A DNA stretch of 64,000 nt from a virus, in the IMG/VR virus record IMGVR_UViG_3300032300_000577, positions 1,420 to 65,419 of that record. One strand, written 5' to 3'. Below, piece after piece: positions 1-64,000 of this stretch. The notes below the pieces were generated by a model, which was not told the origin of the DNA, ran no database searches, and saw only the letters and a list, made by a program, of their open reading frames with translations. The position numbers were made by a program, and so were the translations under genes. How positions within the stretch are numbered: position 1 is the stretch's first letter; each line of letters begins with the position of its first letter.

Positions 1-2627
1 GTCTGGCTGTTGCTGATTGTTGGCGTTTGTGTTTGACTATTACTAATAGTTGGTGTTATAGTAGGTGTCGGAGTTTCACTTAAAAAGGGAGTTAGTGTTG
101 GAGTTGGTGTTCTTGTTGGGGTTTCACTGTTACTAACTGTGGGAGTAGGAGTACTACTTTGACTAACAGTTGGAGTAGCACTATTACTGACAGTGGGCGT
201 TATAGTTGGAGTACTACTATTACTAATAGTTGGAGTAGGGGTTGCACTATTACTAACTGTTGGAGTTATCGAACTTGTTGGAGTTGCTGTTGGAGTACCG
301 CTATTACTTATAGTTGGAGTTCTTGTTGGAGTCGCACTATTACTAACGGTTGGTGTTTGAGTTGGTGTTTGTGATCGTGTAGGTGTCTGAGTTGGTGTTA
401 CTGTTGAACTTTCTGTTGGAGTTTGACTAGGAGTTTTACTATTAGTTGGAGTTACTGTTGGTGTTTCGGTGCTAGTCGGAGTTTGACTAGGAGTTCTTGT
501 AGGTGTTACTGGAGGAGTAGAGGTTGGACTATTTGATGGAGTTCGTGTTTGACTGGGTGTTAGTGTATTGCTAGGTGTTACAGTTGGTGGCGGAGTTCTT
601 GAAGGAGTTACCGGAGGAGTAGAAGTTGGACTATTTGATGGAGTTCGTGTTTGAGTTGGAGTCTGACTGTTGCTGACAGTTGGAGTTGGTGTTCTGGTTG
701 CACTGTTACTGATAGTTGGTGTTACAGTCCTAGTAGGAGTTCGAGTAATACTAGGAGTTAGTGTTGGAGCAGGGGTGTTGCTGGGGGTTATGGTATTTGT
801 TGGCGTTGGAGTTGGGGCAATGGTCTTTGAGCTAGCCAATACTATGCTAGGAATAGTTTTGAGACCATAAGGTTGAGTATATGTTGAATTAATAGAACCA
901 TCAATTCCAAAAGACCAATCCGTAGCAACTTTCAAAAAACTAGTACTCTTTTTTGTAGAGTCAGTAAGAGAAAATTGTTCGTATCCAATATTAATAGAAA
1001 TTTGGTAATCTCTATTAACAGAAATATGAAATAAAATACCGTCAGACCTAATAGCATCCACCATATTTGGCTTGTCATATAAATTTGTATATGTTTTGGG
1101 AAATAGTTCATCTCCTATGGATATATCTAACCATGTATCGTTAGATATTAATGTAGTACCAGTTATATCGTTTGGATCGCTGGTAAATTTTGTTGATGTA
1201 TTTATTTTATACAACTTATTATCTTGTCCCAAAACAATACCATAAATACTACCATACGGATACTCTTTAGTAAGACTAACTATTTTTTTAATTCCTGCTG
1301 AGATGCCTAGGTTTGTTGGAACAGAATGCCCGAATCTTCCCAAGAATTGTACCCTATTCAATTTGTCAATACCATATGTGGTATAAAAATCTCCAATGTT
1401 AAAAGCATCTATATCTCTTAACCCAAACATTGGTTGGGGATATACTTTGACTGGAGTATCAAACTTAGTAGTCTCTGGCAATTGAGAAGTGATTAAGGAA
1501 TTACTGTTGTATCCCCAAGCATATACTTCATCAAATTGATTTATGGCAAAAATTGTTACATTTTGTCTGGGGTTTTTTCCAACAGTTATATATATATCTT
1601 TCCAATTGTCTGTAATTTTACCTTTTAGAGTTATAGCAGTAAGCCATTGTCTTCCAGATGCTGCCACACACTGGTAAGAACTGCCATTCCAATATCTGTG
1701 AAAATTATTTCTTGGATCTATATAGTTAGTATTACCAGATGGGTCCCGATTGTCATGAGCAGTAACATATCTATATCCAAACGATTGTGCTATTTTAGCA
1801 TATGTTTCTCTGTCGTTATAAAGCCAAGATCCCGCTGCTCCGTTGGAGTCACAAGGAGCCGACCCTCCTGTTAAACCATTTAATATCGAAGCTAAATAAG
1901 CTGGTCCTTCCAATCTAGAACCATAAGTTATGTCTCCATCACCTTGTGTGCCATTAAAAATATCTATTTTTTGAGGTCTGTAAAAATCCACAGTATTAGA
2001 ATAAGTCTGTGATAGATTAGTAATATTATCAAAACTTTTATAGGTTATGAAAGGAACAGTCCCGTCTAATTTATCAAATATGGCTTTTGTTCTGCCTCCT
2101 GTTCCACTTAGCACTTTTCCATTATACTCACTATATCTATTACCGTTATAACGACTAAAAACGTCGTTCGCTATAGTCCATAGTTCTCCGGTTGTAGTTA
2201 ATCCAACTAGTACTCCTGGCCCCAAAAGAACCTTAGACCATTTTTTCCCAGTAAATTCAGGCCAACTACTAAAAGGATTAAAAATTGTAGCATATGGTTT
2301 GTAGTCATAAACAGTTAACCAATTATAAAACTTGGGGGCTTGTAAATGAACATTTCCGTTAGTGTCAACAACTGCCACACCCATATTTTCTCTGGTTTTA
2401 CAGTCAGGAAAATTTGAAGAAAAGGTATTAAATAGTAATCCTGACGTTTGATTACTATAAGACATGGATTTTGGAATTAAACTGTTAGCTTTATGTGTGG
2501 TTATACCGTCGCTAGAAAAAAATGTGGTTGTAGGACTTAGTGAGTATGCTCCCAATTGTTGATTGCAGGAGCCATTATCTACTGTACTAAATATCCACGG
2601 AACATGTCCTTTAACAAATATGCTCAT
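1..2627 (-). CDS. Partial gene (runs off window start): RCC1-like/beta-propeller domain followed by a long Thr/Pro/Ser-rich tract; putative virion appendage protein
   Basis: Absent from the ORF track because there is no stop in the window. ATG at 2627 (MSIFVKGHVPW). Spot-checked in frame: FAINQFDEVYAWGYNSN (RCC1-like) near 1500-1560 and TPTISNSQT repeats at 1-820. Confidence 0.75.
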   Translation of the reverse strand, partial: MSIFVKGHVPWIFSTVDNGSCNQQLGAYSLSPTTTFFSSDGITTHKANSLIPKSMSYSNQTSGLLFNTFSSNFPDCKTRENMGVAVVDTNGNVHLQAPKFYNWLTVYDYKPYATIFNPFSSWPEFTGKKWSKVLLGPGVLVGLTTTGELWTIANDVFSRYNGNRYSEYNGKVLSGTGGRTKAIFDKLDGTVPFITYKSFDNITNLSQTYSNTVDFYRPQKIDIFNGTQGDGDITYGSRLEGPAYLASILNGLTGGSAPCDSNGAAGSWLYNDRETYAKIAQSFGYRYVTAHDNRDPSGNTNYIDPRNNFHRYWNGSSYQCVAASGRQWLTAITLKGKITDNWKDIYITVGKNPRQNVTIFAINQFDEVYAWGYNSNSLITSQLPETTKFDTPVKVYPQPMFGLRDIDAFNIGDFYTTYGIDKLNRVQFLGRFGHSVPTNLGISAGIKKIVSLTKEYPYGSIYGIVLGQDNKLYKINTSTKFTSDPNDITGTTLISNDTWLDISIGDELFPKTYTNLYDKPNMVDAIRSDGILFHISVNRDYQISINIGYEQFSLTDSTKKSTSFLKVATDWSFGIDGSINSTYTQPYGLKTIPSIVLASSKTIAPTPTPTNTITPSNTPAPTLTPSITRTPTRTVTPTISNSATRTPTPTVSNSQTPTQTRTPSNSPTSTPPVTPSRTPPPTVTPSNTLTPSQTRTPSNSPTSTPPVTPTRTPSQTPTSTETPTVTPTNSKTPSQTPTESSTVTPTQTPTRSQTPTQTPTVSNSATPTRTPTISNSGTPTATPTSSITPTVSNSATPTPTISNSSTPTITPTVSNSATPTVSQSSTPTPTVSNSETPTRTPTPTLTPFLSETPTPTITPTISNSQTQTPTISNSQ

Positions 2628-2640
2628 TTAATATTTATCC

Positions 2641-3726
2641 TTATATACAGTCTGTGCATTCTACAGTTAGAAAGTCTGTTGTTGTTTTATTTGATCCGTC
2701 TTGAGCAGTAACTTCTATTTTAGCTATAATTGGCGACTGATTTTGAATATTAATTAATGCTCCTATCTGACCAACACCATCTCCAAATCCTATGATTCCA
2801 CTAGATGGGGTTATAGTAGATGTTGAGTTATCAAGATTAAAAATATACTTATATGGTTTACCCTTATCAAAAGATGAACAGCTAACAATTACTGGCAAAG
2901 ATTCATAAGCACAATCTGATGTAAGGGTCTTTTTTGGAGCGTCAACAAACTTTACTACTGGATAATTTTCTACTCTTCTTGGTAAGCAGGATTTGCATCT
3001 TATAAAAACAGTATCTGTAATTGGAACACAAACATCATATGGTTCAGCCACTATAGAAACTTGTAATATGGAATATAAATTATTTTGACCATAAGTTTCT
3101 CTATAGTCTGGATCTAAATTATAGTTTGTAAAACAGTCCGGACAATCTTCTGCTATTAATGTTGGAGCAAACATTAGGTATGCATTAATGCTTTCTGATG
3201 TTGCTTGAGGAGTAAATACTCCTTCTCTTGGTAATATTTTAACTGGCCAGTTTGACTGGAAATTACTAATAGTATATTTGTATCTTGTTCCAATAGATAA
3301 TTGACCAAATCCAACAGTTAAATATTGATAATGGTTAGCTTCACCCTCTATATTAAAAGATGGTGCTGGAAATGTTATTGTGGGCGACTGTGGAACCAAA
3401 CATTGTGTAGATCCGCTACTACTAACTAATCCACCAACAGCTAAAACATTAACAGGATAAGTAACGCCAACTTCCATTATTACATAGTAAGACTTATTGG
3501 TTTCTAATGTTTTTAATGAAGAGTTTGGATCTGGAACATTAAGTGTTTTATAGAAAGTAGGAATTAATCCATTAGTAGCCTGAGAAGCATATATTGTCTG
3601 AACCGAAGATATAAACCTATTGTATCTGGTCAAATCATCTGTTGATAAATTTTTTGGAGCTTCTAAGAGATTCAAAGGGTCTTTGCCCAAATATGTAAAG
3701 ATGAAATAACGAGAAGTAATTATCAT
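2641..3726 (-). CDS. Putative virion protein with two Cys-bracketed beta-sandwich repeat domains
   Basis: Two copies of G-x2-Y-x-Y ... P-x-(S/E)G ... D-x4-C-x2-C; located downstream of the TMP. Confidence 0.65.
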   Translation of the reverse strand: MIITSRYFIFTYLGKDPLNLLEAPKNLSTDDLTRYNRFISSVQTIYASQATNGLIPTFYKTLNVPDPNSSLKTLETNKSYYVIMEVGVTYPVNVLAVGGLVSSSGSTQCLVPQSPTITFPAPSFNIEGEANHYQYLTVGFGQLSIGTRYKYTISNFQSNWPVKILPREGVFTPQATSESINAYLMFAPTLIAEDCPDCFTNYNLDPDYRETYGQNNLYSILQVSIVAEPYDVCVPITDTVFIRCKSCLPRRVENYPVVKFVDAPKKTLTSDCAYESLPVIVSCSSFDKGKPYKYIFNLDNSTSTITPSSGIIGFGDGVGQIGALINIQNQSPIIAKIEVTAQDGSNKTTTDFLTVECTDCI

Positions 3727-3737
3727 TAGTTATTCTC

Positions 3738-4214
3738 CTAGCTCAAAACTATTCGTGGTGATGTTAATAAGATTCTGTTATATGTTAGAACATTTCCTGA
3801 CAGTACAAAGGATATGTCTATTAATGTCGAAGGACCTAGTCTTGTAGCATCATATTGCATTTGACCAATTACGACATTTCTGTAGATAATATCTGTTGTG
3901 CTAAGAATATTAGAAGAAGAAGTATCTATAAGTGGTACTGTAATAGAAATATTAGTATAAGCACTATTGGTTATAATAAATCTTGCAACAATGTTTTCAT
4001 CAACAACATACAGATAATCGTTAGTGTTATTAAGATAATATGATAGCAAGTCTGGTGTTCTACTTGTTGGCGTTGGGGTCATTGTCATTGTCGGAGTGGG
4101 TGTAGGAGTAATTGTGGCAGTCGGAGTGGCCGTAGGACAGAGAATATTTAACATATCCTGTGCTACGGTGCATCCGTCCGTTAAAGATACTTTTAGTAGT
4201 AAATGATTAATCAT
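3738..4214 (-). CDS. Hypothetical virion protein with TPT linker
   Basis: 158-aa ORF with PTATPTATITPTPTPT tract; GTGTAT motif upstream. Confidence 0.65.
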   Translation of the reverse strand: MINHLLLKVSLTDGCTVAQDMLNILCPTATPTATITPTPTPTMTMTPTPTSRTPDLLSYYLNNTNDYLYVVDENIVARFIITNSAYTNISITVPLIDTSSSNILSTTDIIYRNVVIGQMQYDATRLGPSTLIDISFVLSGNVLTYNRILLTSPRIVLS

Positions 4215-4242
4215 AGTTATGGTCTCTTATATTACTAATACA

Positions 4243-5556
4243 CTATTGTTGAAATACACAGGGTTCAAGATTGCATGGTTGTTGTAATGCTGCAATTTCC
4301 GAATAATGAAAATCTTTTAACATATCATTACAATTATCACTACTATAAAGATAAATTGGTCTAGTTGTTTTAATTAAGCCAGTTTCTACATCTTTTAATG
4401 TTGCATATAGTATTACTATCTGATTGGCCGTAATAGTGAAAATAGACATTACCTTTTGCTTAGTTGCTCCAGCAAAAAACCTGCCAGACTCTGGCTTTAT
4501 GTTTAGTGTTGGTATTGTTGGAATAAAGTGAAATTCGTATTCATATAATCTATTAATATTTAATTCAGAACATAACAGTGAAACTGGAGCATCTACATAT
4601 GAAGAATTTTTGACTACTATTGGTTGTTCAACAGTATTTGGGAAAGATGAGGTTTCAACTGTTCCCAACATACTAAGGTTTTCAAAATCAACCCTGAATA
4701 AATTATTTGTGTTTGTTACATTACAGTAATTACATACTACCTGGGCGATGTCTTTACTAATAACTCTGTTATTTTTGAGGAGTTTGATCTGGATTAGTGC
4801 TGATTGTACGCACTTCATAGACAAAATAGTTCTACAGTCTACTGTTAGAGCTTTAGCCTTAATATCAAATCCGTCAGAAACTTCATTGGTTATCGGAATA
4901 GAGCAACAAGGTGATAGAAACTCATAAGTTCCTTCGTTTTGTCTAATAGTATTGAGATATTGAATATCTAGTATATCATACTCTACTGAATAATCATTAT
5001 TTAAGTTTAAATTAGACATCCTATATTCTAATAACACCTTTTCTGAACAAGATATTGTTTTATCTGCCACGGCGTCAACAAGCACAGCTTCTGAAATATC
5101 TGAAGATTCACCAACAGCAGAACATGTGCTATAAATTATACTTCCTTTTGGATTTTTAATTCTAACCCAAACAATATTCTCGTGAGGGTTTTGATTTGTT
5201 GGATGTGCTAAAATTTGTATACTATAGTCTAGTCTATTTGTGGCCTTAATTAATCCTGCAAGACGTTCTGAAATAACATTACTAGCATATCTGTCTCCTG
5301 ATTCTGATCCTATTCCATCAGGCATTAATGCAGGAGGACTTCCTTCAGTAGCGTTATTTAAATTAGCGTCTAAAACTATAATACCATTTATTACAATGTT
5401 GAATCTAGCAGCATCACAGCGATGACCACCGAAACAGGGAGCATTTGCAACATCATTGTCTACATAAATTGCCTCTACTAGATAGTCTTTTAGAGTAAAA
5501 TTTTCAGGTATAATAATGGTGTTTAGTATATTGTTTTTAAATTTTATTTTTTCCAT
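4243..5556 (-). CDS. Cys-rich putative virion protein with two copies of the repeat domain
   Basis: 437-aa ORF; YEYEF...KPESGRFFA and DIAQVVCNYC motifs. Confidence 0.65.
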   Translation of the reverse strand: MEKIKFKNNILNTIIIPENFTLKDYLVEAIYVDNDVANAPCFGGHRCDAARFNIVINGIIVLDANLNNATEGSPPALMPDGIGSESGDRYASNVISERLAGLIKATNRLDYSIQILAHPTNQNPHENIVWVRIKNPKGSIIYSTCSAVGESSDISEAVLVDAVADKTISCSEKVLLEYRMSNLNLNNDYSVEYDILDIQYLNTIRQNEGTYEFLSPCCSIPITNEVSDGFDIKAKALTVDCRTILSMKCVQSALIQIKLLKNNRVISKDIAQVVCNYCNVTNTNNLFRVDFENLSMLGTVETSSFPNTVEQPIVVKNSSYVDAPVSLLCSELNINRLYEYEFHFIPTIPTLNIKPESGRFFAGATKQKVMSIFTITANQIVILYATLKDVETGLIKTTRPIYLYSSDNCNDMLKDFHYSEIAALQQPCNLEPCVFQQ

Positions 5557-5568
5557 AATCTAATACCT

Positions 5569-7734
5569 TTATGAGCAGTTTCTTATTATAAATACAAATA
5601 TTTTACTGGATACCACAACACCAACACTATCTAATATTGATGCTATACATGTTTTATTATTTAAGCTTGCGTCTACACCAGTAAGTAATATGTCTAGTGT
5701 ACTCTCATCTGTATCTGCTGCTACATCAAATGTAGAAGCTAATATTTCTGGTTTCTCGACAGTATTTCTAACAACCTGTAATACATAACTGCCCTGTAAA
5801 GCTTGCTTATTCTTTTTCCAAGATATGCTAACTGCTGGAGAATCTCCGACACACTTATCTACTATAGAAGATATATAAAGGTCTGAGGTTGGTAATAACG
5901 GTGTTGGGGTTGGAGTTGGTGTTGGGCCTGGAGCGCAAGGACATTCTTCAACACCAACAAACACTGAGTCTTCAGTAAGTGTTGAACAAGAATCTCCAAA
6001 ATCAATCCTTCCACCAATATCTCCAGAGAATGGTCCTAATGCTAATTGATTATTATCGAAAGTAATAGTTTTAATATTGAGTGTTGAATTAGTATTGTCT
6101 CCGCTAAATCCAACTGCCACATAATTATTATCAAGTTTAGTTATCTTTTTAAGCAAGTTGTGGGGCACTAGCTTATCAAATCTATCTATCTTTACAGCTG
6201 TAACTGAAGATAAATCTGAACTAATTTTAAGATATCCGAACAAAATTCTAGACGAGGTATTGTATTTTTTAATCGATCTTTCTAATACATTTAGTGTTCC
6301 ATTACTATCTTCTGGTTGTCTATCACACGGTAGAGCTACGCAATCTCTATAAGAAAGTCTACTATATTCAAAACTACCAGTTACTAAAGACTGTTTTTCT
6401 AACCAATGAAGTAAACTTCTAGAGGATCCTCCTATAGTATCTATCGGATTAGATAATATGTTAATATTTAAAGGTAAAATTAAATAGTCTGTCATATCTA
6501 ATTCATCACACGGACTATTCAAAAAACTTACGGTTAAAGAGCGAATATCTGATGGATTAACATCATTTGCAACCTTAAATATCTGATTGTCTATAACAAG
6601 ATCTTTAAGATCTGTGGCAGAGTCTGGGGACATAATGGGCTTAGTTCCATTACTTAAATACTTAAAAATAGTTAAAGACTTATTTTCTCCATTAGCTACT
6701 ACATTTAATGTATTTATACTTCCTATTCTTTTGACAAATAACGTTTGATAGTACGTGTCTTTATTGTTAATATTTGTATATAGATACCCTCTCTCTCCGA
6801 ACGTAGTATCTATTTTAGACTCGTCAGATAAATATTTAACAACTATAATTGTATTTCTTTTTGTTGACGAAAAAGACTCAAAAATTATGTATGTTTCATT
6901 TCCATAAGTCTTTATAGACTTGCCTACAATTTTATTTCCATCAAATTCTGGTAATAAAGACCTAAACGAAATATATCCAACATTATCGTTAAAAGTTGCG
7001 TCTATAACTCCAGAGTTTGTAAGTCTAACAGCAATACAAACAGAATGCTTATTTATTAAATCATAAGCATTACAGAATACTATAATTTTATTATCTGTTT
7101 GCAAAGAAACAGCAAAAACATTTATTAACCTTATTTTATTATTGTCTATTGTGTCTAGAGTTATATATCCGTTATTTGATCCAAAAGTTCTGTCTATTGA
7201 TCCTGATGCTAAATATCTTGCTATTAATGGTTTATATCCACTTTCTCCAGCGGCAATAATCTTTGTTTGACCAGACGCAACCTGATTAATTACACATGAG
7301 AATTTACTTGCTACTTTTAAGTTTGTTGTATCGTAAAATGCAGAATTAACTTTTCCATTAATGCTGAAACTTGTATCTAAATCAAAAAATCTAGTAGTTA
7401 TATTATTTTCTGTTTTTGTTACTAATTTAGTTTTAGCTAGTATTGATTCAGAGATATTAGTCGATGAAGTTATTGAATTACAAGATGAATAACCAGAAAG
7501 TATTATGCTAGTATCTGTTACAACAGCGTCTGTAAGCTTGTCTATAGAAACAGATTTCATACTATCTATAACATCATAAGAATCACAAGCTATTTCACTT
7601 TTAAGATTAACAGTAAGACAAATGGCTGTTGGTGTTGGCGTTGGAGTTTCACATGGTGGGCAGTTTATGCCTCCTCCAGATGTTTGTTTATTGAATACTA
7701 ATGGATCTTTTCCAATAGATATCTGTTTTGTCAT
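5569..7734 (-). CDS. Delta-60-like repeat (beta-propeller) protein with PT linkers
   Basis: Repeats LIARYLASGSIDRTFG, VSLQTDNKII...VRLTNSGVIDATF and VKYLSDESKIDTTFGERG match the delta-60 repeat pattern. Confidence 0.65.
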   Translation of the reverse strand: MTKQISIGKDPLVFNKQTSGGGINCPPCETPTPTPTAICLTVNLKSEIACDSYDVIDSMKSVSIDKLTDAVVTDTSIILSGYSSCNSITSSTNISESILAKTKLVTKTENNITTRFFDLDTSFSINGKVNSAFYDTTNLKVASKFSCVINQVASGQTKIIAAGESGYKPLIARYLASGSIDRTFGSNNGYITLDTIDNNKIRLINVFAVSLQTDNKIIVFCNAYDLINKHSVCIAVRLTNSGVIDATFNDNVGYISFRSLLPEFDGNKIVGKSIKTYGNETYIIFESFSSTKRNTIIVVKYLSDESKIDTTFGERGYLYTNINNKDTYYQTLFVKRIGSINTLNVVANGENKSLTIFKYLSNGTKPIMSPDSATDLKDLVIDNQIFKVANDVNPSDIRSLTVSFLNSPCDELDMTDYLILPLNINILSNPIDTIGGSSRSLLHWLEKQSLVTGSFEYSRLSYRDCVALPCDRQPEDSNGTLNVLERSIKKYNTSSRILFGYLKISSDLSSVTAVKIDRFDKLVPHNLLKKITKLDNNYVAVGFSGDNTNSTLNIKTITFDNNQLALGPFSGDIGGRIDFGDSCSTLTEDSVFVGVEECPCAPGPTPTPTPTPLLPTSDLYISSIVDKCVGDSPAVSISWKKNKQALQGSYVLQVVRNTVEKPEILASTFDVAADTDESTLDILLTGVDASLNNKTCIASILDSVGVVVSSKIFVFIIRNCS

Positions 7735-7743
7735 TGAAATCTC

Positions 7744-10050
7744 CTAGCTTAACGACCATATTGTGTCTTTATTGCTCAACCCCTGAGTTACATACACTCG
7801 CAACTCAGTAATGAAATTAGCATTATCTCTCAAGTCTGTTGATCTTGTCCAGTCTTGTTCAGCTCCGTTTATTAAATATATTCCGTTGTCTACTGCATTA
7901 GATTGATTCTTTACTAAAATTCTATCTCCAGATACTGTTTGAAGACCATCAATAATAGGTAAGTTTTTCAGAAGAGTATCTGCTGTTGTAGCTAATCTAA
8001 CCTGTCGAATTACTGTATCGTCCGCACATCTGAGAGAGGAAACCATAGGAGCAACAGTATCAAAATTAGATGGTAGTAACCATTCAGTCTTTGCATTTGT
8101 CTCTCCGTTTGTTACATATACTGGACAATAATCCTGAGATCCACTGCCAACATTATCTTTAAATGTGGTGCAGAAAGATCCTTGGGCTGGATTATAAGAA
8201 ACTAATATCCATGAAGCAAACTGACTTCCTGAATTTTGAACAACATAAACGTCTGATCCTCCCCATTTATTTGGGGCATAATTATTTTTGACCAAAACCA
8301 AATCTCCTACAGCCAAAGGAATACCGTCTATGCTTAATTGTTGTCTAAATCCTGTCATTATACCATTTCTATAGACCCCATCTAGAGTTGTGTAATTAAG
8401 TGGAGAACTTGTTGCGACCTTAACTATTAGATAGGTTCTCTGTGAACATCTATTTACCAATGTTGATGTTGGGGTTGGCGTAGAAGTCTTAGTAGGTGTC
8501 TGTGAGGGCGTTGGAGTTGTTGTTGGAGTTTGACTACTCGTTACAGTATTTGTGGGGGTAGCTGTATTTGTCGGAGTGGTTGTTGGAGTAGTTGTAACTG
8601 TTGGTGTTGTTGTTGCACTTTCTGTTGGGGTTTGACTATGTGTTGGCGTTTGTGTCTGAGTTTGTGTTGAGGTTGGAGTTGTAGTTGTGGTTGTTGTTGG
8701 AGTCGGGGTTGGAGTAACGTTTAGTATTCTCTTGCAGTCTTCGTCAAAATAATAGCAAACATTCCCTACTGCCTGATCAAATAAGAATGAGGCACCTCTG
8801 CAATCAACCAGATTTTGTTTATTTACACTCTTACAATCTACCTTAATTGCTCTAGTTCTTAATATCTCTCGTGAGTCATATTCATATATTTTAATTGTGA
8901 TATAATTATATTCACAGAAGTCTGTTCTTAAAGACATATATGCCGATGTGAAGAACTGATAGTCTCTTGCTATAAAATTATCTTCAGTAGTAAATATCTT
9001 AATGTTATCTGTTCCTAAAATTTCATAGAAATATTGAGCACCAACAACGAGATTAACAAAAACAATATCGAATTTATAATGGGGGGATATTTGTTTATTG
9101 TCATAGCAGCATTCTACATAATATGTAGGCTGATCAGTACCTATACAAACATTTAGATTGTCGTTCGAGGGAGTTACTGTTGGAGTGTTTGAAGGAGTTT
9201 CACTTATTGTAGGAGTATTTGATGGGGTTCGTGATGGAGTAACTGTGTTTGTTGGTGTGTTTGTTGGTGTTCTAGTATATGTGTGGGTTGGGGTTAGCGA
9301 TTGTGTCGGAGTATTTGTTGGTGTTTCAGTGGGTGTGGGTGTTTGTGTAGGAGTTGAAGAAAAAGATACTGTTGGACTTGGTGTTATAGACGAAGTAGGT
9401 GTTTGGCTATTACTTACTGTTGGTGTTGGTGTTTGACTATTGCTAACTGTTGGCGTTGGAGTCTGACTTTGACTTACTGTTGGCGTTGGGGTCTGACTAT
9501 TGCTTACAGTAGGAGTTGTTGTACTAGTTTGTGTTGGAGTCTCTGTTGGTGTCGAGCTTGCAGTCCTAGTAGGAGTACTGCTGGGAGTTCGTGTTTGGGT
9601 AGGTGTTGGAGTGGTTGTTGGAGCCGGAGTAGCAGTTGGGGTTTCAGTGCTAGTAGGTGTGATAGTCTGAGTAGAAGTATTAGTTGGCGTGACGGTTTGT
9701 GTTGGAGTTGCTGTAATTTCTGGAGGAATAGACAAACAGTCTATTGTTACAGTATCTTCTACAACAGTATCAGAATCCATATCTAATAAAGAAGACTTGA
9801 TAATAAAATATCTAGAGTTTTGACAAGCAGCTTTGACAACATAACTAGATGAAACACTTTGTCCTGCCACAAAAGTATAAGACGAAGGATCAAAAGACAC
9901 TGTTCCATCAGCAGAAATTTTCTGCATGGACAGAGTATAACTATTACCAGATACTAATCCGCTAAAAGATAGATATAAATTAACACCCAGAGAACAATCT
10001 AATGAGTCTTGTACTGTAATTATGGATTGTGAAAATTTTATATTTAGCAT
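7744..10050 (-). CDS. Mucin-like tail/appendage protein: two Cys-bracketed domains, two long Thr/Pro tracts, two IDG...GDRxLVKN tail-fibre-type domains
   Basis: Translation; the C-terminal RLATT...IDG...GDRILVKNQ...NGIY domain is shared with 44621..46792. Confidence 0.7.
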
Positions 10051-10060
10051 CTAGTTCCCC

Positions 10061-10708
10061 TTAGCTACACTTTAAAGTTCCTAATATTGTCTTATTAAAA
10101 TTATTGAATGGATCTTGTACGGTTAGTTTTACAATAACAGAATTATTATTTCCAGTATATTTTGCTATAGAATTGATATTTAAGGCCACGTCTCCAGCTA
10201 ATAGATTTCCACTAGCGGGGAAAAATCCAAGATATGTTGAGTCAGACGAATTTAGTGTTGAAAATTCGTAAGAATATCTGTGACCTATTACAAGATTTGA
10301 TAGTTCTGCTATAATACTGTTGGGTACTCCTCCGCACGAAATGTTTTGGTTTTGCTCTAATAGTGAGACAGAAAAATACTGAGGATCTCCACACTCTATA
10401 GAAACTATATCTTCTGCCTTGTCTTGGCTATTGGTTACATTAGTAACATTTACCTTCACAGTATTTACTCTAGAGTTTGACATTTCCATAACAACTACAA
10501 AAGTTTCTGATGTTTGAATCCCTGTTATCTTAAAATTATTTGGTTTAAAAACAACATTACCAGATCCTATATTGGCAAACGAACAATTATATTGTTCTCC
10601 AGGAATCATATTCTCTACAATAAACTCTACTGGAATACCGTGAGGGCAGCACGTTTTGTTAGTAATTTTTATATTTGTGTCGTTAAATTTTACTTTTAAT
10701 TTTCCCAT
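10061..10708 (-). CDS. Putative virion protein, tandem Cys-bracketed repeat domains
   Basis: NMIPGEQY...DIVSIECG and NLVIGHRYSYEF...FFPASG...TLKCS. Confidence 0.7.
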   Translation of the reverse strand: MGKLKVKFNDTNIKITNKTCCPHGIPVEFIVENMIPGEQYNCSFANIGSGNVVFKPNNFKITGIQTSETFVVVMEMSNSRVNTVKVNVTNVTNSQDKAEDIVSIECGDPQYFSVSLLEQNQNISCGGVPNSIIAELSNLVIGHRYSYEFSTLNSSDSTYLGFFPASGNLLAGDVALNINSIAKYTGNNNSVIVKLTVQDPFNNFNKTILGTLKCS

Positions 10709-10719
10709 TTATTTTTACC

Positions 10720-11463
10720 CTATTGACAGGAAGAACATTGTACTAATAAATAATCTTCAAATTCATCTTCATCTTGGTTTCTTACAACCAACTTAATGCA
10801 ATAAATATCACTCTTTCCAATAAATTTCCCAACACAAGAAATATTCTGTACAACATCTCCAGCGACAACAGTGCCACTGCTAGGAATAAAAGTGATTACA
10901 TTTTTTGGATTAGTCTCTAAAGACGAGAAAGTATAGGAATAAGATTTTCCCTGAACAGCATTATATATATTGGCCACTATATTAACTTGAGCATCACATC
11001 TATATGGTTCTTGAACATTCTGTATTGGTTTATTGTTAAATTTTACATACTCAGATAAAACAGTAGGAGAAGGATTTGTTGGACAATTTTCTATTGTTCC
11101 GCACTTAACAGTAACAATATCTGTAGCACTTATTTGGGTTCCAACTTTAGTAATCAACACTTTCATTATATAGATTTCAGCATCATTAATAATTGCTAAT
11201 GTTGAAAACTTTTGTTTTGTTTTTGAGGCGTAAAAGGTCTCTGTTCCTGGGTTGAATATTTCATCACTACTATTAATAAGTAAGTAGCTTATGCTATATT
11301 GTCTTCCTGGTTCTAAATTATCTGCTTCGACAGAAACAACTATTTTTTTACACTTAGTTTGTTCAGAATTAAGTTCAACAATTTTTGATTCTGCAACACC
11401 AAGAACGGGTGGTCCTGTGTAATGACTAAAATCAAAATCTATATACAGATTGGTTGTGGTCAT
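10720..11463 (-). CDS. Putative virion protein, tandem Cys-bracketed repeat domains
   Basis: NLEPGRQY...DIVTVKCG and QGKSYSYTF...FIPSSG...DYLLVQCSSC. Confidence 0.7.
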   Translation of the reverse strand: MTTTNLYIDFDFSHYTGPPVLGVAESKIVELNSEQTKCKKIVVSVEADNLEPGRQYSISYLLINSSDEIFNPGTETFYASKTKQKFSTLAIINDAEIYIMKVLITKVGTQISATDIVTVKCGTIENCPTNPSPTVLSEYVKFNNKPIQNVQEPYRCDAQVNIVANIYNAVQGKSYSYTFSSLETNPKNVITFIPSSGTVVAGDVVQNISCVGKFIGKSDIYCIKLVVRNQDEDEFEDYLLVQCSSCQ

Positions 11464-11509
11464 TTTATTGGCCTATTAATACATAGTGGTAGAGATATTA
11501 TTTTATACA

Positions 11510-12511
11510 CTATAGCCTCTCATTATTGCATCTGATTGCGGTCATGGTTTCAATTGTATTATATTGGTCTGAGAGACGACATTTGATCAAATTATCTGTG
11601 TCTCCACTAAGAATTTGTACGTTGGTATATAGATTACTTACGGGTTGAGATAGGAATATTGTTCCACTAGGATTATCAAAAACAATGTAATCATTATTAA
11701 TTAGTGGACTAAAAGAATAATTATATGCAACGTTAGGTTGACCACTTATTTGTACAGTTAATAACTTTGGAGATTCGCAACAATCCAAGTCTAAAATATT
11801 AGAATCAAAACTTAGTGTAAAGTCTACTGGTTTAGGTAGCGGAGTTTGAGACTGACTTGGAGTAGGAGTAGGTGTCTGGGCTGTTGCAGACGGTGTGATC
11901 GTATTTGTTGGCGTGACAGTTCTTGTCGGAGTATTGGTCGGAGTAGTTGTGGGAGAAGATGTATTTGTTGGAGTATTGGTCGGAGTACTACTATTAGTAG
12001 GAGTTGCTGTTGAAGTAGGAGTATTAGTGGGGGTTTCTGTTGTTGTTGGAGTTTGAGTAGTAGTATTTGACGGAGTATTAGTTTGCGTAGAAGTCACTGT
12101 TGGTGTTACTGTCGAAGTGCTAGTTACTGTACTGGTTGGAGTATTAGTAGCTGTGGGGGTCATTGTTTGGGTCATTGTTGGAGTTTGCGTAACACACAAT
12201 AGTCCACACTCTATAGAAGCAAAATCCGTATATACATTTGTACCATTTAGGCTAATAGAAAGCTTAACTAAATGGGAACTAGCTCTTTCTATAATCCCAC
12301 TAATTTGTGCTGTTGTATATATATTACTTAATGATGAACTTGGTGTGTAAGAATAACCGCTTGGATTTAATAATACTGTTCCACTAGGAGTTGATCCCTG
12401 ATGAGTAAAATTAACAACATATGTATCATTTATACTTAAGGGAATTCCACTAAAAGGAATAACGATACCATCTTCACACTTACTAATTGAATAATTAAAA
12501 TTTTTAGACAT
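11510..12511 (-). CDS. Putative virion protein: two repeat domains joined by a ~115-aa Thr/Pro linker
   Basis: Translation. Confidence 0.7.
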   Translation of the reverse strand: MSKNFNYSISKCEDGIVIPFSGIPLSINDTYVVNFTHQGSTPSGTVLLNPSGYSYTPSSSLSNIYTTAQISGIIERASSHLVKLSISLNGTNVYTDFASIECGLLCVTQTPTMTQTMTPTATNTPTSTVTSTSTVTPTVTSTQTNTPSNTTTQTPTTTETPTNTPTSTATPTNSSTPTNTPTNTSSPTTTPTNTPTRTVTPTNTITPSATAQTPTPTPSQSQTPLPKPVDFTLSFDSNILDLDCCESPKLLTVQISGQPNVAYNYSFSPLINNDYIVFDNPSGTIFLSQPVSNLYTNVQILSGDTDNLIKCRLSDQYNTIETMTAIRCNNERL

Positions 12512-12520
12512 AATCTATTC

Positions 12521-13000
12521 CTATGAACAATCCCTACAGCATATCGAAGCTATATTTTCTGCTAATACAACACCATTTAGTTTAACAACAAACTTTATAA
12601 GAGTAATACTTTCTGAACCACGCATCTCTAATATGATGCTTGTGCTTCTGTTTGTGCTGGATGTTGGTAGTAATGATCCTGTTCTAGAACCTGTGAAAGT
12701 TACTCCATTATTATTTAAGTCAACAAATTCATAGGTATAGCTTTCTCCTAATGTTAGATTAGAAATACTAGCAGTTAATGTGTCTCCTGTACAACAGAAT
12801 GTTGAGAAATCACTAAATGTGATTACTGGTACAGTTGAGGCTGATGCAAACACTGGTAAATATTTAACTATCAATCCATTAGTTAGTTTTGAATATATGA
12901 TGCCAGTTGTGGCGTTCATTACAAGTTCTCCAACCTCTAACTGATTAGCTGCAGGAGGATTAGCTGTTGTTATATCTCTTTTTATTTTAAAGTTTGACAT
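12521..13000 (-). CDS. Putative fibre-associated protein (fibre-type N-terminus plus one repeat domain)
   Basis: FKIKR...P.A.QLEVGELVMN..TG.IY is a common phage fibre N-terminal pattern; NLTLGESYTYEF...SICCRDC. Confidence 0.6.
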   Translation of the reverse strand: MSNFKIKRDITTANPPAANQLEVGELVMNATTGIIYSKLTNGLIVKYLPVFASASTVPVITFSDFSTFCCTGDTLTASISNLTLGESYTYEFVDLNNNGVTFTGSRTGSLLPTSSTNRSTSIILEMRGSESITLIKFVVKLNGVVLAENIASICCRDCS

Positions 13001-15591
13001 TATGGTGCCACTCCACTAAATACTATTACTCCACAATCCATAAATATGTCTCCACTAACTTTGATTTTTTCAGCATATAAGTAGCCGTTCACAGTTAATG
13101 TAGCATATTGTGTCTCACTAATATTATATGGAATAGCTCCATTTACTACAACTTGTGACTCATCTTTACTATTGTCATTATAATCAGCATTAACATATAA
13201 TGCGTAATTACTTGATGATCCATAAACACCAAAGTCTATTTTTTTCTTATCTGAATTAAATAATGTTGATGTTCCTGGTCTAATGCTAAACCTATTTGTT
13301 GTTGGCCCATTATCAACTTGTGTACTAAGATAGGCTCCTCTTGTGGTGGAGTATATTGTAGCAACACCGCTGGATACGCCCATAGTAGCAACTAACAGAA
13401 CAGTATTTCCTCCCACAACACTTTGACCAGTAATAGTAGTATAATATACTGTACTATTTTTTGTTACTGATATTGTGTCTCCGGTAACAAACTCCTCTGC
13501 TGAAATAGTATCTGTTATAGTTATCTGGGTGCTACTATTAATAGTTGCATTTCTAGTTGGATATTTATTCCATGTTATATTTGCTCCGTCAAATATTAGG
13601 TCATATCCTGTTAGTGTTTTCCATTGAGCAACTCCATTACCCATATGAACTAACATAGCACCAGAAGGGAGTGGAGAATTTCTATCAATAACTAAACCAC
13701 TAGTAGCAATATATCCCTCTGTAAAAATATCTGGTTGGTTGCCATTTATTGTATACGATGTATTAGTATTTACTTTAACACTTTTACTAAAAACAATATT
13801 TGAGGTGCCAAGAGTGATTGGTGCATAGTTTGTTAGTTTTGAATTTGACAATGTTAAAAGATAATTATCTGTTAAACTGGGAATTATTAAGTCTGTGTTA
13901 ATATTTAGTCCACTACCATTTACATAAATATTTGATAGTCCAGAGACTGAAACATCTCCATTTTTAACAACAAGACCACTATTATTTCCTAGGATAAGAT
14001 CGTCAATATTATAATCACTAGCATAAATATTTTGACCACTCATTAACACTATCTGACCGTCAGCGTATGAAGAACTAAATCTGTATTCATTAGACGTTAC
14101 GCCAGATGCTAAAACCCCTCCATGAACATCAAGCCTAGTTGTTGGAGTTTTGCCAACACCAAGATTACCCCCAATAAATTTAGTAGATAATGATCCACTA
14201 TTTTGTATTTCAATAGAATTATTTTGAATAACAACTTGATCATTATTTTTGCCAATAACAACGCTATTATTACCAGAACAAGTTAAAGAATTACCAAAGA
14301 GAGCATTATTACTTCCAGTGACTGTATTATTCTTGCCAACGACCACATGATCTCCACTGGTTGAATTCCCGTGACCTATTTTAATATGATTCTTACCAAG
14401 TTCTACTATATTTACATTATTATTGTTGTCTATAACATCTATTAGTAAAGATCCACGAGATGTTGCTGTTGCAGAATCTAGGATTTTGGACTTAATGGAG
14501 GCATAATTTGTTTGATTAGCCGTCTCATTTTTTCCTGCTAAATTAATTATTGCCGGATAATCACCAGAAGATGGGACTGTTGTTGGTCTATGATAAAGAG
14601 TTAATACTGATGGATTGGTGGAATGTCTATTTTCAACCCTGATACTTTCTGAACAAGCATTTTGGAAAATATGCAATGGAACCTGTGGAACATAATTAGG
14701 TGGCATATTTAAGCCAAGCTTGCCGTCAGAATCAAAAAATAAATTCTTTCCAGACTTACCATTAACAATAAAATTATAACTACCATTATTTACATTAAAT
14801 TCATTATGACCAGAAGCTCTTAGTATACTAGTATAATCAGAATTGTCTCCTATTAATAAATCATGATTAGCATTCGTATAAAGATTTGATCCTCCAAATC
14901 CACCACTTCCGTTATTAACTTGAAGTGAGTATGATGATCCTTGTGGAGATCCAGACTGAACAACAATATTTTGTTCTAAAGATAACCAACCTGATCCAGT
15001 AGATATAAATTGGTTGTGGTCATCAGTTGATATTGTGTAAGAACTACCATCGTTAATAGTTTGAGAACCAGATGGCTTAACGTGAAGAGTATGATTATTT
15101 GTAGCATTAATGGTTTTGAAGTCAACTACTAGTCCAGCATTAGCAGATGTTGCAGAAGGTAGTAGTCCTGATGAGCTTGATGAATATAGGTCAACAAGAT
15201 ATGTTGCGCGATAGGATTCTACGTTAAAATTACCTGATGTAGAAACAAAGTTATTAAAAGCATTTTTACTATTAACTTCGTTGGGAACAATATATATTGC
15301 TTTGCTTCCTGCGGTACTAAATGCCACAGTATTATTACTATTAGAAGAACTAACTATTGATCCTCTTTGTATGGCTAATCCATTTCCACTGGAGACTACG
15401 GTGCCAATTCCTGACTCAAATTCTAGTTCACCATTATTGAATATATTACGGGCTAAATATGATATTCTACTATTAAGATGGCTATTATTTATTGGATTAT
15501 AACCTGGAGTTGACCCATTTGGTACTATTGTTCCATTGCTATAATTAAAAGTACTCGCTATGTTATCAAATAGTTTTATTATATTGGTCAT
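13000..15591 (-). CDS. Putative tail fibre/baseplate-associated protein
   Basis: 863 aa, Asn/Ser/Gly-rich beta-type sequence, GNLGVGKTPTTRLDVHG fibre motif, immediately downstream of the TMP. Confidence 0.6.
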   Translation of the reverse strand: MTNIIKLFDNIASTFNYSNGTIVPNGSTPGYNPINNSHLNSRISYLARNIFNNGELEFESGIGTVVSSGNGLAIQRGSIVSSSNSNNTVAFSTAGSKAIYIVPNEVNSKNAFNNFVSTSGNFNVESYRATYLVDLYSSSSSGLLPSATSANAGLVVDFKTINATNNHTLHVKPSGSQTINDGSSYTISTDDHNQFISTGSGWLSLEQNIVVQSGSPQGSSYSLQVNNGSGGFGGSNLYTNANHDLLIGDNSDYTSILRASGHNEFNVNNGSYNFIVNGKSGKNLFFDSDGKLGLNMPPNYVPQVPLHIFQNACSESIRVENRHSTNPSVLTLYHRPTTVPSSGDYPAIINLAGKNETANQTNYASIKSKILDSATATSRGSLLIDVIDNNNNVNIVELGKNHIKIGHGNSTSGDHVVVGKNNTVTGSNNALFGNSLTCSGNNSVVIGKNNDQVVIQNNSIEIQNSGSLSTKFIGGNLGVGKTPTTRLDVHGGVLASGVTSNEYRFSSSYADGQIVLMSGQNIYASDYNIDDLILGNNSGLVVKNGDVSVSGLSNIYVNGSGLNINTDLIIPSLTDNYLLTLSNSKLTNYAPITLGTSNIVFSKSVKVNTNTSYTINGNQPDIFTEGYIATSGLVIDRNSPLPSGAMLVHMGNGVAQWKTLTGYDLIFDGANITWNKYPTRNATINSSTQITITDTISAEEFVTGDTISVTKNSTVYYTTITGQSVVGGNTVLLVATMGVSSGVATIYSTTRGAYLSTQVDNGPTTNRFSIRPGTSTLFNSDKKKIDFGVYGSSSNYALYVNADYNDNSKDESQVVVNGAIPYNISETQYATLTVNGYLYAEKIKVSGDIFMDCGVIVFSGVAP

Positions 15592-15604
15592 TTATTAGTC
15601 TTTC

Positions 15605-18600
15605 TTAAACTTGTTGTCCACCCATAACTCCAGGACTTCTAGCTGCTCCTTCTCCTGTTGTTGCTTGATCATATCTTGCTAATTGTTCACCAGCTTGTTT
15701 CATAACATTACTGGCCAATGCTGGTCCTAGATTGTTCATTACTTCTGCGCCATTAAGGGTAATATTAACTCCTAGCTGCTCACTAGTTAATCTAATTTCA
15801 GTTGGAATATTAACTTCTGCTAATTTGGTCAATAAAGTATCCAACTTACTAGCAAAAGCTTCAAACCCATTGTTGGATAATACACCAGCCCCTTGGTTTT
15901 GTGATGCTTGTCCTTGAGGAGTACGAGGTGCTGCTACTGGAGCACCCATTGGAGCAGATGCTTGTGGTGCTGCTGATGAGCCTGATGACCCCGAAGTTGC
16001 TGCTGTTCCAGGAGGTTGATTATTTTGAGCAGCGGCTTGTGTTGGGTTAGGATTCTCTAATAGTCTTGATCCTAATTTCTGCTTCATCTTTTCACGGGTC
16101 TCTTCATTAAAGCCACTTAAATATTGTTGTTGTTTTTGATATCTACTTTGCTCATATTGTTTTCTCTTCTGTTCTCTAATTTCATTATAAGACATTGGTC
16201 CTTGACGCTGTGGCTGACTTGGGGCAGTTTGACTACCAGCATTATTTGCTGTAGCTGCATTTGTGGCAGCTGCATTATTTTGCTCTGCAGCTTTTCTTTC
16301 AGCATCAAGATTTGCTTTAGACTGTTGTGATGCGTCAACTGCGTTAGCTGGTGGAGTGAAAACTGCTTGAGCTTGAGACGCTCCATAAACTGTTGGTGCT
16401 GGAGTAGCCGCTCCTGTTGTTTGTGGTGTTGTTCGTGTTGGTGCTGCTGGTTGTCCTGTTGCTGTCGCAGGTAGCGGAGCAGCGGCTTGTTGGCCTGTTC
16501 CTGTTGCTGGTACTGGAGCAGCAGCTTGTTGACCATTTGCTGCGCCTTGCGCTCCGGTAGCCTGTTGTGGTTTTGGAGGAGTTGCTGCAGGAGGTGGCTG
16601 GGTACCTTCGGCCATTTCTTGTAATTTTTGCTTGCGCTTATTAAATTCTTCTTCTGTTTCTCCACTTAGTTTATGGTCATCATAGGTCATTGTACTAGCT
16701 GAGGCTGATAAATTCTTTCTACCCTTTGCGTCTCCTGAGAAAACAGCATTTTCTTGTTGTGCTGCCAACATAGTTCTTTTAGCTTCTTCTTTTTCATCTG
16801 CTGTAGCCGTACCAGAACTTAGTATTTTTTGTGCTTCTGCTATTTTTCCTTCATTCTCAGCTTTCCTAGCTTTTACTTCTTCTTCTCCTAATGGAGCTTT
16901 ACCTTGAGGAGCCCCTTGTTTTCCAGCTTCTCCTGGTGGGGTTATGCCAATCTGTTTACCTTCAGCAACTGCTACTCTTACAGCTTCTGCTCCTGCTATC
17001 ATAGCAGCTAATACGGCTGCTCCCGTTTTTGTGGTTAGGGCTTCTGCCTCTTGAGCTATTAATTCTTTTGCAGCGTCGTTAGCTGCTTGAAGAGCTGCCT
17101 GTTGTCCATTTAAAGCGTCTTTTAGTGCTGCTACTTTAGGATCTTCGCCCGGCCCCTTCTTCATCATATCAATATAATCTTTCATGCTCTTATCACCAAT
17201 CATCATCTTTGAAGTATCTTGTCCTCTAGCAGCAAACATACTTTCATAAACACTACCCATCATCTTGGACTGAGCGGTTGGATCAACAGCCCCTAATAAT
17301 GGAGCTAATTCTTTTGCCATATCAATGGTGTCGCCACTTTCCTTAGCATATGCTTCTTGAGCCGATCTTTGGGCTTGCATATGACTACCGCCCTGTCTTC
17401 TAACCTGATTATAGGCAGTATTAGCAGAATAAGACTCTTGGAAACTAACACCCTTACCAGATAGTGTTTTATTCAAATTATTGAATGTATTTCCCATCTT
17501 CCTAAGATCTTTTGGAGTTGATGTTAGCATCTTTTCCATCAAGCCACCAGCAGCAGCAAGTTTAGCAGCTCGTTCTTGCATAACATCTTGTAACTCTTGC
17601 ATGATTCCACCAATGTTCTCTTTAATATCATTTGGTAGATTCATGATTTCATCACGAGCCTGTTGTGTAGCCTGAGCAAATTCAGCAGTAGTATTGGCAG
17701 CGGTCTGCATAGCATTTGACGCTGCTTTAATTTGATTTTCATCTCCACTTAATAATGTTGGTCTATTAGCTTCGGTAATTTGTTGTTGTGCTGTTGCTGC
17801 GGTTCCTGTGGCTTTATTTAACTGATTATATCTATTTAACATAGCTTGGGGACTAGCTGCAACTTGAGCACTAGTTCCTAATCTTGTTGCTCTAGCCTGA
17901 TTTCTAACGCCAGCATCAGCTTGATACGAAATCTTTTCTCCAGTAGCTCTCTTAAAAGCTAGTGTACTATTAGCAACTGTAGAATACGTATCAGCATCTC
18001 TATTACGAATTTCCTGACCCTTGCCAGCTGATTTTTGAGCAGCATCTCCCATCATACCAATTGCTTTTCCCGCACTTGCTGCTTGTGCTTGTAAAGCTGC
18101 AAATACCTCTTTAGAAGAAGCCATCTTATTTGCTAATTCTGGTACTGCTTTAATTAAATCATTAAAATTTACCTGAGTAATATCTCCTTTAAATCCTTCT
18201 AAAAAGGTGTTTATTTCTTTGGTCATACCAGAAGCAATCTCTGGACCAAAAGCTTGTTCAACAGTGCCTAACATAGCTTTCTTAACAGCTGCTCTTGCAG
18301 AGTTATCGTCTCCACCCTGTGCTTTTACTTCCTGCATAGCCATACCAAAGTTTTGTTCTAGTTTACGAGGAAGCATTGCCGATTGAACCATAGCTTCAGA
18401 GCTTGATCCTGCCATAGAAGAATTTTGACGAAGAGCACCTTCAACATCATTCATTGAATATGCTTCTGGATTAGATAGAATATCTGCTGATTGTGATATT
18501 TGTCCTTGTTGTACTGCTGCCATTGGATTATCAACAGCATCAATTCCCAGTTTACCATTTTCCATTACTTTGTCTGCTCTAGCAGCAGCAGCACTTAAAG

Positions 18601-21600
18601 CATTAGCCATCTTCTCAAACGAGACTGTAACTTTTTGCATTGCTCTTGATAGTTTTTCGTTTTCTTTTGCATTCTTGATGGCTTCTTCTTTGACTTTTAA
18701 TTCGGCCATTCCTCTTTGTATAGCAGCTTGATAGGCTTCTTCGTATTTTTTACTACCTTTAGAGGATGTTTCTTTTACTTTTTGAAATTCAACGTCAGTA
18801 TCTGCTATACTACTTGCCATAGCGTTCCATTGTTCAGGTTTCATTGAAGCTCGAACTTGATCTAACGTTTTACCACTACGTTCCATTTCTGCTGCTAAGA
18901 AATTAGTGTTGGCATCAGATGCGTCTTGAGCAGAATCTGCTCTTTCTTGTGCTGTTTTACGAGGTTTGCTGGAGAACATCCCAGTTTTTTGTAAGCCTGA
19001 TGTTTGTTCTTGAGCAGAGAGTTCTGTCATTGCCATGGTTGACTGAAGAGCTTCGTCTCTTGCCCTATTTCTGGTTTCGACAGAGACCTCCTTATTTCCC
19101 ATTACTCCAAGCTTTTGTCCAAACCTCTTGCTCTGCCTACCCATTTTATCTCGACGTTGCTCATCTTCAAATTGTTTGCCTATTTCTCCGCTGTTCATGT
19201 AGGCATATCCGGCTCCTGCGGCAGCTCCTAATCCGGCACCAACAGCACCTCCAACCACAGTTCCAACGCCGGGAACAACAGACCCTATCATACTACCCAT
19301 CATCAGCCCAGTGCTAGCACCAGCTACTATACTTCCTCCGTAGTTAGAAGCTTGTCTTCCTTCTAAGGTTTTTTCTCCTCCTAAGCCTTTTGCATATTGC
19401 TCAACAGCAGCACTACCAGCCATCGATACTGCCATTTGTCCCATATAACCACCCATACCACCCATACCGCCACCGCCCCTACTAGAAACAGGAGCGGCTG
19501 GAGCAGCTGCTCTGCCAACACGACCTCTTCGTCCGCGACGACCACCTGGACCACCACTACCGGAACCACCGCCATCCATAGGTCCGACAGGTACGATAGG
19601 TCCAGCACCTCCGACTGAGTTATTATCTAATTTATCCATAGTTCGGTTCATTTTTGCGCGAGCTAATATTCCCTCAGACCCACCCTTTCTAATGGCATCT
19701 GTGCCAGCTCCACCCTTACCAAACCCAGCATCTATTAACGCTTGTTTCTTTGATTTTCCTGCTGCTGTTTTTTCTCTTTTTTCAAAATCTGAATTTATTT
19801 CTGGTATTTGGTCTTTTGCACTATGGAACATGGCTTTACTTTTACTTCCTCTTCCAAATGCTCCATCATAATCTTCTTTAGTAATCCTCCCTGACTTTAG
19901 TGCTGTCTGAGCCTGTCCCTTTGTCATTCCTGCTAATTTTCCTTGTGTTGCAACTACTGTTCTTTGTAATCCTACAAAATTAGCCATTAATCCAGTAACA
20001 CCCCCTCCAATTTTTGCAAAGCCTGCTCCAAGTGAAGCAAACATAGTCGAAAAATTTGCTTTTCCAAAAGATGCTGCAAAATTACCAACAGATAATGAAG
20101 CTGAGCCTAGAGCTTTGCTAAAATTCCCCGATAATTGAGTACTCGCAGCAGCCAAAAGAGATCCTTGATTATTTTTATTTTTAGCAGAAAATTTTAAAGT
20201 GTCTAATTGTCCTTGTCCTTGTGCTGTTTTTATTCTTCCATAACTTTGCATTGCTGGAGAAAATCCTGCAGAATTAGCCTTTCTACTATCAAGTCTTTCT
20301 AAACTTTTTTGTTTAGCTACTATTCTAGCTTGAGCTTCTGCTGCATCTCTATCTTGAATATCTTGACCTACTTTTGTAGCAGCATTTGACTCTATAATTC
20401 TTTGGCCGGTTTTTTTCTCATCAAGTATAATATCTTTTCTTTCTTGAGTTGCATCTGCTCCAACAATACCAGATTTTCTTTGCCTACGATTTGATCTTTG
20501 TTGTGCAACGTGTTCTTCTACGGTAAGTCCACCAACATCTTTTGGCTCTAAGGGAGCGTTTATTCTCTTGCCCTTGCCGTTTCCATGAAATAATCCTGGA
20601 GCAGCTTTTCTTTCTACTGCCTCTCTACCTGTTGCAGACATAGGACTATGATGAGACGGCGTTGGTCCAGTCTCCACATATCCGGGCAGTCTTTTCCCTG
20701 TTTTTTGAAAATATGCTTCTCTTTTTTCTGCTAATGTTTTAGACACTGCTGTAGCAGTAATTGCTTGAGGAGCACTGGTTGGTGTAGCAGAAAGAGATCC
20801 TGTTCTGGCAGTGGTCGGATCGCTAGACATGATATTAGTAACTTCTTTGATCCTAGCATTACTTTTTGCTTTTATTTTATTATTTTGAGCTAAGCCTGCT
20901 GCGGAACCTCTATTGTCAAAGAATTCTCTTTCTCTCTGTGATACTTCTTTGGGTATAACTCTTCCAGTTTTGACTTGTTCTTTTTTCTGTGTTTCTCTTT
21001 GAATAATAGCATTAGATGCTGTAAATCTTTCTTGTTTTTTTCTAATCTCAGCTAATTTTGTATGACTTTTAGTTTTCTTAGCTTTATCTTCTAAATATGC
21101 TCCATAGTCCACGTATCCTCTTTGTGTAGCTCCTTGATTTCTTTGTTCTACATAGTTTTGAGCTTCAGATAAAACAGTAGATTTTACACCGGGGGTTGTT
21201 ATTCCGAAAGTCGTATTATTTTTTTTAGCTTCATTAGCATAATATTTCATACCACTAATATAACCTTTAGGTTTTTGTGGTTTTCCTTTATTTTCTACTC
21301 TCTCTTTTGCAGTAGCTACTCTGCCTAGTCTGTCTCTTTCATCAAGATCTTTTTGGTTTTGTACTACTCTTTGACTACCGGCAATAACATCTTCTAGGTC
21401 ACTATTAGATATAGGAACACCCATTTTAGTTCTTACTGCTTGATTAGCCTGTTTCTTGGCTTTGCTTGTTGCTTTTGATATTTCTTTTTTGTCTGTCATA
21501 TTCCTAATACCAAGCTTATCCTTGCTCTTTTCAAATGCTTCGTTGTGAGTTGTTGTTATGATAGATGCTGCTTCGTGACTAGCTTTCAAAGAACCGACAG

Positions 21601-24600
21601 GAGCTTTGGATCCATTTTTCATTTGTAACTGCCTAACAACCTCAGGTTTAACTCCCTGATATAAATTAGTGGCTAAATTTTTACTTGCTCCTTCTACTGG
21701 TTGGGACTTATTGTATGGAACAAATTTTTCTCCAGAACTTGTGGTATGTGATTTCTTATCCCATGTTCTGTTTTCATAGTGTGGATTAATACCGGTTTTA
21801 TTTGGATCCCCAGTTGCTGCACGATTAACATAGTTAGCTGTTGCGACCTCTTTGGTTTTATCATATCTTGCCATACCTGAGAATGGTACATTGCGGGATC
21901 TTTCTTCTCCAAACCTTAAAGCTGCCTCGGCTACTACTGAAGAAGCAAGAGGTCCTCTCTTATTAGCTTGATTATTTTTATCTACAATAGTACGAGAATT
22001 TGCTCCTAAACTATCCATAGAACTTCCAGCTGCATTCAACCCCAATATTAATTTACCAAAAGATTGTTGTAATCTTGGAGAAACTTTACCTAATATATTT
22101 TCTATTCCGAGTATTGTTTTTTCCAGCCTTCCTAAGCCAAGATCACTTGTTGCTTTCTGTAGCACAACGTCTCCACCCCTAGCCAACTTTTGTACACTTC
22201 CACCACTCGCAAATTTTTGAACCATGCCTCCGGTGTGATACTTAGGAAGCTTATCTAAAGTATTACTAGCAACCTTACCACCCCTATTTAATTTTTTAAG
22301 AGTGTGCTCTCCAATTTGACCGGTAGCATGTTTATTAAGAACAAATTCACCCTTTTGGGCCATGATCGGAATTTCATCGGGAGCAGAAAGAGGAGAACTA
22401 GTTCCTCTGGAAAATCTCTGAATTAATCCACCAATAGCTGCTTTTTGTAATCTTTTACTTGTAACAGTACGTATAGGCTTGGGAGAAATGATACCACTAT
22501 CAACCATACTTTCCATTGTTGGCTTACTATCTATACCATAACCATAAATAGAAGGATATCTTTTTCCTAGTCTCTCCAATGTTCTGTGGTGAGACATACC
22601 AATAGAGCCTTTGAGCTTGGTCTTTTCGGATCTTAGTTTATCAACAATCTCTGCAATATCTGGATGTTCTTTTTTATATGCTGCAGATAGTCTCGATGGG
22701 TACTGGCTTAATTGTTTGTCAATAGCGGCTATTTTAGCTAATGCTCGTTTTTCAGCTTTTTCGTATAGCCTAGGGGTTATCTTTTCTCTATTTCTTATAC
22801 CAGAGGCTGCCCCTTTGACTATTTCTGTTGCGTTTGGATGTAATCCAGTAAAATTTCCTTGAGATATTTCTTTTCTTGTATTAGTACCAGATTCTGGTGT
22901 TCTAGGAACTGTAACAGTTTGTAATCCTGCCTTATCATAAGCCGATAAATTCTTGTCTTCATCCCCAACATATGCTTTACTTCCTTTCCCTGGTCTTACA
23001 AAATGTCTTCGGCCATTATTTTTTTGAACCTCATAAATTTCTGGTAGAGTAAAGCCTTTTCCAGCAGCACTAACATAAGCATCTGGTACCGACGCTTCTG
23101 CAATCTTCATTCTTAGTTTTTGACTATATCCAGCCGTTCGTAATGAGTGAGAATCTTTAGGATCATATCCCTCGTTTGATCCTACAACTATTATTTTTTT
23201 TTGTTTTGCATTATCTATTAATCCTTCAATGTGTCCTTTTTTAGTCATGGGAGCATATGCTCCTCTAAACATATCAACATCTTCTGTGCTTACAAGAGGT
23301 AGTTCATCTGCTCTTTTTCTTCTTTTCTTAAATCCTGGCATTAATCCTAATGTAATTAATTTTTTCTTTTCTATACCCATAGAAAGCATAGCTTCTAATT
23401 CACCACTATCTTGTGCAGCTATCGTGTGGGTTCTTCCGTACTGTTTTTCCCCTGTATTTGTTCTATGTTTTAGTTGACGTTTAAGAATTTTTAATTCTTC
23501 TTTTGTACTACTAGATAAAGCCACTACTCTATCCGAATGCTTGGCTATTTCAAGTTTTTCTAAACTCATGCTAGCTGTAGTATCTCTAACCTCAGATAGG
23601 CCAGAAAAATCTTCTGGTGTTTCTATAAAAGATCTTATGGTTTTTCTAAGTTTAGCATTATCAGATATTGCTGTTCTGGCATTTCCCTCAGCAAAAGAAC
23701 TTTTACCAGCACCGGGCGATCCAGCAATTGTAACTAATTTTTTAAGAGATCCTTCTGTTCTTTTGTCGATGGCTGTTTTACTTAATAATTTTTTATATCC
23801 ATCAACATCATAAGTATCTTTATCTGCATTATGAAAACCAAGTTCCCTCATGGCCTTTCTGGCTCTTTCACTATTTCTTAATTGATCACTATCCAATATT
23901 CCCATTTTTCTAACAAGCGGACCCTTAGTTCCACCAGCAAAAAACTGGTATGGTTGGGGAGATATTTTTCCTCCTCCAGATCTTCTCATTCCAGCTACAA
24001 GTATTCGTCTTTCAAAAGGACTTGGTGTTGGAGTATATTGTGGATCTGGACTCAGTGACTTAAGTGGTTCAGCTATCCTTCTTTGATTTTCGGTGGTTGT
24101 TGCTGGCTGCGTTTTTAAAGATTCTGTTAATTGTGCAACATTAGTTTTCATACCAAGTTTATTTGATTGTTCTTTTTGTATTTTTTCTATGTATTGTTGA
24201 GTTTCTGTCTGTGACAATCTATTAGTTTTAACAAAATTTTCAATTTCAGAATATTTCCATTTTGGAAGACCGCTTTTATCTAGCAAATCATAAAATCCAG
24301 TGCCTAATTTATTAGATGGACCGGTAGATAGTGGGCTTTGGCCAACATTTTCTGAAGGTACTAGTTTACTTGGTGATCTTGATACTTTTCCAGCATTAGC
24401 TAATCTTTGTACTTGTCCACCTAGTGCTTTTCTTGATCTCCTAAGTTTTTTATCTCTTAAAAACCTACCCATCTGAGCAGTTTTATTTTCTTCGGTATTA
24501 ACGGTAACATCTGTTGGGATACCTTCTTTTACTCCAAACAATCCTGCTACTCCTGATCCTTTGGGTAGATCCATAGGAGTATTAATTTTACCGGTTGGAT

Positions 24601-27600
24601 AAAAACTTCTACTATCTGCTGCCGCAACAGCTGACTCAAACATTTGTCCTAATCCACCACCTTGAAAAGTTTTCTTAATAATTGCATTAAGAGCTTTCCT
24701 GTCTGAAACTGCTGGTGTTCCTGCTCTTTCTGCTAATACTGCTGCCATCTGAGCTACAGTTTCTCTATATCCTTTTCTTGCTATAGCTTCTAATCTTTTA
24801 CTTAAAAATCCTGATAATACTCCCTTCTGAACGGTAATATCTTTTGATTTAAAAGCTCCTTTTGTTTTAGTTTTTGGTAAATCAGGAGTAGCATCTTGGG
24901 AAATACCAGATGGTCCTCTTAATCCCAATACTCCGAATTCTCTTGTTGATGCTAATCTTTTAGACTTAGCTTTTTTAGCTTTTTTAGAAGCTGTAACTTT
25001 ACCATACTCCGCCATTAATTTCTGAAAGCTTGGCCCACTTGGATTTTTAGCTCCTAATACTTTTCGAGCATCTTCTCCTCCTATAAGAGCATCAATAGAT
25101 CTCATATCGGGAAATTTAGTTAATAGTGTTTTTAATAGAGATGCTCTTCCTGGAAAAGCTAATGGTTTATCAGTTCCACCAGATAGTCTTTGTATTAGAC
25201 CTCCAATAGCATGATAACGATGGCGTCCTCCTCTTTGGGTAACAACTCTTAAGTCTCCTTTTTCTGCCCGGTCTTGCATTTCTTCGGTCCATCTTTTCCT
25301 AACTTCAGATGTTGTTCTTCTTGTCTTTGTTCCTTTTTTAGCAGCTTCAAGGGCGGCCTTTTCTCTTCGTTCTTTGCCTTTTTTTGGATCTGTATAAACA
25401 ACTTCTTTAATCTGCGCAAAAGCTCTTTTAAGAGCAGGATTATCTGCAGCATCAATTATAGATTTACCAAGTGGATATAATTGTTTGTCTGAGACGATTG
25501 GATAGTTTAGGTTATTAGCAGATGCAATTAATGCATTTTTAAGAGTCTGTAATACTTTTGGGTCAGATAATGCTGCATATGCTGCGCTTTTTCTCCCTCC
25601 TCTAAATGTACCTGCGCCAGTTCTAACTTCCTTACCGTTTCTAGATATTTGTAATTGTTGTGAAAATAACTGTTCAGGATCTGTGCCTGCTATAGCAGCA
25701 ATCAATTCTTCTTTTGAGATATTTGCTTTTCCTATTGTTCCATCAGCATTTCTATGTTTTAGCTCTTGGTTCCATTTTGCAGCCTTTCCTCCTAGTGTTA
25801 TACCGATATTTGTTAATCCTCTTCCTTTTCTGCTACCAGGACCAAATAAATTTTTGATAATTGGACCAGGATCAAGATGCATGAATACTCCACCACTAGC
25901 ATTAGTTTTACCAACTTTAATTGGCTTAACTTCTCCAGCCTCAGCCATTCTTTGTCTTTGAATTTGTCCACCATTAGCAAGAGCCATCTCAGGAAAAGCT
26001 TTTCTTACAGATTGTCTTTTAACAACAACCGAGCCTACTGGAAGAGTAGTTTTAAAGTTATCTCCTCGTCCACTACCAGGAACCATGAATACTCCGCCTC
26101 CTTCGGCCAACTTTAAATTATCTGGTTTCTTTCCGGTGCGATTTAAACTGAGGATTGGTCCGGCACCACCAGCTCTTTTAACTGCTTGTTTGCCGCTAAA
26201 AACCATCTCTCCAGCCTCTAGCGCTACAGGAACTCCTCCCTCGGAAAATCTTTGAATCTTTCCTCCATTAGCAAAACCTCTTGGAGCGCCACTCATTCGG
26301 TCTCCTGCTCCGGCTCCTCTTCCTCCACCGCCCCCCCTTATACCACCCATAAAACCACCAGCAAATCTGAATGCTCCTATCGTTCCTTTTACTGCCAACA
26401 ATGCTGTAATTGCTGGTAGTGCATGTTTAGCAGAATCGGCAACTGAGATAAAAGCACTAGCTAAATTAAGAGCCAACTTGACCATGGTTTGAAATTCGTT
26501 GCTACTACCAATTTTACGAACTAAAGAAATAAATTCTTCTTGTACTTTAGTCATTTGAACAGCAAGAGCTTGTTGAGCTTTAGCAGCATCACTACTTAAA
26601 GACCCCTGTCCTCTTTGGGCGACACCTAAAGCTTTTTCTGCTGTTGCAAATTGCTGTAGCAAAGGAATAACTTTACCTACCTGTCGGAACCCACCAAGTT
26701 CTTCAATGATGGAGGAGAATCTAATGTCTCTGGTATCTAATCCTGCTAATCCCTGACTTAATCTTTTAACAGCTTCATATGGTCCAACAAACTTGCCTTC
26801 GAGGTCTGTTAATTGTATTCCAAATTGTTTAAGAATATCAATAGTTTCTCTTCTTTGAAGTCTGGTAAAAATTGTTCTTAAACCAGTAGCAATTGTTTCT
26901 GCACTTTCACGAGTAGTAGCTCGAATACTAGTAAAGACTGCAATAAATTCATTCAATGCTTGTGTGCCTTCACTAACACCCTTACTAGATGCAGCAAACA
27001 CACCACCGGTACGCTGAATAGCAGTAATAATATCTCCGGCTTCAACAGCAAACTTAGCAGCAACAGCATTAATAGAACCAAGAGCACCATCTAATTGGTC
27101 TGTAGAGATAGAGAATTGTCTCATAAGAGCAATACTACCTTCAACAGTACTATTTAAATCATTAAACGATGGAGCTAATGTACTCTTTGCTAAAGCTCTT
27201 AAAGCCTGTTCTGTTTCTTTTGCTGACAAACCAGCCTGAGCTAATGTACTAGAAACATCTATTAACGAACTAGATGAAACACCCAAACTTGTTGATAATA
27301 ACGTAATTTCTCTTTCTAATCCAGCTAACCCAGGAAGAGATGTTCCTGTAACTTGAGATAGCTGAACCATTTGCTTATTAAACTTCATAAACTCATCTGA
27401 TGCCGCACTAATAGCTCTGGTGAATTTATATATGATTCCGGTTACTAGTGTAAACGCAGCAAATCTACGAATAGCTAGTGCTGACTGTCTTCCAAAATCT
27501 GCCATAGAGTTGCCAGATTGTTGTATTGTTTGTGCTGTTCTAATTTGTTGTTTTTGTAATTGTTGTGATTGTTGGGTTACTGCTGACATAGTTCTGGGCA

Positions 27601-27862
27601 AAGAACTCATATTAGCAGAACCAACAGAAGCCCCAAATCTTTTCATAGCATCAGCAGCACTAGCTGCTGAAACTACAGTATTCTTAAGATTAGCATTTAG
27701 GTTTTGTAATGATTTTGATGACGACGCAAGATTCGCAGTATTAATGTTAATATTAATGTTGGGATTAATACTACTTAATTGTTTGCGAATATTGGAAATA
27801 ACGGGCTTAAGATTAGCCGGACCCGATATGTTTAATTGTGCAGTAAGGTTGAATGATGCCAT
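15605..27862 (-). CDS. Giant tail tape measure protein (TP901-family core) with internal cargo domains
   Basis: 4085 aa; N-terminal TMP core (LAQAGLS...INAVAAKFAV...RESAETIATGLRTIFTRL); Ala/Gln/Lys-rich helical C-terminal half; position after tail tube and chaperones. Confidence 0.9.
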   Translation of the reverse strand: MASFNLTAQLNISGPANLKPVISNIRKQLSSINPNINININTANLASSSKSLQNLNANLKNTVVSAASAADAMKRFGASVGSANMSSLPRTMSAVTQQSQQLQKQQIRTAQTIQQSGNSMADFGRQSALAIRRFAAFTLVTGIIYKFTRAISAASDEFMKFNKQMVQLSQVTGTSLPGLAGLEREITLLSTSLGVSSSSLIDVSSTLAQAGLSAKETEQALRALAKSTLAPSFNDLNSTVEGSIALMRQFSISTDQLDGALGSINAVAAKFAVEAGDIITAIQRTGGVFAASSKGVSEGTQALNEFIAVFTSIRATTRESAETIATGLRTIFTRLQRRETIDILKQFGIQLTDLEGKFVGPYEAVKRLSQGLAGLDTRDIRFSSIIEELGGFRQVGKVIPLLQQFATAEKALGVAQRGQGSLSSDAAKAQQALAVQMTKVQEEFISLVRKIGSSNEFQTMVKLALNLASAFISVADSAKHALPAITALLAVKGTIGAFRFAGGFMGGIRGGGGGRGAGAGDRMSGAPRGFANGGKIQRFSEGGVPVALEAGEMVFSGKQAVKRAGGAGPILSLNRTGKKPDNLKLAEGGGVFMVPGSGRGDNFKTTLPVGSVVVKRQSVRKAFPEMALANGGQIQRQRMAEAGEVKPIKVGKTNASGGVFMHLDPGPIIKNLFGPGSRKGRGLTNIGITLGGKAAKWNQELKHRNADGTIGKANISKEELIAAIAGTDPEQLFSQQLQISRNGKEVRTGAGTFRGGRKSAAYAALSDPKVLQTLKNALIASANNLNYPIVSDKQLYPLGKSIIDAADNPALKRAFAQIKEVVYTDPKKGKERREKAALEAAKKGTKTRRTTSEVRKRWTEEMQDRAEKGDLRVVTQRGGRHRYHAIGGLIQRLSGGTDKPLAFPGRASLLKTLLTKFPDMRSIDALIGGEDARKVLGAKNPSGPSFQKLMAEYGKVTASKKAKKAKSKRLASTREFGVLGLRGPSGISQDATPDLPKTKTKGAFKSKDITVQKGVLSGFLSKRLEAIARKGYRETVAQMAAVLAERAGTPAVSDRKALNAIIKKTFQGGGLGQMFESAVAAADSRSFYPTGKINTPMDLPKGSGVAGLFGVKEGIPTDVTVNTEENKTAQMGRFLRDKKLRRSRKALGGQVQRLANAGKVSRSPSKLVPSENVGQSPLSTGPSNKLGTGFYDLLDKSGLPKWKYSEIENFVKTNRLSQTETQQYIEKIQKEQSNKLGMKTNVAQLTESLKTQPATTTENQRRIAEPLKSLSPDPQYTPTPSPFERRILVAGMRRSGGGKISPQPYQFFAGGTKGPLVRKMGILDSDQLRNSERARKAMRELGFHNADKDTYDVDGYKKLLSKTAIDKRTEGSLKKLVTIAGSPGAGKSSFAEGNARTAISDNAKLRKTIRSFIETPEDFSGLSEVRDTTASMSLEKLEIAKHSDRVVALSSSTKEELKILKRQLKHRTNTGEKQYGRTHTIAAQDSGELEAMLSMGIEKKKLITLGLMPGFKKRRKRADELPLVSTEDVDMFRGAYAPMTKKGHIEGLIDNAKQKKIIVVGSNEGYDPKDSHSLRTAGYSQKLRMKIAEASVPDAYVSAAGKGFTLPEIYEVQKNNGRRHFVRPGKGSKAYVGDEDKNLSAYDKAGLQTVTVPRTPESGTNTRKEISQGNFTGLHPNATEIVKGAASGIRNREKITPRLYEKAEKRALAKIAAIDKQLSQYPSRLSAAYKKEHPDIAEIVDKLRSEKTKLKGSIGMSHHRTLERLGKRYPSIYGYGIDSKPTMESMVDSGIISPKPIRTVTSKRLQKAAIGGLIQRFSRGTSSPLSAPDEIPIMAQKGEFVLNKHATGQIGEHTLKKLNRGGKVASNTLDKLPKYHTGGMVQKFASGGSVQKLARGGDVVLQKATSDLGLGRLEKTILGIENILGKVSPRLQQSFGKLILGLNAAGSSMDSLGANSRTIVDKNNQANKRGPLASSVVAEAALRFGEERSRNVPFSGMARYDKTKEVATANYVNRAATGDPNKTGINPHYENRTWDKKSHTTSSGEKFVPYNKSQPVEGASKNLATNLYQGVKPEVVRQLQMKNGSKAPVGSLKASHEAASIITTTHNEAFEKSKDKLGIRNMTDKKEISKATSKAKKQANQAVRTKMGVPISNSDLEDVIAGSQRVVQNQKDLDERDRLGRVATAKERVENKGKPQKPKGYISGMKYYANEAKKNNTTFGITTPGVKSTVLSEAQNYVEQRNQGATQRGYVDYGAYLEDKAKKTKSHTKLAEIRKKQERFTASNAIIQRETQKKEQVKTGRVIPKEVSQREREFFDNRGSAAGLAQNNKIKAKSNARIKEVTNIMSSDPTTARTGSLSATPTSAPQAITATAVSKTLAEKREAYFQKTGKRLPGYVETGPTPSHHSPMSATGREAVERKAAPGLFHGNGKGKRINAPLEPKDVGGLTVEEHVAQQRSNRRQRKSGIVGADATQERKDIILDEKKTGQRIIESNAATKVGQDIQDRDAAEAQARIVAKQKSLERLDSRKANSAGFSPAMQSYGRIKTAQGQGQLDTLKFSAKNKNNQGSLLAAASTQLSGNFSKALGSASLSVGNFAASFGKANFSTMFASLGAGFAKIGGGVTGLMANFVGLQRTVVATQGKLAGMTKGQAQTALKSGRITKEDYDGAFGRGSKSKAMFHSAKDQIPEINSDFEKREKTAAGKSKKQALIDAGFGKGGAGTDAIRKGGSEGILARAKMNRTMDKLDNNSVGGAGPIVPVGPMDGGGSGSGGPGGRRGRRGRVGRAAAPAAPVSSRGGGGMGGMGGYMGQMAVSMAGSAAVEQYAKGLGGEKTLEGRQASNYGGSIVAGASTGLMMGSMIGSVVPGVGTVVGGAVGAGLGAAAGAGYAYMNSGEIGKQFEDEQRRDKMGRQSKRFGQKLGVMGNKEVSVETRNRARDEALQSTMAMTELSAQEQTSGLQKTGMFSSKPRKTAQERADSAQDASDANTNFLAAEMERSGKTLDQVRASMKPEQWNAMASSIADTDVEFQKVKETSSKGSKKYEEAYQAAIQRGMAELKVKEEAIKNAKENEKLSRAMQKVTVSFEKMANALSAAAARADKVMENGKLGIDAVDNPMAAVQQGQISQSADILSNPEAYSMNDVEGALRQNSSMAGSSSEAMVQSAMLPRKLEQNFGMAMQEVKAQGGDDNSARAAVKKAMLGTVEQAFGPEIASGMTKEINTFLEGFKGDITQVNFNDLIKAVPELANKMASSKEVFAALQAQAASAGKAIGMMGDAAQKSAGKGQEIRNRDADTYSTVANSTLAFKRATGEKISYQADAGVRNQARATRLGTSAQVAASPQAMLNRYNQLNKATGTAATAQQQITEANRPTLLSGDENQIKAASNAMQTAANTTAEFAQATQQARDEIMNLPNDIKENIGGIMQELQDVMQERAAKLAAAGGLMEKMLTSTPKDLRKMGNTFNNLNKTLSGKGVSFQESYSANTAYNQVRRQGGSHMQAQRSAQEAYAKESGDTIDMAKELAPLLGAVDPTAQSKMMGSVYESMFAARGQDTSKMMIGDKSMKDYIDMMKKGPGEDPKVAALKDALNGQQAALQAANDAAKELIAQEAEALTTKTGAAVLAAMIAGAEAVRVAVAEGKQIGITPPGEAGKQGAPQGKAPLGEEEVKARKAENEGKIAEAQKILSSGTATADEKEEAKRTMLAAQQENAVFSGDAKGRKNLSASASTMTYDDHKLSGETEEEFNKRKQKLQEMAEGTQPPPAATPPKPQQATGAQGAANGQQAAAPVPATGTGQQAAAPLPATATGQPAAPTRTTPQTTGAATPAPTVYGASQAQAVFTPPANAVDASQQSKANLDAERKAAEQNNAAATNAATANNAGSQTAPSQPQRQGPMSYNEIREQKRKQYEQSRYQKQQQYLSGFNEETREKMKQKLGSRLLENPNPTQAAAQNNQPPGTAATSGSSGSSAAPQASAPMGAPVAAPRTPQGQASQNQGAGVLSNNGFEAFASKLDTLLTKLAEVNIPTEIRLTSEQLGVNITLNGAEVMNNLGPALASNVMKQAGEQLARYDQATTGEGAARSPGVMGGQQV

Positions 27863-27883
27863 GCCAATTTATTCCTTTAAAGA

Positions 27884-27922
27884 GAAAACCGACCCTCAGA
27901 AACTAATCCGGGGTCGGCTTTC
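27884..27922 (-). terminator. Intrinsic terminator-like hairpin just upstream of the TMP
   Basis: Minus strand gaaagccgacccc-loop-gagggtcggttttc followed by tcttt. Confidence 0.55.
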
Positions 27923-27952
27923 ATAAATTCAAAACAACACAGGACAACACAA

Positions 27953-28828
27953 TCACTCTGGTGCAGGTTCTGGTTCCTTGGTAGGTTCCTCAACTTTTGG
28001 AGAAGGTTCTGGTTTAACTTCATTTTTTACTTCTTCTTCTTGTACTGGATTGCCGTCGTCGTCCAAAAATGGTTTAAATTCAACAATATAATTTCCATCT
28101 AGATCTACCTTATTGCCGAACTTATCAACAAACTCTCCACTATCATTAATGAATCTTCCGTTGTCGTCTATCAATCTACCATCTTCATCAACCAGTTTAC
28201 CTTGTTTATTAATTAATCTTAGCTTTTCGTCAACGAACTTATACTTCTTCAAAAACTTATTTTCTGGTAGATTATTTTCATAATCACTATCCAATCCGTA
28301 TAACATATTAGCCAAATTTTGAGCACCTTGAATGGCAACACTTTCTGTGGCCCTATTTAGATACTCTTCCATATTCTTGAAAACAGGTTGTTTCGTATCA
28401 TTATACACCACGCAGGCCGATACTAAATAATTAAACTTAGCATTGTCTGCTTGTCCTTCTGCACTATGATTATCAAGAGATGATCGAGATCCGATTAGCT
28501 CTCTAATTTCGTCTCTGGTCTCCTTCATCTTCATAGCAACGTCTTTGGCCTCTTTAAGAGAGATACCACCCTGAGCAAGTCTTCTTTCTGACTCTAGTAA
28601 TTCTTGCTGCAATTCGGCTAACCTTGCTTGCTTTTGATTATCCCACAATCCTTGTTCTGTAAGAACATCTTCCATCTTTGCTCTAACAACAGACTTACTC
28701 TTGATAGCATCTGTAAATGCTTGGTTGTATACTTTTTGTCCTTCTCTTTGATCTTGTAGGCTTGGACTTCTAACTGAAACGTCTCTTTCCTTACCTTCGA
28801 CCATAACCTTAAAACTTCTAGAATTCAT
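27953..28828 (-). CDS. Putative tail assembly chaperone with DxxG repeats
   Basis: Position between tail tube and TMP; coiled-coil; 7-aa periodic (D/N)xxG repeats. Confidence 0.5.
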   Translation of the reverse strand: MNSRSFKVMVEGKERDVSVRSPSLQDQREGQKVYNQAFTDAIKSKSVVRAKMEDVLTEQGLWDNQKQARLAELQQELLESERRLAQGGISLKEAKDVAMKMKETRDEIRELIGSRSSLDNHSAEGQADNAKFNYLVSACVVYNDTKQPVFKNMEEYLNRATESVAIQGAQNLANMLYGLDSDYENNLPENKFLKKYKFVDEKLRLINKQGKLVDEDGRLIDDNGRFINDSGEFVDKFGNKVDLDGNYIVEFKPFLDDDGNPVQEEEVKNEVKPEPSPKVEEPTKEPEPAPE

Positions 28829-28831
28829 AAA

Positions 28832-29146
28832 TTATTCTCCTTTGTCCGGTCTGTTGTTTTTGAAATAAAACTGATAGTGATACTTATAACCTTTTTCTTT
28901 ATTATATAGATATTCATCCAATTCGTCTAGTGCTGATCTTAATTGATTGTTACCATTATTAAGAATATTGTTTCTTGTTTCTTGCCAAAGCTCAAAATAT
29001 TCATCAGCATTTTTACTATCTTCTTGCCATAAATATCCAAAAGATTCTTCAAACTTGGCTAGTGCTCCAATCATTGTTGTCTTAAATCTTCTAGAGATAC
29101 TATCCATTAAATCGTCTAGATCTTCATCTGGCTTATTTTTTTTCAT
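28832..29146 (-). CDS. Hypothetical protein (tail assembly region)
   Basis: 104-aa ORF, tightly packed in the operon. Confidence 0.65.
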   Translation of the reverse strand: MKKNKPDEDLDDLMDSISRRFKTTMIGALAKFEESFGYLWQEDSKNADEYFELWQETRNNILNNGNNQLRSALDELDEYLYNKEKGYKYHYQFYFKNNRPDKGE

Positions 29147-29149
29147 ATA

Positions 29150-30187
29150 TTATTTCCTATTGTAGTTAGCTGCTTTTTTAGCCAAATCAGTATCTATAGA
29201 TGCTTTAACGTCTGGCAAATCCAATTCGTTTAATTCTCCTTTTCTCTTAACGGCATTTAATCTAGAGTCAATAATAGACTTAGAATAATCATCATTAAGG
29301 TCTGAAATTCTTTCAAAATCCTCCGGGCTCTGTCCCATAATAAATACTTCCTGAGCATTCTTGTGAAGCGAAGAAATTCCTTCTTTGGTCTTGTCTTTCT
29401 TAATCTTTTCTTTTTGATACAACATCCATCCGTCCAGCATATCGTCATCATCAATAACAAAATCTTCTGGACAATCACTATGATCATACACCGAATCATA
29501 CATTAGAGAAAAATTAATTAATCCCCTCTGATCATCAGAAAGTTTTACTCCTCCAGAAACACCAAAAGGATTCTTCTTATCACAATTCCATATTGATCTC
29601 CACAATCCGTCTCTGGCCAATGCTCTTAATTGTTCTACACTTATCATGCTCTGATTAGTACAACCTATTAAAGAATTAAATAATATGTATGAATTATTAC
29701 TATTGAATTTAAATACTTTGTTATTTTTATTGTCATATAAACAATTGCATAGTATATATTCATTCTTGATACTACTAGCATAACCTTCTAGAGTATTCTG
29801 GTACAAATCATGCTTTTGGTTAAATATTTTAGATAATTGGTTATTTAACTGATTAAGATTTTGTCTTGAGGACTTAACGGTCTTGGTGTTCATTCGGTTT
29901 TCATAAAGACTAATCTTGGTCTTATCTATTTTTTTGTTTATCTCCTTAATAAGAGCTTCTGTATTAGGAGTCCAATATCCGTATGTGATTAATAGATATG
30001 TTAAGTTAGATTCTCTGAGCCAGCCCCCGAATTTTTCCTCTGCTATAATATCGAAATATATCTCCATAGCCCGCTGTTTAATTTCGGGAGATGGTGTTTT
30101 CAAACAATACTTAGAATTATTAAAAGTAAAATAGGTTTCTTTTGAGATAATTCTATATAAGATATATTCTAAATCCGACTTATTCAT
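29150..30187 (-). CDS. Putative tail assembly chaperone
   Basis: 345 aa; YDSVYDHSDCPEDFVIDDDDMLDGW; position after tail tube. Confidence 0.5.
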   Translation of the reverse strand: MNKSDLEYILYRIISKETYFTFNNSKYCLKTPSPEIKQRAMEIYFDIIAEEKFGGWLRESNLTYLLITYGYWTPNTEALIKEINKKIDKTKISLYENRMNTKTVKSSRQNLNQLNNQLSKIFNQKHDLYQNTLEGYASSIKNEYILCNCLYDNKNNKVFKFNSNNSYILFNSLIGCTNQSMISVEQLRALARDGLWRSIWNCDKKNPFGVSGGVKLSDDQRGLINFSLMYDSVYDHSDCPEDFVIDDDDMLDGWMLYQKEKIKKDKTKEGISSLHKNAQEVFIMGQSPEDFERISDLNDDYSKSIIDSRLNAVKRKGELNELDLPDVKASIDTDLAKKAANYNRK

Positions 30188-30320
30188 TCTTTAACTGTTT
30201 TTTTAAATCAGCTATCTCTTTATCCTTATTCTTTAATTGGTCTTGTAAAACATCCATAAGTCTTTGAGAATTATAGATATCTACATAAAGTCTTCCTATA
30301 ATGTTAAATAGTTCGTCCAT
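30180..30320 (-). CDS. Small coiled-coil protein (46 aa), below ORF-track cutoff
   Basis: MDELFNIIGRLYVDIYNSQRLMDVLQDQLKNKDKEIADLKKQLKNE; AAGGA upstream; stop overlaps the next ATG. Confidence 0.65.
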   Translation of the reverse strand: MDELFNIIGRLYVDIYNSQRLMDVLQDQLKNKDKEIADLKKQLKNE

Positions 30321-30341
30321 ATAATAATATCCTTTATATAT

Positions 30342-30377
30342 AAAAAACCAAAAGGCGGCAAAATGCCGCCAGTTGGC
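30342..30377 (-). terminator. Intrinsic terminator after tail tube gene
   Basis: ggcggca-ttt-tgccgcc stem with flanking ccaa/ttgg pairing and a T-run on the minus strand. Confidence 0.75.
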
Positions 30378-30414
30378 TTAATATAATAGTACTTTTTATA
30401 GTATTGTCAAATCA

Positions 30415-31596
30415 CTACCATGTAATCGTTGGATTAGCAGCATAACTTCCAGCACCATCAAGCTGCAAGTAGTTATAGTTTTGGAAGCTGTATGTTAGTG
30501 TAACATTACCACCACCAGTATCTCCACCAGCATAATTGACAGATGTTACTCTGTTCTTTGTTCCAAGATCAATAGTTAGATGGTCATTACTAGTAGCTCC
30601 GCAAAGCTTAACTTTGATTTGCTGATCACGGAAACCTCCGTCAATTTGTCCGCCGTCAACACCAGCAGCACCTAAAGCATCTGGAGTTCCGTCGGAAGTT
30701 GTACTATATACATCAGCAGATGCACAAGCATAACCAGCAAAATTTCTAAAGTCATAACCACTAACAACAATAGCTCGGTCAGATCCAGAAACTCCGTCAG
30801 CACCACTACGATGCCTACCGGCAATAACTTCAAATTCACTAGTAACTTCGAATGGGAAAGTTGCATAACGACAATACTTTCCTCGTGTTCCAAGTTCTTG
30901 AATAACTTCACGACCAATTGACATGGTAACATTAACACTTTGAAGAGGATAGTCTTTAACACCAAGAGGTAGAACACTACCAGCTGTATCTAGTGTCCAT
31001 CTTTGATAAGCTGATGGAGCTGAACCACTGCCTATAACACCTCTTTCGGTAGCATCATTTCCGATCTGAGCAGCGATAGGATTACTACTATCTAGCCACC
31101 TTCTGGTATCTCCAACTAGCGTTAATTGTTCGGTAGCAACACCGTCTAGTGGAAGCTGAATTTGAAGATTAGAAACATACATACCACTGCAATGAACAGC
31201 AGCTTGAGTATTACCACTAGCATATGGCACAGACTCGGCGTAAACACCAAGAGCAATTTGTACTTCATTACTAGCTAATTCAGCAGGAGCTTTATTGTTA
31301 GCAGCGGCGTGCCCACCATTTAAGGTTGTATATAACATTTGCGAACCATCAATAGCTTTGCTAATGGTGCATTCAACCTGCGGACTTTGACTTTCCATAC
31401 GACCATAAACTTCAGTTTGGCCTAGTTGGAACATTGGCTCGAAAGCTACTGATGTTGAGAAGCCAACACTTTGAATACCTCGTGGCACTACCCAGTTGCC
31501 GTCTGTTGTTGTTTCAGTGCCGTCAGAAGCAAAACCACTAACATACTTTGGTTTGATTGCTAGAGCACTTGAGCCGAAAAATATACGTTTAGCCAT
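30415..31596 (-). CDS. Putative major tail tube protein
   Basis: Two-fold internal pattern (QSVGFST...FQLG / QSVNVTMSIGREVIQELG); GGAG RBS; own terminator; position between neck genes and chaperones/TMP. Confidence 0.7.
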   Translation of the reverse strand: MAKRIFFGSSALAIKPKYVSGFASDGTETTTDGNWVVPRGIQSVGFSTSVAFEPMFQLGQTEVYGRMESQSPQVECTISKAIDGSQMLYTTLNGGHAAANNKAPAELASNEVQIALGVYAESVPYASGNTQAAVHCSGMYVSNLQIQLPLDGVATEQLTLVGDTRRWLDSSNPIAAQIGNDATERGVIGSGSAPSAYQRWTLDTAGSVLPLGVKDYPLQSVNVTMSIGREVIQELGTRGKYCRYATFPFEVTSEFEVIAGRHRSGADGVSGSDRAIVVSGYDFRNFAGYACASADVYSTTSDGTPDALGAAGVDGGQIDGGFRDQQIKVKLCGATSNDHLTIDLGTKNRVTSVNYAGGDTGGGNVTLTYSFQNYNYLQLDGAGSYAANPTITW

Positions 31597-31657
31597 TGTG
31601 TTGTCTCCGTTTAATTAATTAAGAAGTGGATTGGTTATTATTTTTTACACCAATATT

Positions 31658-32608
31658 TTAATACCATGGGAAAATTTCTAACTTGTATCTCAAACTGGCA
31701 ATATAAAGATTTTGACCATAATTCTGCAGATCTATAATGTCGGCACCTTTGATATACACCACTGTTAATTTATACTCTGGCTTTTCAACTAATTCTGAGT
31801 ATGAAAATCCATTAGGATTTATAGACCCATCATAATTTAATGGATATACCTCATTATTGACTACTTTATTTATATCATATAGATATAATGGTCTATCTTT
31901 TTGTTGAATTAATATGTCTAAAATAATAGCTCTATCTGAATAGGTTTCAGTTAATACGTTCGCCATAATGTCTTGATATATGATATTTTTAGTCGAACCT
32001 ATTTCATAGGGTTTTAAATCAGTTCCAGGAAGTATTTCTAATACTATAGAGGGCATTTGAACTCTGTGATTAGATGTTATCTGACTAATGTTAGCAAATT
32101 TAGTAGGATCGTATGAATATTGTTGTATTTCTTTGAACCATGCTGCCTCGTTAGATTTGTAAATTTGTACATTTCTGTAGCTGTGCTCAATTTGAATATT
32201 AGATGTTAGAGGTATTGCATTATTAAAGGTTACTCTTCCCATAGGATAATTTAAACTATAAGTATAATTTCCACTACCGTTTGGACCAGCATAAAAACTA
32301 TTATTAACAGAAACTCCAGAAATAGAAATTGGTGATCCAGAACCAAAAACAGAATCGGTTTCCCAAACCCAATCTTTCTTTGTTGTTTCCCATGCTTTTC
32401 CGTTAGAAAGGGCAGGATCTTCAACAGGTTTGAGCTTCGACATATCTCCACCATATAAAGAATTGGTGGGTTTTTTAATATTGGTATATGCACCTATATT
32501 CAAGAATGCCGTATCAAAAAACGACTTCATATTATCTTCTAATTGAGATAGTATATTATACTTGCCATATTTATGAATATGATAAAAATTAGTATAGTCT
32601 GGGTTCAT
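31658..32608 (-). CDS. Putative tail completion/terminator protein
   Basis: Position directly upstream of the tail tube; VQMPSIVLE pattern. Confidence 0.5.
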   Translation of the reverse strand: MNPDYTNFYHIHKYGKYNILSQLEDNMKSFFDTAFLNIGAYTNIKKPTNSLYGGDMSKLKPVEDPALSNGKAWETTKKDWVWETDSVFGSGSPISISGVSVNNSFYAGPNGSGNYTYSLNYPMGRVTFNNAIPLTSNIQIEHSYRNVQIYKSNEAAWFKEIQQYSYDPTKFANISQITSNHRVQMPSIVLEILPGTDLKPYEIGSTKNIIYQDIMANVLTETYSDRAIILDILIQQKDRPLYLYDINKVVNNEVYPLNYDGSINPNGFSYSELVEKPEYKLTVVYIKGADIIDLQNYGQNLYIASLRYKLEIFPWY

Positions 32609-32613
32609 ATAAA

Positions 32614-33261
32614 TTATCCTTGAAAAATAGATGCTATTTGTGTTTGAATTTTATCTTCAATTTTATCTAGTGCTCTTGATGCCCAGTTATTAGAAACGCT
32701 TCCGGCAAATTCACTAGGAACTCTCCAGTTTTTATTACTGTCAACCATTAATGCCATACCAGTTCTGGAAAATTTATTAGGTCCAAGAACAACGCTATAG
32801 TTTTTAACTATTGGAGCAGTGCCTCTGAGTAATAACCATTCTAGCCAAGGTAAAGAATATCCTCCCTTAGAATCTGTAACAAATGCGTTCGGGGAATTGA
32901 TTGCGGGTTCTCCGCTCTTCTCAAAAACCTCTATTTTTATACCAATATTTATACCACTATTCGATATTTTTGACTGAACAAGATCAACATTAACACTATT
33001 ACTCATGACTGAAACAACATCGTCTACATCAACTTCTTGTGGTAATCCAAATTCATATTTTAATCTTCCTAATTTTAATGAAGAATACTCTGGTTCATTC
33101 ATCAAGGCTTCTTTAAAAGAATCTTTAATCATGGAACTAATTTTAGGAACAGATTTGCTAACTAGAGCGTCAACTTGTGGTTTTAATACAGACAATATGC
33201 TCTGTCTAATTTGACTATCGCTCTCCAAAAGCTTAATATCAATATTCATTGTCTTTGCCAC
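32614..33261 (-). CDS. Putative neck/tail completion protein
   Basis: LPWLEWLLLRG...SRTGMALM...NNWASRA; position in the head-tail joining block. Confidence 0.45.
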   Translation of the reverse strand: MAKTMNIDIKLLESDSQIRQSILSVLKPQVDALVSKSVPKISSMIKDSFKEALMNEPEYSSLKLGRLKYEFGLPQEVDVDDVVSVMSNSVNVDLVQSKISNSGINIGIKIEVFEKSGEPAINSPNAFVTDSKGGYSLPWLEWLLLRGTAPIVKNYSVVLGPNKFSRTGMALMVDSNKNWRVPSEFAGSVSNNWASRALDKIEDKIQTQIASIFQG

Positions 33262-33752
33262 ATAGTTAGAATATAATTTGTATCACCAAATCCCATGGGT
33301 TGGGGTTCTGTTAGTCTGGTATATACGAATAGGGAACCATTAGTTTCTAAACTAACTTGAGAAGCATTTTTAATTTTAGCAATGTAGGGTGATGAACATA
33401 ATGTCTGAATAACTCCGTCTGGCATTCTTACAGTATCAGAACCCCATTTGACGAAATATTTACTATCAAAAATTACTCCCATACTAATAGTTTCTGATGA
33501 GTCTCCTTGAGACAATCCTCGTCCAGAACAAACTGGACAAATTTGTCCTTCATTGAACGGAATACTTCCAGACACTTTAAACTTGTTAGCAGACCTCTTT
33601 GATATGGGATCGTATATGCAATTAGGACACAGGGTTTGATGTGTACCAGAGTATTTTAACTGACATGGTATGCTGAGAGCACCCTCTTTTAATAAGGCAT
33701 CTATGGCCCCATTGAACACAGCTTTAACTTCTGGCGTAATAATATCAAACAT
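33246..33752 (-). CDS. Putative head closure protein with Zn-finger (CPNC...CPVC)
   Basis: Paired CxxC motifs; position. Confidence 0.5.
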   Translation of the reverse strand: MFDIITPEVKAVFNGAIDALLKEGALSIPCQLKYSGTHQTLCPNCIYDPISKRSANKFKVSGSIPFNEGQICPVCSGRGLSQGDSSETISMGVIFDSKYFVKWGSDTVRMPDGVIQTLCSSPYIAKIKNASQVSLETNGSLFVYTRLTEPQPMGFGDTNYILTMWQRQ

Positions 33753-33783
33753 ATTTTATCCTAATAATTAAAGGGAGATACTA

Positions 33784-34698
33784 CTAGGATACACCGATAA
33801 AGACACCATCATTCTGTTTGTCGTATCTTTTAAAAAAGTTGTCATATTGTCTTAAATAGGTCCAATTTATAACAACAGAGTCATCGTGCATAATAGAGTA
33901 AATATAACCGAATAATATACCTTTGTTGGATTTAGAATAACAGTAGTTATTATAGCATTTATATATTGGGTATTTTTTTTTGTGATCTCTATTATATATC
34001 TTTAAATACGGTTTAGTTTTTGTGAAAGAAATTAATAGTTTCTCATTAGAGATAATTTTACCAAATATTCTTTCTAATGCATGACAGTAGGTTCCGTTGT
34101 ATGCGTCTGTTACTTTTCCTGTTTCTAATAAAGGGTATATTTTTGAGATAAGTTCTGTTGTAAAGTATTTTTTAAAAATTTTTGTTCTAGACATAAACAT
34201 GCTTCCAGCCATAAATCTTTTATCTGTTGTTTTAATCTTGAGCAAAAGAGAAAGAAGGGCTATGTGTTTTTTGTTATGTCCTACAGACTTCATAATTGTG
34301 GTTTGGTCTGTTATTGATCCGATCATACTATCTTTATTTAGCACCTCTATATTTTTTAGTAAAATATCTTTAGACCCTATTAAACAATTAAAAAGAACGT
34401 GCTTCCATTCAAACTTATTAATTAGAGATTTTTTACTATGTAGTTTAATAAAATATGGATATTCTTCCTGATCAAGATCTTGTAGTTGTAGTAGAAAAGG
34501 TCCTATATCAACCCCTTTGTTTTCTACATATCTAGTTTTTATAAGACTAAAGTCTTTAAGATCTTCTTCTATTTTTAGATTATTATTATCTTTACACAAT
34601 GCTATGTCTATTTTTATATATTCTTTAAGAGGCAATAGTAAAGGATATAGTTCGTCCCAAACTTCTGTGTGATATATATAAATTAGTACTGCTATCAT
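33784..34698 (-). CDS. Rhamnan synthesis protein F (RgpF)-like / glycosyltransferase-associated protein
   Basis: YIYHTEVW, VENKGVDIGPFL, KLHSKKS, FMAGSMF and HALERIF motifs typical of the RgpF family; ATG at 34698 preferred over the track start 34722. Confidence 0.75.
   Translation of the reverse strand: MIAVLIYIYHTEVWDELYPLLLPLKEYIKIDIALCKDNNNLKIEEDLKDFSLIKTRYVENKGVDIGPFLLQLQDLDQEEYPYFIKLHSKKSLINKFEWKHVLFNCLIGSKDILLKNIEVLNKDSMIGSITDQTTIMKSVGHNKKHIALLSLLLKIKTTDKRFMAGSMFMSRTKIFKKYFTTELISKIYPLLETGKVTDAYNGTYCHALERIFGKIISNEKLLISFTKTKPYLKIYNRDHKKKYPIYKCYNNYCYSKSNKGILFGYIYSIMHDDSVVINWTYLRQYDNFFKRYDKQNDGVFIGVS
33789..33795 (-). promoter_or_regulatory. Putative late promoter (GGTGTAT)
   Basis: 37 nt upstream of 33752, within the last codons of the RgpF-like gene. 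Confidence 0.5.
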
Positions 34699-34699
34699 C

Positions 34700-34903
34700 C
34701 TATACTTTTTTTGTTTCAACAACTTGTTTTTCTGCTTGTAAAGAAATTTCAGTCGTTGTGGGTCTTGGAATATAGTCTATTTTAGAACCGTCAGATATGG
34801 TAATTACTTTATTGATAGTATCTGCATTAGTTAATGTATTATAAAAACCTAATTCTGTTGATACTTCATTGAATTCTATATTTATGCTGTTTATTTTTAT
34901 CAT
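34700..34903 (-). CDS. Small hypothetical protein
   Basis: Fills the gap between two operon genes; ATG at 34903. Confidence 0.5.
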   Translation of the reverse strand: MIKINSINIEFNEVSTELGFYNTLTNADTINKVITISDGSKIDYIPRPTTTEISLQAEKQVVETKKV

Positions 34904-34904
34904 A

Positions 34905-36227
34905 TTATGAACAAGGGTTGTCTGGACATCCAATATTATATTCCCAAGCAGTATTCTGATTAGATCCTATAACAGTAACTGTAATCAGGGTAACTCCAGA
35001 AGGTTTACAGAAAGAAATGCTTCCACTACCTGATACTGATCCAGTATTTACGAAAGTCTGACCTCCTCCTTGTACTTGAACACTAAAAGAATCCGGAATA
35101 GTATATGCATCATACGAGAACACTACTTGTCCTTGATTCGAAGGCATAGAGTATTGATTTACTGTGGTTCCATATCCTCCACTAAAAGCCTGAGTTCCGC
35201 AATTAACGGGAGTAGAGGATGTTGGAGTTGGAGTAGGACTTGGCAGGGGTCTTGTTGGAGTTGGAGTTACTGTGAGGGTAGGAGTTGGTGTCGGAGTTTC
35301 TGCAACCGTTGGCATTGTTAGAATTAAATTCCATGATTCTAAATAACCACTTACTTGAACATCATCGTCAAAAATAATAAGAGACCAATTTCCTACCGGA
35401 ACTGTTCCAATAAATCTATTTAAAGAAGATTCTAATACTTCGTTGTTTAATTTTACTATTGAAGTTTTGTCTAGAATATTTGTATATCCAAAATTGTCAA
35501 CATTATGTAAATAGGTGTTTTGGTTTGCTTTGTTAGAGAAGGTGAAATTAAAATTAGGCTTATTATTTTGTATTTTATTGTGACCAGATAACAAAATTTT
35601 ATTTCCACTTGGTGGTTGTAATACTATTCGTAAATCTTGTGGAGACGAATGATTAAGGTTATTAAGAGATACTTCTATGTTCTCTATGACTCCAGAATCA
35701 TAAATATTAATAGTACTAATTCCCGAGGAGTTATCTAGTATATTAATTCTTTCTCCAGAATAGGAGTAAGAGAATGGGTCTAGAATTCTAGAATCACAAC
35801 ACATATCCACACAAGCATCTTCTGGTATCTGAGGCTTACATAATTCCAATGGAACCTGTACTGGAACATTTTTTGGAACTATAGTAATTGTACCATATAC
35901 TATTCTTTCTAGTGTGTATCCACTACCAGAATATTGTTCATTTGGTTGTTGAAGCTCTAAGTCGTAAACGGCTGATGTAAACGAATAGTTCTGTGTAGTT
36001 TTTGCAGGGATCTTGAGAACTATATATCCGTTATTCGTGGCTAAACTATAGTCTAAAGTTTTTTCACAATTACTAAATGTATATACCTGTCCAGCATTTG
36101 TTCTCCATCTTAAGAAGACAGCATAATTAGAAATATCGATAAGGTTGGAAGAACCATCTAGGTATTTGAAAGTTATTTCTGTTGCAGATCCGCTCTCTAT
36201 TGGAAAATCATATTGAACTGCTGGCAT
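34905..36227 (-). CDS. Virion protein: adaptor-like N-domain + proprotein-convertase P-domain + PT linker + small Cys domain
   Basis: N-terminus paralogous to 47069..47473; IEVSL..LNH...DLRIVLQPPSG...GNWSLII.DD...SGYLESWNL matches the P_proprotein pattern. Confidence 0.7.
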   Translation of the reverse strand: MPAVQYDFPIESGSATEITFKYLDGSSNLIDISNYAVFLRWRTNAGQVYTFSNCEKTLDYSLATNNGYIVLKIPAKTTQNYSFTSAVYDLELQQPNEQYSGSGYTLERIVYGTITIVPKNVPVQVPLELCKPQIPEDACVDMCCDSRILDPFSYSYSGERINILDNSSGISTINIYDSGVIENIEVSLNNLNHSSPQDLRIVLQPPSGNKILLSGHNKIQNNKPNFNFTFSNKANQNTYLHNVDNFGYTNILDKTSIVKLNNEVLESSLNRFIGTVPVGNWSLIIFDDDVQVSGYLESWNLILTMPTVAETPTPTPTLTVTPTPTRPLPSPTPTPTSSTPVNCGTQAFSGGYGTTVNQYSMPSNQGQVVFSYDAYTIPDSFSVQVQGGGQTFVNTGSVSGSGSISFCKPSGVTLITVTVIGSNQNTAWEYNIGCPDNPCS

Positions 36228-36246
36228 ATTTTAATCCTGTAAAAAT

Positions 36247-36762
36247 TTAAGAATATAAGTCTCTGCTTCTGTCTTCGTTGTATGGTAACATAAATGGATC
36301 AAAATTATTACCAACGAATGGACTAAGAATTGCTCTACAAGCATTTGCATTAGAGATATCCCAATGATCTGTAAGTTCTGCATATAATTTACATGGTCCG
36401 TGCTCAAGAATATCCTTCCATCCTGCTAAACTACCTCCTATGGCTAATTGTGCTGGTCCAAGAGAGGCTCGTATTCCTTCCATAGCTGCTTTGGTTCTAA
36501 AATTACTTTGATCTATAATACAAGCGGCTTTTAGGCTTAATAGACTAATAAAAATAGCATCATTTTCTACTGTTGGATCAGGAGTAATATTAGGACTAAC
36601 AATATTAATATTGTAGGAACGATCTAAGACAACATCAAATTCCACATATTTTGCAGCTACAACTATGACCTGTAATATTCTTTCGTCGGAATACGTTGGA
36701 TTTTCTGACAAATCATTAATTAGTGTTCTAATAATAATTGGAATTTGTTTTTTCCAGCTCAT
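36247..36762 (-). CDS. Putative head-tail adaptor
   Basis: IRTLINDL...YSDERI pattern resembles phage head-tail connector proteins. Confidence 0.5.
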   Translation of the reverse strand: MSWKKQIPIIIRTLINDLSENPTYSDERILQVIVVAAKYVEFDVVLDRSYNINIVSPNITPDPTVENDAIFISLLSLKAACIIDQSNFRTKAAMEGIRASLGPAQLAIGGSLAGWKDILEHGPCKLYAELTDHWDISNANACRAILSPFVGNNFDPFMLPYNEDRSRDLYS

Positions 36763-36800
36763 TTTTGACCCTTTTCTATAGATAGGATATCTAATCTTTA

Positions 36801-36807
36801 ATACACC
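36801..36807 (-). promoter_or_regulatory. Putative late promoter (GGTGTAT)
   Basis: 39 nt upstream of 36762. Confidence 0.6.
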
Positions 36808-36846
36808 TTATAGTGAAGGGGTAAAGATTTTAAATTAAGTGGCTAA

Positions 36847-37206
36847 TTATATTATTGAAGCGTCTATGAAAGCCTGATCGACTTGAGTTTCTGTTAACCC
36901 AAGAGCTGTCGCAAGAGGTATTAACATTGGATGTGCTCGCTCTACATATGGTGCGTATTCCCACTCAACGCGTACCATATCTCTCTGGAGTTGGTCTGGG
37001 ATAGTATCGATGGCAGCTTCTACTTGAGCGAGAGAAACGCCATTTCTGACCAGCCAAAGACGTATTTGGCGAGCTGAGACGCTTTCCGGAACGGGTGGCA
37101 CAAGATCAGCCGCTTGGTTTATACCGATAATTTCGTCAGCCTCATTCCGCACCTCCCATGTGTGCAAACCGTTAATTAAACCTATATAAGTTGTTGTTAC
37201 GCTCAT
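36847..37206 (-). CDS. Tail-fibre-associated (assembly/chaperone-like) protein
   Basis: PESVSARQIRLWL...EWEYA...LGLT..QVD..F pattern common downstream of fibre genes; ATGA overlap with the upstream gene gives start 37206. Confidence 0.6.
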   Translation of the reverse strand: MSVTTTYIGLINGLHTWEVRNEADEIIGINQAADLVPPVPESVSARQIRLWLVRNGVSLAQVEAAIDTIPDQLQRDMVRVEWEYAPYVERAHPMLIPLATALGLTETQVDQAFIDASII

Positions 37207-38201
37207 GCTAGCCTCGCCCATACATGCCCCTGTGCTGTTGAAAATACTGTTGCTGATACCGGCAAGTCCGATCCAGACAACACCGCGTTCATTCGCGGCG
37301 TTTGAGTCGCAATGCCAACACCGACGGTTCTCCCATTGTAGCTCGGCGTGGTCGTTCCAGTGGCTACCACGGCAACGGCGTACCGTGACCCGGCGTTCAA
37401 CGTGTAGCTGGCTGGATAACCGTCAACCGTCGAAAAGTTTCGCTGGTAGAGCGTGTTTGCGACGGCAAACATGGTCGTGTCGCTTGCCGTTCTAGCTACA
37501 AGAGTGAGCGTTGTCTCGTCAAAAGTGTAGAGTCCCATTCTCGCCAACGTTAACCCCGAAGCGACCGTGGTGCCGCACGCCATTGCGATAGAACTCACGG
37601 TGATCGTGACGGACGGCGTAAACATGGTGACATAAACTTGGTTTAATAGTGGTGTTGCGTTGGGTTGACTTCCTTGTCCTCTTGGAAAAATGTCAAGCAC
37701 AGAGGGTGGCTGGTTTTCCGCCCTGGCAAGACCGGCGTAGTTCACCACTTCGCTTCCGCCGACTGTCAACGTGCCGGGAATCGACGCAGCACCCGCGTTG
37801 GTAATTGTCATCATTGCAACTCCGCCAGCCTTGCTGATTTGCATACCCGGCGTAGTTGTCGCATCTGTGGCGCCAAAGTACACAGCTCCGCCAGTCGAGT
37901 TATACCTAACACCCAGCCCAAAACGCTCGTTGTTCGGAGCAAGGAAAGTGCGACCTCCGGTCACAGAGAGAGGCGTAGCAGCGTTGATCGTCAGCCCGCC
38001 CGACATGGTGTCGCCGGTCAATTCCACATAGCGAGAGTCTGCGGTTGTCTGCGTCAACGCTCCAACATCACTGGCCGTATGGGTATGCCCACTAACGCTA
38101 ACATTAACACCATTAACTTGTAAAACTCCACTAACATTAGTATTAACTCCACTGACACTAATAGTTTGTGCTAAAATTGAATTGTTATATGATAGTGACA
38201 T
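37203..38201 (-). CDS. Tail fibre-like protein
   Basis: SGHTH motif and RYVELTGDTMSGGL fibre repeat; GC-rich C-terminal module. Confidence 0.65.
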   Translation of the reverse strand: MSLSYNNSILAQTISVSGVNTNVSGVLQVNGVNVSVSGHTHTASDVGALTQTTADSRYVELTGDTMSGGLTINAATPLSVTGGRTFLAPNNERFGLGVRYNSTGGAVYFGATDATTTPGMQISKAGGVAMMTITNAGAASIPGTLTVGGSEVVNYAGLARAENQPPSVLDIFPRGQGSQPNATPLLNQVYVTMFTPSVTITVSSIAMACGTTVASGLTLARMGLYTFDETTLTLVARTASDTTMFAVANTLYQRNFSTVDGYPASYTLNAGSRYAVAVVATGTTTPSYNGRTVGVGIATQTPRMNAVLSGSDLPVSATVFSTAQGHVWARLA

Positions 38202-38216
38202 TATTTTTACTCTTTA

Positions 38217-39062
38217 TTATTTCTTTGTGAAGTCATATGATGGTGGATTAAAAGATGCTGTATACCGAGCTACTCCTTTTGTGATTCGGATAGAATCCAT
38301 ATAACCAGTAAAAAATCGACTTGTGTTATTTTCTATACTTCCGATTCTACTAATGGACTGTGTATATGTTCTATTATCAGTTGCAGTAGCCACTTGCGTA
38401 CCATTAATAAATGAACGTAATGTGGAACCACTGCGAGTCCAAGCTACGTGAGACCACACGTTCTTCGATACTCTTGCAGATGGGGGTGAATACATTGCAA
38501 CGCCAGCGCCGTTATTGTCGCTATAATATGCCAATTTCCCTGCGTTTGATGCGAGGTCGTTGGCTATGAAAAAAAAGGTGTTTGCTGAGGCGAAAATAAA
38601 CATATCTGCTGTATATTCCGCTGGCGATGCAATTGATTCCCTACTGTACGCTGTCGGATAAACCCATGCCTCAACAGTAAAGTTTCCGCTGCCAAAGTTC
38701 AAAACATTGCCAATGTCGTCATATAATTCGATACGGCTACTCACTCCATCAAAAAACGCTGACTTAGTTCCAAATTTCACTTGTTGCGTCGATGTGGTAA
38801 TGCCGCCCGCTGCAGTTATTGTCAATGGATTTGAGAGTGTCGGTCCGGCATGACTGAAGTTGTTTTCGAAATTCAACAACAGAGACACGCTAGAAATGTG
38901 TAAATCGTCCCACGACTCAATCGGCGTCCGCAGCCAATAATTCGTCGCAGTGCAAATGTATTGATACTGCGAATCGTAGGCGATCTGTCCTACCGTCCCA
39001 TTATCTGTCGCGGAAGCTGGTACCGGACCACCTTGATATAATTGTATTCTTGAAAGAGGCAT
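38217..39062 (-). CDS. LamG/concanavalin A-like lectin domain protein
   Basis: FGSGNFTVEAWVYP...WSHVAWTRSGSTLRSFING...GYMDSIRITKGVARY. Confidence 0.8.
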   Translation of the reverse strand: MPLSRIQLYQGGPVPASATDNGTVGQIAYDSQYQYICTATNYWLRTPIESWDDLHISSVSLLLNFENNFSHAGPTLSNPLTITAAGGITTSTQQVKFGTKSAFFDGVSSRIELYDDIGNVLNFGSGNFTVEAWVYPTAYSRESIASPAEYTADMFIFASANTFFFIANDLASNAGKLAYYSDNNGAGVAMYSPPSARVSKNVWSHVAWTRSGSTLRSFINGTQVATATDNRTYTQSISRIGSIENNTSRFFTGYMDSIRITKGVARYTASFNPPSYDFTKK

Positions 39063-39106
39063 ATTGGTTATTTAAATAAAGGTTGTTATTGGTAGGTTAT
39101 AGTAAA

Positions 39107-39113
39107 ATACACC
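39107..39113 (-). promoter_or_regulatory. Putative late promoter (GGTGTAT)
   Basis: 45 nt upstream of 39062. Confidence 0.6.
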
Positions 39114-39128
39114 ATAGGAAGAAGCATA

Positions 39129-39233
39129 TCATGGATGCCGCCAAACAAGGTAGCAGAGGCACAATGTCTGCATAATAGAACAAAGAAGAAAGATTGTGGT
39201 TTCGTCTATTAGGGCGTAGTAAAGGAGTGTCAT
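39129..39233 (-). CDS. Possible 34-aa single-pass membrane peptide
   Basis: MTLLYYALIDETTIFFFVSIMQTLCLCYLVWRHP fills an intergenic gap. Confidence 0.35.
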   Translation of the reverse strand: MTLLYYALIDETTIFLLCSIMQTLCLCYLVWRHP

Positions 39234-39283
39234 GAGATGCTTACTTAGTTAAAAATTAAAGTATAAATAATTTTTGAGATGTT

Positions 39284-41560
39284 TTATGTAACAATATATC
39301 TAATTACAACAATGCCAGAACCACCGCGCGACCCAGTCCCAGAACCGCCCCTGCCAAGATTTGCTGGGGCGTTTGTTCCCCCACTCTGGTCAACGCCGTT
39401 ACCACCCGCACCGTAAGTAGTGCCAAAGACAACTCTACCGGCACCGGCTCCGCCGCCCGGAACACCTGCGTCACACGGTGGCGTTGACCCGGCTCCGCCA
39501 GCACCTCCTCCGCCTCCTCCATAATAAGGACACTCGTCCCTTACGGTGTCACCGGCCCCTCCGGGATTTCCAGTAGTGTTTGACGTTGAGGTAGGAAAGC
39601 CAGATGTTCCGCCATTTACCCAGCTTTGTACGCCGCCCGCTCCGCCTGTTGCGGTGTATGACGCGCCCAATGACGACGAGCCAGCGTTTGTGTTGGGATT
39701 TACACTAACAGCAACCGTCACAACATGAGACCCAGCATTAAGAGTCTGGCCGGTTTGATATAGAACACCTCCGCCTCCGCCACCCGATCTACCGCCACCT
39801 CCGCCTCCACCAACCACAAGAACGTCTGCGGTCAGCGAAGATCCGGAAATGCTAAGAGTATCGCTGCTGGTAAATGTGTGATATGTATAACCGTCGCCGG
39901 GAGTCGTAACAGTACCTCCTGTAACCACAGCCATTGCGCTGGGTGTAACATTACTACTCGCTGTATACGTCCCTGTGCCCGAATCACTCACCGCCGCCAC
40001 TCTCACAGCATAAGAAATGCCGTTGGTCAATCCTGTCAAAGTATAGGTAGTTGCTGTACTGCTGGTGTTGACAGTCTGAGCAGAGCCTCCGGATGGTGTG
40101 TATTCCACTATGTAGCCTGTGATCGCATAAGTACCGGGTGCAGACGGGGCGGTCCACGTAAGAGAGGCTTGCGTCTGACTTGGGGTTACAGTCAAACTAG
40201 TTGGCGCATTGGGTGGGGTTCCGACTATTGGTGTAACACTGCTACTTGCCACAGTATAAGCACCTAGACCTATGTCGTTCACTGCTGCAACGCGAAATAC
40301 ATATGCTGTCCCGTTGGTCAGTCCTGTGATCGTCCCACTTGTTGCTGTAGATGAGGCCGACGAAAACATCGTCCATGTTGATCCATTATTGTCGCTGTAT
40401 TGCTCTCGATAATCCGTAATCGGTGCCTGAACGATCACTCCAGTAGGTGCTGTCCATGACAGTGATGCCTTGCCATTACCTCTGGTCACAGAGAGACCTG
40501 TTGGAGCGGATGGCAGAAACAAATTCCACCTAGTATCATTGTTAGTTACAATAGCTGTTGTTCCGCTAATAGAAACATTGATTCCACTTCCAGCAATTAT
40601 ATTAGTAATTGACAACAAACCGCTAACACTACTATTAAAATTAGTAATATCACTAACAGTATGAGAGTGTCCACTAACGCTAACATTAACATTATTAAGT
40701 TGTAAATTATTACTAAAATTACCACTAGTAGCATTAATATTACCGACTACATGAAGTTTGCTTGAGGGTGATGATGTTCCTATTCCTAAATTACCAGCTA
40801 CTGAAATATTACCAGAACTTGGAAAATAAAAACCGGTTGTTAAATCATTGGATGAACTGATAGCTGGATATCCTGATGAGCCGGGAGCTATTCCATTTAA
40901 AGTTGCCACCGCTGTTGTTCCATAACCAACTCCCCAGAAAGTTAAACCGCTAGCTGGAGCTTCAGTAAAAACTATATTAGATCCGCTAATACTATATGAC
41001 GAGATTGGTTCTTGAGCAACTCCGCCCACATAAATTCCCAAAGTATTAGCACTAACTGGATAATACGGTGTTCCGCTAAATGCTAATCCGAATGATGTAG
41101 ACGATCCGTTAAAAGATGAACTTATATTGTCTAGTTTCGTATAATTAGAAGAAGATACTGAAGATACCAAACTGACATATTCTAAGACTGTTCCAGATGG
41201 GACACTGTTACTTAAGGTTACTGAAGTTCCATCAGTTGCAGTAAAATCACTACCACCTAATAATTTAACGCCGTTTTGAAATAAATCTAAATAACCAGGG
41301 GAGTAACCTTCACTAACATTAAAAGAAGATAGTGTTCCAGTTGTACTAATAGATCCTCTAACTCCAACAGACGAAGATGATCCTCCAACACTAGTTGATC
41401 CTATTCCACTAAGTGCCACCCAATTAGAAAATCCGTTACCTATCTTAAGAATACTATTAGTTAAATCATATCCTGGCTCACCACTAGCTAATACTGGATT
41501 AGCTGATATCCATTCTGAAGCTATTCCTTTGCGAAATGTAATAAGATCATTTACGGCCAT
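39284..41560 (-). CDS. Fibre protein: Mtd_N-like domain, two fibronectin type III domains, glycine-rich C-terminal domain
   Basis: FRKG...W...NPVLASGEPGYD...KIGNG; PSAPTGL...LSWTAP...GLTNGTAYVFRVAAVN (x2); LVVGGGGGGG...GGSGIVVIRY. Confidence 0.85.
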   Translation of the reverse strand: MAVNDLITFRKGIASEWISANPVLASGEPGYDLTNSILKIGNGFSNWVALSGIGSTSVGGSSSSVGVRGSISTTGTLSSFNVSEGYSPGYLDLFQNGVKLLGGSDFTATDGTSVTLSNSVPSGTVLEYVSLVSSVSSSNYTKLDNISSSFNGSSTSFGLAFSGTPYYPVSANTLGIYVGGVAQEPISSYSISGSNIVFTEAPASGLTFWGVGYGTTAVATLNGIAPGSSGYPAISSSNDLTTGFYFPSSGNISVAGNLGIGTSSPSSKLHVVGNINATSGNFSNNLQLNNVNVSVSGHSHTVSDITNFNSSVSGLLSITNIIAGSGINVSISGTTAIVTNNDTRWNLFLPSAPTGLSVTRGNGKASLSWTAPTGVIVQAPITDYREQYSDNNGSTWTMFSSASSTATSGTITGLTNGTAYVFRVAAVNDIGLGAYTVASSSVTPIVGTPPNAPTSLTVTPSQTQASLTWTAPSAPGTYAITGYIVEYTPSGGSAQTVNTSSTATTYTLTGLTNGISYAVRVAAVSDSGTGTYTASSNVTPSAMAVVTGGTVTTPGDGYTYHTFTSSDTLSISGSSLTADVLVVGGGGGGGRSGGGGGGVLYQTGQTLNAGSHVVTVAVSVNPNTNAGSSSLGASYTATGGAGGVQSWVNGGTSGFPTSTSNTTGNPGGAGDTVRDECPYYGGGGGGAGGAGSTPPCDAGVPGGGAGAGRVVFGTTYGAGGNGVDQSGGTNAPANLGRGGSGTGSRGGSGIVVIRYIVT

Positions 41561-41598
41561 TTAATAAAGTCCTACAAGACACAGGTATATTAGTTATA

Positions 41599-41605
41599 AT
41601 ACACC
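41599..41605 (-). promoter_or_regulatory. Putative late promoter (GGTGTAT)
   Basis: 39 nt upstream of 41560. Confidence 0.6.
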
Positions 41606-41634
41606 TATTGCCTATTTAAAGAAAGTTATCAATA

Positions 41635-42219
41635 TTAAGTTGTTTGATTATTCCAACTATCACTATCAACAACAAATCCAAACATAAATAGTGTTCGTGG
41701 ATTATTTCCATGACAAACTTCAACACTATGATAAAGTTCTGTTACTAAATAGCACATCATATCGCCTTCATTTAAATCATAGGTTTTATCTTCCACGTGA
41801 ATTGTGCCACCGCTTTGTGCTTTACTAGCAAGAATATTGCATCTTAGACCAACAACTCCTTCTCCCACACTTGGATCTTTATGTTTGTAAACATCGCCAT
41901 CATTGTATGTTATACTAACAACAACTCCGTCTTTGCCATGACCCTCAATAACTGGAGCTTCTGCTGTTAGTGGAACAGTTTGACGAATTCGATCTTGCAA
42001 GGTCTTTACAAGATTTGGGTAAGTAATATTCTGACTCATACGATTAGTAAGTCTTTTCTTTGTTCGATCAAATTCTTTCTTATCCCAGTCTCCGGTGATT
42101 CCGTCAACAAACTGACCATCAACCACAGCTTGACTGGCCCAATCCTTAAGAACTTGAATTTCTTCTGGTGATAGGAAATTAGGAACTAGTAAAACCTGAC
42201 CATCAAAATTGTTTGCCAT
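41635..42219 (-). CDS. 2OG-Fe(II) oxygenase (prolyl-hydroxylase-like)
   Basis: NFLSPEE, Y..GD...HKD, GG, H-x-V, R (HxD...H...R triad). Confidence 0.8.
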   Translation of the reverse strand: MANNFDGQVLLVPNFLSPEEIQVLKDWASQAVVDGQFVDGITGDWDKKEFDRTKKRLTNRMSQNITYPNLVKTLQDRIRQTVPLTAEAPVIEGHGKDGVVVSITYNDGDVYKHKDPSVGEGVVGLRCNILASKAQSGGTIHVEDKTYDLNEGDMMCYLVTELYHSVEVCHGNNPRTLFMFGFVVDSDSWNNQTT

Positions 42220-42745
42220 AATAATTCTCCTTTAATTTTTGATATAGTTCATTATCATTATAATACTGTTTGACCACTAATTCAAGTTGGCTCTCGCTTA
42301 AAACTGGTTTCTTATCATCTTTTTCTTCGTTTAATCTTGGAACTGGTGTTGGTAGTCCTAACCAAGCTGCACATTCGTCAATTTGTTCTGGAAATAAGAA
42401 GTATTTAATACTATCATTTATAAGTCCCATACTTTCTATGCTCCAAAAATGAACCTCGTCCTCCAACAAACCTTCTTCAACAGTCTTATTTCGTCTTGCG
42501 CAAGCGCTTCTGAATCTATCTACAGGATTTCGCACCATGCAACAAACTTCACACTCTGGTAATCCATTAATCAAACCTTGTGCTTGAAGGTTCATTATAG
42601 GATGCCACCTTTGATCTTTAAGAGATTCTGGATGGGTCTTTACATGATCTTTTGGAAGCATCAAATTCATTAATGCATGACTCCCGCTTCTTGTAACAAG
42701 AGCCAGTGCTTTGCCATTGTATAGTGCGCAAACTCCTTTAGGCAT
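42203..42745 (-). CDS. Sulfotransferase-like protein
   Basis: TRSGSHAL (5'-PSB-like), VRNPVDRFRSA (3'-PB-like), YYND..LY; start at MPKG (42745) avoids overlap with the upstream gene. Confidence 0.6.
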   Translation of the reverse strand: MPKGVCALYNGKALALVTRSGSHALMNLMLPKDHVKTHPESLKDQRWHPIMNLQAQGLINGLPECEVCCMVRNPVDRFRSACARRNKTVEEGLLEDEVHFWSIESMGLINDSIKYFLFPEQIDECAAWLGLPTPVPRLNEEKDDKKPVLSESQLELVVKQYYNDNELYQKLKENYYGKQF

Positions 42746-42759
42746 TTTATGTTTCTTTT

Positions 42760-44145
42760 TTAGGTTACTGTCGTGATTACGTGCTTGAATGTTGTATCTG
42801 CTATCTTTTGATTGGTCCATTCAGCACCGTCAGGAGCATTAGTATAATCTCTATGCTGAAGATATCCGTTTGTCGCATCTGTTCCAAAAGTCACCTTTGA
42901 AGCTGAAGATTCTGCTCCGCTTAATGATGACGACAAAGCTAAAGTAGAATTAGTCTCAAGCTTGTATCCTAAAACATATTGTCTAACATTAATAGGAGCT
43001 TTAGTTTCAGAACTTAAGGAGGCGGCTCTTAGATTCACGTTCTGTGAGAACTGATTTCCAGCAGCAACCGATGTCATTGAGGTTGTTCCAGAAAATGTCT
43101 CACTAACTCTTGATAAGCCTGTTGATGAGCTTGCAGGATCACTGAAGGTGTAGGTGTCAACAGTATCATAGTTTGACTTCTTGCACATTACTCTACCCAG
43201 AAAATCATTGTCGGCAGTCCCAGATAAATCAGTCCAGTAAAAATCGTCAATGTATGTGTTCCATACTCTGCTGGTGTCAGAGCTTATTGTTCCAAAACAG
43301 AAGCCTCTTGTATACCAATATGCACCAGCATAACTACAATTATTGCCGCCTTTATCACAATTATATGGATCATAAAGCTGACTAGGATTCCAACCGAATC
43401 CGGTATTGCCAAAAGCATTACCATCGGCTCCAGCATTATAGATTGATGAATTGATATCTAATGTGCTGTCTGTTTTATTCCTATTTATTTTTATTTGCGT
43501 AAGGGCTTGCGGACTGTTATTGTATGCCGCACGACCTCTTAGTACATACTTTATTTCGATATAATTCCATTGATTTAGCGTCAAAACGCTAGTTGATGTG
43601 CCAACAACAGGCCCGGCAAAATAGTTTGACAAATATACTGTTTCGCACCCATTTTTGCCGCACCAGTAATTCTTAAATACAGAGTCAAAATAATGTGTAG
43701 TAATTGCACTGTCTGGACCAGTATCAGATCTATACTGGGAGTCTTGAAATACCCAGTTGGGTCTTCTAATCTCTATATTCAGATTACTATTTATGCCTAT
43801 TATAAAGTTAGGAACAGGATTAGAGTGACTAGCACTTCCTCTGATATTTGCTCCTATGGGGGTAAAAGTTCCAAAACTTCCACCAGCAGGAAGAGTAGGG
43901 TATATAGCAAAACCAACCACACCAGAAATGTTGTGTGTGCCAGTTGGCGTTTTAAAGTATACACGAGGAAAAGTACCACCACTACTGGTCATTTTTAAGC
44001 AGCTTCCACCATTTCGTGGGGTTACGCCATTACCATCTGTACTGTTGATTACTTGTATTGTACCAGTATTTGTATAGTTAAGATAGCTTTTAACAGCATC
44101 AAATGAACTATAATTTTCAAAACCGTCGTATGTGATGATTGCCAT
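42760..44145 (-). CDS. Putative virion appendage protein (lectin-like beta fold)
   Basis: DGFE N-terminus, NQWNYIEIK, YIDDFYW; GGAG RBS. Confidence 0.55.
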   Translation of the reverse strand: MAIITYDGFENYSSFDAVKSYLNYTNTGTIQVINSTDGNGVTPRNGGSCLKMTSSGGTFPRVYFKTPTGTHNISGVVGFAIYPTLPAGGSFGTFTPIGANIRGSASHSNPVPNFIIGINSNLNIEIRRPNWVFQDSQYRSDTGPDSAITTHYFDSVFKNYWCGKNGCETVYLSNYFAGPVVGTSTSVLTLNQWNYIEIKYVLRGRAAYNNSPQALTQIKINRNKTDSTLDINSSIYNAGADGNAFGNTGFGWNPSQLYDPYNCDKGGNNCSYAGAYWYTRGFCFGTISSDTSRVWNTYIDDFYWTDLSGTADNDFLGRVMCKKSNYDTVDTYTFSDPASSSTGLSRVSETFSGTTSMTSVAAGNQFSQNVNLRAASLSSETKAPINVRQYVLGYKLETNSTLALSSSLSGAESSASKVTFGTDATNGYLQHRDYTNAPDGAEWTNQKIADTTFKHVITTVT

Positions 44146-44156
44146 TTTTTCTCCTT

Positions 44157-44621
44157 TTAAATTGGATCACTATAAATATTACTTAAGAAAGTTTGAGCTA
44201 TTCTAATATTATCAAATTCATTTTCAGCAACAGTATCAGTATGGATATTACTCAAAAAAGTTTGTCCTATTCTTATATTATCAAATTCACTATCAGCAAC
44301 AAGATCAGTATGAATATTGCTCAAGAAAGCCTGACCTATACTTAATGGGCTGATCGGTGGTCCCATAGGCGTGGACGTTGGAGTCGGAGTAGTTGCTATG
44401 GTACTAGAAGTTGGAGTATTAGTTGGCGTGGGTGTAGCTGGTATAGTACTAGAAGTAGGAGTATTGGTTATGGTGGTTGTCGGAGTAGTAGTGGGGGTCT
44501 GTGTGGGTGTGATTGCTACTGAACTGGCACTTGGAGTTGGTGTTATTGTGTCTGTAACAGAAATAGGAGGTTTGACTTTAACAATACCTTCTATAACTCT
44601 TACTTTATTGTTATTAATCAT
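44157..44621 (-). CDS. Thr/Pro-rich protein with 23-aa C-terminal tandem repeats
   Basis: Translation. Confidence 0.65.
   Translation of the reverse strand: MINNNKVRVIEGIVKVKPPISVTDTITPTPSASSVAITPTQTPTTTPTTTITNTPTSSTIPATPTPTNTPTSSTIATTPTPTSTPMGPPISPLSIGQAFLSNIHTDLVADSEFDNIRIGQTFLSNIHTDTVAENEFDNIRIAQTFLSNIYSDPI
44160..44340. repeat. 69-bp tandem repeat, ~2.6 copies (IGQxFLSNIHTDxVAxxEFDNIR)
   Basis: Repeated tcaaattca...cagcaaca..atcagtatg.atatt. Confidence 0.85.
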
Positions 44622-46792
44622 TATGGTGTTCCGCCGTCTATAATAAAGTATTTAAGCTCTGTTGCGGGTGTTGTATTTGATGAGCCTAATAACTGATTAG
44701 TAGAAGCATCAAATCTTAAGTTATTATTAACACTAGGTTTAAGGTTGCCGTTTGTACCATTAACAAATACAAGATTATTTACGTTACTTGTACTAAGATC
44801 AACTTCAACATTATTAGCATTAGTAGCTGTTCCACTTAGATCTCCAACAAATGATGTGCTAGAGACACTAGTTAGTCCTGATACAGCAGTTGTCGTACTA
44901 CCCAAGCTAACTGATGTTGAACCAATTGTAAAAGAACTATTAACTAATTGAGAATTATCAACACCACTAGCTTTGATACTAACAGATCCGGAAGAAACAC
45001 TAAAGTCTCCACTGTCAAAACTAGCTACTCCCTTAGCAGAAGTTGTAGCGTCTTGTACTGAAGCTGTTGTTACTCCTGTTACTCGACCATAAGAGTCTCT
45101 TGTAACACTCTGTACAAAAGTAGTACCAGCCGAACCGCTACCATCTGTTTGAGACACAGTATCAAGATCAATATTATCAGCATTAACAACTATGCGACCA
45201 GCCGTACCAACAGCATCTATAGTATTACCGTTCTTTGTTAAACCAGCACCAGTAGTTATTTGACCAGCGCCAGAGAATTGAGCAAATGCTAGGCTAGTTG
45301 TTCCAAGAGTGATAGTATCATTAGTAGTTAGTACCCAGCCACTATCAGCATTAACAGTACCTTCAGATACGAAAGTAAATAATCCGGTAGTAACTTTAGC
45401 GTTAGAGTCGGAATCAGATGCTCTGCTCCAAGACCCAACAGCAACATCATAGATACCATTTTGACTACCCGTAGTCTGGTTCTTTACTAATACTCTATCA
45501 CCAGCTACAACAGTAACACCGTCAATAGTTTGTGTTCCAGATAACGTTATGTTCACTGTTGTTGCAACTCTGGCGCTTTGTTTAACGTCAAGACCCATTC
45601 GTGCAGCATCGACATATGCTTTTGTAGCAGCATCTTGAGCACTAGCTGGGTCTGCCAAGCTAGTAATTTTGACACTATTGAATGACACATCTCCTGTAGG
45701 AACAGCCATTTGATCTAAACGATTTGTTCTTACGGCAGTATTAAAGTCGTTGATGTTACTAGCAACTAAACCGCTACCTCCAACAGTAAGATTGCCATTA
45801 ACAGTGACACCACTCATTGTAGGATTATTAGCAAATACCAGCGAGCCCGTTCCTGTTTCATTACTAACAAGAGTTGCAAGATTATCGCTACTTGGCGTTA
45901 ATAAAAAGTCTCTAGCATTAGCTGTTAGATCTGTAATCTCTGCTAGTTGAATAGTAGGGTCGCTTAGAGCAATAGTATAATTACCACTACTATGATTAAG
46001 GGAGATGCCACTTCCTGCTGTTAAAGAGCTACTAATGGTTAGAGTATTGTTTTCACTATTATATACAATACCAACACCACTACCAGCAACAATACTTGTA
46101 CTAACAGCATCTTCAATAAGATCATTAACACCGCTATTAAAGTTGGTAATTAAAGATGCTGGAATACCAGTTATACTAATAGTCTGATTTCCACTATTGT
46201 TTGAAATACCTATTCCACTACCTTGTACTAAGCTTTTAACTCCTAAAAGACCACTAACAGCACTATTAAAATCTGTAATATCTGTAGACTGTATTGTAGG
46301 ATCACTCAAACTAATAGTAGCTGTTTTTGCTGTGCTATTGTAATTGAAGGCTATTCCACTAACTCCAGTAATTGTAGAACCAATAACATCTTTAACAGAG
46401 TTACTGTCTAGTCCGCTTGTCGATATAATATATGAATTATCTCCAGAGACCGAAACGGAGATACCGCTTCCTGCTACTACATTTTTAACTGGTAATAGTC
46501 CGCTCACGGCACTATTGAAGTCGCTCAAATAACTTGAAGTTAATCCTGTAACAGATACTGTCATGGTTCCAGAAGTTGAGGCATATGATATGTTTATGCC
46601 ATTAGTTCCTGTAAAATCAGCTCCTGTAATATTTGCCCAAGGTAAACTTCCCCAAAGACTAGTGCCGTCACCTATCTTAAACTTTTTGATTGTTGTATCG
46701 TAACCAAGCTCTCCTTGAGCTAATGGGTTATTAGAAGAAGCCCATAAGGATGAGGATCCTCTTCTGAGCTGAATGGTAGTTAAAGCTGGCAT
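44621..46792 (-). CDS. Fibre protein with Mtd_N-like domain and internal FNSxVxxL...GSG repeats
   Basis: IQLRRG...W...LAQGELGYD...KIGDG; DAATKAYVD; IDG...GDRVLVKNQ domain. Confidence 0.8.
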   Translation of the reverse strand: MPALTTIQLRRGSSSLWASSNNPLAQGELGYDTTIKKFKIGDGTSLWGSLPWANITGADFTGTNGINISYASTSGTMTVSVTGLTSSYLSDFNSAVSGLLPVKNVVAGSGISVSVSGDNSYIISTSGLDSNSVKDVIGSTITGVSGIAFNYNSTAKTATISLSDPTIQSTDITDFNSAVSGLLGVKSLVQGSGIGISNNSGNQTISITGIPASLITNFNSGVNDLIEDAVSTSIVAGSGVGIVYNSENNTLTISSSLTAGSGISLNHSSGNYTIALSDPTIQLAEITDLTANARDFLLTPSSDNLATLVSNETGTGSLVFANNPTMSGVTVNGNLTVGGSGLVASNINDFNTAVRTNRLDQMAVPTGDVSFNSVKITSLADPASAQDAATKAYVDAARMGLDVKQSARVATTVNITLSGTQTIDGVTVVAGDRVLVKNQTTGSQNGIYDVAVGSWSRASDSDSNAKVTTGLFTFVSEGTVNADSGWVLTTNDTITLGTTSLAFAQFSGAGQITTGAGLTKNGNTIDAVGTAGRIVVNADNIDLDTVSQTDGSGSAGTTFVQSVTRDSYGRVTGVTTASVQDATTSAKGVASFDSGDFSVSSGSVSIKASGVDNSQLVNSSFTIGSTSVSLGSTTTAVSGLTSVSSTSFVGDLSGTATNANNVEVDLSTSNVNNLVFVNGTNGNLKPSVNNNLRFDASTNQLLGSSNTTPATELKYFIIDGGTP

Positions 46793-46808
46793 TTAAATCT
46801 CCGATATT

Positions 46809-47072
46809 TTAGGGGGTACCACAATCAAATGTATAGTGATCTAAATAATCATCAAGTCCGCTAATTCTAGACACGTCCAAATTTCCAGTAATTTTACTAA
46901 AAGGAATGTCTGGCAAATCATTAACTCCAATAATAGCACTTCTATTTAATATATTTACACTAGGAGAAGCAAACCTCTCTATCTCTACAACTCCAACAGT
47001 TTCTAAAAAACTAGTTTCTATAGAAATAATATTAGGGGAGGTATTTTCAACAACTACAGTAAAATCACTCAT
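46809..47072 (-). CDS. Small virion-associated protein
   Basis: Short ORF in the operon ending FDCGTP. Confidence 0.55.
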   Translation of the reverse strand: MSDFTVVVENTSPNIISIETSFLETVGVVEIERFASPSVNILNRSAIIGVNDLPDIPFSKITGNLDVSRISGLDDYLDHYTFDCGTP

Positions 47073-47473
47073 GGTTGACAATCCAGAAGGGTGTCGTTTT
47101 CACTAAATCTAGTTACAATTTTAACTGTTCCAAATATTAATCTTATTATTTCTTTTCCTCCTCCAGCATACATATCTTGAGGACTTTCTAATTCCAAATC
47201 GTATTTTGCCTTACTAAAATTAAAACTATTAGTGGTATTGGCTGGAATCTGTAATAATAATTTTCCTTGAGATCCTGTAATTTGAAACTTATAAACACTA
47301 TAATCTGTATTAGTTGTAGAAAAAATTTGAGTTACTTCATCTTCTGTTGTCCAAACAAGTCTAGCACACCAATTTGTAATGTTTATAGGAATTTGATTAC
47401 TATCTTTATATGTTAGAGCTAGTTTAAAGGAAGTTCCCTGCTCAATGGAAAAATCATATTTACTTGCTGGCAT
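47069..47473 (-). CDS. Putative structural adaptor protein
   Basis: YDFSIEQGTSF...YDLEL...G.V motif; paralogous to the N-terminus of 34905..36227. Confidence 0.6.
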   Translation of the reverse strand: MPASKYDFSIEQGTSFKLALTYKDSNQIPINITNWCARLVWTTEDEVTQIFSTTNTDYSVYKFQITGSQGKLLLQIPANTTNSFNFSKAKYDLELESPQDMYAGGGKEIIRLIFGTVKIVTRFSENDTLLDCQP

Positions 47474-47532
47474 AATAATAGCCCATAAAGTATTGTTGTA
47501 AATATATCATGAAAATTTGCATTCAAATAGGT

Positions 47533-47539
47533 ATACACC
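47533..47539 (-). promoter_or_regulatory. Putative late promoter (GGTGTAT)
   Basis: Just after the capsid terminator, upstream of 47473. Confidence 0.6.
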
Positions 47540-47568
47540 TTATTGATAAGGTATTATGTCATTCATAT

Positions 47569-47604
47569 AAAAAAAGAAGGGCCGGGGTTTTAAGCCCAGC
47601 CCTT
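47569..47604 (-). terminator. Intrinsic terminator after major capsid gene
   Basis: aagggctggg-loop-ccggcccttc followed by a long T-run on the minus strand. Confidence 0.8.
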
Positions 47605-47639
47605 ACTTTTAAGTATAGTCGATTAAGTTCTTAGCGTTC

Positions 47640-48665
47640 TTATAGAGCGCCAACTAGAACTCTACGATTGTCTAGAACAGCAAAGCCCTGCTCTGCCCAG
47701 CCATAGAAGCCAGCTCTCTTGGAACGATGTAGTGTATCGTCCTCGAAAATTTGAACTTCTTCACGAACTGGCATAATGAAGCTATCGCTCTTGCGTAGGT
47801 CAAGACCAACAACAACTTCAACCTTATCGTCGGCTGAACCATTGTCAGGTAGTGTACCACCGAGAGTATCTGTATAGAACAATTGGTATTCCTGACCAAC
47901 ACCGAGTTCGTCGATGTCGTGAAGGTTAACTCCAAAGATTCTGTTAATAGCACCATCAGCAGCAGTGTAGATTTCACGACGAGTTACATCGTCAACTAGA
48001 TCTAGACCCCAGTTACGAATGTCTTCCATACTTTCTGGAGAGACATAAAGATCGGTTAAGATACCACGGTTATTACTAGCCGAGTTACCGCCACCGTTTC
48101 TGCGCATAACAGTCTTCATAAGACTGACTAGACGCTTTGTAAACTGACCAGCAGAAGCGTCACTATCATAAACAACGATGTTACGATCAACACCGGCTGC
48201 CATGATGGTGTGCCATCCGTCGTCGTTCATCTTCTTAACAAACTGACTTTCGAGAACTTCCATAGCACGACCAACTACGTCCCAGCGAGCATCACGAGCA
48301 TACTTTAGTAGGTAGTCAATACTAGCACCGATGTCATAGGTTGGGACCATGACGTAATCACCTTCAACATGGCGTTCTGGAATATAGCCATGATTTGGGA
48401 TAGTATAAGCCACGAAGTCTTTTTCTGTGCCTGGGGCAAGAAAATCAAGTGGGAACTCAGGAGTAGCACTCTGAGCAAGCTTAATTGGCTCGAAAATACC
48501 ATCTAGGATATTTCCGCTCAATAGAGCTTGTCTTAGTGGCAACTCTAGAGCCTTAGCAAACTCGTGAGTAGCTGCTAAAGCGGTTTCTCTATTCATTGAA
48601 CCAGAACGAACTAGAAGATCTGTTAGTTCTGGAGTGGGCTGAAAAGTTTTATTGTTACCTGACAT
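47640..48665 (-). CDS. Major capsid protein (HK97 fold)
   Basis: 341 aa; follows portal-protease-decoration; GGGAG RBS; own terminator; GFYGWAEQGFAVLD C-terminus. Confidence 0.85.
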   Translation of the reverse strand: MSGNNKTFQPTPELTDLLVRSGSMNRETALAATHEFAKALELPLRQALLSGNILDGIFEPIKLAQSATPEFPLDFLAPGTEKDFVAYTIPNHGYIPERHVEGDYVMVPTYDIGASIDYLLKYARDARWDVVGRAMEVLESQFVKKMNDDGWHTIMAAGVDRNIVVYDSDASAGQFTKRLVSLMKTVMRRNGGGNSASNNRGILTDLYVSPESMEDIRNWGLDLVDDVTRREIYTAADGAINRIFGVNLHDIDELGVGQEYQLFYTDTLGGTLPDNGSADDKVEVVVGLDLRKSDSFIMPVREEVQIFEDDTLHRSKRAGFYGWAEQGFAVLDNRRVLVGAL

Positions 48666-48695
48666 TGTTTTTATCTCCCTTTATTTAGTTTAGAA

Positions 48696-49145
48696 TTATA
48701 GATTGACCGATACTTTAGCATAACCGTTAGAATCTACGGCACTGAGGAACTGACCAACTTTGACGGTACCAGCAGCTTGAACTGTGCTAAGGACACCATT
48801 ATTGGCGACATAAGCATCAGCACCAGCAGCAGGAGTTCCGGCTACGAGGTTGGTAGTAACTTGACCTTGACGTAGTAGTGTAACTTTGCCACCAACTTGT
48901 ACTTCGTCTTTGTGCCAATTGATGTGCTGTCTTGTTAGATCAAGATCAACAACATCATTTAGTAGAAGACCAACTGGTTTTGCGCCAGAGGCAACTGCAG
49001 CATAAGCTACGACAGCGGTGGCATCATCCATAGATACGCCAACACCGCCAGTAACTACCGAAGCAACGCCACCACGAGTAGCGGTTGAATTCATGAAAAA
49101 AGAAACGTCTGTGAGAAGTTCGATACGATCTGGTTTTAGAGCCAT
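48696..49145 (-). CDS. Putative capsid decoration/cement protein
   Basis: 149 aa, Gly/Ala/Val-rich, between scaffold and capsid; GGGAG RBS. Confidence 0.65.
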   Translation of the reverse strand: MALKPDRIELLTDVSFFMNSTATRGGVASVVTGGVGVSMDDATAVVAYAAVASGAKPVGLLLNDVVDLDLTRQHINWHKDEVQVGGKVTLLRQGQVTTNLVAGTPAAGADAYVANNGVLSTVQAAGTVKVGQFLSAVDSNGYAKVSVNL

Positions 49146-49166
49146 TGTTAAATCTCCCTTAAAAAG

Positions 49167-49868
49167 TTATTTGGTGACTGTGCCTAATCTGCTGTGAACA
49201 AAATCTGCTAGAGCTGCTCGTGTCGATGACACGCTATTCTCAACTTCATTCTCTCCAACTGTTAAAGTAACGTTTTCTTCGACTTCTGCGGTCTCTAGAA
49301 CAGCAGGATCAGTCGTTGCTGATGTTGTCTCTGAAGCTTTCTTCTTAGACTTCTTGTCTTCTTCGTCTGTCTTGTCTTCTGTCTTTTCTTTGAGCCAAGG
49401 TGGCATCTTACCAGCAAGAAGAACAACAGCTTCAAAAGCTTCGTCGTCTACAGATTCAAATTTATCTACAGTTGAAAGAGCAATTTCGTTATCAACACCC
49501 TTCTCTAAAAGTTGGGCAACTCTCTTCATTTTTTTCTCTTTCTTCATTGCTACTTCTTCAGACTTCTTGTAAGCAGCAACGGCTTCTAGGGCTGTGTCAA
49601 GTTCAGCTTTCATCTTCTTGACTTCTTCATCTTTTTTGGCCATTTCATCCTTCTTCTTAGCAATTGCTTCATTAAGCTCGTTTACTGTTTTTTCAAACTC
49701 AGCCTTAAGTTGCTGAACTTCTTCCTGATGAGCCTTTAAAGAATTTTGTAGTTCGTCCATATTTGTAGAAGCTACTTCAGTTACAGTTACTTCTTCAACA
49801 ACAGGAGTGACTTCTGTTTGGGTTTCGATTTTTTGTTCTGTTTCTGCAACCGATGTTACTTCATTCAT
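49167..49868 (-). CDS. Nested in-frame scaffolding protein (233 aa)
   Basis: In-frame ATG at 49868 with GGAG-N9 RBS and GGTGTAT motif at 49910-49916. Confidence 0.55.
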   Translation of the reverse strand: MNEVTSVAETEQKIETQTEVTPVVEEVTVTEVASTNMDELQNSLKAHQEEVQQLKAEFEKTVNELNEAIAKKKDEMAKKDEEVKKMKAELDTALEAVAAYKKSEEVAMKKEKKMKRVAQLLEKGVDNEIALSTVDKFESVDDEAFEAVVLLAGKMPPWLKEKTEDKTDEEDKKSKKKASETTSATTDPAVLETAEVEENVTLTVGENEVENSVSSTRAALADFVHSRLGTVTK

Positions 49869-50699
49869 TGTACTGTTCTCCACTGTATTAAGGTTGGACT
49901 GATTTTTAGATACACCTGATATTACAAAATCGTCTTTTTTTTCTAATGATATATTATCATTTTTATTCAATAAATTATCTTTAGTGAAAATTATACTATC
50001 TGGATTTGCTGGTTTGTCAACAAAACCCTTGCCAGAAAACGTAATTTTTCTAAGAACACGACCTATTTTATAGTCATCGTGCTCACCCAATCCTCCATAT
50101 GATCTTAAATATTTGGTTAAGTATGCGGTAGCTTCGTTTCTACTTAATATTTTATATTCACCAGTAGACTTGTTTATTAATCCATAATCAAACCCCTTAA
50201 AGAAACACTCCATACTTACATACTTATTTCCTTCTTCAATTTCTGCTATAAGTTTTTGTGATCTTTCTTTAAGTTCAGGAATACTATATCCACTATAGAT
50301 TACAGACCCAGTTAAAATATGATATGTATCTGGTAGATTTTCTACCGGACTATTCTCATCAATTAGCAAACCTTCCATTGTTACTGGCCAATTAGACGTA
50401 ATGTGTCCGACAATATCTGACTCATTATGTTCTAGATTAGTAGGCTTATCTTCTGGGGTATTTCTGGCCGCCCATACCTCTGACTTATCAAATATGTCGT
50501 CATTTTTGTTCCAGTTTGTTGTAACCAAAATGGATTGTACATAGTATAGGTCTGAGTCATCAACAGAAGCTAAACTTTTAACATGCTTTGTTTTACTGGG
50601 AATTGTAGATGGTTCTACGTGTGATGCATAGGATACGGAAGCTGAAGCTTTTATTTTTTCTTCTAGTCCGTCAAGTTTTTCTTGTTCAAATATTTTCAT
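49167..50699 (-). CDS. Prohead protease-scaffold fusion
   Basis: N-domain NKNDD.F...N.EH...GHI...VSMEC...G.G.V..PA; acidic coiled-coil C-half; GGAG-N9-ATG favours start 50699 (track start 50714). Confidence 0.75.
   Translation of the reverse strand: MKIFEQEKLDGLEEKIKASASVSYASHVEPSTIPSKTKHVKSLASVDDSDLYYVQSILVTTNWNKNDDIFDKSEVWAARNTPEDKPTNLEHNESDIVGHITSNWPVTMEGLLIDENSPVENLPDTYHILTGSVIYSGYSIPELKERSQKLIAEIEEGNKYVSMECFFKGFDYGLINKSTGEYKILSRNEATAYLTKYLRSYGGLGEHDDYKIGRVLRKITFSGKGFVDKPANPDSIIFTKDNLLNKNDNISLEKKDDFVISGVSKNQSNLNTVENSTMNEVTSVAETEQKIETQTEVTPVVEEVTVTEVASTNMDELQNSLKAHQEEVQQLKAEFEKTVNELNEAIAKKKDEMAKKDEEVKKMKAELDTALEAVAAYKKSEEVAMKKEKKMKRVAQLLEKGVDNEIALSTVDKFESVDDEAFEAVVLLAGKMPPWLKEKTEDKTDEEDKKSKKKASETTSATTDPAVLETAEVEENVTLTVGENEVENSVSSTRAALADFVHSRLGTVTK
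49910..49916 (-). promoter_or_regulatory. Putative late promoter (GGTGTAT) for scaffold-decoration-capsid transcript
   Basis: 42 nt upstream of the internal ATG at 49868. Confidence 0.5.
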
Positions 50700-50713
50700 A
50701 AGTATCTTCTCCA

Positions 50714-52906
50714 TTATTCAGTATACAAATATGAATAAAATGAGGCTTTGGCCTGTTTTTGTTCTTCTACTGTGAGCGTTTTGTTTAGTTTTGCAGATAA
50801 TTCTTTTGACCAATTGTTATACCCCATAAATATGCTTTTTTGATCTTCTTTATCAATTGAGCTAAATATTTTCATAATGTTTTCTTGCTCAACTGTTGAA
50901 AAGGGTTGGGTGGAAAATAAGATCTTGGTCTTTAGCTCTTCTAGTTCTTTGGACTCTTCGCTAGATAATGATCTTAGATTTTTCTTTTTATAGAAGTCTA
51001 ATAATATTGGATTAATAATATTGTTAATTTTATCTTGGGCGTCATTGGCCCATATAATTAAACTTGCTCCTGTTTGGGGTTTAAACACTTTGGTCTTTCG
51101 TGGCCCTGAATCTTTCGATGTTTTTGGTCTACCTTGTCCCGGTACTCCCGACAAAGATTCTGGCGAATCTTTTGCCAACTGCGTTGGTGAATTACTTGGC
51201 ATCGACTGGATTTTCATCTCCATCGCACTTTTCTCACCACTCTTCTTTTTATCAAGCTCTAGGCCAACTTGGCTTGGAGCAACTGCTCCTCCTTGTAGAG
51301 CTATTTTCTTTAAAGAGTTTTCTATTTGCGGATCAAACCAAGGTCCAGATTTTCTTACCATTCTATTACCATTTCTATCTCTAGTTTCTCTGTTAAGTCT
51401 ATTCTTTTCCATGTCTGGATCAAAGCCGAACCTGTTCTGTAACATTTCATCAGAGATAAGATTTCTGTCAGCTAATTGAATTAATAGGGCTTTTTCAGTC
51501 TCCTCATTAGATAGATCCATTCTATCAAATTCTATCTTTGCAGAATATTTAAAACCCATAGCCTTTTGAACTAAAGCCATTTCTTTTTCCCAAAAATCGA
51601 CTATAACATCACGACCGTATTGTAGTCTTTGTGTTAGTGTTTTTAAGCTGATAAAGTTGTTGGTTGTTCCAGCTGCTCCGAATGTTCCTGTGAGAGTAGG
51701 AGGAATGCCTAGTCCAGCATAGACTGAATTTAAGTGAGGAATATATTTACCCTCACCGAGAAATTGATGAACGGTAGTTTTAGATTCTAGTAGCTCAATA
51801 TCCGGACCCCATACTAGATCCATAGTACCACCACCAACATTATTTCCTAGAATTTGTGCTAGTTTAGCTGTTGCTGCTTTTGTTGGAGCGATTTTATGTT
51901 CTAGGCTACCTAGTTTAAAAATACGAATATTTGATATTGCTCCATCAAGAGCTGCCATGTCTGCTAGTTTTAGTTTCTCTATAACAACAATATCATCCAT
52001 AATTGCATAAATCATAGGATAGGCCCATGCCTGCCAATCGTCTTTTTTGTAGTGGTAAACAATTGTCTTGTCTGAATCTAATAGATATGGTTTTCTATTT
52101 TTAGCTGCTTCTATAATTTGTGGAGGTAACGATTCAATTATTTTTTTCTCTGCTTCTGTTTTGGGAGAATTAATAACTTTTCTTAAACTAGCAGGAAGAG
52201 TTAGTTGATACGTTTTATTAGATACAAAAGAAGATAATGCTCCACCAGATACGTCAACATAATATGGATCCATGAACGTGTATTTCCATGGAACTTCTCT
52301 TTTTTCTACTTTCAACTGATCTAAGTCTTGAACAATAAGATCTGGGCTAGAAATAGCCTTGTAAAGACTATCTGCAACTTTAATGCTTAATTTAGCTGTT
52401 TGTCTATTTATTACTAAATTACCAGTCTTATATAGGTTGTTTAAAAATCTTTCGCTTCTTTCTTTACCTCCCACCTTTTTAAACCATTGTCTATAGAATC
52501 TTTCTATTCTTTTGTTTTTATGGACTGGTTTTATTCCTTGAACAGCAAAGTCTGCCATTAAATCGATAACATTTTTTACTAAACCCACTCTTTGATAAAC
52601 GTCTTCTGCTTTTTTAATGACATTTTTAACCTGCGAAGGAACTTCTTCGTCTGGTCTAAAGTAATAGTAATCAGATCTGGTTAGTCCTGGACGACCACTA
52701 GTATTGGTGTCTAGATTAGAATAGTCTAGTCTGAACCGACGAGAACCTTCTGCTTTTTGAATTCCTTGGTATTCGTCGAGAGATTCTGATGATTTATGTA
52801 AAGCTTGTTGTTTACTTTCTAAATCTTCTCCCCATGTCACATAAGCTTCTGGATTTTCTGTAGTAGCTTCTTTAATAACTTCGCTCTTTGGATATCTTTT
52901 AGCCAT
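50714..52906 (-). CDS. Portal protein
   Basis: 730 aa directly downstream of terL; LVKNVIDLMADF, GLGIPPTL, helical core. Confidence 0.8.
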   Translation of the reverse strand: MAKRYPKSEVIKEATTENPEAYVTWGEDLESKQQALHKSSESLDEYQGIQKAEGSRRFRLDYSNLDTNTSGRPGLTRSDYYYFRPDEEVPSQVKNVIKKAEDVYQRVGLVKNVIDLMADFAVQGIKPVHKNKRIERFYRQWFKKVGGKERSERFLNNLYKTGNLVINRQTAKLSIKVADSLYKAISSPDLIVQDLDQLKVEKREVPWKYTFMDPYYVDVSGGALSSFVSNKTYQLTLPASLRKVINSPKTEAEKKIIESLPPQIIEAAKNRKPYLLDSDKTIVYHYKKDDWQAWAYPMIYAIMDDIVVIEKLKLADMAALDGAISNIRIFKLGSLEHKIAPTKAATAKLAQILGNNVGGGTMDLVWGPDIELLESKTTVHQFLGEGKYIPHLNSVYAGLGIPPTLTGTFGAAGTTNNFISLKTLTQRLQYGRDVIVDFWEKEMALVQKAMGFKYSAKIEFDRMDLSNEETEKALLIQLADRNLISDEMLQNRFGFDPDMEKNRLNRETRDRNGNRMVRKSGPWFDPQIENSLKKIALQGGAVAPSQVGLELDKKKSGEKSAMEMKIQSMPSNSPTQLAKDSPESLSGVPGQGRPKTSKDSGPRKTKVFKPQTGASLIIWANDAQDKINNIINPILLDFYKKKNLRSLSSEESKELEELKTKILFSTQPFSTVEQENIMKIFSSIDKEDQKSIFMGYNNWSKELSAKLNKTLTVEEQKQAKASFYSYLYTE

Positions 52907-52953
52907 ATTTATTTTAATTATATTGTGATTGTATTGTAGTTAGATTACTTTGT

Positions 52954-52960
52954 ATACACC
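52954..52960 (-). promoter_or_regulatory. Putative late promoter (GGTGTAT) for portal
   Basis: Recurring intergenic motif, 48 nt upstream of ATG. Confidence 0.6.
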
Positions 52961-54999
52961 TATTGTCTATAGATTCCCTTGTAAATATCGTCGTTAACCG
53001 CAGATGTGAACCATTCTGGTCCTTTGTATAAGTCTCCGGTGCAATTGACAATATCTCGTCGATTTTCTCCTACCATATCATATTCGACCGGGCGTAAAGT
53101 GTATCTCATTTGTCTTGCTAACATATTGGCTATTACTAAAGAGCTATAACGGTCTTTTCTTAATCTTCCCTTTTTACCATTTGGCATTTTAACTTCTGGA
53201 GTATCCCAGCGATCACGAGCATTTGGTCCCGTACTAGTTTGTGTCATTACAATAGTGGTCAATTCATTTTTCAGTTCTTCTATTTCTAGGATACATTCGC
53301 TTAAAGTGTCATAAAGATTATCTGTTAAATCTGTTCCTAATATGTCTTTACCCTCTGAGTCTAAAGCTAATCCAAGAGTTAATGAATCAAATCTTGGGAA
53401 TAATAAGGTTTTATCTTCTAGGTCTTTTCTTAGTCCGTGATTAGCTTGACTAGTCCAGTCCGCCTTTGCAAACTGAACCAATTCTATAAGATGTTGTCCT
53501 GGTTGGTCATCAGTATCTTTTGATTTGTCATAATTAATAATTGGCCACAATAGAGTCTCTCCTTCTTCTAATTTAGAAGGATCGTGTAAGGCTTCTTCGA
53601 TAGCAACACCTCCGCCTTGAGCATCCATTCCTATTCTAGAGCATGGAAATGTTTTCATTAGATTGCGAATTTTTCTTGCACAAAATCCATAGAAATCATA
53701 TTCCTTAACAAGTCCTGTTTTTTGTCGATCTTTAAAATTAGTTCTATTTGTAGTCCAGCAATAAACTACTCTAGCATGATCTTGATAAACTTCTAGTATA
53801 ATAATACTGAAATTATCTTGTTCTGAGGCTGGGTCAATTCCATATACATATTGTTTTGAAGCATTTCCTACTGTTATCGGATCAAAAATAATAGGAGTAG
53901 TATTTATAACTACTGGATTTTGTTCTGTTACCACGCAGCTTTCGATTAAACTTCTCTTAAAGAAGCCATTGCTGTCAGCTGTAAAACACGCTCCGTATTC
54001 CATATTATATATTCCGCTATGGATGGTTGCTTTAGCTCTGCTGACCTGTTTATCATCCATGAAGCCTTTGGGAATTAATTCGTATGGGATTCTGATAATT
54101 GAATAATCTTTCCAATTAAAGTTATCTGGTATCTCCCCTTTGAATAATTCTTCTAGTTTTTGTTTGTTTCCTTTACTCTCTATGATACCCTTATACCTAT
54201 TCCAGTACTGAGCAAAATGCTTGAAAGAATAGTCTGCAGTACCAGAAATAATAGCTTGGTTACCCATTTTGGTATTTAATATTTCTAGATCTTCGTTCCA
54301 TAATCCTGCTTCTAACATTGCTGCTCTTTTGGCTTGTTCTTTTACGTTTTGAATTGGACTAGCGCTAACAGCAGCAAACCCTGACACTACTGTTTCATAA
54401 ATATCAGGACTAATAGAGGCAAATTCGTCCGCGATGATAATATGTGCTCTTAAACCTCTAATCTTACTACCATCACCCATAGGAACAGCAATAGTCCAGC
54501 TGTCGCCCAAGCGGATAGTACATCTATCAACGTCTCTTCTTGGTCCGTCATCATTCCCGTTGTAAATACTTCGCAAGATTGGACTATTGCGCCACATAGT
54601 TTCCATATATTCAAAAATGATCTTACTCTGTCTAAAAGCGGCACCAACGATAACTATTTTTGTTCCTGGATAAAAAGTACAACGCAATAAAGAATATAGG
54701 GCTAATAAGAATGACTTGCCCCAGCCGCGACTAGCAATATACATTGGAAAAGATCTTATCCAAAATTCTTGAAGAATTAGAACTTGCATTGGATGGAGTT
54801 CTATATTAAAAAGAATACGACATGTAGAACCTATGTAGTAAGGATCTCTTAGTAGTCTAAGTAAATGAAGATCCGGATTTTCTATGTCTTTTTCTAGACG
54901 ATTTATCATAGGATTACTGGTTATGTCTAAAAGAGATAAATCTCCCAGACCAAGCCAAGCATCTTCAAATATCTGTTTTTGTTTGTCCTTCGAGCTCAT
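52960..54999 (-). CDS. terL: Terminase large subunit
   Basis: Walker A SRGWGKS, IRGLRA, Walker B IIADE, RNase H-like YGIDPA, KDRYSS. Confidence 0.92.
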   Translation of the reverse strand: MSSKDKQKQIFEDAWLGLGDLSLLDITSNPMINRLEKDIENPDLHLLRLLRDPYYIGSTCRILFNIELHPMQVLILQEFWIRSFPMYIASRGWGKSFLLALYSLLRCTFYPGTKIVIVGAAFRQSKIIFEYMETMWRNSPILRSIYNGNDDGPRRDVDRCTIRLGDSWTIAVPMGDGSKIRGLRAHIIIADEFASISPDIYETVVSGFAAVSASPIQNVKEQAKRAAMLEAGLWNEDLEILNTKMGNQAIISGTADYSFKHFAQYWNRYKGIIESKGNKQKLEELFKGEIPDNFNWKDYSIIRIPYELIPKGFMDDKQVSRAKATIHSGIYNMEYGACFTADSNGFFKRSLIESCVVTEQNPVVINTTPIIFDPITVGNASKQYVYGIDPASEQDNFSIIILEVYQDHARVVYCWTTNRTNFKDRQKTGLVKEYDFYGFCARKIRNLMKTFPCSRIGMDAQGGGVAIEEALHDPSKLEEGETLLWPIINYDKSKDTDDQPGQHLIELVQFAKADWTSQANHGLRKDLEDKTLLFPRFDSLTLGLALDSEGKDILGTDLTDNLYDTLSECILEIEELKNELTTIVMTQTSTGPNARDRWDTPEVKMPNGKKGRLRKDRYSSLVIANMLARQMRYTLRPVEYDMVGENRRDIVNCTGDLYKGPEWFTSAVNDDIYKGIYRQ

Positions 55000-55444
55000 A
55001 AACCCTTCTCATAATTGCTATGGCCATTTTTTCTGCATTAGATGCTGATCCGCAAAATAATACTTTAATGTTGAAATATACTTGTAATTCCGTTAGGTGT
55101 TTTAGAATAAATCCGGGTGTTATCTTAAGTTTATCCCACATTTTCTTAGGAACATTAGATCCCACAGGATACTGTAAAACATCATCAACATCGAACTCAA
55201 GTAAGATAAATGGATACTTATATGTTGCTATTCTTGATACAACATCTTTGAATCTTTTTTCTGTAATATTTGTTGCAATTTCACTCACGCTCTTTTTTCG
55301 TTCTATGCATAAAAGGTGTTCTAGTCCTTCTATCGAATAGTCTCCAGTGTCAAGCTTTCTAGAGGCTGTTTCATGTCTGGGAAATTCCCAGGGTTGTTGT
55401 TCTCTTGTGTCTACTATTATTTTGATATTGTTATAGTCAATCAT
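54965..55444 (-). CDS. ERCC4/XPF-Mus81-family nuclease
   Basis: VDTREQ, GDY and IERK motifs. Confidence 0.85.
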   Translation of the reverse strand: MIDYNNIKIIVDTREQQPWEFPRHETASRKLDTGDYSIEGLEHLLCIERKKSVSEIATNITEKRFKDVVSRIATYKYPFILLEFDVDDVLQYPVGSNVPKKMWDKLKITPGFILKHLTELQVYFNIKVLFCGSASNAEKMAIAIMRRVYELEGQTKTDI

Positions 55445-55707
55445 TGTTTTTTCTGCTGTAGTATTCTAAGGAAAACTGCTTCGTAACTATCCTCCATGCC
55501 CTGTATCATTTTATGGTGATCTTTGCATAAAGTGATTCCGTTACCAACTTCAAATCTTAATCCTGGAAAATTAGCCCAGGTTTTAATATGATGAGCATTT
55601 AATTTTTTATTATTTACACATCCGGGCCACTGACAATGGAAATTGTCTCTTTTATAAACATCTTTTCTCCATTTCTTATACTGAGGATCTTCAAAATTTC
55701 TAAACAT
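55441..55707 (-). CDS. HNH endonuclease
   Basis: RD...CQ..GC...AHHI...NGITLC..HH. Confidence 0.85.
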   Translation of the reverse strand: MFRNFEDPQYKKWRKDVYKRDNFHCQWPGCVNNKKLNAHHIKTWANFPGLRFEVGNGITLCKDHHKMIQGMEDSYEAVFLRILQQKKQ

Positions 55708-56722
55708 GAGAATATTCTTTTATGTCAGAGTTAACCATGTCTGCTACTAGTTCTTGAAATGATATTTCTGGTTCCCATCCTAGTATGCCTTTAGCTTTAG
55801 TTGGTTGTCCTTTTAAGTAGTCTACTTCTGCTGGTCTGTATAAGCTAGGATCTATCTGTACATATTTTTTATAGTCCAGATTAACTAATTCAAAAGAAGC
55901 CTTGAGAAAATCTAATACTGTTCTGGTCTGTCCAGTAGATATTACATAATCATCGGCGCTATCATGTTGTAACATCATCCACATAGCTTTTACATAGTCT
56001 TTAGCATGGCCCCAGTCTCTATGGATGGAAAGATTTCCTAAGCTCAAAGGAGTTTCTGTAGAATAAATTCCTGCAACAACTTTTCCTAAATATTTAGTTA
56101 TCTTTCTGGTAACAAAGTTTTCACCTCTTCTTGGACTTTCATGATTAAATAAAATTCCAGAACAAGCAAATAAACCATATCCTTCTCGATATAGCTGCAC
56201 CATTCTATGGGCTGCTAATTTTGATACTCCATATGGACTTTGTGGTAATAATTCGGTGTCTTCGTCTTGATATCTATTACCATCTTGATCTATTGAAAAG
56301 TTTCTCCCAAACATCTCGCTTGTACTAGCTTGGTAGAATTTTGTAGCCGATGAGTGATTTTTGATAGCTTCTAGAATGTTAATAACTCCAACACAATTAA
56401 TTTCCATAGTTGTGCTTGGTTGTTTAAAGCTGGTTGCAACATGACTTTGTGCAGCTAAATTGTAAAACTCATGAGGTTGAAATCTTGATATGGTCGAAGA
56501 TACTGTTGCCGGGTCTGTAAGATCAAATTCTTCTAATTGAAAATTAGGATTATGAATAATGTGATTTAGTCTTTCAAAGTGGTATGAGCTGGTTCTTCTG
56601 TATAAACCAACTACATGATATCCTTTGGACAATAATAATTCTGCCAGATAGGAACCGTCCTGTCCTGTTACTCCAGTAACCATAGCGATTTGATTATATT
56701 TTTGTGTTTTCATATTATTCAA
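55700..56722 (-). CDS. gmd: GDP-mannose 4,6-dehydratase
   Basis: TGVTGQDGSYL, NLAAQSHV, QASTSE, SPYGVSK, FNHESPRRG, RDWG. Confidence 0.95.
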   Translation of the reverse strand: MNNMKTQKYNQIAMVTGVTGQDGSYLAELLLSKGYHVVGLYRRTSSYHFERLNHIIHNPNFQLEEFDLTDPATVSSTISRFQPHEFYNLAAQSHVATSFKQPSTTMEINCVGVINILEAIKNHSSATKFYQASTSEMFGRNFSIDQDGNRYQDEDTELLPQSPYGVSKLAAHRMVQLYREGYGLFACSGILFNHESPRRGENFVTRKITKYLGKVVAGIYSTETPLSLGNLSIHRDWGHAKDYVKAMWMMLQHDSADDYVISTGQTRTVLDFLKASFELVNLDYKKYVQIDPSLYRPAEVDYLKGQPTKAKGILGWEPEISFQELVADMVNSDIKEYSHV

Positions 56723-57518
56723 CGCTTTCTGGGGTTAAAAAGGGTTTGTCTATTCCTCCGTCATTATATTCGTGAAATTCTGTAACTTTTTTCTTCATTT
56801 TTGCAGTTGCTAACGCTAAAATTTCCATTTGCTTACCTTCTCTTTCTCGGATTTCCTCATCTTCTAACATTCGTATTAATCCTGTCCAAGAACTTTTGCC
56901 GTCTTCTATTCTTTTGATTCTTTGTTCACGAGTTGCCTTAAGATCTTTACTAATTTTTTGCTGTTCATTAAGGAGCTTTGTATATTCATTAGTATAATTA
57001 GCGATACTGTTGCGGGCAAAACCAAGCTGTGTTTCAAGGTTGGCCAATTTTGGAATATCTCTTTCGATTTCTGGTTTGGCATATTGGTCGTCCACCAGTC
57101 TTTGGAGTTTTTCTGTGTCTGATATGTGACGCTTACGTTCTTTCATACTTCTATTAATAAGAATATCTATGGTGATGAATTGTTTGATTTGGAGTTCTTC
57201 TGCAGGAAGGACGTCTTCTCTAAACTGTTTAATTAATCCTATCCAAGTATCTTCAAAATATTTTAATTCTCCCGTATCCTCGTCAAACTGACGAACTATT
57301 TCTGTCCAGAAAGTTTTTGAGTGAAGTTTATATCGAAGAGTCTCGTCGTCTTTTTTTTCGTCGTTAGAGATAAATAGTTTTTGTTCTTCAATATATCTTT
57401 TGACTGGTGCTGTGCTTCTGTTAAGATACTCTGCGATATCTTCTATGGACAATGAATCAACATTGTCTCTTATGTATTTCTCTTCATCTAGTGATAACTG
57501 TCCACGTTTTTTATTCAT
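56715..57518 (-). CDS. HTH + coiled-coil protein, possible terminase small subunit
   Basis: N-terminal SIEDIAEYLNRS HTH-like segment; coiled-coil; upstream of terL. Confidence 0.45.
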   Translation of the reverse strand: MNKKRGQLSLDEEKYIRDNVDSLSIEDIAEYLNRSTAPVKRYIEEQKLFISNDEKKDDETLRYKLHSKTFWTEIVRQFDEDTGELKYFEDTWIGLIKQFREDVLPAEELQIKQFITIDILINRSMKERKRHISDTEKLQRLVDDQYAKPEIERDIPKLANLETQLGFARNSIANYTNEYTKLLNEQQKISKDLKATREQRIKRIEDGKSSWTGLIRMLEDEEIREREGKQMEILALATAKMKKKVTEFHEYNDGGIDKPFLTPESVE

Positions 57519-58143
57519 TGTCGGCTATTATTTGCTGTATATGTTTTTGTAATTTTTTAATATCGGCTTTATTAACCTTTGCTCCGTGCTTTAAACGTAA
57601 GAAAATCTCTCTATGCTCCCCTTGTAGGCTATGGTCTAGTTTTTCGATCAGTTCTTTATTACCCATTATATATTGGAAATCTTCATTGTCTTTATTACGG
57701 AGCAGGGATTGGTCTTCTATTGTTGTGGGCTTCATTATATTTTTCTTACTGTCATTTCTATCATACCACTTCTTATAAAGCTCACAGTCCATGTGGTTAC
57801 TAAACTCTGTACATTGATTATCGGATTTTTTAAAGGTTTTGTCAAAAAATGGACAAGTTAAACAAGGCTTATCTGGTCTTTTGTAGTTATCCCTCTTGTA
57901 ATTAAATAGTCTATTTCTAACGTGAGTCCAAAGAAAGTTTTCGAGAGGTCGCTTATTATCATATTTTTCAAGACCTTCTAAAGCGAAAATGGCTGCTTGT
58001 TGATACATGTCGTCATAGCTATGATAGCCGAATTTAAATTTATGACCTAATCTTTTGCTTATATTATCAAGTACTTTTAAGAATTCTTCTTCGCTAACGC
58101 CATTAGGCAGCTGATTATTGGTCGATTTTTTCTTTTTCTTCAT
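57511..58143 (-). CDS. Phage sigma-70-family (region 2) transcription factor with Cys4 insert
   Basis: DDMYQQAAIFALEGLEKYD..RPLENFLWTHVRNRL resembles sigma region 2; CLTC...C...C insert. Confidence 0.75.
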   Translation of the reverse strand: MKKKKKSTNNQLPNGVSEEEFLKVLDNISKRLGHKFKFGYHSYDDMYQQAAIFALEGLEKYDNKRPLENFLWTHVRNRLFNYKRDNYKRPDKPCLTCPFFDKTFKKSDNQCTEFSNHMDCELYKKWYDRNDSKKNIMKPTTIEDQSLLRNKDNEDFQYIMGNKELIEKLDHSLQGEHREIFLRLKHGAKVNKADIKKLQKHIQQIIADNE

Positions 58144-58276
58144 TTTGTAAAAGTTCTGCTATACTTTTCCCCTCGTCTAGTTGTAGTTCTTCTTCCGTAA
58201 CGATAGCATCCTCAGTAGCACAAGCTTTAACTACCAAAACTGACGGAACGATCTTAATATCATCAAAATTACTCAT
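58115..58276 (-). CDS. Small acidic protein (53 aa), below ORF-track cutoff
   Basis: MSNFDDIKIVPSVLVVKACATEDAIVTEEELQLDEGKSIAELLQNEEKEKIDQ; AGGGG RBS upstream. Confidence 0.55.
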   Translation of the reverse strand: MSNFDDIKIVPSVLVVKACATEDAIVTEEELQLDEGKSIAELLQNEEKEKIDQ

Positions 58277-58307
58277 GAATAATCCCCTAAATTAAAGGTT
58301 ACAAACT

Positions 58308-58336
58308 ATACTATATTTTTGTACACTTTTTGTCAA
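58308..58336 (-). promoter_or_regulatory. Sigma-70-type promoter for the sigma factor/packaging operon
   Basis: TTGACA-17 nt-TAGTAT on the minus strand; spacer contains AGTGTAC. Confidence 0.6.
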
Positions 58337-58461
58337 CAAACTAATCTAATTAGAAGAGATTAATAAATTTTAGTTGATCGTTTCTTGCATAATATTATCA
58401 AAAACCTATTATATGCTTGTTGATGGTGGATTTATCTAAAAATACATAGGAGACGAACGAA

Positions 58462-58695
58462 ATGGCCACATACAAGAAATGGACCCAAACAGACCTAGAT
58501 TTTATTCAAAATAATCAGAAGCTTTATAGCGATGACGAATTGGCCTCTAAACTATCTCAGGTTTGTGGTCAAAGTATTACTACCGCTATGATCAGACGAC
58601 AAAGGCGAAAGCTAAATATTGAAAAGCCAAAGGGTCGCCGCCCCAAGAATCGTGCTGTTCCACTAGAACCTGTGGTTCAGCAAGGTTCTAACTAA
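58462..58695 (+). CDS. Small HTH-like DNA-binding protein
   Basis: KWT..D..FI...SDDELA..L...MIRRQRRKL; AGGAG RBS. Confidence 0.65.
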   Translation: MATYKKWTQTDLDFIQNNQKLYSDDELASKLSQVCGQSITTAMIRRQRRKLNIEKPKGRRPKNRAVPLEPVVQQGSN

Positions 58696-58701
58696 CTATC
58701 C

Positions 58702-60528
58702 ATGTGTGGAATAGTAGCATATAAGGGCAGGCAGAAATGCTTGCCCTTTTTACTTGAGGCACTGAAAAGATTAGAGTATAGAGGCTACGATAGTGCCGGG
58801 GTGAGTTATATTGTCAACCACTCTTTAATTACTAATAAGCAGCCTGGATGTGTTCAGGACCTTAAAAATACTATTTCTAATATGGAAATAGAAACTTATA
58901 TGGGAATTGGCCATACTAGATGGGCAACCCATGGAAAACCTTGTGCAAGAAATGCTCATCCTCATGTTACTAGTGATAATAGACTAGCTATGGTTCATAA
59001 TGGTATTATTGAGAATTATCTGACATTGAAAGAAGAAATGTTAGAGAAGGGTTATAAGTTCTCGTCTGATACTGATAGTGAGGTCTTCTTATATTTAATA
59101 TATGACTATTTGATCAAAGAGACCAATAGTTTATTTGATGCCATTAAACTAGCAAATGAGAGGGTTGTGGGGGCCTTTGCTGTGGTGGTGATAGATAGTT
59201 TACATCCTGATATTTTGGTTTGTGCTAGGCGTGGAAGTCCTTTGGTTATTGGAGTAAAAGATAAAGAATATTTTGTGTCTTCTGATCCTATGGCTTTATC
59301 TGGATATGCTGATGAAATGATAGTATTAGAAGACAATAGTGTGTGTAAAATAAGTCAAAATATTGATTGTTATAATATGAATGATCATAAGTTGTCTTAT
59401 TGTAATATTCAAAAGCTTCATTATCAAATATTTAATATCGAAAAGGGCGAATATGAACACTTTATGTTAAAAGAGATTCATGAACAGCCCAAATGTGTCG
59501 AAGATTGTTTGGGTGGGCGTATCGATGGATATCGAATAAAACTTGGGGGATTATTAGGATATGAAGAGATTTTGTCAAAAGCAGAACATATTACAATCAT
59601 AGCTTGTGGAACTAGTTGGCACGCTGGACTTTTAGCAAAGTACTATTTGGAAGAATTTTGCAAGATAAAGGTGGGTGTGGAGTATGCTAGTGAATTTAGA
59701 TATCGTAAACCATATATTAAACCTGGAGATATAGTTATAGGAATATCTCAGTCGGGAGAAACTGCAGATACATTGTCTGCTTTAGAACTAGCTAAACAGA
59801 ATGGGGCGATTATTGTGGGTATCTGCAACGTGGTAAATTCATCTATGACCAGACTAACAGACTGTGGGATTTTTACACGAGCGGGTATGGAGATTGGTGT
59901 TGCTAGCACTAAAGCTTTTACAACACAGGTTTTGTGCTTATTACTATTATCTCTATGGATAGAACAAAATCAAAAGAATAGTAATCTTGATATTGATTAT
60001 AGAAAAGCTATTATTGACGGTTTAAGATCTTTAGATGAAGTAATAAGAAAATGCTTAAAGAATAGTGAAAAGGTAAAATCACTAGCGGTAAGATTTAAAA
60101 AATGCAAAAACTGTTTGTATCTTGGTCGTCAGTATAATTTTCCTGTGGCTTTAGAGGGTGCTCTTAAGTTAAAAGAAATTAGTTATGTTCATGCTGAAGG
60201 ATATCCTGCAGCTGAAATGAAACATGGTCCTATTGCACTAATTGATAAAAACATGCCAGTAATTGTTGTGGCAAATAATAAAAATCAACACGATAAAATA
60301 TCTAGTAATATTAAAGAAATACAGGCAAGAGATGGAAAGGTAATTACTATAAGCAATGAACAAGATATTGTAGGAAATTATAATATTCATGTTCCTTTTG
60401 TTATTGATCCTTTGTGTCCGTTGGTGTCTATTATTCCATTGCAACTGTTTTCATACTATAGTGCAGTATTAAGGGGATGCAATGTTGATAAACCTAGGAA
60501 CTTAGCAAAAAGTGTGACTGTGGAGTAA
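58702..60528 (+). CDS. glmS: Glutamine--fructose-6-phosphate aminotransferase
   Basis: MCGI, LEYRGYDSAG, GHTRWATHG, SQSGETADT, VASTKAF, EMKHGP, PRNLAKSVTVE. Confidence 0.97.
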   Translation: MCGIVAYKGRQKCLPFLLEALKRLEYRGYDSAGVSYIVNHSLITNKQPGCVQDLKNTISNMEIETYMGIGHTRWATHGKPCARNAHPHVTSDNRLAMVHNGIIENYLTLKEEMLEKGYKFSSDTDSEVFLYLIYDYLIKETNSLFDAIKLANERVVGAFAVVVIDSLHPDILVCARRGSPLVIGVKDKEYFVSSDPMALSGYADEMIVLEDNSVCKISQNIDCYNMNDHKLSYCNIQKLHYQIFNIEKGEYEHFMLKEIHEQPKCVEDCLGGRIDGYRIKLGGLLGYEEILSKAEHITIIACGTSWHAGLLAKYYLEEFCKIKVGVEYASEFRYRKPYIKPGDIVIGISQSGETADTLSALELAKQNGAIIVGICNVVNSSMTRLTDCGIFTRAGMEIGVASTKAFTTQVLCLLLLSLWIEQNQKNSNLDIDYRKAIIDGLRSLDEVIRKCLKNSEKVKSLAVRFKKCKNCLYLGRQYNFPVALEGALKLKEISYVHAEGYPAAEMKHGPIALIDKNMPVIVVANNKNQHDKISSNIKEIQARDGKVITISNEQDIVGNYNIHVPFVIDPLCPLVSIIPLQLFSYYSAVLRGCNVDKPRNLAKSVTVE

Positions 60529-60538
60529 TAAAAGCTCT

Positions 60539-61720
60539 ATGACTTTATATGAGACGCTGATAGAATCTTATTTAAAAAATTCTGTTAATGATTTGATGTA
60601 TCAAAATCCAGATACTATTAAAAGAGTTTGTCTGGAAATGAAAAGCAATATAGAAAATTATGCTAAAGAGAATTGTAAAGTTTATGAATCTTTAGATCCT
60701 TCTTTTGTCTATACTAGACAACAACTATCTGATAAAGAGTCTTGGGTTTCTAAAAGCTTACCTCCTAAAAGGATAATAAATCAAAGTACTAGTGGGAGTA
60801 CGAATGGAGAACCATTCGGTTATTATAACGATAAAAAGTATTTTGATTTTATTCAACGAAACTCTGAGTTTGATTTGATATTAAAAGAATATGACTTGTA
60901 TAACAAGCCATTAAAAATATTAAATCTATTTAATCATTCAAATAATCCTAAGGTCAATAATTTTTTCTTAGAAAGTCATAATTATAGCCAGCGCAAGTTT
61001 CATAATTATGGAGCATCCGATGCTACTACTTATTTTATTAATTTTGATAGTTACATAAGCCATTCTGATTCTTGGCATAGTCAATTACTAGAGTTTTTAT
61101 CAGAATATGAATTTGATATAGTATTAAGTTCTGGACCAGTAGTAAATAGAATAGCAGAATATATAAAAAAACATGATTTTAAAAAACATTTTTGCTATTT
61201 GTTATCTCATACGTCGGAGTTTCCTATATTAAGAGACTTTGAGTTCTTAAAGAGCAATGGAAATATATCTTATAACTGTGATCATATGAGATGCTGGGAT
61301 GGAGGAGCATCTTTCTTCACTTGTAAAAATGGAACATATCATTTGAATGATAATTTTGCTTGGGTCATTGAGGGGCCGGACAATAAAATGATTAGTACTG
61401 ACTATTTTAATCTGGCTTCTCCTTTTATTAACTACTGGAATGGAGATCTTTGTGAAATAGATAGTGAATATCGTAAATGTAGTTGTGGAAGATATTATCG
61501 ACCATTTAAAATGCTACAAAATAGACCCTTTGCCCTAAAAGGTACAACAAAATTGACCACTATAAAAGAAAAAATTTCACAACTGTCTTTTAAAAAAGAC
61601 TTAATGCAGGTTCAGTTTGAAAATTTGAGAGTGTCGATAGTATCATCTCGAAAACTAGAAGATAATGAAAAGGATCAATTACAAAACATCTTGAAAGAAT
61701 ACGAAATATTTTGGAAATAA
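60539..61720 (+). CDS. Phenylacetate-CoA ligase/CapK-like adenylate-forming enzyme
   Basis: STSGSTNGEP, TSE, TDYFNLASPFINYWNGD, CSCGR. Confidence 0.75.
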   Translation: MTLYETLIESYLKNSVNDLMYQNPDTIKRVCLEMKSNIENYAKENCKVYESLDPSFVYTRQQLSDKESWVSKSLPPKRIINQSTSGSTNGEPFGYYNDKKYFDFIQRNSEFDLILKEYDLYNKPLKILNLFNHSNNPKVNNFFLESHNYSQRKFHNYGASDATTYFINFDSYISHSDSWHSQLLEFLSEYEFDIVLSSGPVVNRIAEYIKKHDFKKHFCYLLSHTSEFPILRDFEFLKSNGNISYNCDHMRCWDGGASFFTCKNGTYHLNDNFAWVIEGPDNKMISTDYFNLASPFINYWNGDLCEIDSEYRKCSCGRYYRPFKMLQNRPFALKGTTKLTTIKEKISQLSFKKDLMQVQFENLRVSIVSSRKLEDNEKDQLQNILKEYEIFWK

Positions 61721-61731
61721 CCCATGTGGGG

Positions 61732-61738
61732 GGTGTAT
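61732..61738 (+). promoter_or_regulatory. Putative late promoter (GGTGTAT) for miniprotein A
   Basis: Same motif on the plus strand, following gene orientation. Confidence 0.55.
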
Positions 61739-61787
61739 AGCTTATCGTCTCTACTAGTTGTTATAAGGCTTTAAGGGAATTTTGTTT

Positions 61788-62012
61788 ATGATATATAATA
61801 ATGATGGGCCAATTTATAGTGTTTTATCAGGCGGAAAATGTGGGGAATCTTGCACCTTTGTTTGCGACTGGATCGATGATTCGGGGGGCATGTGGATTCA
61901 ACAGAGTACGTGTGGCATTCCAAATTGTAGTTGTACATATCCTCCTATTAATTGTACGTATGGTGGTCAAACAACAACAGTTGAATGTACGTATTACGAA
62001 CCTGCACCTTGA
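61788..62012 (+). CDS. Cys-rich miniprotein A (74 aa, 8 Cys)
   Basis: Paralogous to 62866..63276; GGTGTAT motif 50 nt upstream. Confidence 0.7.
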   Translation: MIYNNDGPIYSVLSGGKCGESCTFVCDWIDDSGGMWIQQSTCGIPNCSCTYPPINCTYGGQTTTVECTYYEPAP

Positions 62013-62068
62013 TATAATCTTGCCAAATACCTCAATGGTCTCTATTATAAGTTAAAGGAGACCAAAAT

Positions 62069-62473
62069 ATGATTAATGTTAATAATGTGGCTGATGTTCT
62101 TCCCGTCCTGGTAAAAGACGATGAAATTTTCAACAGATTGAAGAATGACTTTTCATCCATACTAGCGGATCTTGTTACTTTTAAGGATAATCCTAATTGT
62201 TCTTGTAGAGGAAGAGTTTTTAAATTCTTTACTGAACATCTAGAAAAGAATCCTGGATCTTTAGATCAATACGTTAAGGATCCTGTTGAAATAAATGTTA
62301 AGTTGCAATCACTAAGTGAAGAGCGAGCTAATAATAATTATGCAGGAAGGGTGTTCATTATCGACAGGGGAGAAGAAGCGTGGGCAACTTTTGCTGGAAC
62401 TTTACCGGGCAAGATGTTCAGGATGTTTAGTGTGGCTGAGAGGGAAGATAAAGTTGTAGTATATTTTCTATGA
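62069..62473 (+). CDS. Hypothetical protein with NPNCSC motif
   Basis: AGGAG RBS; 134 aa. Confidence 0.7.
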   Translation: MINVNNVADVLPVLVKDDEIFNRLKNDFSSILADLVTFKDNPNCSCRGRVFKFFTEHLEKNPGSLDQYVKDPVEINVKLQSLSEERANNNYAGRVFIIDRGEEAWATFAGTLPGKMFRMFSVAEREDKVVVYFL

Positions 62474-62760
62474 GCAATTTTATTATTTATTTATTTTGCT
62501 GTTTAGCAATTAGTTATGCTTGGAGTGATACTGAAGCTAGTAAACCTTTAAGGAATTTGGTGGCTCGTGTTCCTTATGTGCGAAAGCCTTTGTTGTGTCA
62601 TGAGTGTGTTAGCTTTTGGATTAGTCTAGCTCTATCATGTTTTTTGAATCCTCTTGCGAGCTATACATCTCCAATAGTTAGTAATCTGTTGAGTGCCTTT
62701 TGTGGATTTTTTATTAACATGATTTTTGTGCGAAAGCATCTGGTCCCTTATAAAGATTAA
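62470..62760 (+). CDS. Small membrane protein with CxxC (DUF1360-like)
   Basis: About three hydrophobic segments; LLCHECVSFW; ATGA coupling to the upstream gene. Confidence 0.6.
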   Translation: MSNFIIYLFCCLAISYAWSDTEASKPLRNLVARVPYVRKPLLCHECVSFWISLALSCFLNPLASYTSPIVSNLLSAFCGFFINMIFVRKHLVPYKD

Positions 62761-62865
62761 ATAAAGTCTCCCCTGTTTAGGGGGTGTCTTAAAATAGTTC
62801 TCTTCTTTATGAGAAGTGTATTAATTTATGGAGACAAGAATAATTTATTTCTAGGATTTTAAAAA

Positions 62866-63276
62866 ATGACATATAGTAATAATGGACCAGTTTATAGTAA
62901 TATATTATCCAAAGAGGAATGTACTGGACAAGTTGAGTACGTGTGGACTTATGATGACGGAGGTAGTTATTGGAGCTATAATTCTGGTTCGTGTTCCGCA
63001 GTTCCTTTCTGCATGTCTCCACCTCCTTCATATAGTGGCACTGAAGATGGAGAAACTTCTATTAGGACGTGTAGACTATCAGGCGCTTGTGATAATTGCC
63101 CACCAGGTCATATTAATTGGGGCCCTTGGGCGATAACCAATGATGGTCCAGATGGTGACATTTGCAGTAGGTATGGTCAAACAACCAATTGTGATACTTA
63201 TGGAGACTGTCGGGGTGTGGGATCATTTATAAGGGGTACTGCTGACTGTGGCGCTGGTTCGCCATGCGGATGTTGA
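62866..63276 (+). CDS. Cys-rich miniprotein B (136 aa, 12 Cys)
   Basis: Paralogous to 61788..62012; AGTGTAT motif upstream. Confidence 0.7.
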   Translation: MTYSNNGPVYSNILSKEECTGQVEYVWTYDDGGSYWSYNSGSCSAVPFCMSPPPSYSGTEDGETSIRTCRLSGACDNCPPGHINWGPWAITNDGPDGDICSRYGQTTNCDTYGDCRGVGSFIRGTADCGAGSPCGC

Positions 63277-63292
63277 TAAAATTAACTAAAGC

Positions 63293-63321
63293 TTGACGAT
63301 TGTATGTGTCGATGATAGAAT
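63293..63321 (+). promoter_or_regulatory. Sigma-70-type promoter
   Basis: TTGACG-17 nt-TAGAAT with extended TG. Confidence 0.6.
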
Positions 63322-63362
63322 GTGGAAACTGGCCAATTACTTTTAACATCAAGGAAAAATTT

Positions 63363-63650
63363 ATGAAAATGCTATATGCTGGGATGATTTTTTTGTTTCT
63401 ATCAATGTCAAATGCTAATGCTAATGAGTGGGTTCCGTATAATCCTCAAAGGATTCAGCCTGTTGTTCAACTTCCGATGATTCAACAGTATCCTGTTGTT
63501 GCTGTTCCTGTGGTTGTGCCTCTTATGGTTCCTTATGTTCCTGTTGTGACATATAGTTCCATTTTGGTGGAACAGAATCAGTGGTGTTTGTTTAAAAGAT
63601 ACGAATGGGTTCAGGTGCCAAGAGTGCATTATGTTCCTATGAGTAGATAA
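63363..63650 (+). CDS. Secreted Val/Pro-rich small protein
   Basis: Signal peptide-like MKMLYAGMIFLFLSMSNANA; AAGGA RBS supports start 63363. Confidence 0.6.
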   Translation: MKMLYAGMIFLFLSMSNANANEWVPYNPQRIQPVVQLPMIQQYPVVAVPVVVPLMVPYVPVVTYSSILVEQNQWCLFKRYEWVQVPRVHYVPMSR

Positions 63651-63755
63651 ATTAAACTGGCCAATTATATAGGGTGGTGCCTACTTCTTTTGGACCACCG
63701 CGGGTTTTCTGTAAAAAATCGACGTTACCTTAGTAAAACAGAAAAACCCCCTTAC

Positions 63756-63834
63756 CTAAATCCATACTGGATAAGGACTTACGTTAATATCGACGGCAAA
63801 ATTTGACGTAAGTGCTTGTCTGGTAAGGGTTTAC
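63756..63834. repeat. Two 27-bp imperfect palindromes (10-7-10), 52 bp apart
   Basis: CTAAATCCAT-N7-AAGGACTTAC and GTAAGTGCTT-N7-AAGGGTTTAC. Confidence 0.55.
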
Positions 63835-63897
63835 AATAAAGATAAAAAAATATCTGTTTGGCATGAAATTATATTTCAAAAATTCCAAAGATTTCTC

Positions 63898-63925
63898 TTG
63901 AAAGCGTCGATAAATACTGTATAAT
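63898..63925 (+). promoter_or_regulatory. Sigma-70-type (early) promoter
   Basis: TTGAAA-16 nt-TATAAT upstream of ATG at 63966. Confidence 0.6.
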
Positions 63926-63965
63926 GAAAGCACAAGAGAACAAGAGACAACAAGAGGACAAGAAA

Positions 63966-64000
63966 ATGGAAAACCTGATCGTTCTGAACACTGTGGCTGA
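63966..64000 (+). CDS. Start of a gene truncated by the window end
   Basis: GAGG upstream; MENLIVLNTVA... Confidence 0.45.
   Translation, partial: MENLIVLNTVA

Follow-up and report, generated by a model that had tools for sequence, protein, structure and literature searches.

A phage tape measure protein carries a string of protein modules fenced by a conserved junction peptide

An uncultured phage encodes a 4,085-residue tape measure protein (TMP) that carries a string of separate protein modules. The explanation that fits the observations best overall, and which we hold to be probable if only modestly so, is that the N-terminal third of this protein is a carrier of changeable, separately folding cargo fenced by a repeated motif. 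According to this model, the region from aa ~530 to ~1900, directly after the PF10145 domain, would have become the carrier for a changeable cargo set; one conserved junction peptide would fence each cargo; and a ~45-residue "GEFV" mini-module, also found in phage lambda gpH, would open and close the array. No published description of TMP arrays of motif-fenced, swappable cassettes was found.

The gene (15605..27862; 4,085 aa plus stop) was identified from the ORF list and its translation and from Pfam and PHROG matches. Coordinates here and below refer to the window, i.e., the whole 64,000-nucleotide stretch of DNA analysed, and all features lie on its minus strand. PF10145 was the sole Pfam family at E ≤ 0.1 in the ORF, and the product matched PHROG tape measure families 4211 and 167. 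The conserved N-terminal region (aa 1-520; 26303..27862), with its PF10145 PhageMin_Tail domain at aa 189-378 (E = 4.7e-24), is present in 90 of 91 relatives at ≥50% coverage and is 56-93% identical in 13 of the 14 tabulated, the other (P0007) having no N-terminal region. A Gly/Met/Ala-rich hydrophobic segment was read from the translation at aa 2790-2900 (19163..19495); a comparable stretch, hydrophobic or rich in glycine, precedes the cleavage region in both T5 pb2 and lambda gpH (PMC10038345, PMC12617516). The C-terminal element (aa 3990-4085, ...VNIPTEIRLTSEQLGVNITLNGAEVM...; 15608..15895) emerged from comparison by eye with complete relatives, many of the 21 having a comparable ...V.V.(I/L)NG(A/G)... 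end, for which BLASTP support was weak (best E = 0.002, L010). Because they share this element, the relatives look like whole TMPs rather than split genes. By sequence, the ORF product is a real tail tape measure protein.

Eight sites in this DNA had been singled out by an earlier note as punctuating a TMP, and all eight lie at the positions given there, inside this one ORF. Seven are exact copies of GGx[IV]Q[RK] by regex on the translation (aa 533, 631, 887, 1148, 1811, 1878 and 1887) and the eighth is a degenerate copy, GGGKISP, at aa 1297; in sequence order along the protein, the core hexamers occupy 26249-26266, 25955-25972, 25187-25204, 24404-24421, 23957-23974, 22415-22432, 22214-22231 and 22187-22204. 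The motif occurs beyond chance, and within the window in this ORF only: seven exact copies compare with about 0.03 expected (0.034 analytically for the ORF; mean 0.032 and maximum 2 in 2,000 composition-preserving shuffles of the protein), and no other among the 198 six-frame ORFs (≥60 aa) of the window reached 5 bits with the motif profile. Copy 1 (GAPRGFANGGKIQRFSEGGVP, aa 525-545; 26228..26290, checked by translation) scored 25.9 bits, copy 3 (GRHRYHAIGGLIQRLSGGTDKP, aa 879-900; 25163..25228) 25.4 bits, copy 4 (RRSRKALGGQVQRLANAGKV, aa 1141-1160; 24383..24442) 21.5 bits, copy 6 (KRLQKAAIGGLIQRFSRGTSSP, aa 1803-1824; 22391..22456) 30.3 bits, and the tandem copies 7 and 8 (KLPKYHTGGMVQKFASGGSVQKLARGGDV, aa 1871-1899; 22166..22252) 28.4 and 21.3 bits. 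Copy 2 (ANGGQIQR, aa 629-636; 25955..25978) is an exact regex match but weaker, at 3.8 bits. The degenerate junction 5 (RRSGGGKISPQPYQFFAGGT, aa 1293-1312; 23927..23986) was found by regex; its homologous site is a full motif in P0002 (RRLAVGGEVQRL), P0005, P0006 and P0007.

The junction peptide has the consensus [KR]-x-[AN]-x-G-G-x-[IV]-Q-[KR]-[FL]-A-x-G-G. Across 92 proteins (the 91 relatives plus the TMP of this phage) there are 200 strong copies (≥10 bits), distributed over 74 proteins; GG is conserved in 100% of the copies, [IV] in 96%, Q in 79%, K/R in 90% and F/L in 93%, and conservation covers about 15 residues (positions -3 to +12), the second GG included.

The array spans aa 533 to 1899 and is bracketed by two GEFV mini-modules, to which the motif is physically tied. 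These bracketing modules, proposed in the earlier note, proved to be real: module A (aa 539-605, GGVPVALEAGEMV... then GGGVFMVPGSGRGDNFKT; 26048..26248) matched the GEFV-module profile at 55.9 bits, and module B (aa 1828-1892, IPIMAQKGEFVLNKHATGQIGEHTLKKLNRGG...; 22187..22381), present in 60 of 91 relatives, matched it at 85.5 bits. The same note had pointed to a FATGG...GEFV module in lambda gpH, and the lambda record (NC_001416) bears this out: gpH aa 730-785 reads FHFATGG...RGEFVFTKEATSRIG...GYATGGYVG, with a profile match of 19.8 bits at aa 753-785.

By analogy with other TMPs, the junction peptide may be a cleavage site, used as the tail matures or once the protein has been ejected, a reading that we advance tentatively and at rather less than even confidence. 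It is based on the cut in T5 pb2 and perhaps that in lambda gpH. T5 pb2 is cut after R1127 during tail maturation to give pb2* and pb2C (Linares et al. 2023, PMC10038345), and pb2C, an enzymatic C-terminal piece, is retained in the tail, with expulsion into the host as its proposed fate (PMC10038345). The sequence that follows the cut, AEGGMMY, is similar to the fence peptide of this TMP: in the T5 pb2 record, which has just 5 GG pairs in 1,219 aa, [AN]xGG(x)[IVLMFY] matches once, starting at residue 1128. The parallel is suggestive; the motif profile did not detect the T5 site, whose common ground with the motif is limited to an R before the cut and A-x-G-G plus hydrophobic residues after it. 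T5 pb2 also differs in having one site and one 92-residue C-terminal cargo that acts on the cell wall (PMC10038345), whereas in this TMP the junctions number eight and the cargo is N-terminal and of the intracellular enzyme type. Lambda gpH is converted to gpH* and gpHC by loss of a ~14-kDa C-terminal piece from a glycine-rich region, the site and protease being given as unknown in the accessible text of PMC12617516. A gpH piece starting at aa 715-733 has a computed mass of 14.3-12.7 kDa, which would place the lambda cut close to FHFATGG (aa 731-737). Like this TMP, gpH has xATGG motifs on either side of a GEFV mini-module (aa 730-785), the cut falling in the glycine-rich region just upstream, and a comparable C-terminal, tip-bound element. 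Unlike it, gpH lacks cargo and has only one module, close to the C-terminus; motif and cut are linked there by position only, and with the motif profile the two lambda sites reach no more than -3.7 and 2.6 bits. In PDB 9e7m the C-terminal gpH chain lists aa 818-849 only, leaving the module unmodelled, and 8iyk gives the full-length chain sequence.

Alternatively, the peptide might be a structural or assembly element, with the cargo remaining covalently attached; it could contact either the tube wall or the tail assembly chaperone, or register three or six chains, and the TMP would work at the entry pore as a single giant tethered protein, the role proposed for gp96 of Thermus phage P23-45. We consider this possible but on balance unlikely. 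Gp96, 5,002 aa long, combines a TMP with a functional virion RNA polymerase in one fusion protein (Nat Commun 2024, PMC10770324). As in the model for this phage, an intracellular enzyme occupies its N-terminal part, accompanies the genome into the cell and is active before phage genes are expressed (PMC10770324); unlike this TMP, it bears one fixed enzyme, the accessible part of that paper describes no fence motif or cassette exchange, and the protein is full-size in virions, which favors a structural role for the motif. So do the ~15-residue conservation with its second GG, which exceeds many protease sites, the tie to a GEFV module that is kept in most relatives and common to lambda gpH, and the failure of Pfam and PHROGs to find a peptidase in this TMP or 10 neighbouring ORFs. 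Against it, the sole mapped TMP cut, that of T5, directly precedes the only AxGG-hydrophobic match in its protein, the lambda cut lies in the same neighbourhood, and the motifs here sit in low-confidence linkers separating the folded cores of AF2 models: pLDDT is below 50 around copy 3 (model residues 241-275) and in the final 32 residues of the S5 model ahead of copy 6.

Whether or not the peptide is cut, the segments that it fences vary among relatives. The note had envisaged an interchangeable cassette array with the motifs as recombination joints, and comparison with related TMPs bore out both, revealing conserved flanks around variable, motif-bounded cassettes. In this TMP, cassettes S2 (aa 637-878; 25229..25954), S3 (aa 901-1140; 24443..25162), S4 (aa 1161-1292; 23987..24382) and S5 (aa 1313-1802; 22457..23926) occur in 3, 16, 8 and 31 of 91 relatives, respectively. 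The family as a whole has 132 motif-fenced cassettes in 55 cassette families whose order changes; for instance, S3 precedes S5 in this TMP, L003 and L051, and follows it in L028. Identity jumps at the motifs, so that 34%-identical segments are flanked by 92-100%-identical ones. P0002 is 93% identical to this TMP at the N-terminus, 98% in S2 and 92% in S3, but 46% in S4 and 34% in S5; P0007 is 34% identical in S5 and 93%, 98% and 100% in the three segments after the array. Segment ends cluster likewise, although these ends are drawn from related sequences and are not independent events: 153 of 299 BLASTP segment ends fell within 15 aa of a motif (15% expected), and for DNA tracts of 85% identity or more, 16 of 49 distinct ends lay inside the motif (0.5 expected) and 28 of 49 within 8 aa of GGx[IVLM], a count that averaged 3.2 and never exceeded 10 in 2,000 trials of random placement. 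The DNA-joint evidence comes from the relatives only, because the gene of this phage had no DNA match of ≥85% to any fetched locus. Sequence comparison thus shows related phages gaining, losing, replacing and reordering cassettes at the motif.

Such ends, far above chance, are also what would be seen if the motif had no role in the protein and were a mere recombination scar or microhomology that moves cassettes, but we regard this as very improbable. The seven copies within the gene are 67% identical in DNA over the core, and the same codon is used at shared motif residues in 0.57 of 91 comparisons, where codon usage of the gene predicts 0.32-0.72 depending on the residue; the shared residues by themselves account for the likeness of the codons, so that the peptide, not the DNA, is conserved. 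Moreover, the 200 peptide copies are kept across proteins whose N-terminal domains are 53-76% identical to that of this TMP, whereas a mere scar would drift. Judged by these comparisons, selection on the peptide keeps the motif.

The suggestion that at least one segment is enzymatic found support, from fold and invariant motifs, in S5, whose AF2 model (mean pLDDT 81.9, pTM 0.75) has a two-domain enzyme fold followed by a helical tail. Domain 1 (aa 1316-1522; 23297..23917) is P-loop kinase-like, with a Walker A sequence GSPGAGKS whose lysine (alignment K85) is invariant in 18/18 homologues (27-49% identical); its best fold match is the zeta toxin 6epg_B (Z 8.7, rmsd 3.9 Å, 156 residues), and Pfam Zeta_toxin matched only at E = 0.016, under the family cut-off. 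Domain 2 (aa 1526-1698; 22769..23287) resembles the HIGH-motif nucleotidyltransferases NMNAT, NadD and PPAT. Pfam did not recognise it at E ≤ 5; Foldseek gave E = 2e-4, VIA-align matched NMNAT 1f9a at Z 13.2 (2.5 Å, 144 residues), 4yp6 at Z 13.1 and PPAT at Z 11.7-12.6, and a PDB profile search with S5 matched 3gmi (4.6e-6), NMNAT chain 9x6f (2.2e-3) and NadR chain 6gye (0.02). In the same 18 homologues, G232, P236, S356, T358 and R361 of domain 2 are invariant, and T238, G241 and H242 nearly so. Model and alignment together show S5 as a conserved P-loop kinase joined to an NMNAT/PPAT-type nucleotidyltransferase, both predicted; NMNAT, NadD and PPAT fall within about 1.5 Z units and so do not single out a substrate. 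The phage NARP3 pathway likewise pairs a phage-borne P-loop kinase, NadR-like, with an NMN adenylyltransferase (Sci Adv 2026, PMC13464706). S5 differs from what is described there in that the kinase comes first, its best fold match is zeta toxin rather than ribosylnicotinamide kinase, and PPAT scores nearly level with NMNAT. That the S5 cassette rebuilds NAD+ or another adenylylated cofactor, blunting host defence, is conceivable but distinctly unlikely.

S2, S3 and S4 have no known fold match (best Foldseek E = 0.48; best Z 5.5), and their models are only partly confident (mean pLDDT 61, pTM 0.34). No function was assigned to S2 (core at aa ~690-820, pLDDT 70-92), which had no match in Pfam, Atlas or fold searches, or to S3 (core at aa ~970-1080, pLDDT 75-88), for which fold searches gave none; S4 has a small helical core (aa ~1185-1230, pLDDT 85-89) for which nothing better than a three-helix bundle was matched (Z 5.5, rmsd 3.1 Å, 57 residues aligned). 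The earlier description of the cargo as globular therefore stands for S5 and in part for these three; the segments between motifs, as it also stated, are not obviously similar to one another (best pairwise BLASTP E = 1.5). Among 40 cassette representatives from the family, effector-type Pfam matches comprised three to ADPrib_exo_Tox (the best, in L024, at 7.6e-10 and 38.9 bits, where the cut-off is 23.4), one to SNase (1.6e-6) and one to ART-PolyVal (1.1e-4). It is most improbable that the segments are length filler, neither cargo nor enzymes, that sets an unusually long tail: TMP length does set tail length (PMC10770324), no fold or family could be recognised for S2, S3 and S4, and the segments after the array are also long and variable, but S5 has two confident enzyme domains whose Walker A, TxGH and SxTxxR motifs are invariant or nearly so across diverged homologues, ADP-ribosyltransferase and nuclease domains at the same position in relatives exceed Pfam cut-offs, and filler would not need a conserved fence.

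If TMPs exit the tail before the DNA and C-terminus first, as the cargo-carrier model presupposes, the N-terminal array would enter last, adjoining the genome. The tail would then probably take ready-made proteins into the host, and finished enzymes would enter the cell before any phage gene is expressed. By our own reasoning, folded domains of 250-500 residues should not fit the tail-tube lumen, so that the cargo would need to be kept either unfolded or outside the lumen. No RNA polymerase family was found by Pfam in this TMP.

Comparable cargo is known from the polyvalent proteins of phages and conjugative elements (Iyer, Burroughs, Anand, de Souza and Aravind 2017, PMC5512222). These differ in that metallopeptidase (MPTase) domains embedded in them are linked to their processing, no such domain being found in this TMP, in that the accessible sections of PMC5512222 describe no repeated short fence peptide, and in their carrier, which here is the tail ruler; the term tape measure protein has 0 occurrences in that text. 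Like this TMP, they are giant polypeptides with unrelated effector-type domains in varying combinations, and they are thought to enter with DNA (PMC5512222). Both ARTs and zeta-toxin-like kinases are listed among their domains (PMC5512222), matching the ART-PolyVal cassette of one relative and the zeta-toxin fold match of S5.

The tape measure protein (TMP) of the window is encoded by a single ORF of 4,085 aa on the minus strand (15605..27862), and the whole cassette array lies inside it. Residues 189-378 match PF10145 (phage minor tail protein, PhageMin_Tail) at 85.8 bits against a cut-off of 33.2, this being the sole Pfam family at E ≤ 0.1, and the protein matches PHROGs tape measure families 4211 and 167; these profile matches identify the predicted product as a tape measure protein of the PF10145/TP901 type, a class in which the length of the protein determines that of the tail. 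In tail gene blocks the tape measure gene is preceded by genes for chaperones and the tube, with the tail assembly chaperone genes usually directly upstream, and is followed by tip or baseplate genes. Here, two minus-strand ORFs of 291 and 104 aa (27953-28828 and 28832-29146) lie immediately upstream and match no Pfam or PHROGs family above threshold. Tail-fibre-like and baseplate-like PHROG matches are located further along from the TMP gene; the minus-strand ORFs resembling baseplate-wedge, tail-fibre and Ig-like decoration proteins in PHROGs are at 38217-39062, 39284-41560, 44621-46792 and 7744-10050. Among 20 neighbouring ORFs scanned, 17 had no functionally categorised PHROG match at E ≤ 0.001 and 14 had no match at all, the latter number placing the phage far from cultured ones. 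Pfam gave no match at family cut-off in the same 20 ORFs, and neither collection named a peptidase, sheath, tube or chaperone among them.

The fence motif GGx[IV]Q[RK], which the earlier note had described as repeated punctuation within the TMP, was recovered at aa 533, 631, 887, 1148, 1811, 1878 and 1887, together with a degenerate copy (GGGKISP) at aa 1297. Against these seven copies, 2,000 shuffles gave 0.032 on average and never more than 2, and among the 198 ORFs of 60 aa or longer in the six frames of the window the motif profile matched no other. The small bracketing modules noted at the same time were also found, a GEFV mini-module lying at aa 539-605 (55.9 bits) and again at aa 1828-1892 (85.5 bits), and the segments between fences are as dissimilar to one another as had been claimed (best inter-segment BLASTP E = 1.5). 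Across 92 proteins, comprising the window TMP and 91 relatives, the motif profile found 200 copies of at least 10 bits in 74 proteins, with 101 falling between aa 500 and 1000. Anchored on the GG pair, they give the consensus [KR]-[FYK]-[AN]-x-G-G-x-[IV]-Q-[KR]-F-A-x-G-G-x-V, where GG is universal (100%) and the frequencies of I/V, Q, K/R and F/L are 96%, 79%, 90% and 93%; GG motifs flank the GEFV module on both sides, in the form FAxGG...DTVPALLTPGEFVINKKAA..IG...L..LN...GG.VQKFAxGG.

Between motif copies of the TMP, the same residue is encoded by the same codon in 0.57 of 91 comparisons, where codon usage predicts 0.32-0.72. Codon sharing is thus not above expectation, so that selection acts on the peptide, and the conserved motif codons are, as far as the sequence goes, short microhomology only. 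A motif acting as a long DNA repeat that drives recombination inside the TMP gene was dropped as an explanation for the same reason, the codon sharing of the seven copies not exceeding expectation. A homo-trimer prediction for aa 1803-1900 (motif 6, the second GEFV module and motifs 7-8; 47-row alignment, three copies) scored 0.00 against a mark of 0.42, with the chain's own fold uncertain, and carries no weight for or against any reading.

A tblastn search with aa 490-1950 gave no match among 50,697 INPHARED phage records, the same stretch gave two pattern matches and no confirmed one in IMG/VR, and phmmer with the whole TMP or aa 1794-1909 gave no match among PDB sequences. A collection of 5.8 billion proteins yielded 11 relatives of 3,430-6,736 aa, and IMG/VR yielded 109, on contigs of up to 238 kb, which surfaced only when the conserved TMP N-terminus, not the cargo stretch, was the query. 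We analysed 80 of these 109; in 59 the ORF extends beyond the 10 kb taken, and 21 are complete (1,962-3,704 aa). Scanning 1.84 billion representatives with aa 631-1830 in HMMER gave 68 matches at E ≤ 1e-3; besides the query, 52 of 67 exceed 1,500 aa, with lengths reaching 6,532 aa, mostly matching via cassette S5 (aa 1313-1802). Since the matches are few and mostly in proteins of this size, the cargo is essentially confined to giant tape measure proteins. By eye, many of the 21 complete relatives end in a C-terminal element similar to that of the window TMP, with weak BLASTP support (best E = 0.002); because of these ends, comparable by eye, none of the 21 looks broken at the motif, and split-gene forms were set aside. 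One protein, P0013, begins at the motif (MAANGGQIQRF...) and may be a truncated gene call.

Comparison of these relatives shows the N-terminal third of the TMP to be a recombining rack of modules fenced by a peptide under selection. When the 92 proteins were cut at motifs of at least 8 bits and pieces of at least 60 aa were kept, the resulting 132 cassettes fell into 55 families, 22 of them singletons, in variable order: families like S3 (aa 901-1140) and S5 are arranged S3-S5 in the window TMP and in the IMG/VR loci L003 and L051, and S5-S3 in L028. Identity to the window TMP changes abruptly along single proteins. In P0002 it is 93% over the N-terminus, 98% in S2 (aa 637-878), 92% in S3, 46% in S4 (aa 1161-1292) and 34% in S5; in P0004, S2 is absent and the values are 92% for the N-terminus, 86% for S3 and 31% for S5; in P0007, S5 is 34% identical and the three segments after the array are 93%, 98% and 100% identical. 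Ends of BLASTP segments between the TMP and the 91 others within aa 480-1950 lie no more than 15 aa from a motif in 153 of 299 cases, against a uniform expectation of 15%, the sequences being related and the ends not independent.

The window TMP gene had no DNA match of at least 85% to any relative locus compared, so that joints in DNA could be sought only among the relatives. Of 49 distinct internal ends of shared DNA tracts seen there, 16 fall inside the motif, against 0.5 predicted by the fraction of the gene that the motif occupies, and 28 of 49 lie no more than 8 aa from GGx[IVLM], where 2,000 random placements averaged 3.2 and never exceeded 10; several ends missed by the motif profile fall at weak GG variants. 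The earlier note had interpreted the motifs as processing sites and/or recombination joints of an interchangeable cassette array. Mosaic identities and the DNA-tract ends in relatives uphold the swappable cassettes with joints at the motif; cutting at the motif is a tentative reading, weighed below.

Cassette S5 gave the clearest structural result. Its model (aa 1313-1802; 18-sequence alignment) has a mean pLDDT of 81.9 and a pTM of 0.75, with both motif-adjoining ends disordered. Model residues 224-396 (aa 1526-1698) match HIGH-motif nucleotidyltransferases, including NMNAT 1f9a (Z 13.2, 2.5 Å, 144 residues), NMNAT 4yp6 (Z 13.1), NadM (Z 12.5), NadD (Z 11.8) and PPAT (Z 11.7-12.6), and the best Foldseek E for this domain is 2.1e-4. 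A sequence profile of S5 run against PDB sequences found 3gmi (4.6e-6), NMNAT 9x6f (2.2e-3) and NadR 6gye (0.02). The model thereby assigns the second domain of S5 a Rossmann-like nucleotidyltransferase fold of the NMNAT/NadD/PPAT type. S356, T358 and R361 (SxTxxR) are invariant in 18 of 18 sequences, and T238, G241 and H242 (TxGH) nearly so, the window copy having one extra residue in this first motif (TKKGH); (H/T)xGH and SxTxxR are the motifs of HIGH-motif nucleotidyltransferases. The first domain has a P-loop kinase fold, best matched by zeta toxin 6epg_B (Z 8.7, 3.9 Å, 156 residues), and its Walker A lysine is invariant across the 18 sequences, which are 27-49% identical to the window copy.

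Pfam showed no cytidylyltransferase-like match in S5 at E ≤ 5; run on six separate segments at the same threshold it returned P-loop matches to S5 below threshold (Zeta_toxin E = 0.016) and otherwise noise. The nucleotidyltransferase is detected by the PDB-sequence profile search and not by Pfam, and is therefore classed as kin at the level of the fold, without assignment to a named family. Because NMNAT, NadD and PPAT are nearly tied as fold matches, a substrate cannot be assigned. Membership of the NadR class, which combines NMNAT with ribosylnicotinamide kinase (RNK), was rejected: the order in S5 is reversed (kinase, then nucleotidyltransferase), the kinase is best matched by zeta toxin at Z 8.7, and no RNK chain occurs among the 50 fold matches listed for it. 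The chances of a NadR-like function are low.

The remaining cassettes are less distinct. The S2-S4 model (aa 631-1300, 670 residues) has a mean pLDDT of 61 and a pTM of 0.34, with low values around the motifs and cores of pLDDT 70-92 at aa ~690-820, ~970-1080 and ~1185-1230. The best Foldseek match with this model has E = 0.48 and the best VIA-align match is a three-helix bundle (Z 5.5, rmsd 3.1 Å, 57 residues), and the ESM Atlas held no usable match for S2; with a model of 670 residues that is only partly confident, these searches do not establish a new fold and do not exclude a known one. S3-type cassettes (window 24443-25162; L003, L028, L041, L043, L051 and others) share the pattern ...FE...(I)DF..GLG...LFGV....TD(A/V)(T/K), which appears in P0009 and P0010 as DFP...PTD(A/V)KRT. 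The pattern is reminiscent of a PD-(D/E)xK nuclease signature; no fold match was obtained for S3.

Cargo of the relatives was scanned with Pfam using 40 cassette representatives, one for each family with a locus copy, the 15 families found only in the protein collection being left out. ADPrib_exo_Tox occurred in three, SNase in one and ART-PolyVal in one, the ART domain of the L024 cassette scoring 38.9 bits against a cut-off of 23.4; seven other long cassettes of relatives matched no Pfam family. A HELTHQL-type motif was seen by eye in one cassette family (P0009 aa ~874-1282, P0011 aa ~1560-2000, L080:17183-18838); from its sequence this family could be a zincin-like peptidase, and as such relevant to processing.

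Whether the fence is also a cut site was approached through other tape measure proteins. The likeness to lambda gpH drawn in the earlier note is real: at aa 730-785 gpH carries a GEFV module flanked by FATGG and YATGG, and the family module profile scores 19.8 bits on its aa 753-785. A C-terminal piece of ~14 kDa is removed from gpH, the exact site and the protease being given as still unknown in PMC12617516; fragments of gpH starting at aa 715-733 would have masses of 14.3-12.7 kDa. T5 pb2 is cut after R1127 (PMC10038345). In the T5 record the residues that follow are AEGGMMY, and pb2 contains only five GG pairs; the pattern [AN]xGG(x)[IVLMFY] occurs in it just once, beginning at residue 1128, and the window TMP has 10 such sites at aa 531-1894. 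The lambda module with its flanks, the gpH fragment masses and a T5 cut beside the sole pattern match thus all count in favour of cleavage. Counted against it are the motif profile scores, which are only -3.7 and 2.6 bits on gpH and amount to no match on pb2, and P23-45 gp96, which bears a virion RNA polymerase in the N-terminal part of a tape measure protein and is described as full size in virions (PMC10770324). Nor was a peptidase found in or near the TMP gene with Pfam and PHROGs, Pfam giving no peptidase family for the whole TMP (E ≤ 0.1) or for its separate segments (E ≤ 5). Release of the modules by cutting at the fence is a tentative reading, somewhat short of an even chance; that the modules work tethered and uncut is possible and the more doubtful of the two.

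Tape measure proteins are ejected ahead of the DNA with the C-terminus at the tail tip, because of which the cargo array would exit the tail last, adjoining the genome. It would then act ahead of phage gene expression, as proposed for P23-45. An extended proposal, which we think unlikely, is that the AxGG-hydrophobic junction is a general self- or host-processed tape-measure cut site (T5 pb2, lambda gpH) that has been multiplied here into a polyprotein, so that the tail would inject free kinase-adenylyltransferases, ADP-ribosyltransferases and nucleases beside the genome, and S5 would replenish NAD+, or a cofactor related to it, from time zero onwards to counter a defence that depletes NAD+.

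The TMP resembles polyvalent proteins, in which several unrelated catalytic or effector domains share one giant polypeptide, as do the kinase and nucleotidyltransferase here and the ADPrib_exo_Tox, SNase and ART-PolyVal domains of relatives. Domain combinations also vary among related elements in both, here as 55 cassette families in variable order in 92 proteins. In polyvalent proteins an embedded metallopeptidase (MPTase) is predicted to free the domains; Pfam matched no peptidase family in the TMP at the thresholds given above, and a HELTH-containing cassette is seen by eye in the relatives P0009 and P0011. Polyvalent proteins are proposed to be delivered with DNA into the recipient cell, which for the TMP would follow by analogy with known tape measure behaviour. 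The text of Iyer et al. 2017 (PMC5512222) makes no mention of tape measure proteins. Three other tape measure proteins each show one element of the proposed picture, namely a cut in T5 pb2, the GEFV mini-module in lambda gpH (aa 753-785) and an enzyme on the ruler in P23-45 gp96. Full-text literature searches brought up no paper on tape measure proteins with exchangeable cassettes set between fence peptides, subscription journals and supplements lying outside the search.

If this picture is true, a large group of uncultured phages has a tail ruler that doubles as a loading rack, its contents exchangeable through recombination at a single short peptide, giving a third way of bringing in proteins with the genome, beside ejection proteins packed in the capsid and fusions to one enzyme as in P23-45 gp96. 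The cassettes would also amount to an inventory of dozens of unknown phage proteins that act early, pre-cut into domains by nature. Since A-x-G-G is common to the fence and the mapped T5 site, the question of gpH cleavage can be put to test by mutation in two laboratory phages, and the fence peptide and GEFV module might serve as landmarks for cargo in other tape measure proteins.

Beyond the array, a Gly/Met/Ala-rich hydrophobic stretch at aa 2790-2900 (window 19163-19495) is possibly a membrane-inserting part; P0007 has the stretch at 100% identity, and the segment aa 2600-2900 is only 15-49% alignable in most other relatives. More distant relatives (P0010, P0011, P0012, L036, L050, L056, L057, L066 and L069) carry an extended version of the module, GG[IV][IV]YA..G.L[IV].[FY].P.GTDTVPAMLTPGEFVVNR.ATQ.NLPLL..IN, with as many as five or six repeats in the C-terminal half (aa ~2,500-6,500). 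These modules fence further large C-terminal segments, so that a second array can follow the hydrophobic stretch. Just ahead of the C-terminal element of the window TMP, at aa ~3740-3990 (window 15893-16645), are Gln/Ala/Pro/Thr-rich low-complexity tracts (e.g. ...PPAATPPKPQQATGAQGAANGQQAAAP...), and G+C is 0.43 in the two windows spanning 16001-20000 compared with 0.35-0.37 in neighbouring ones.
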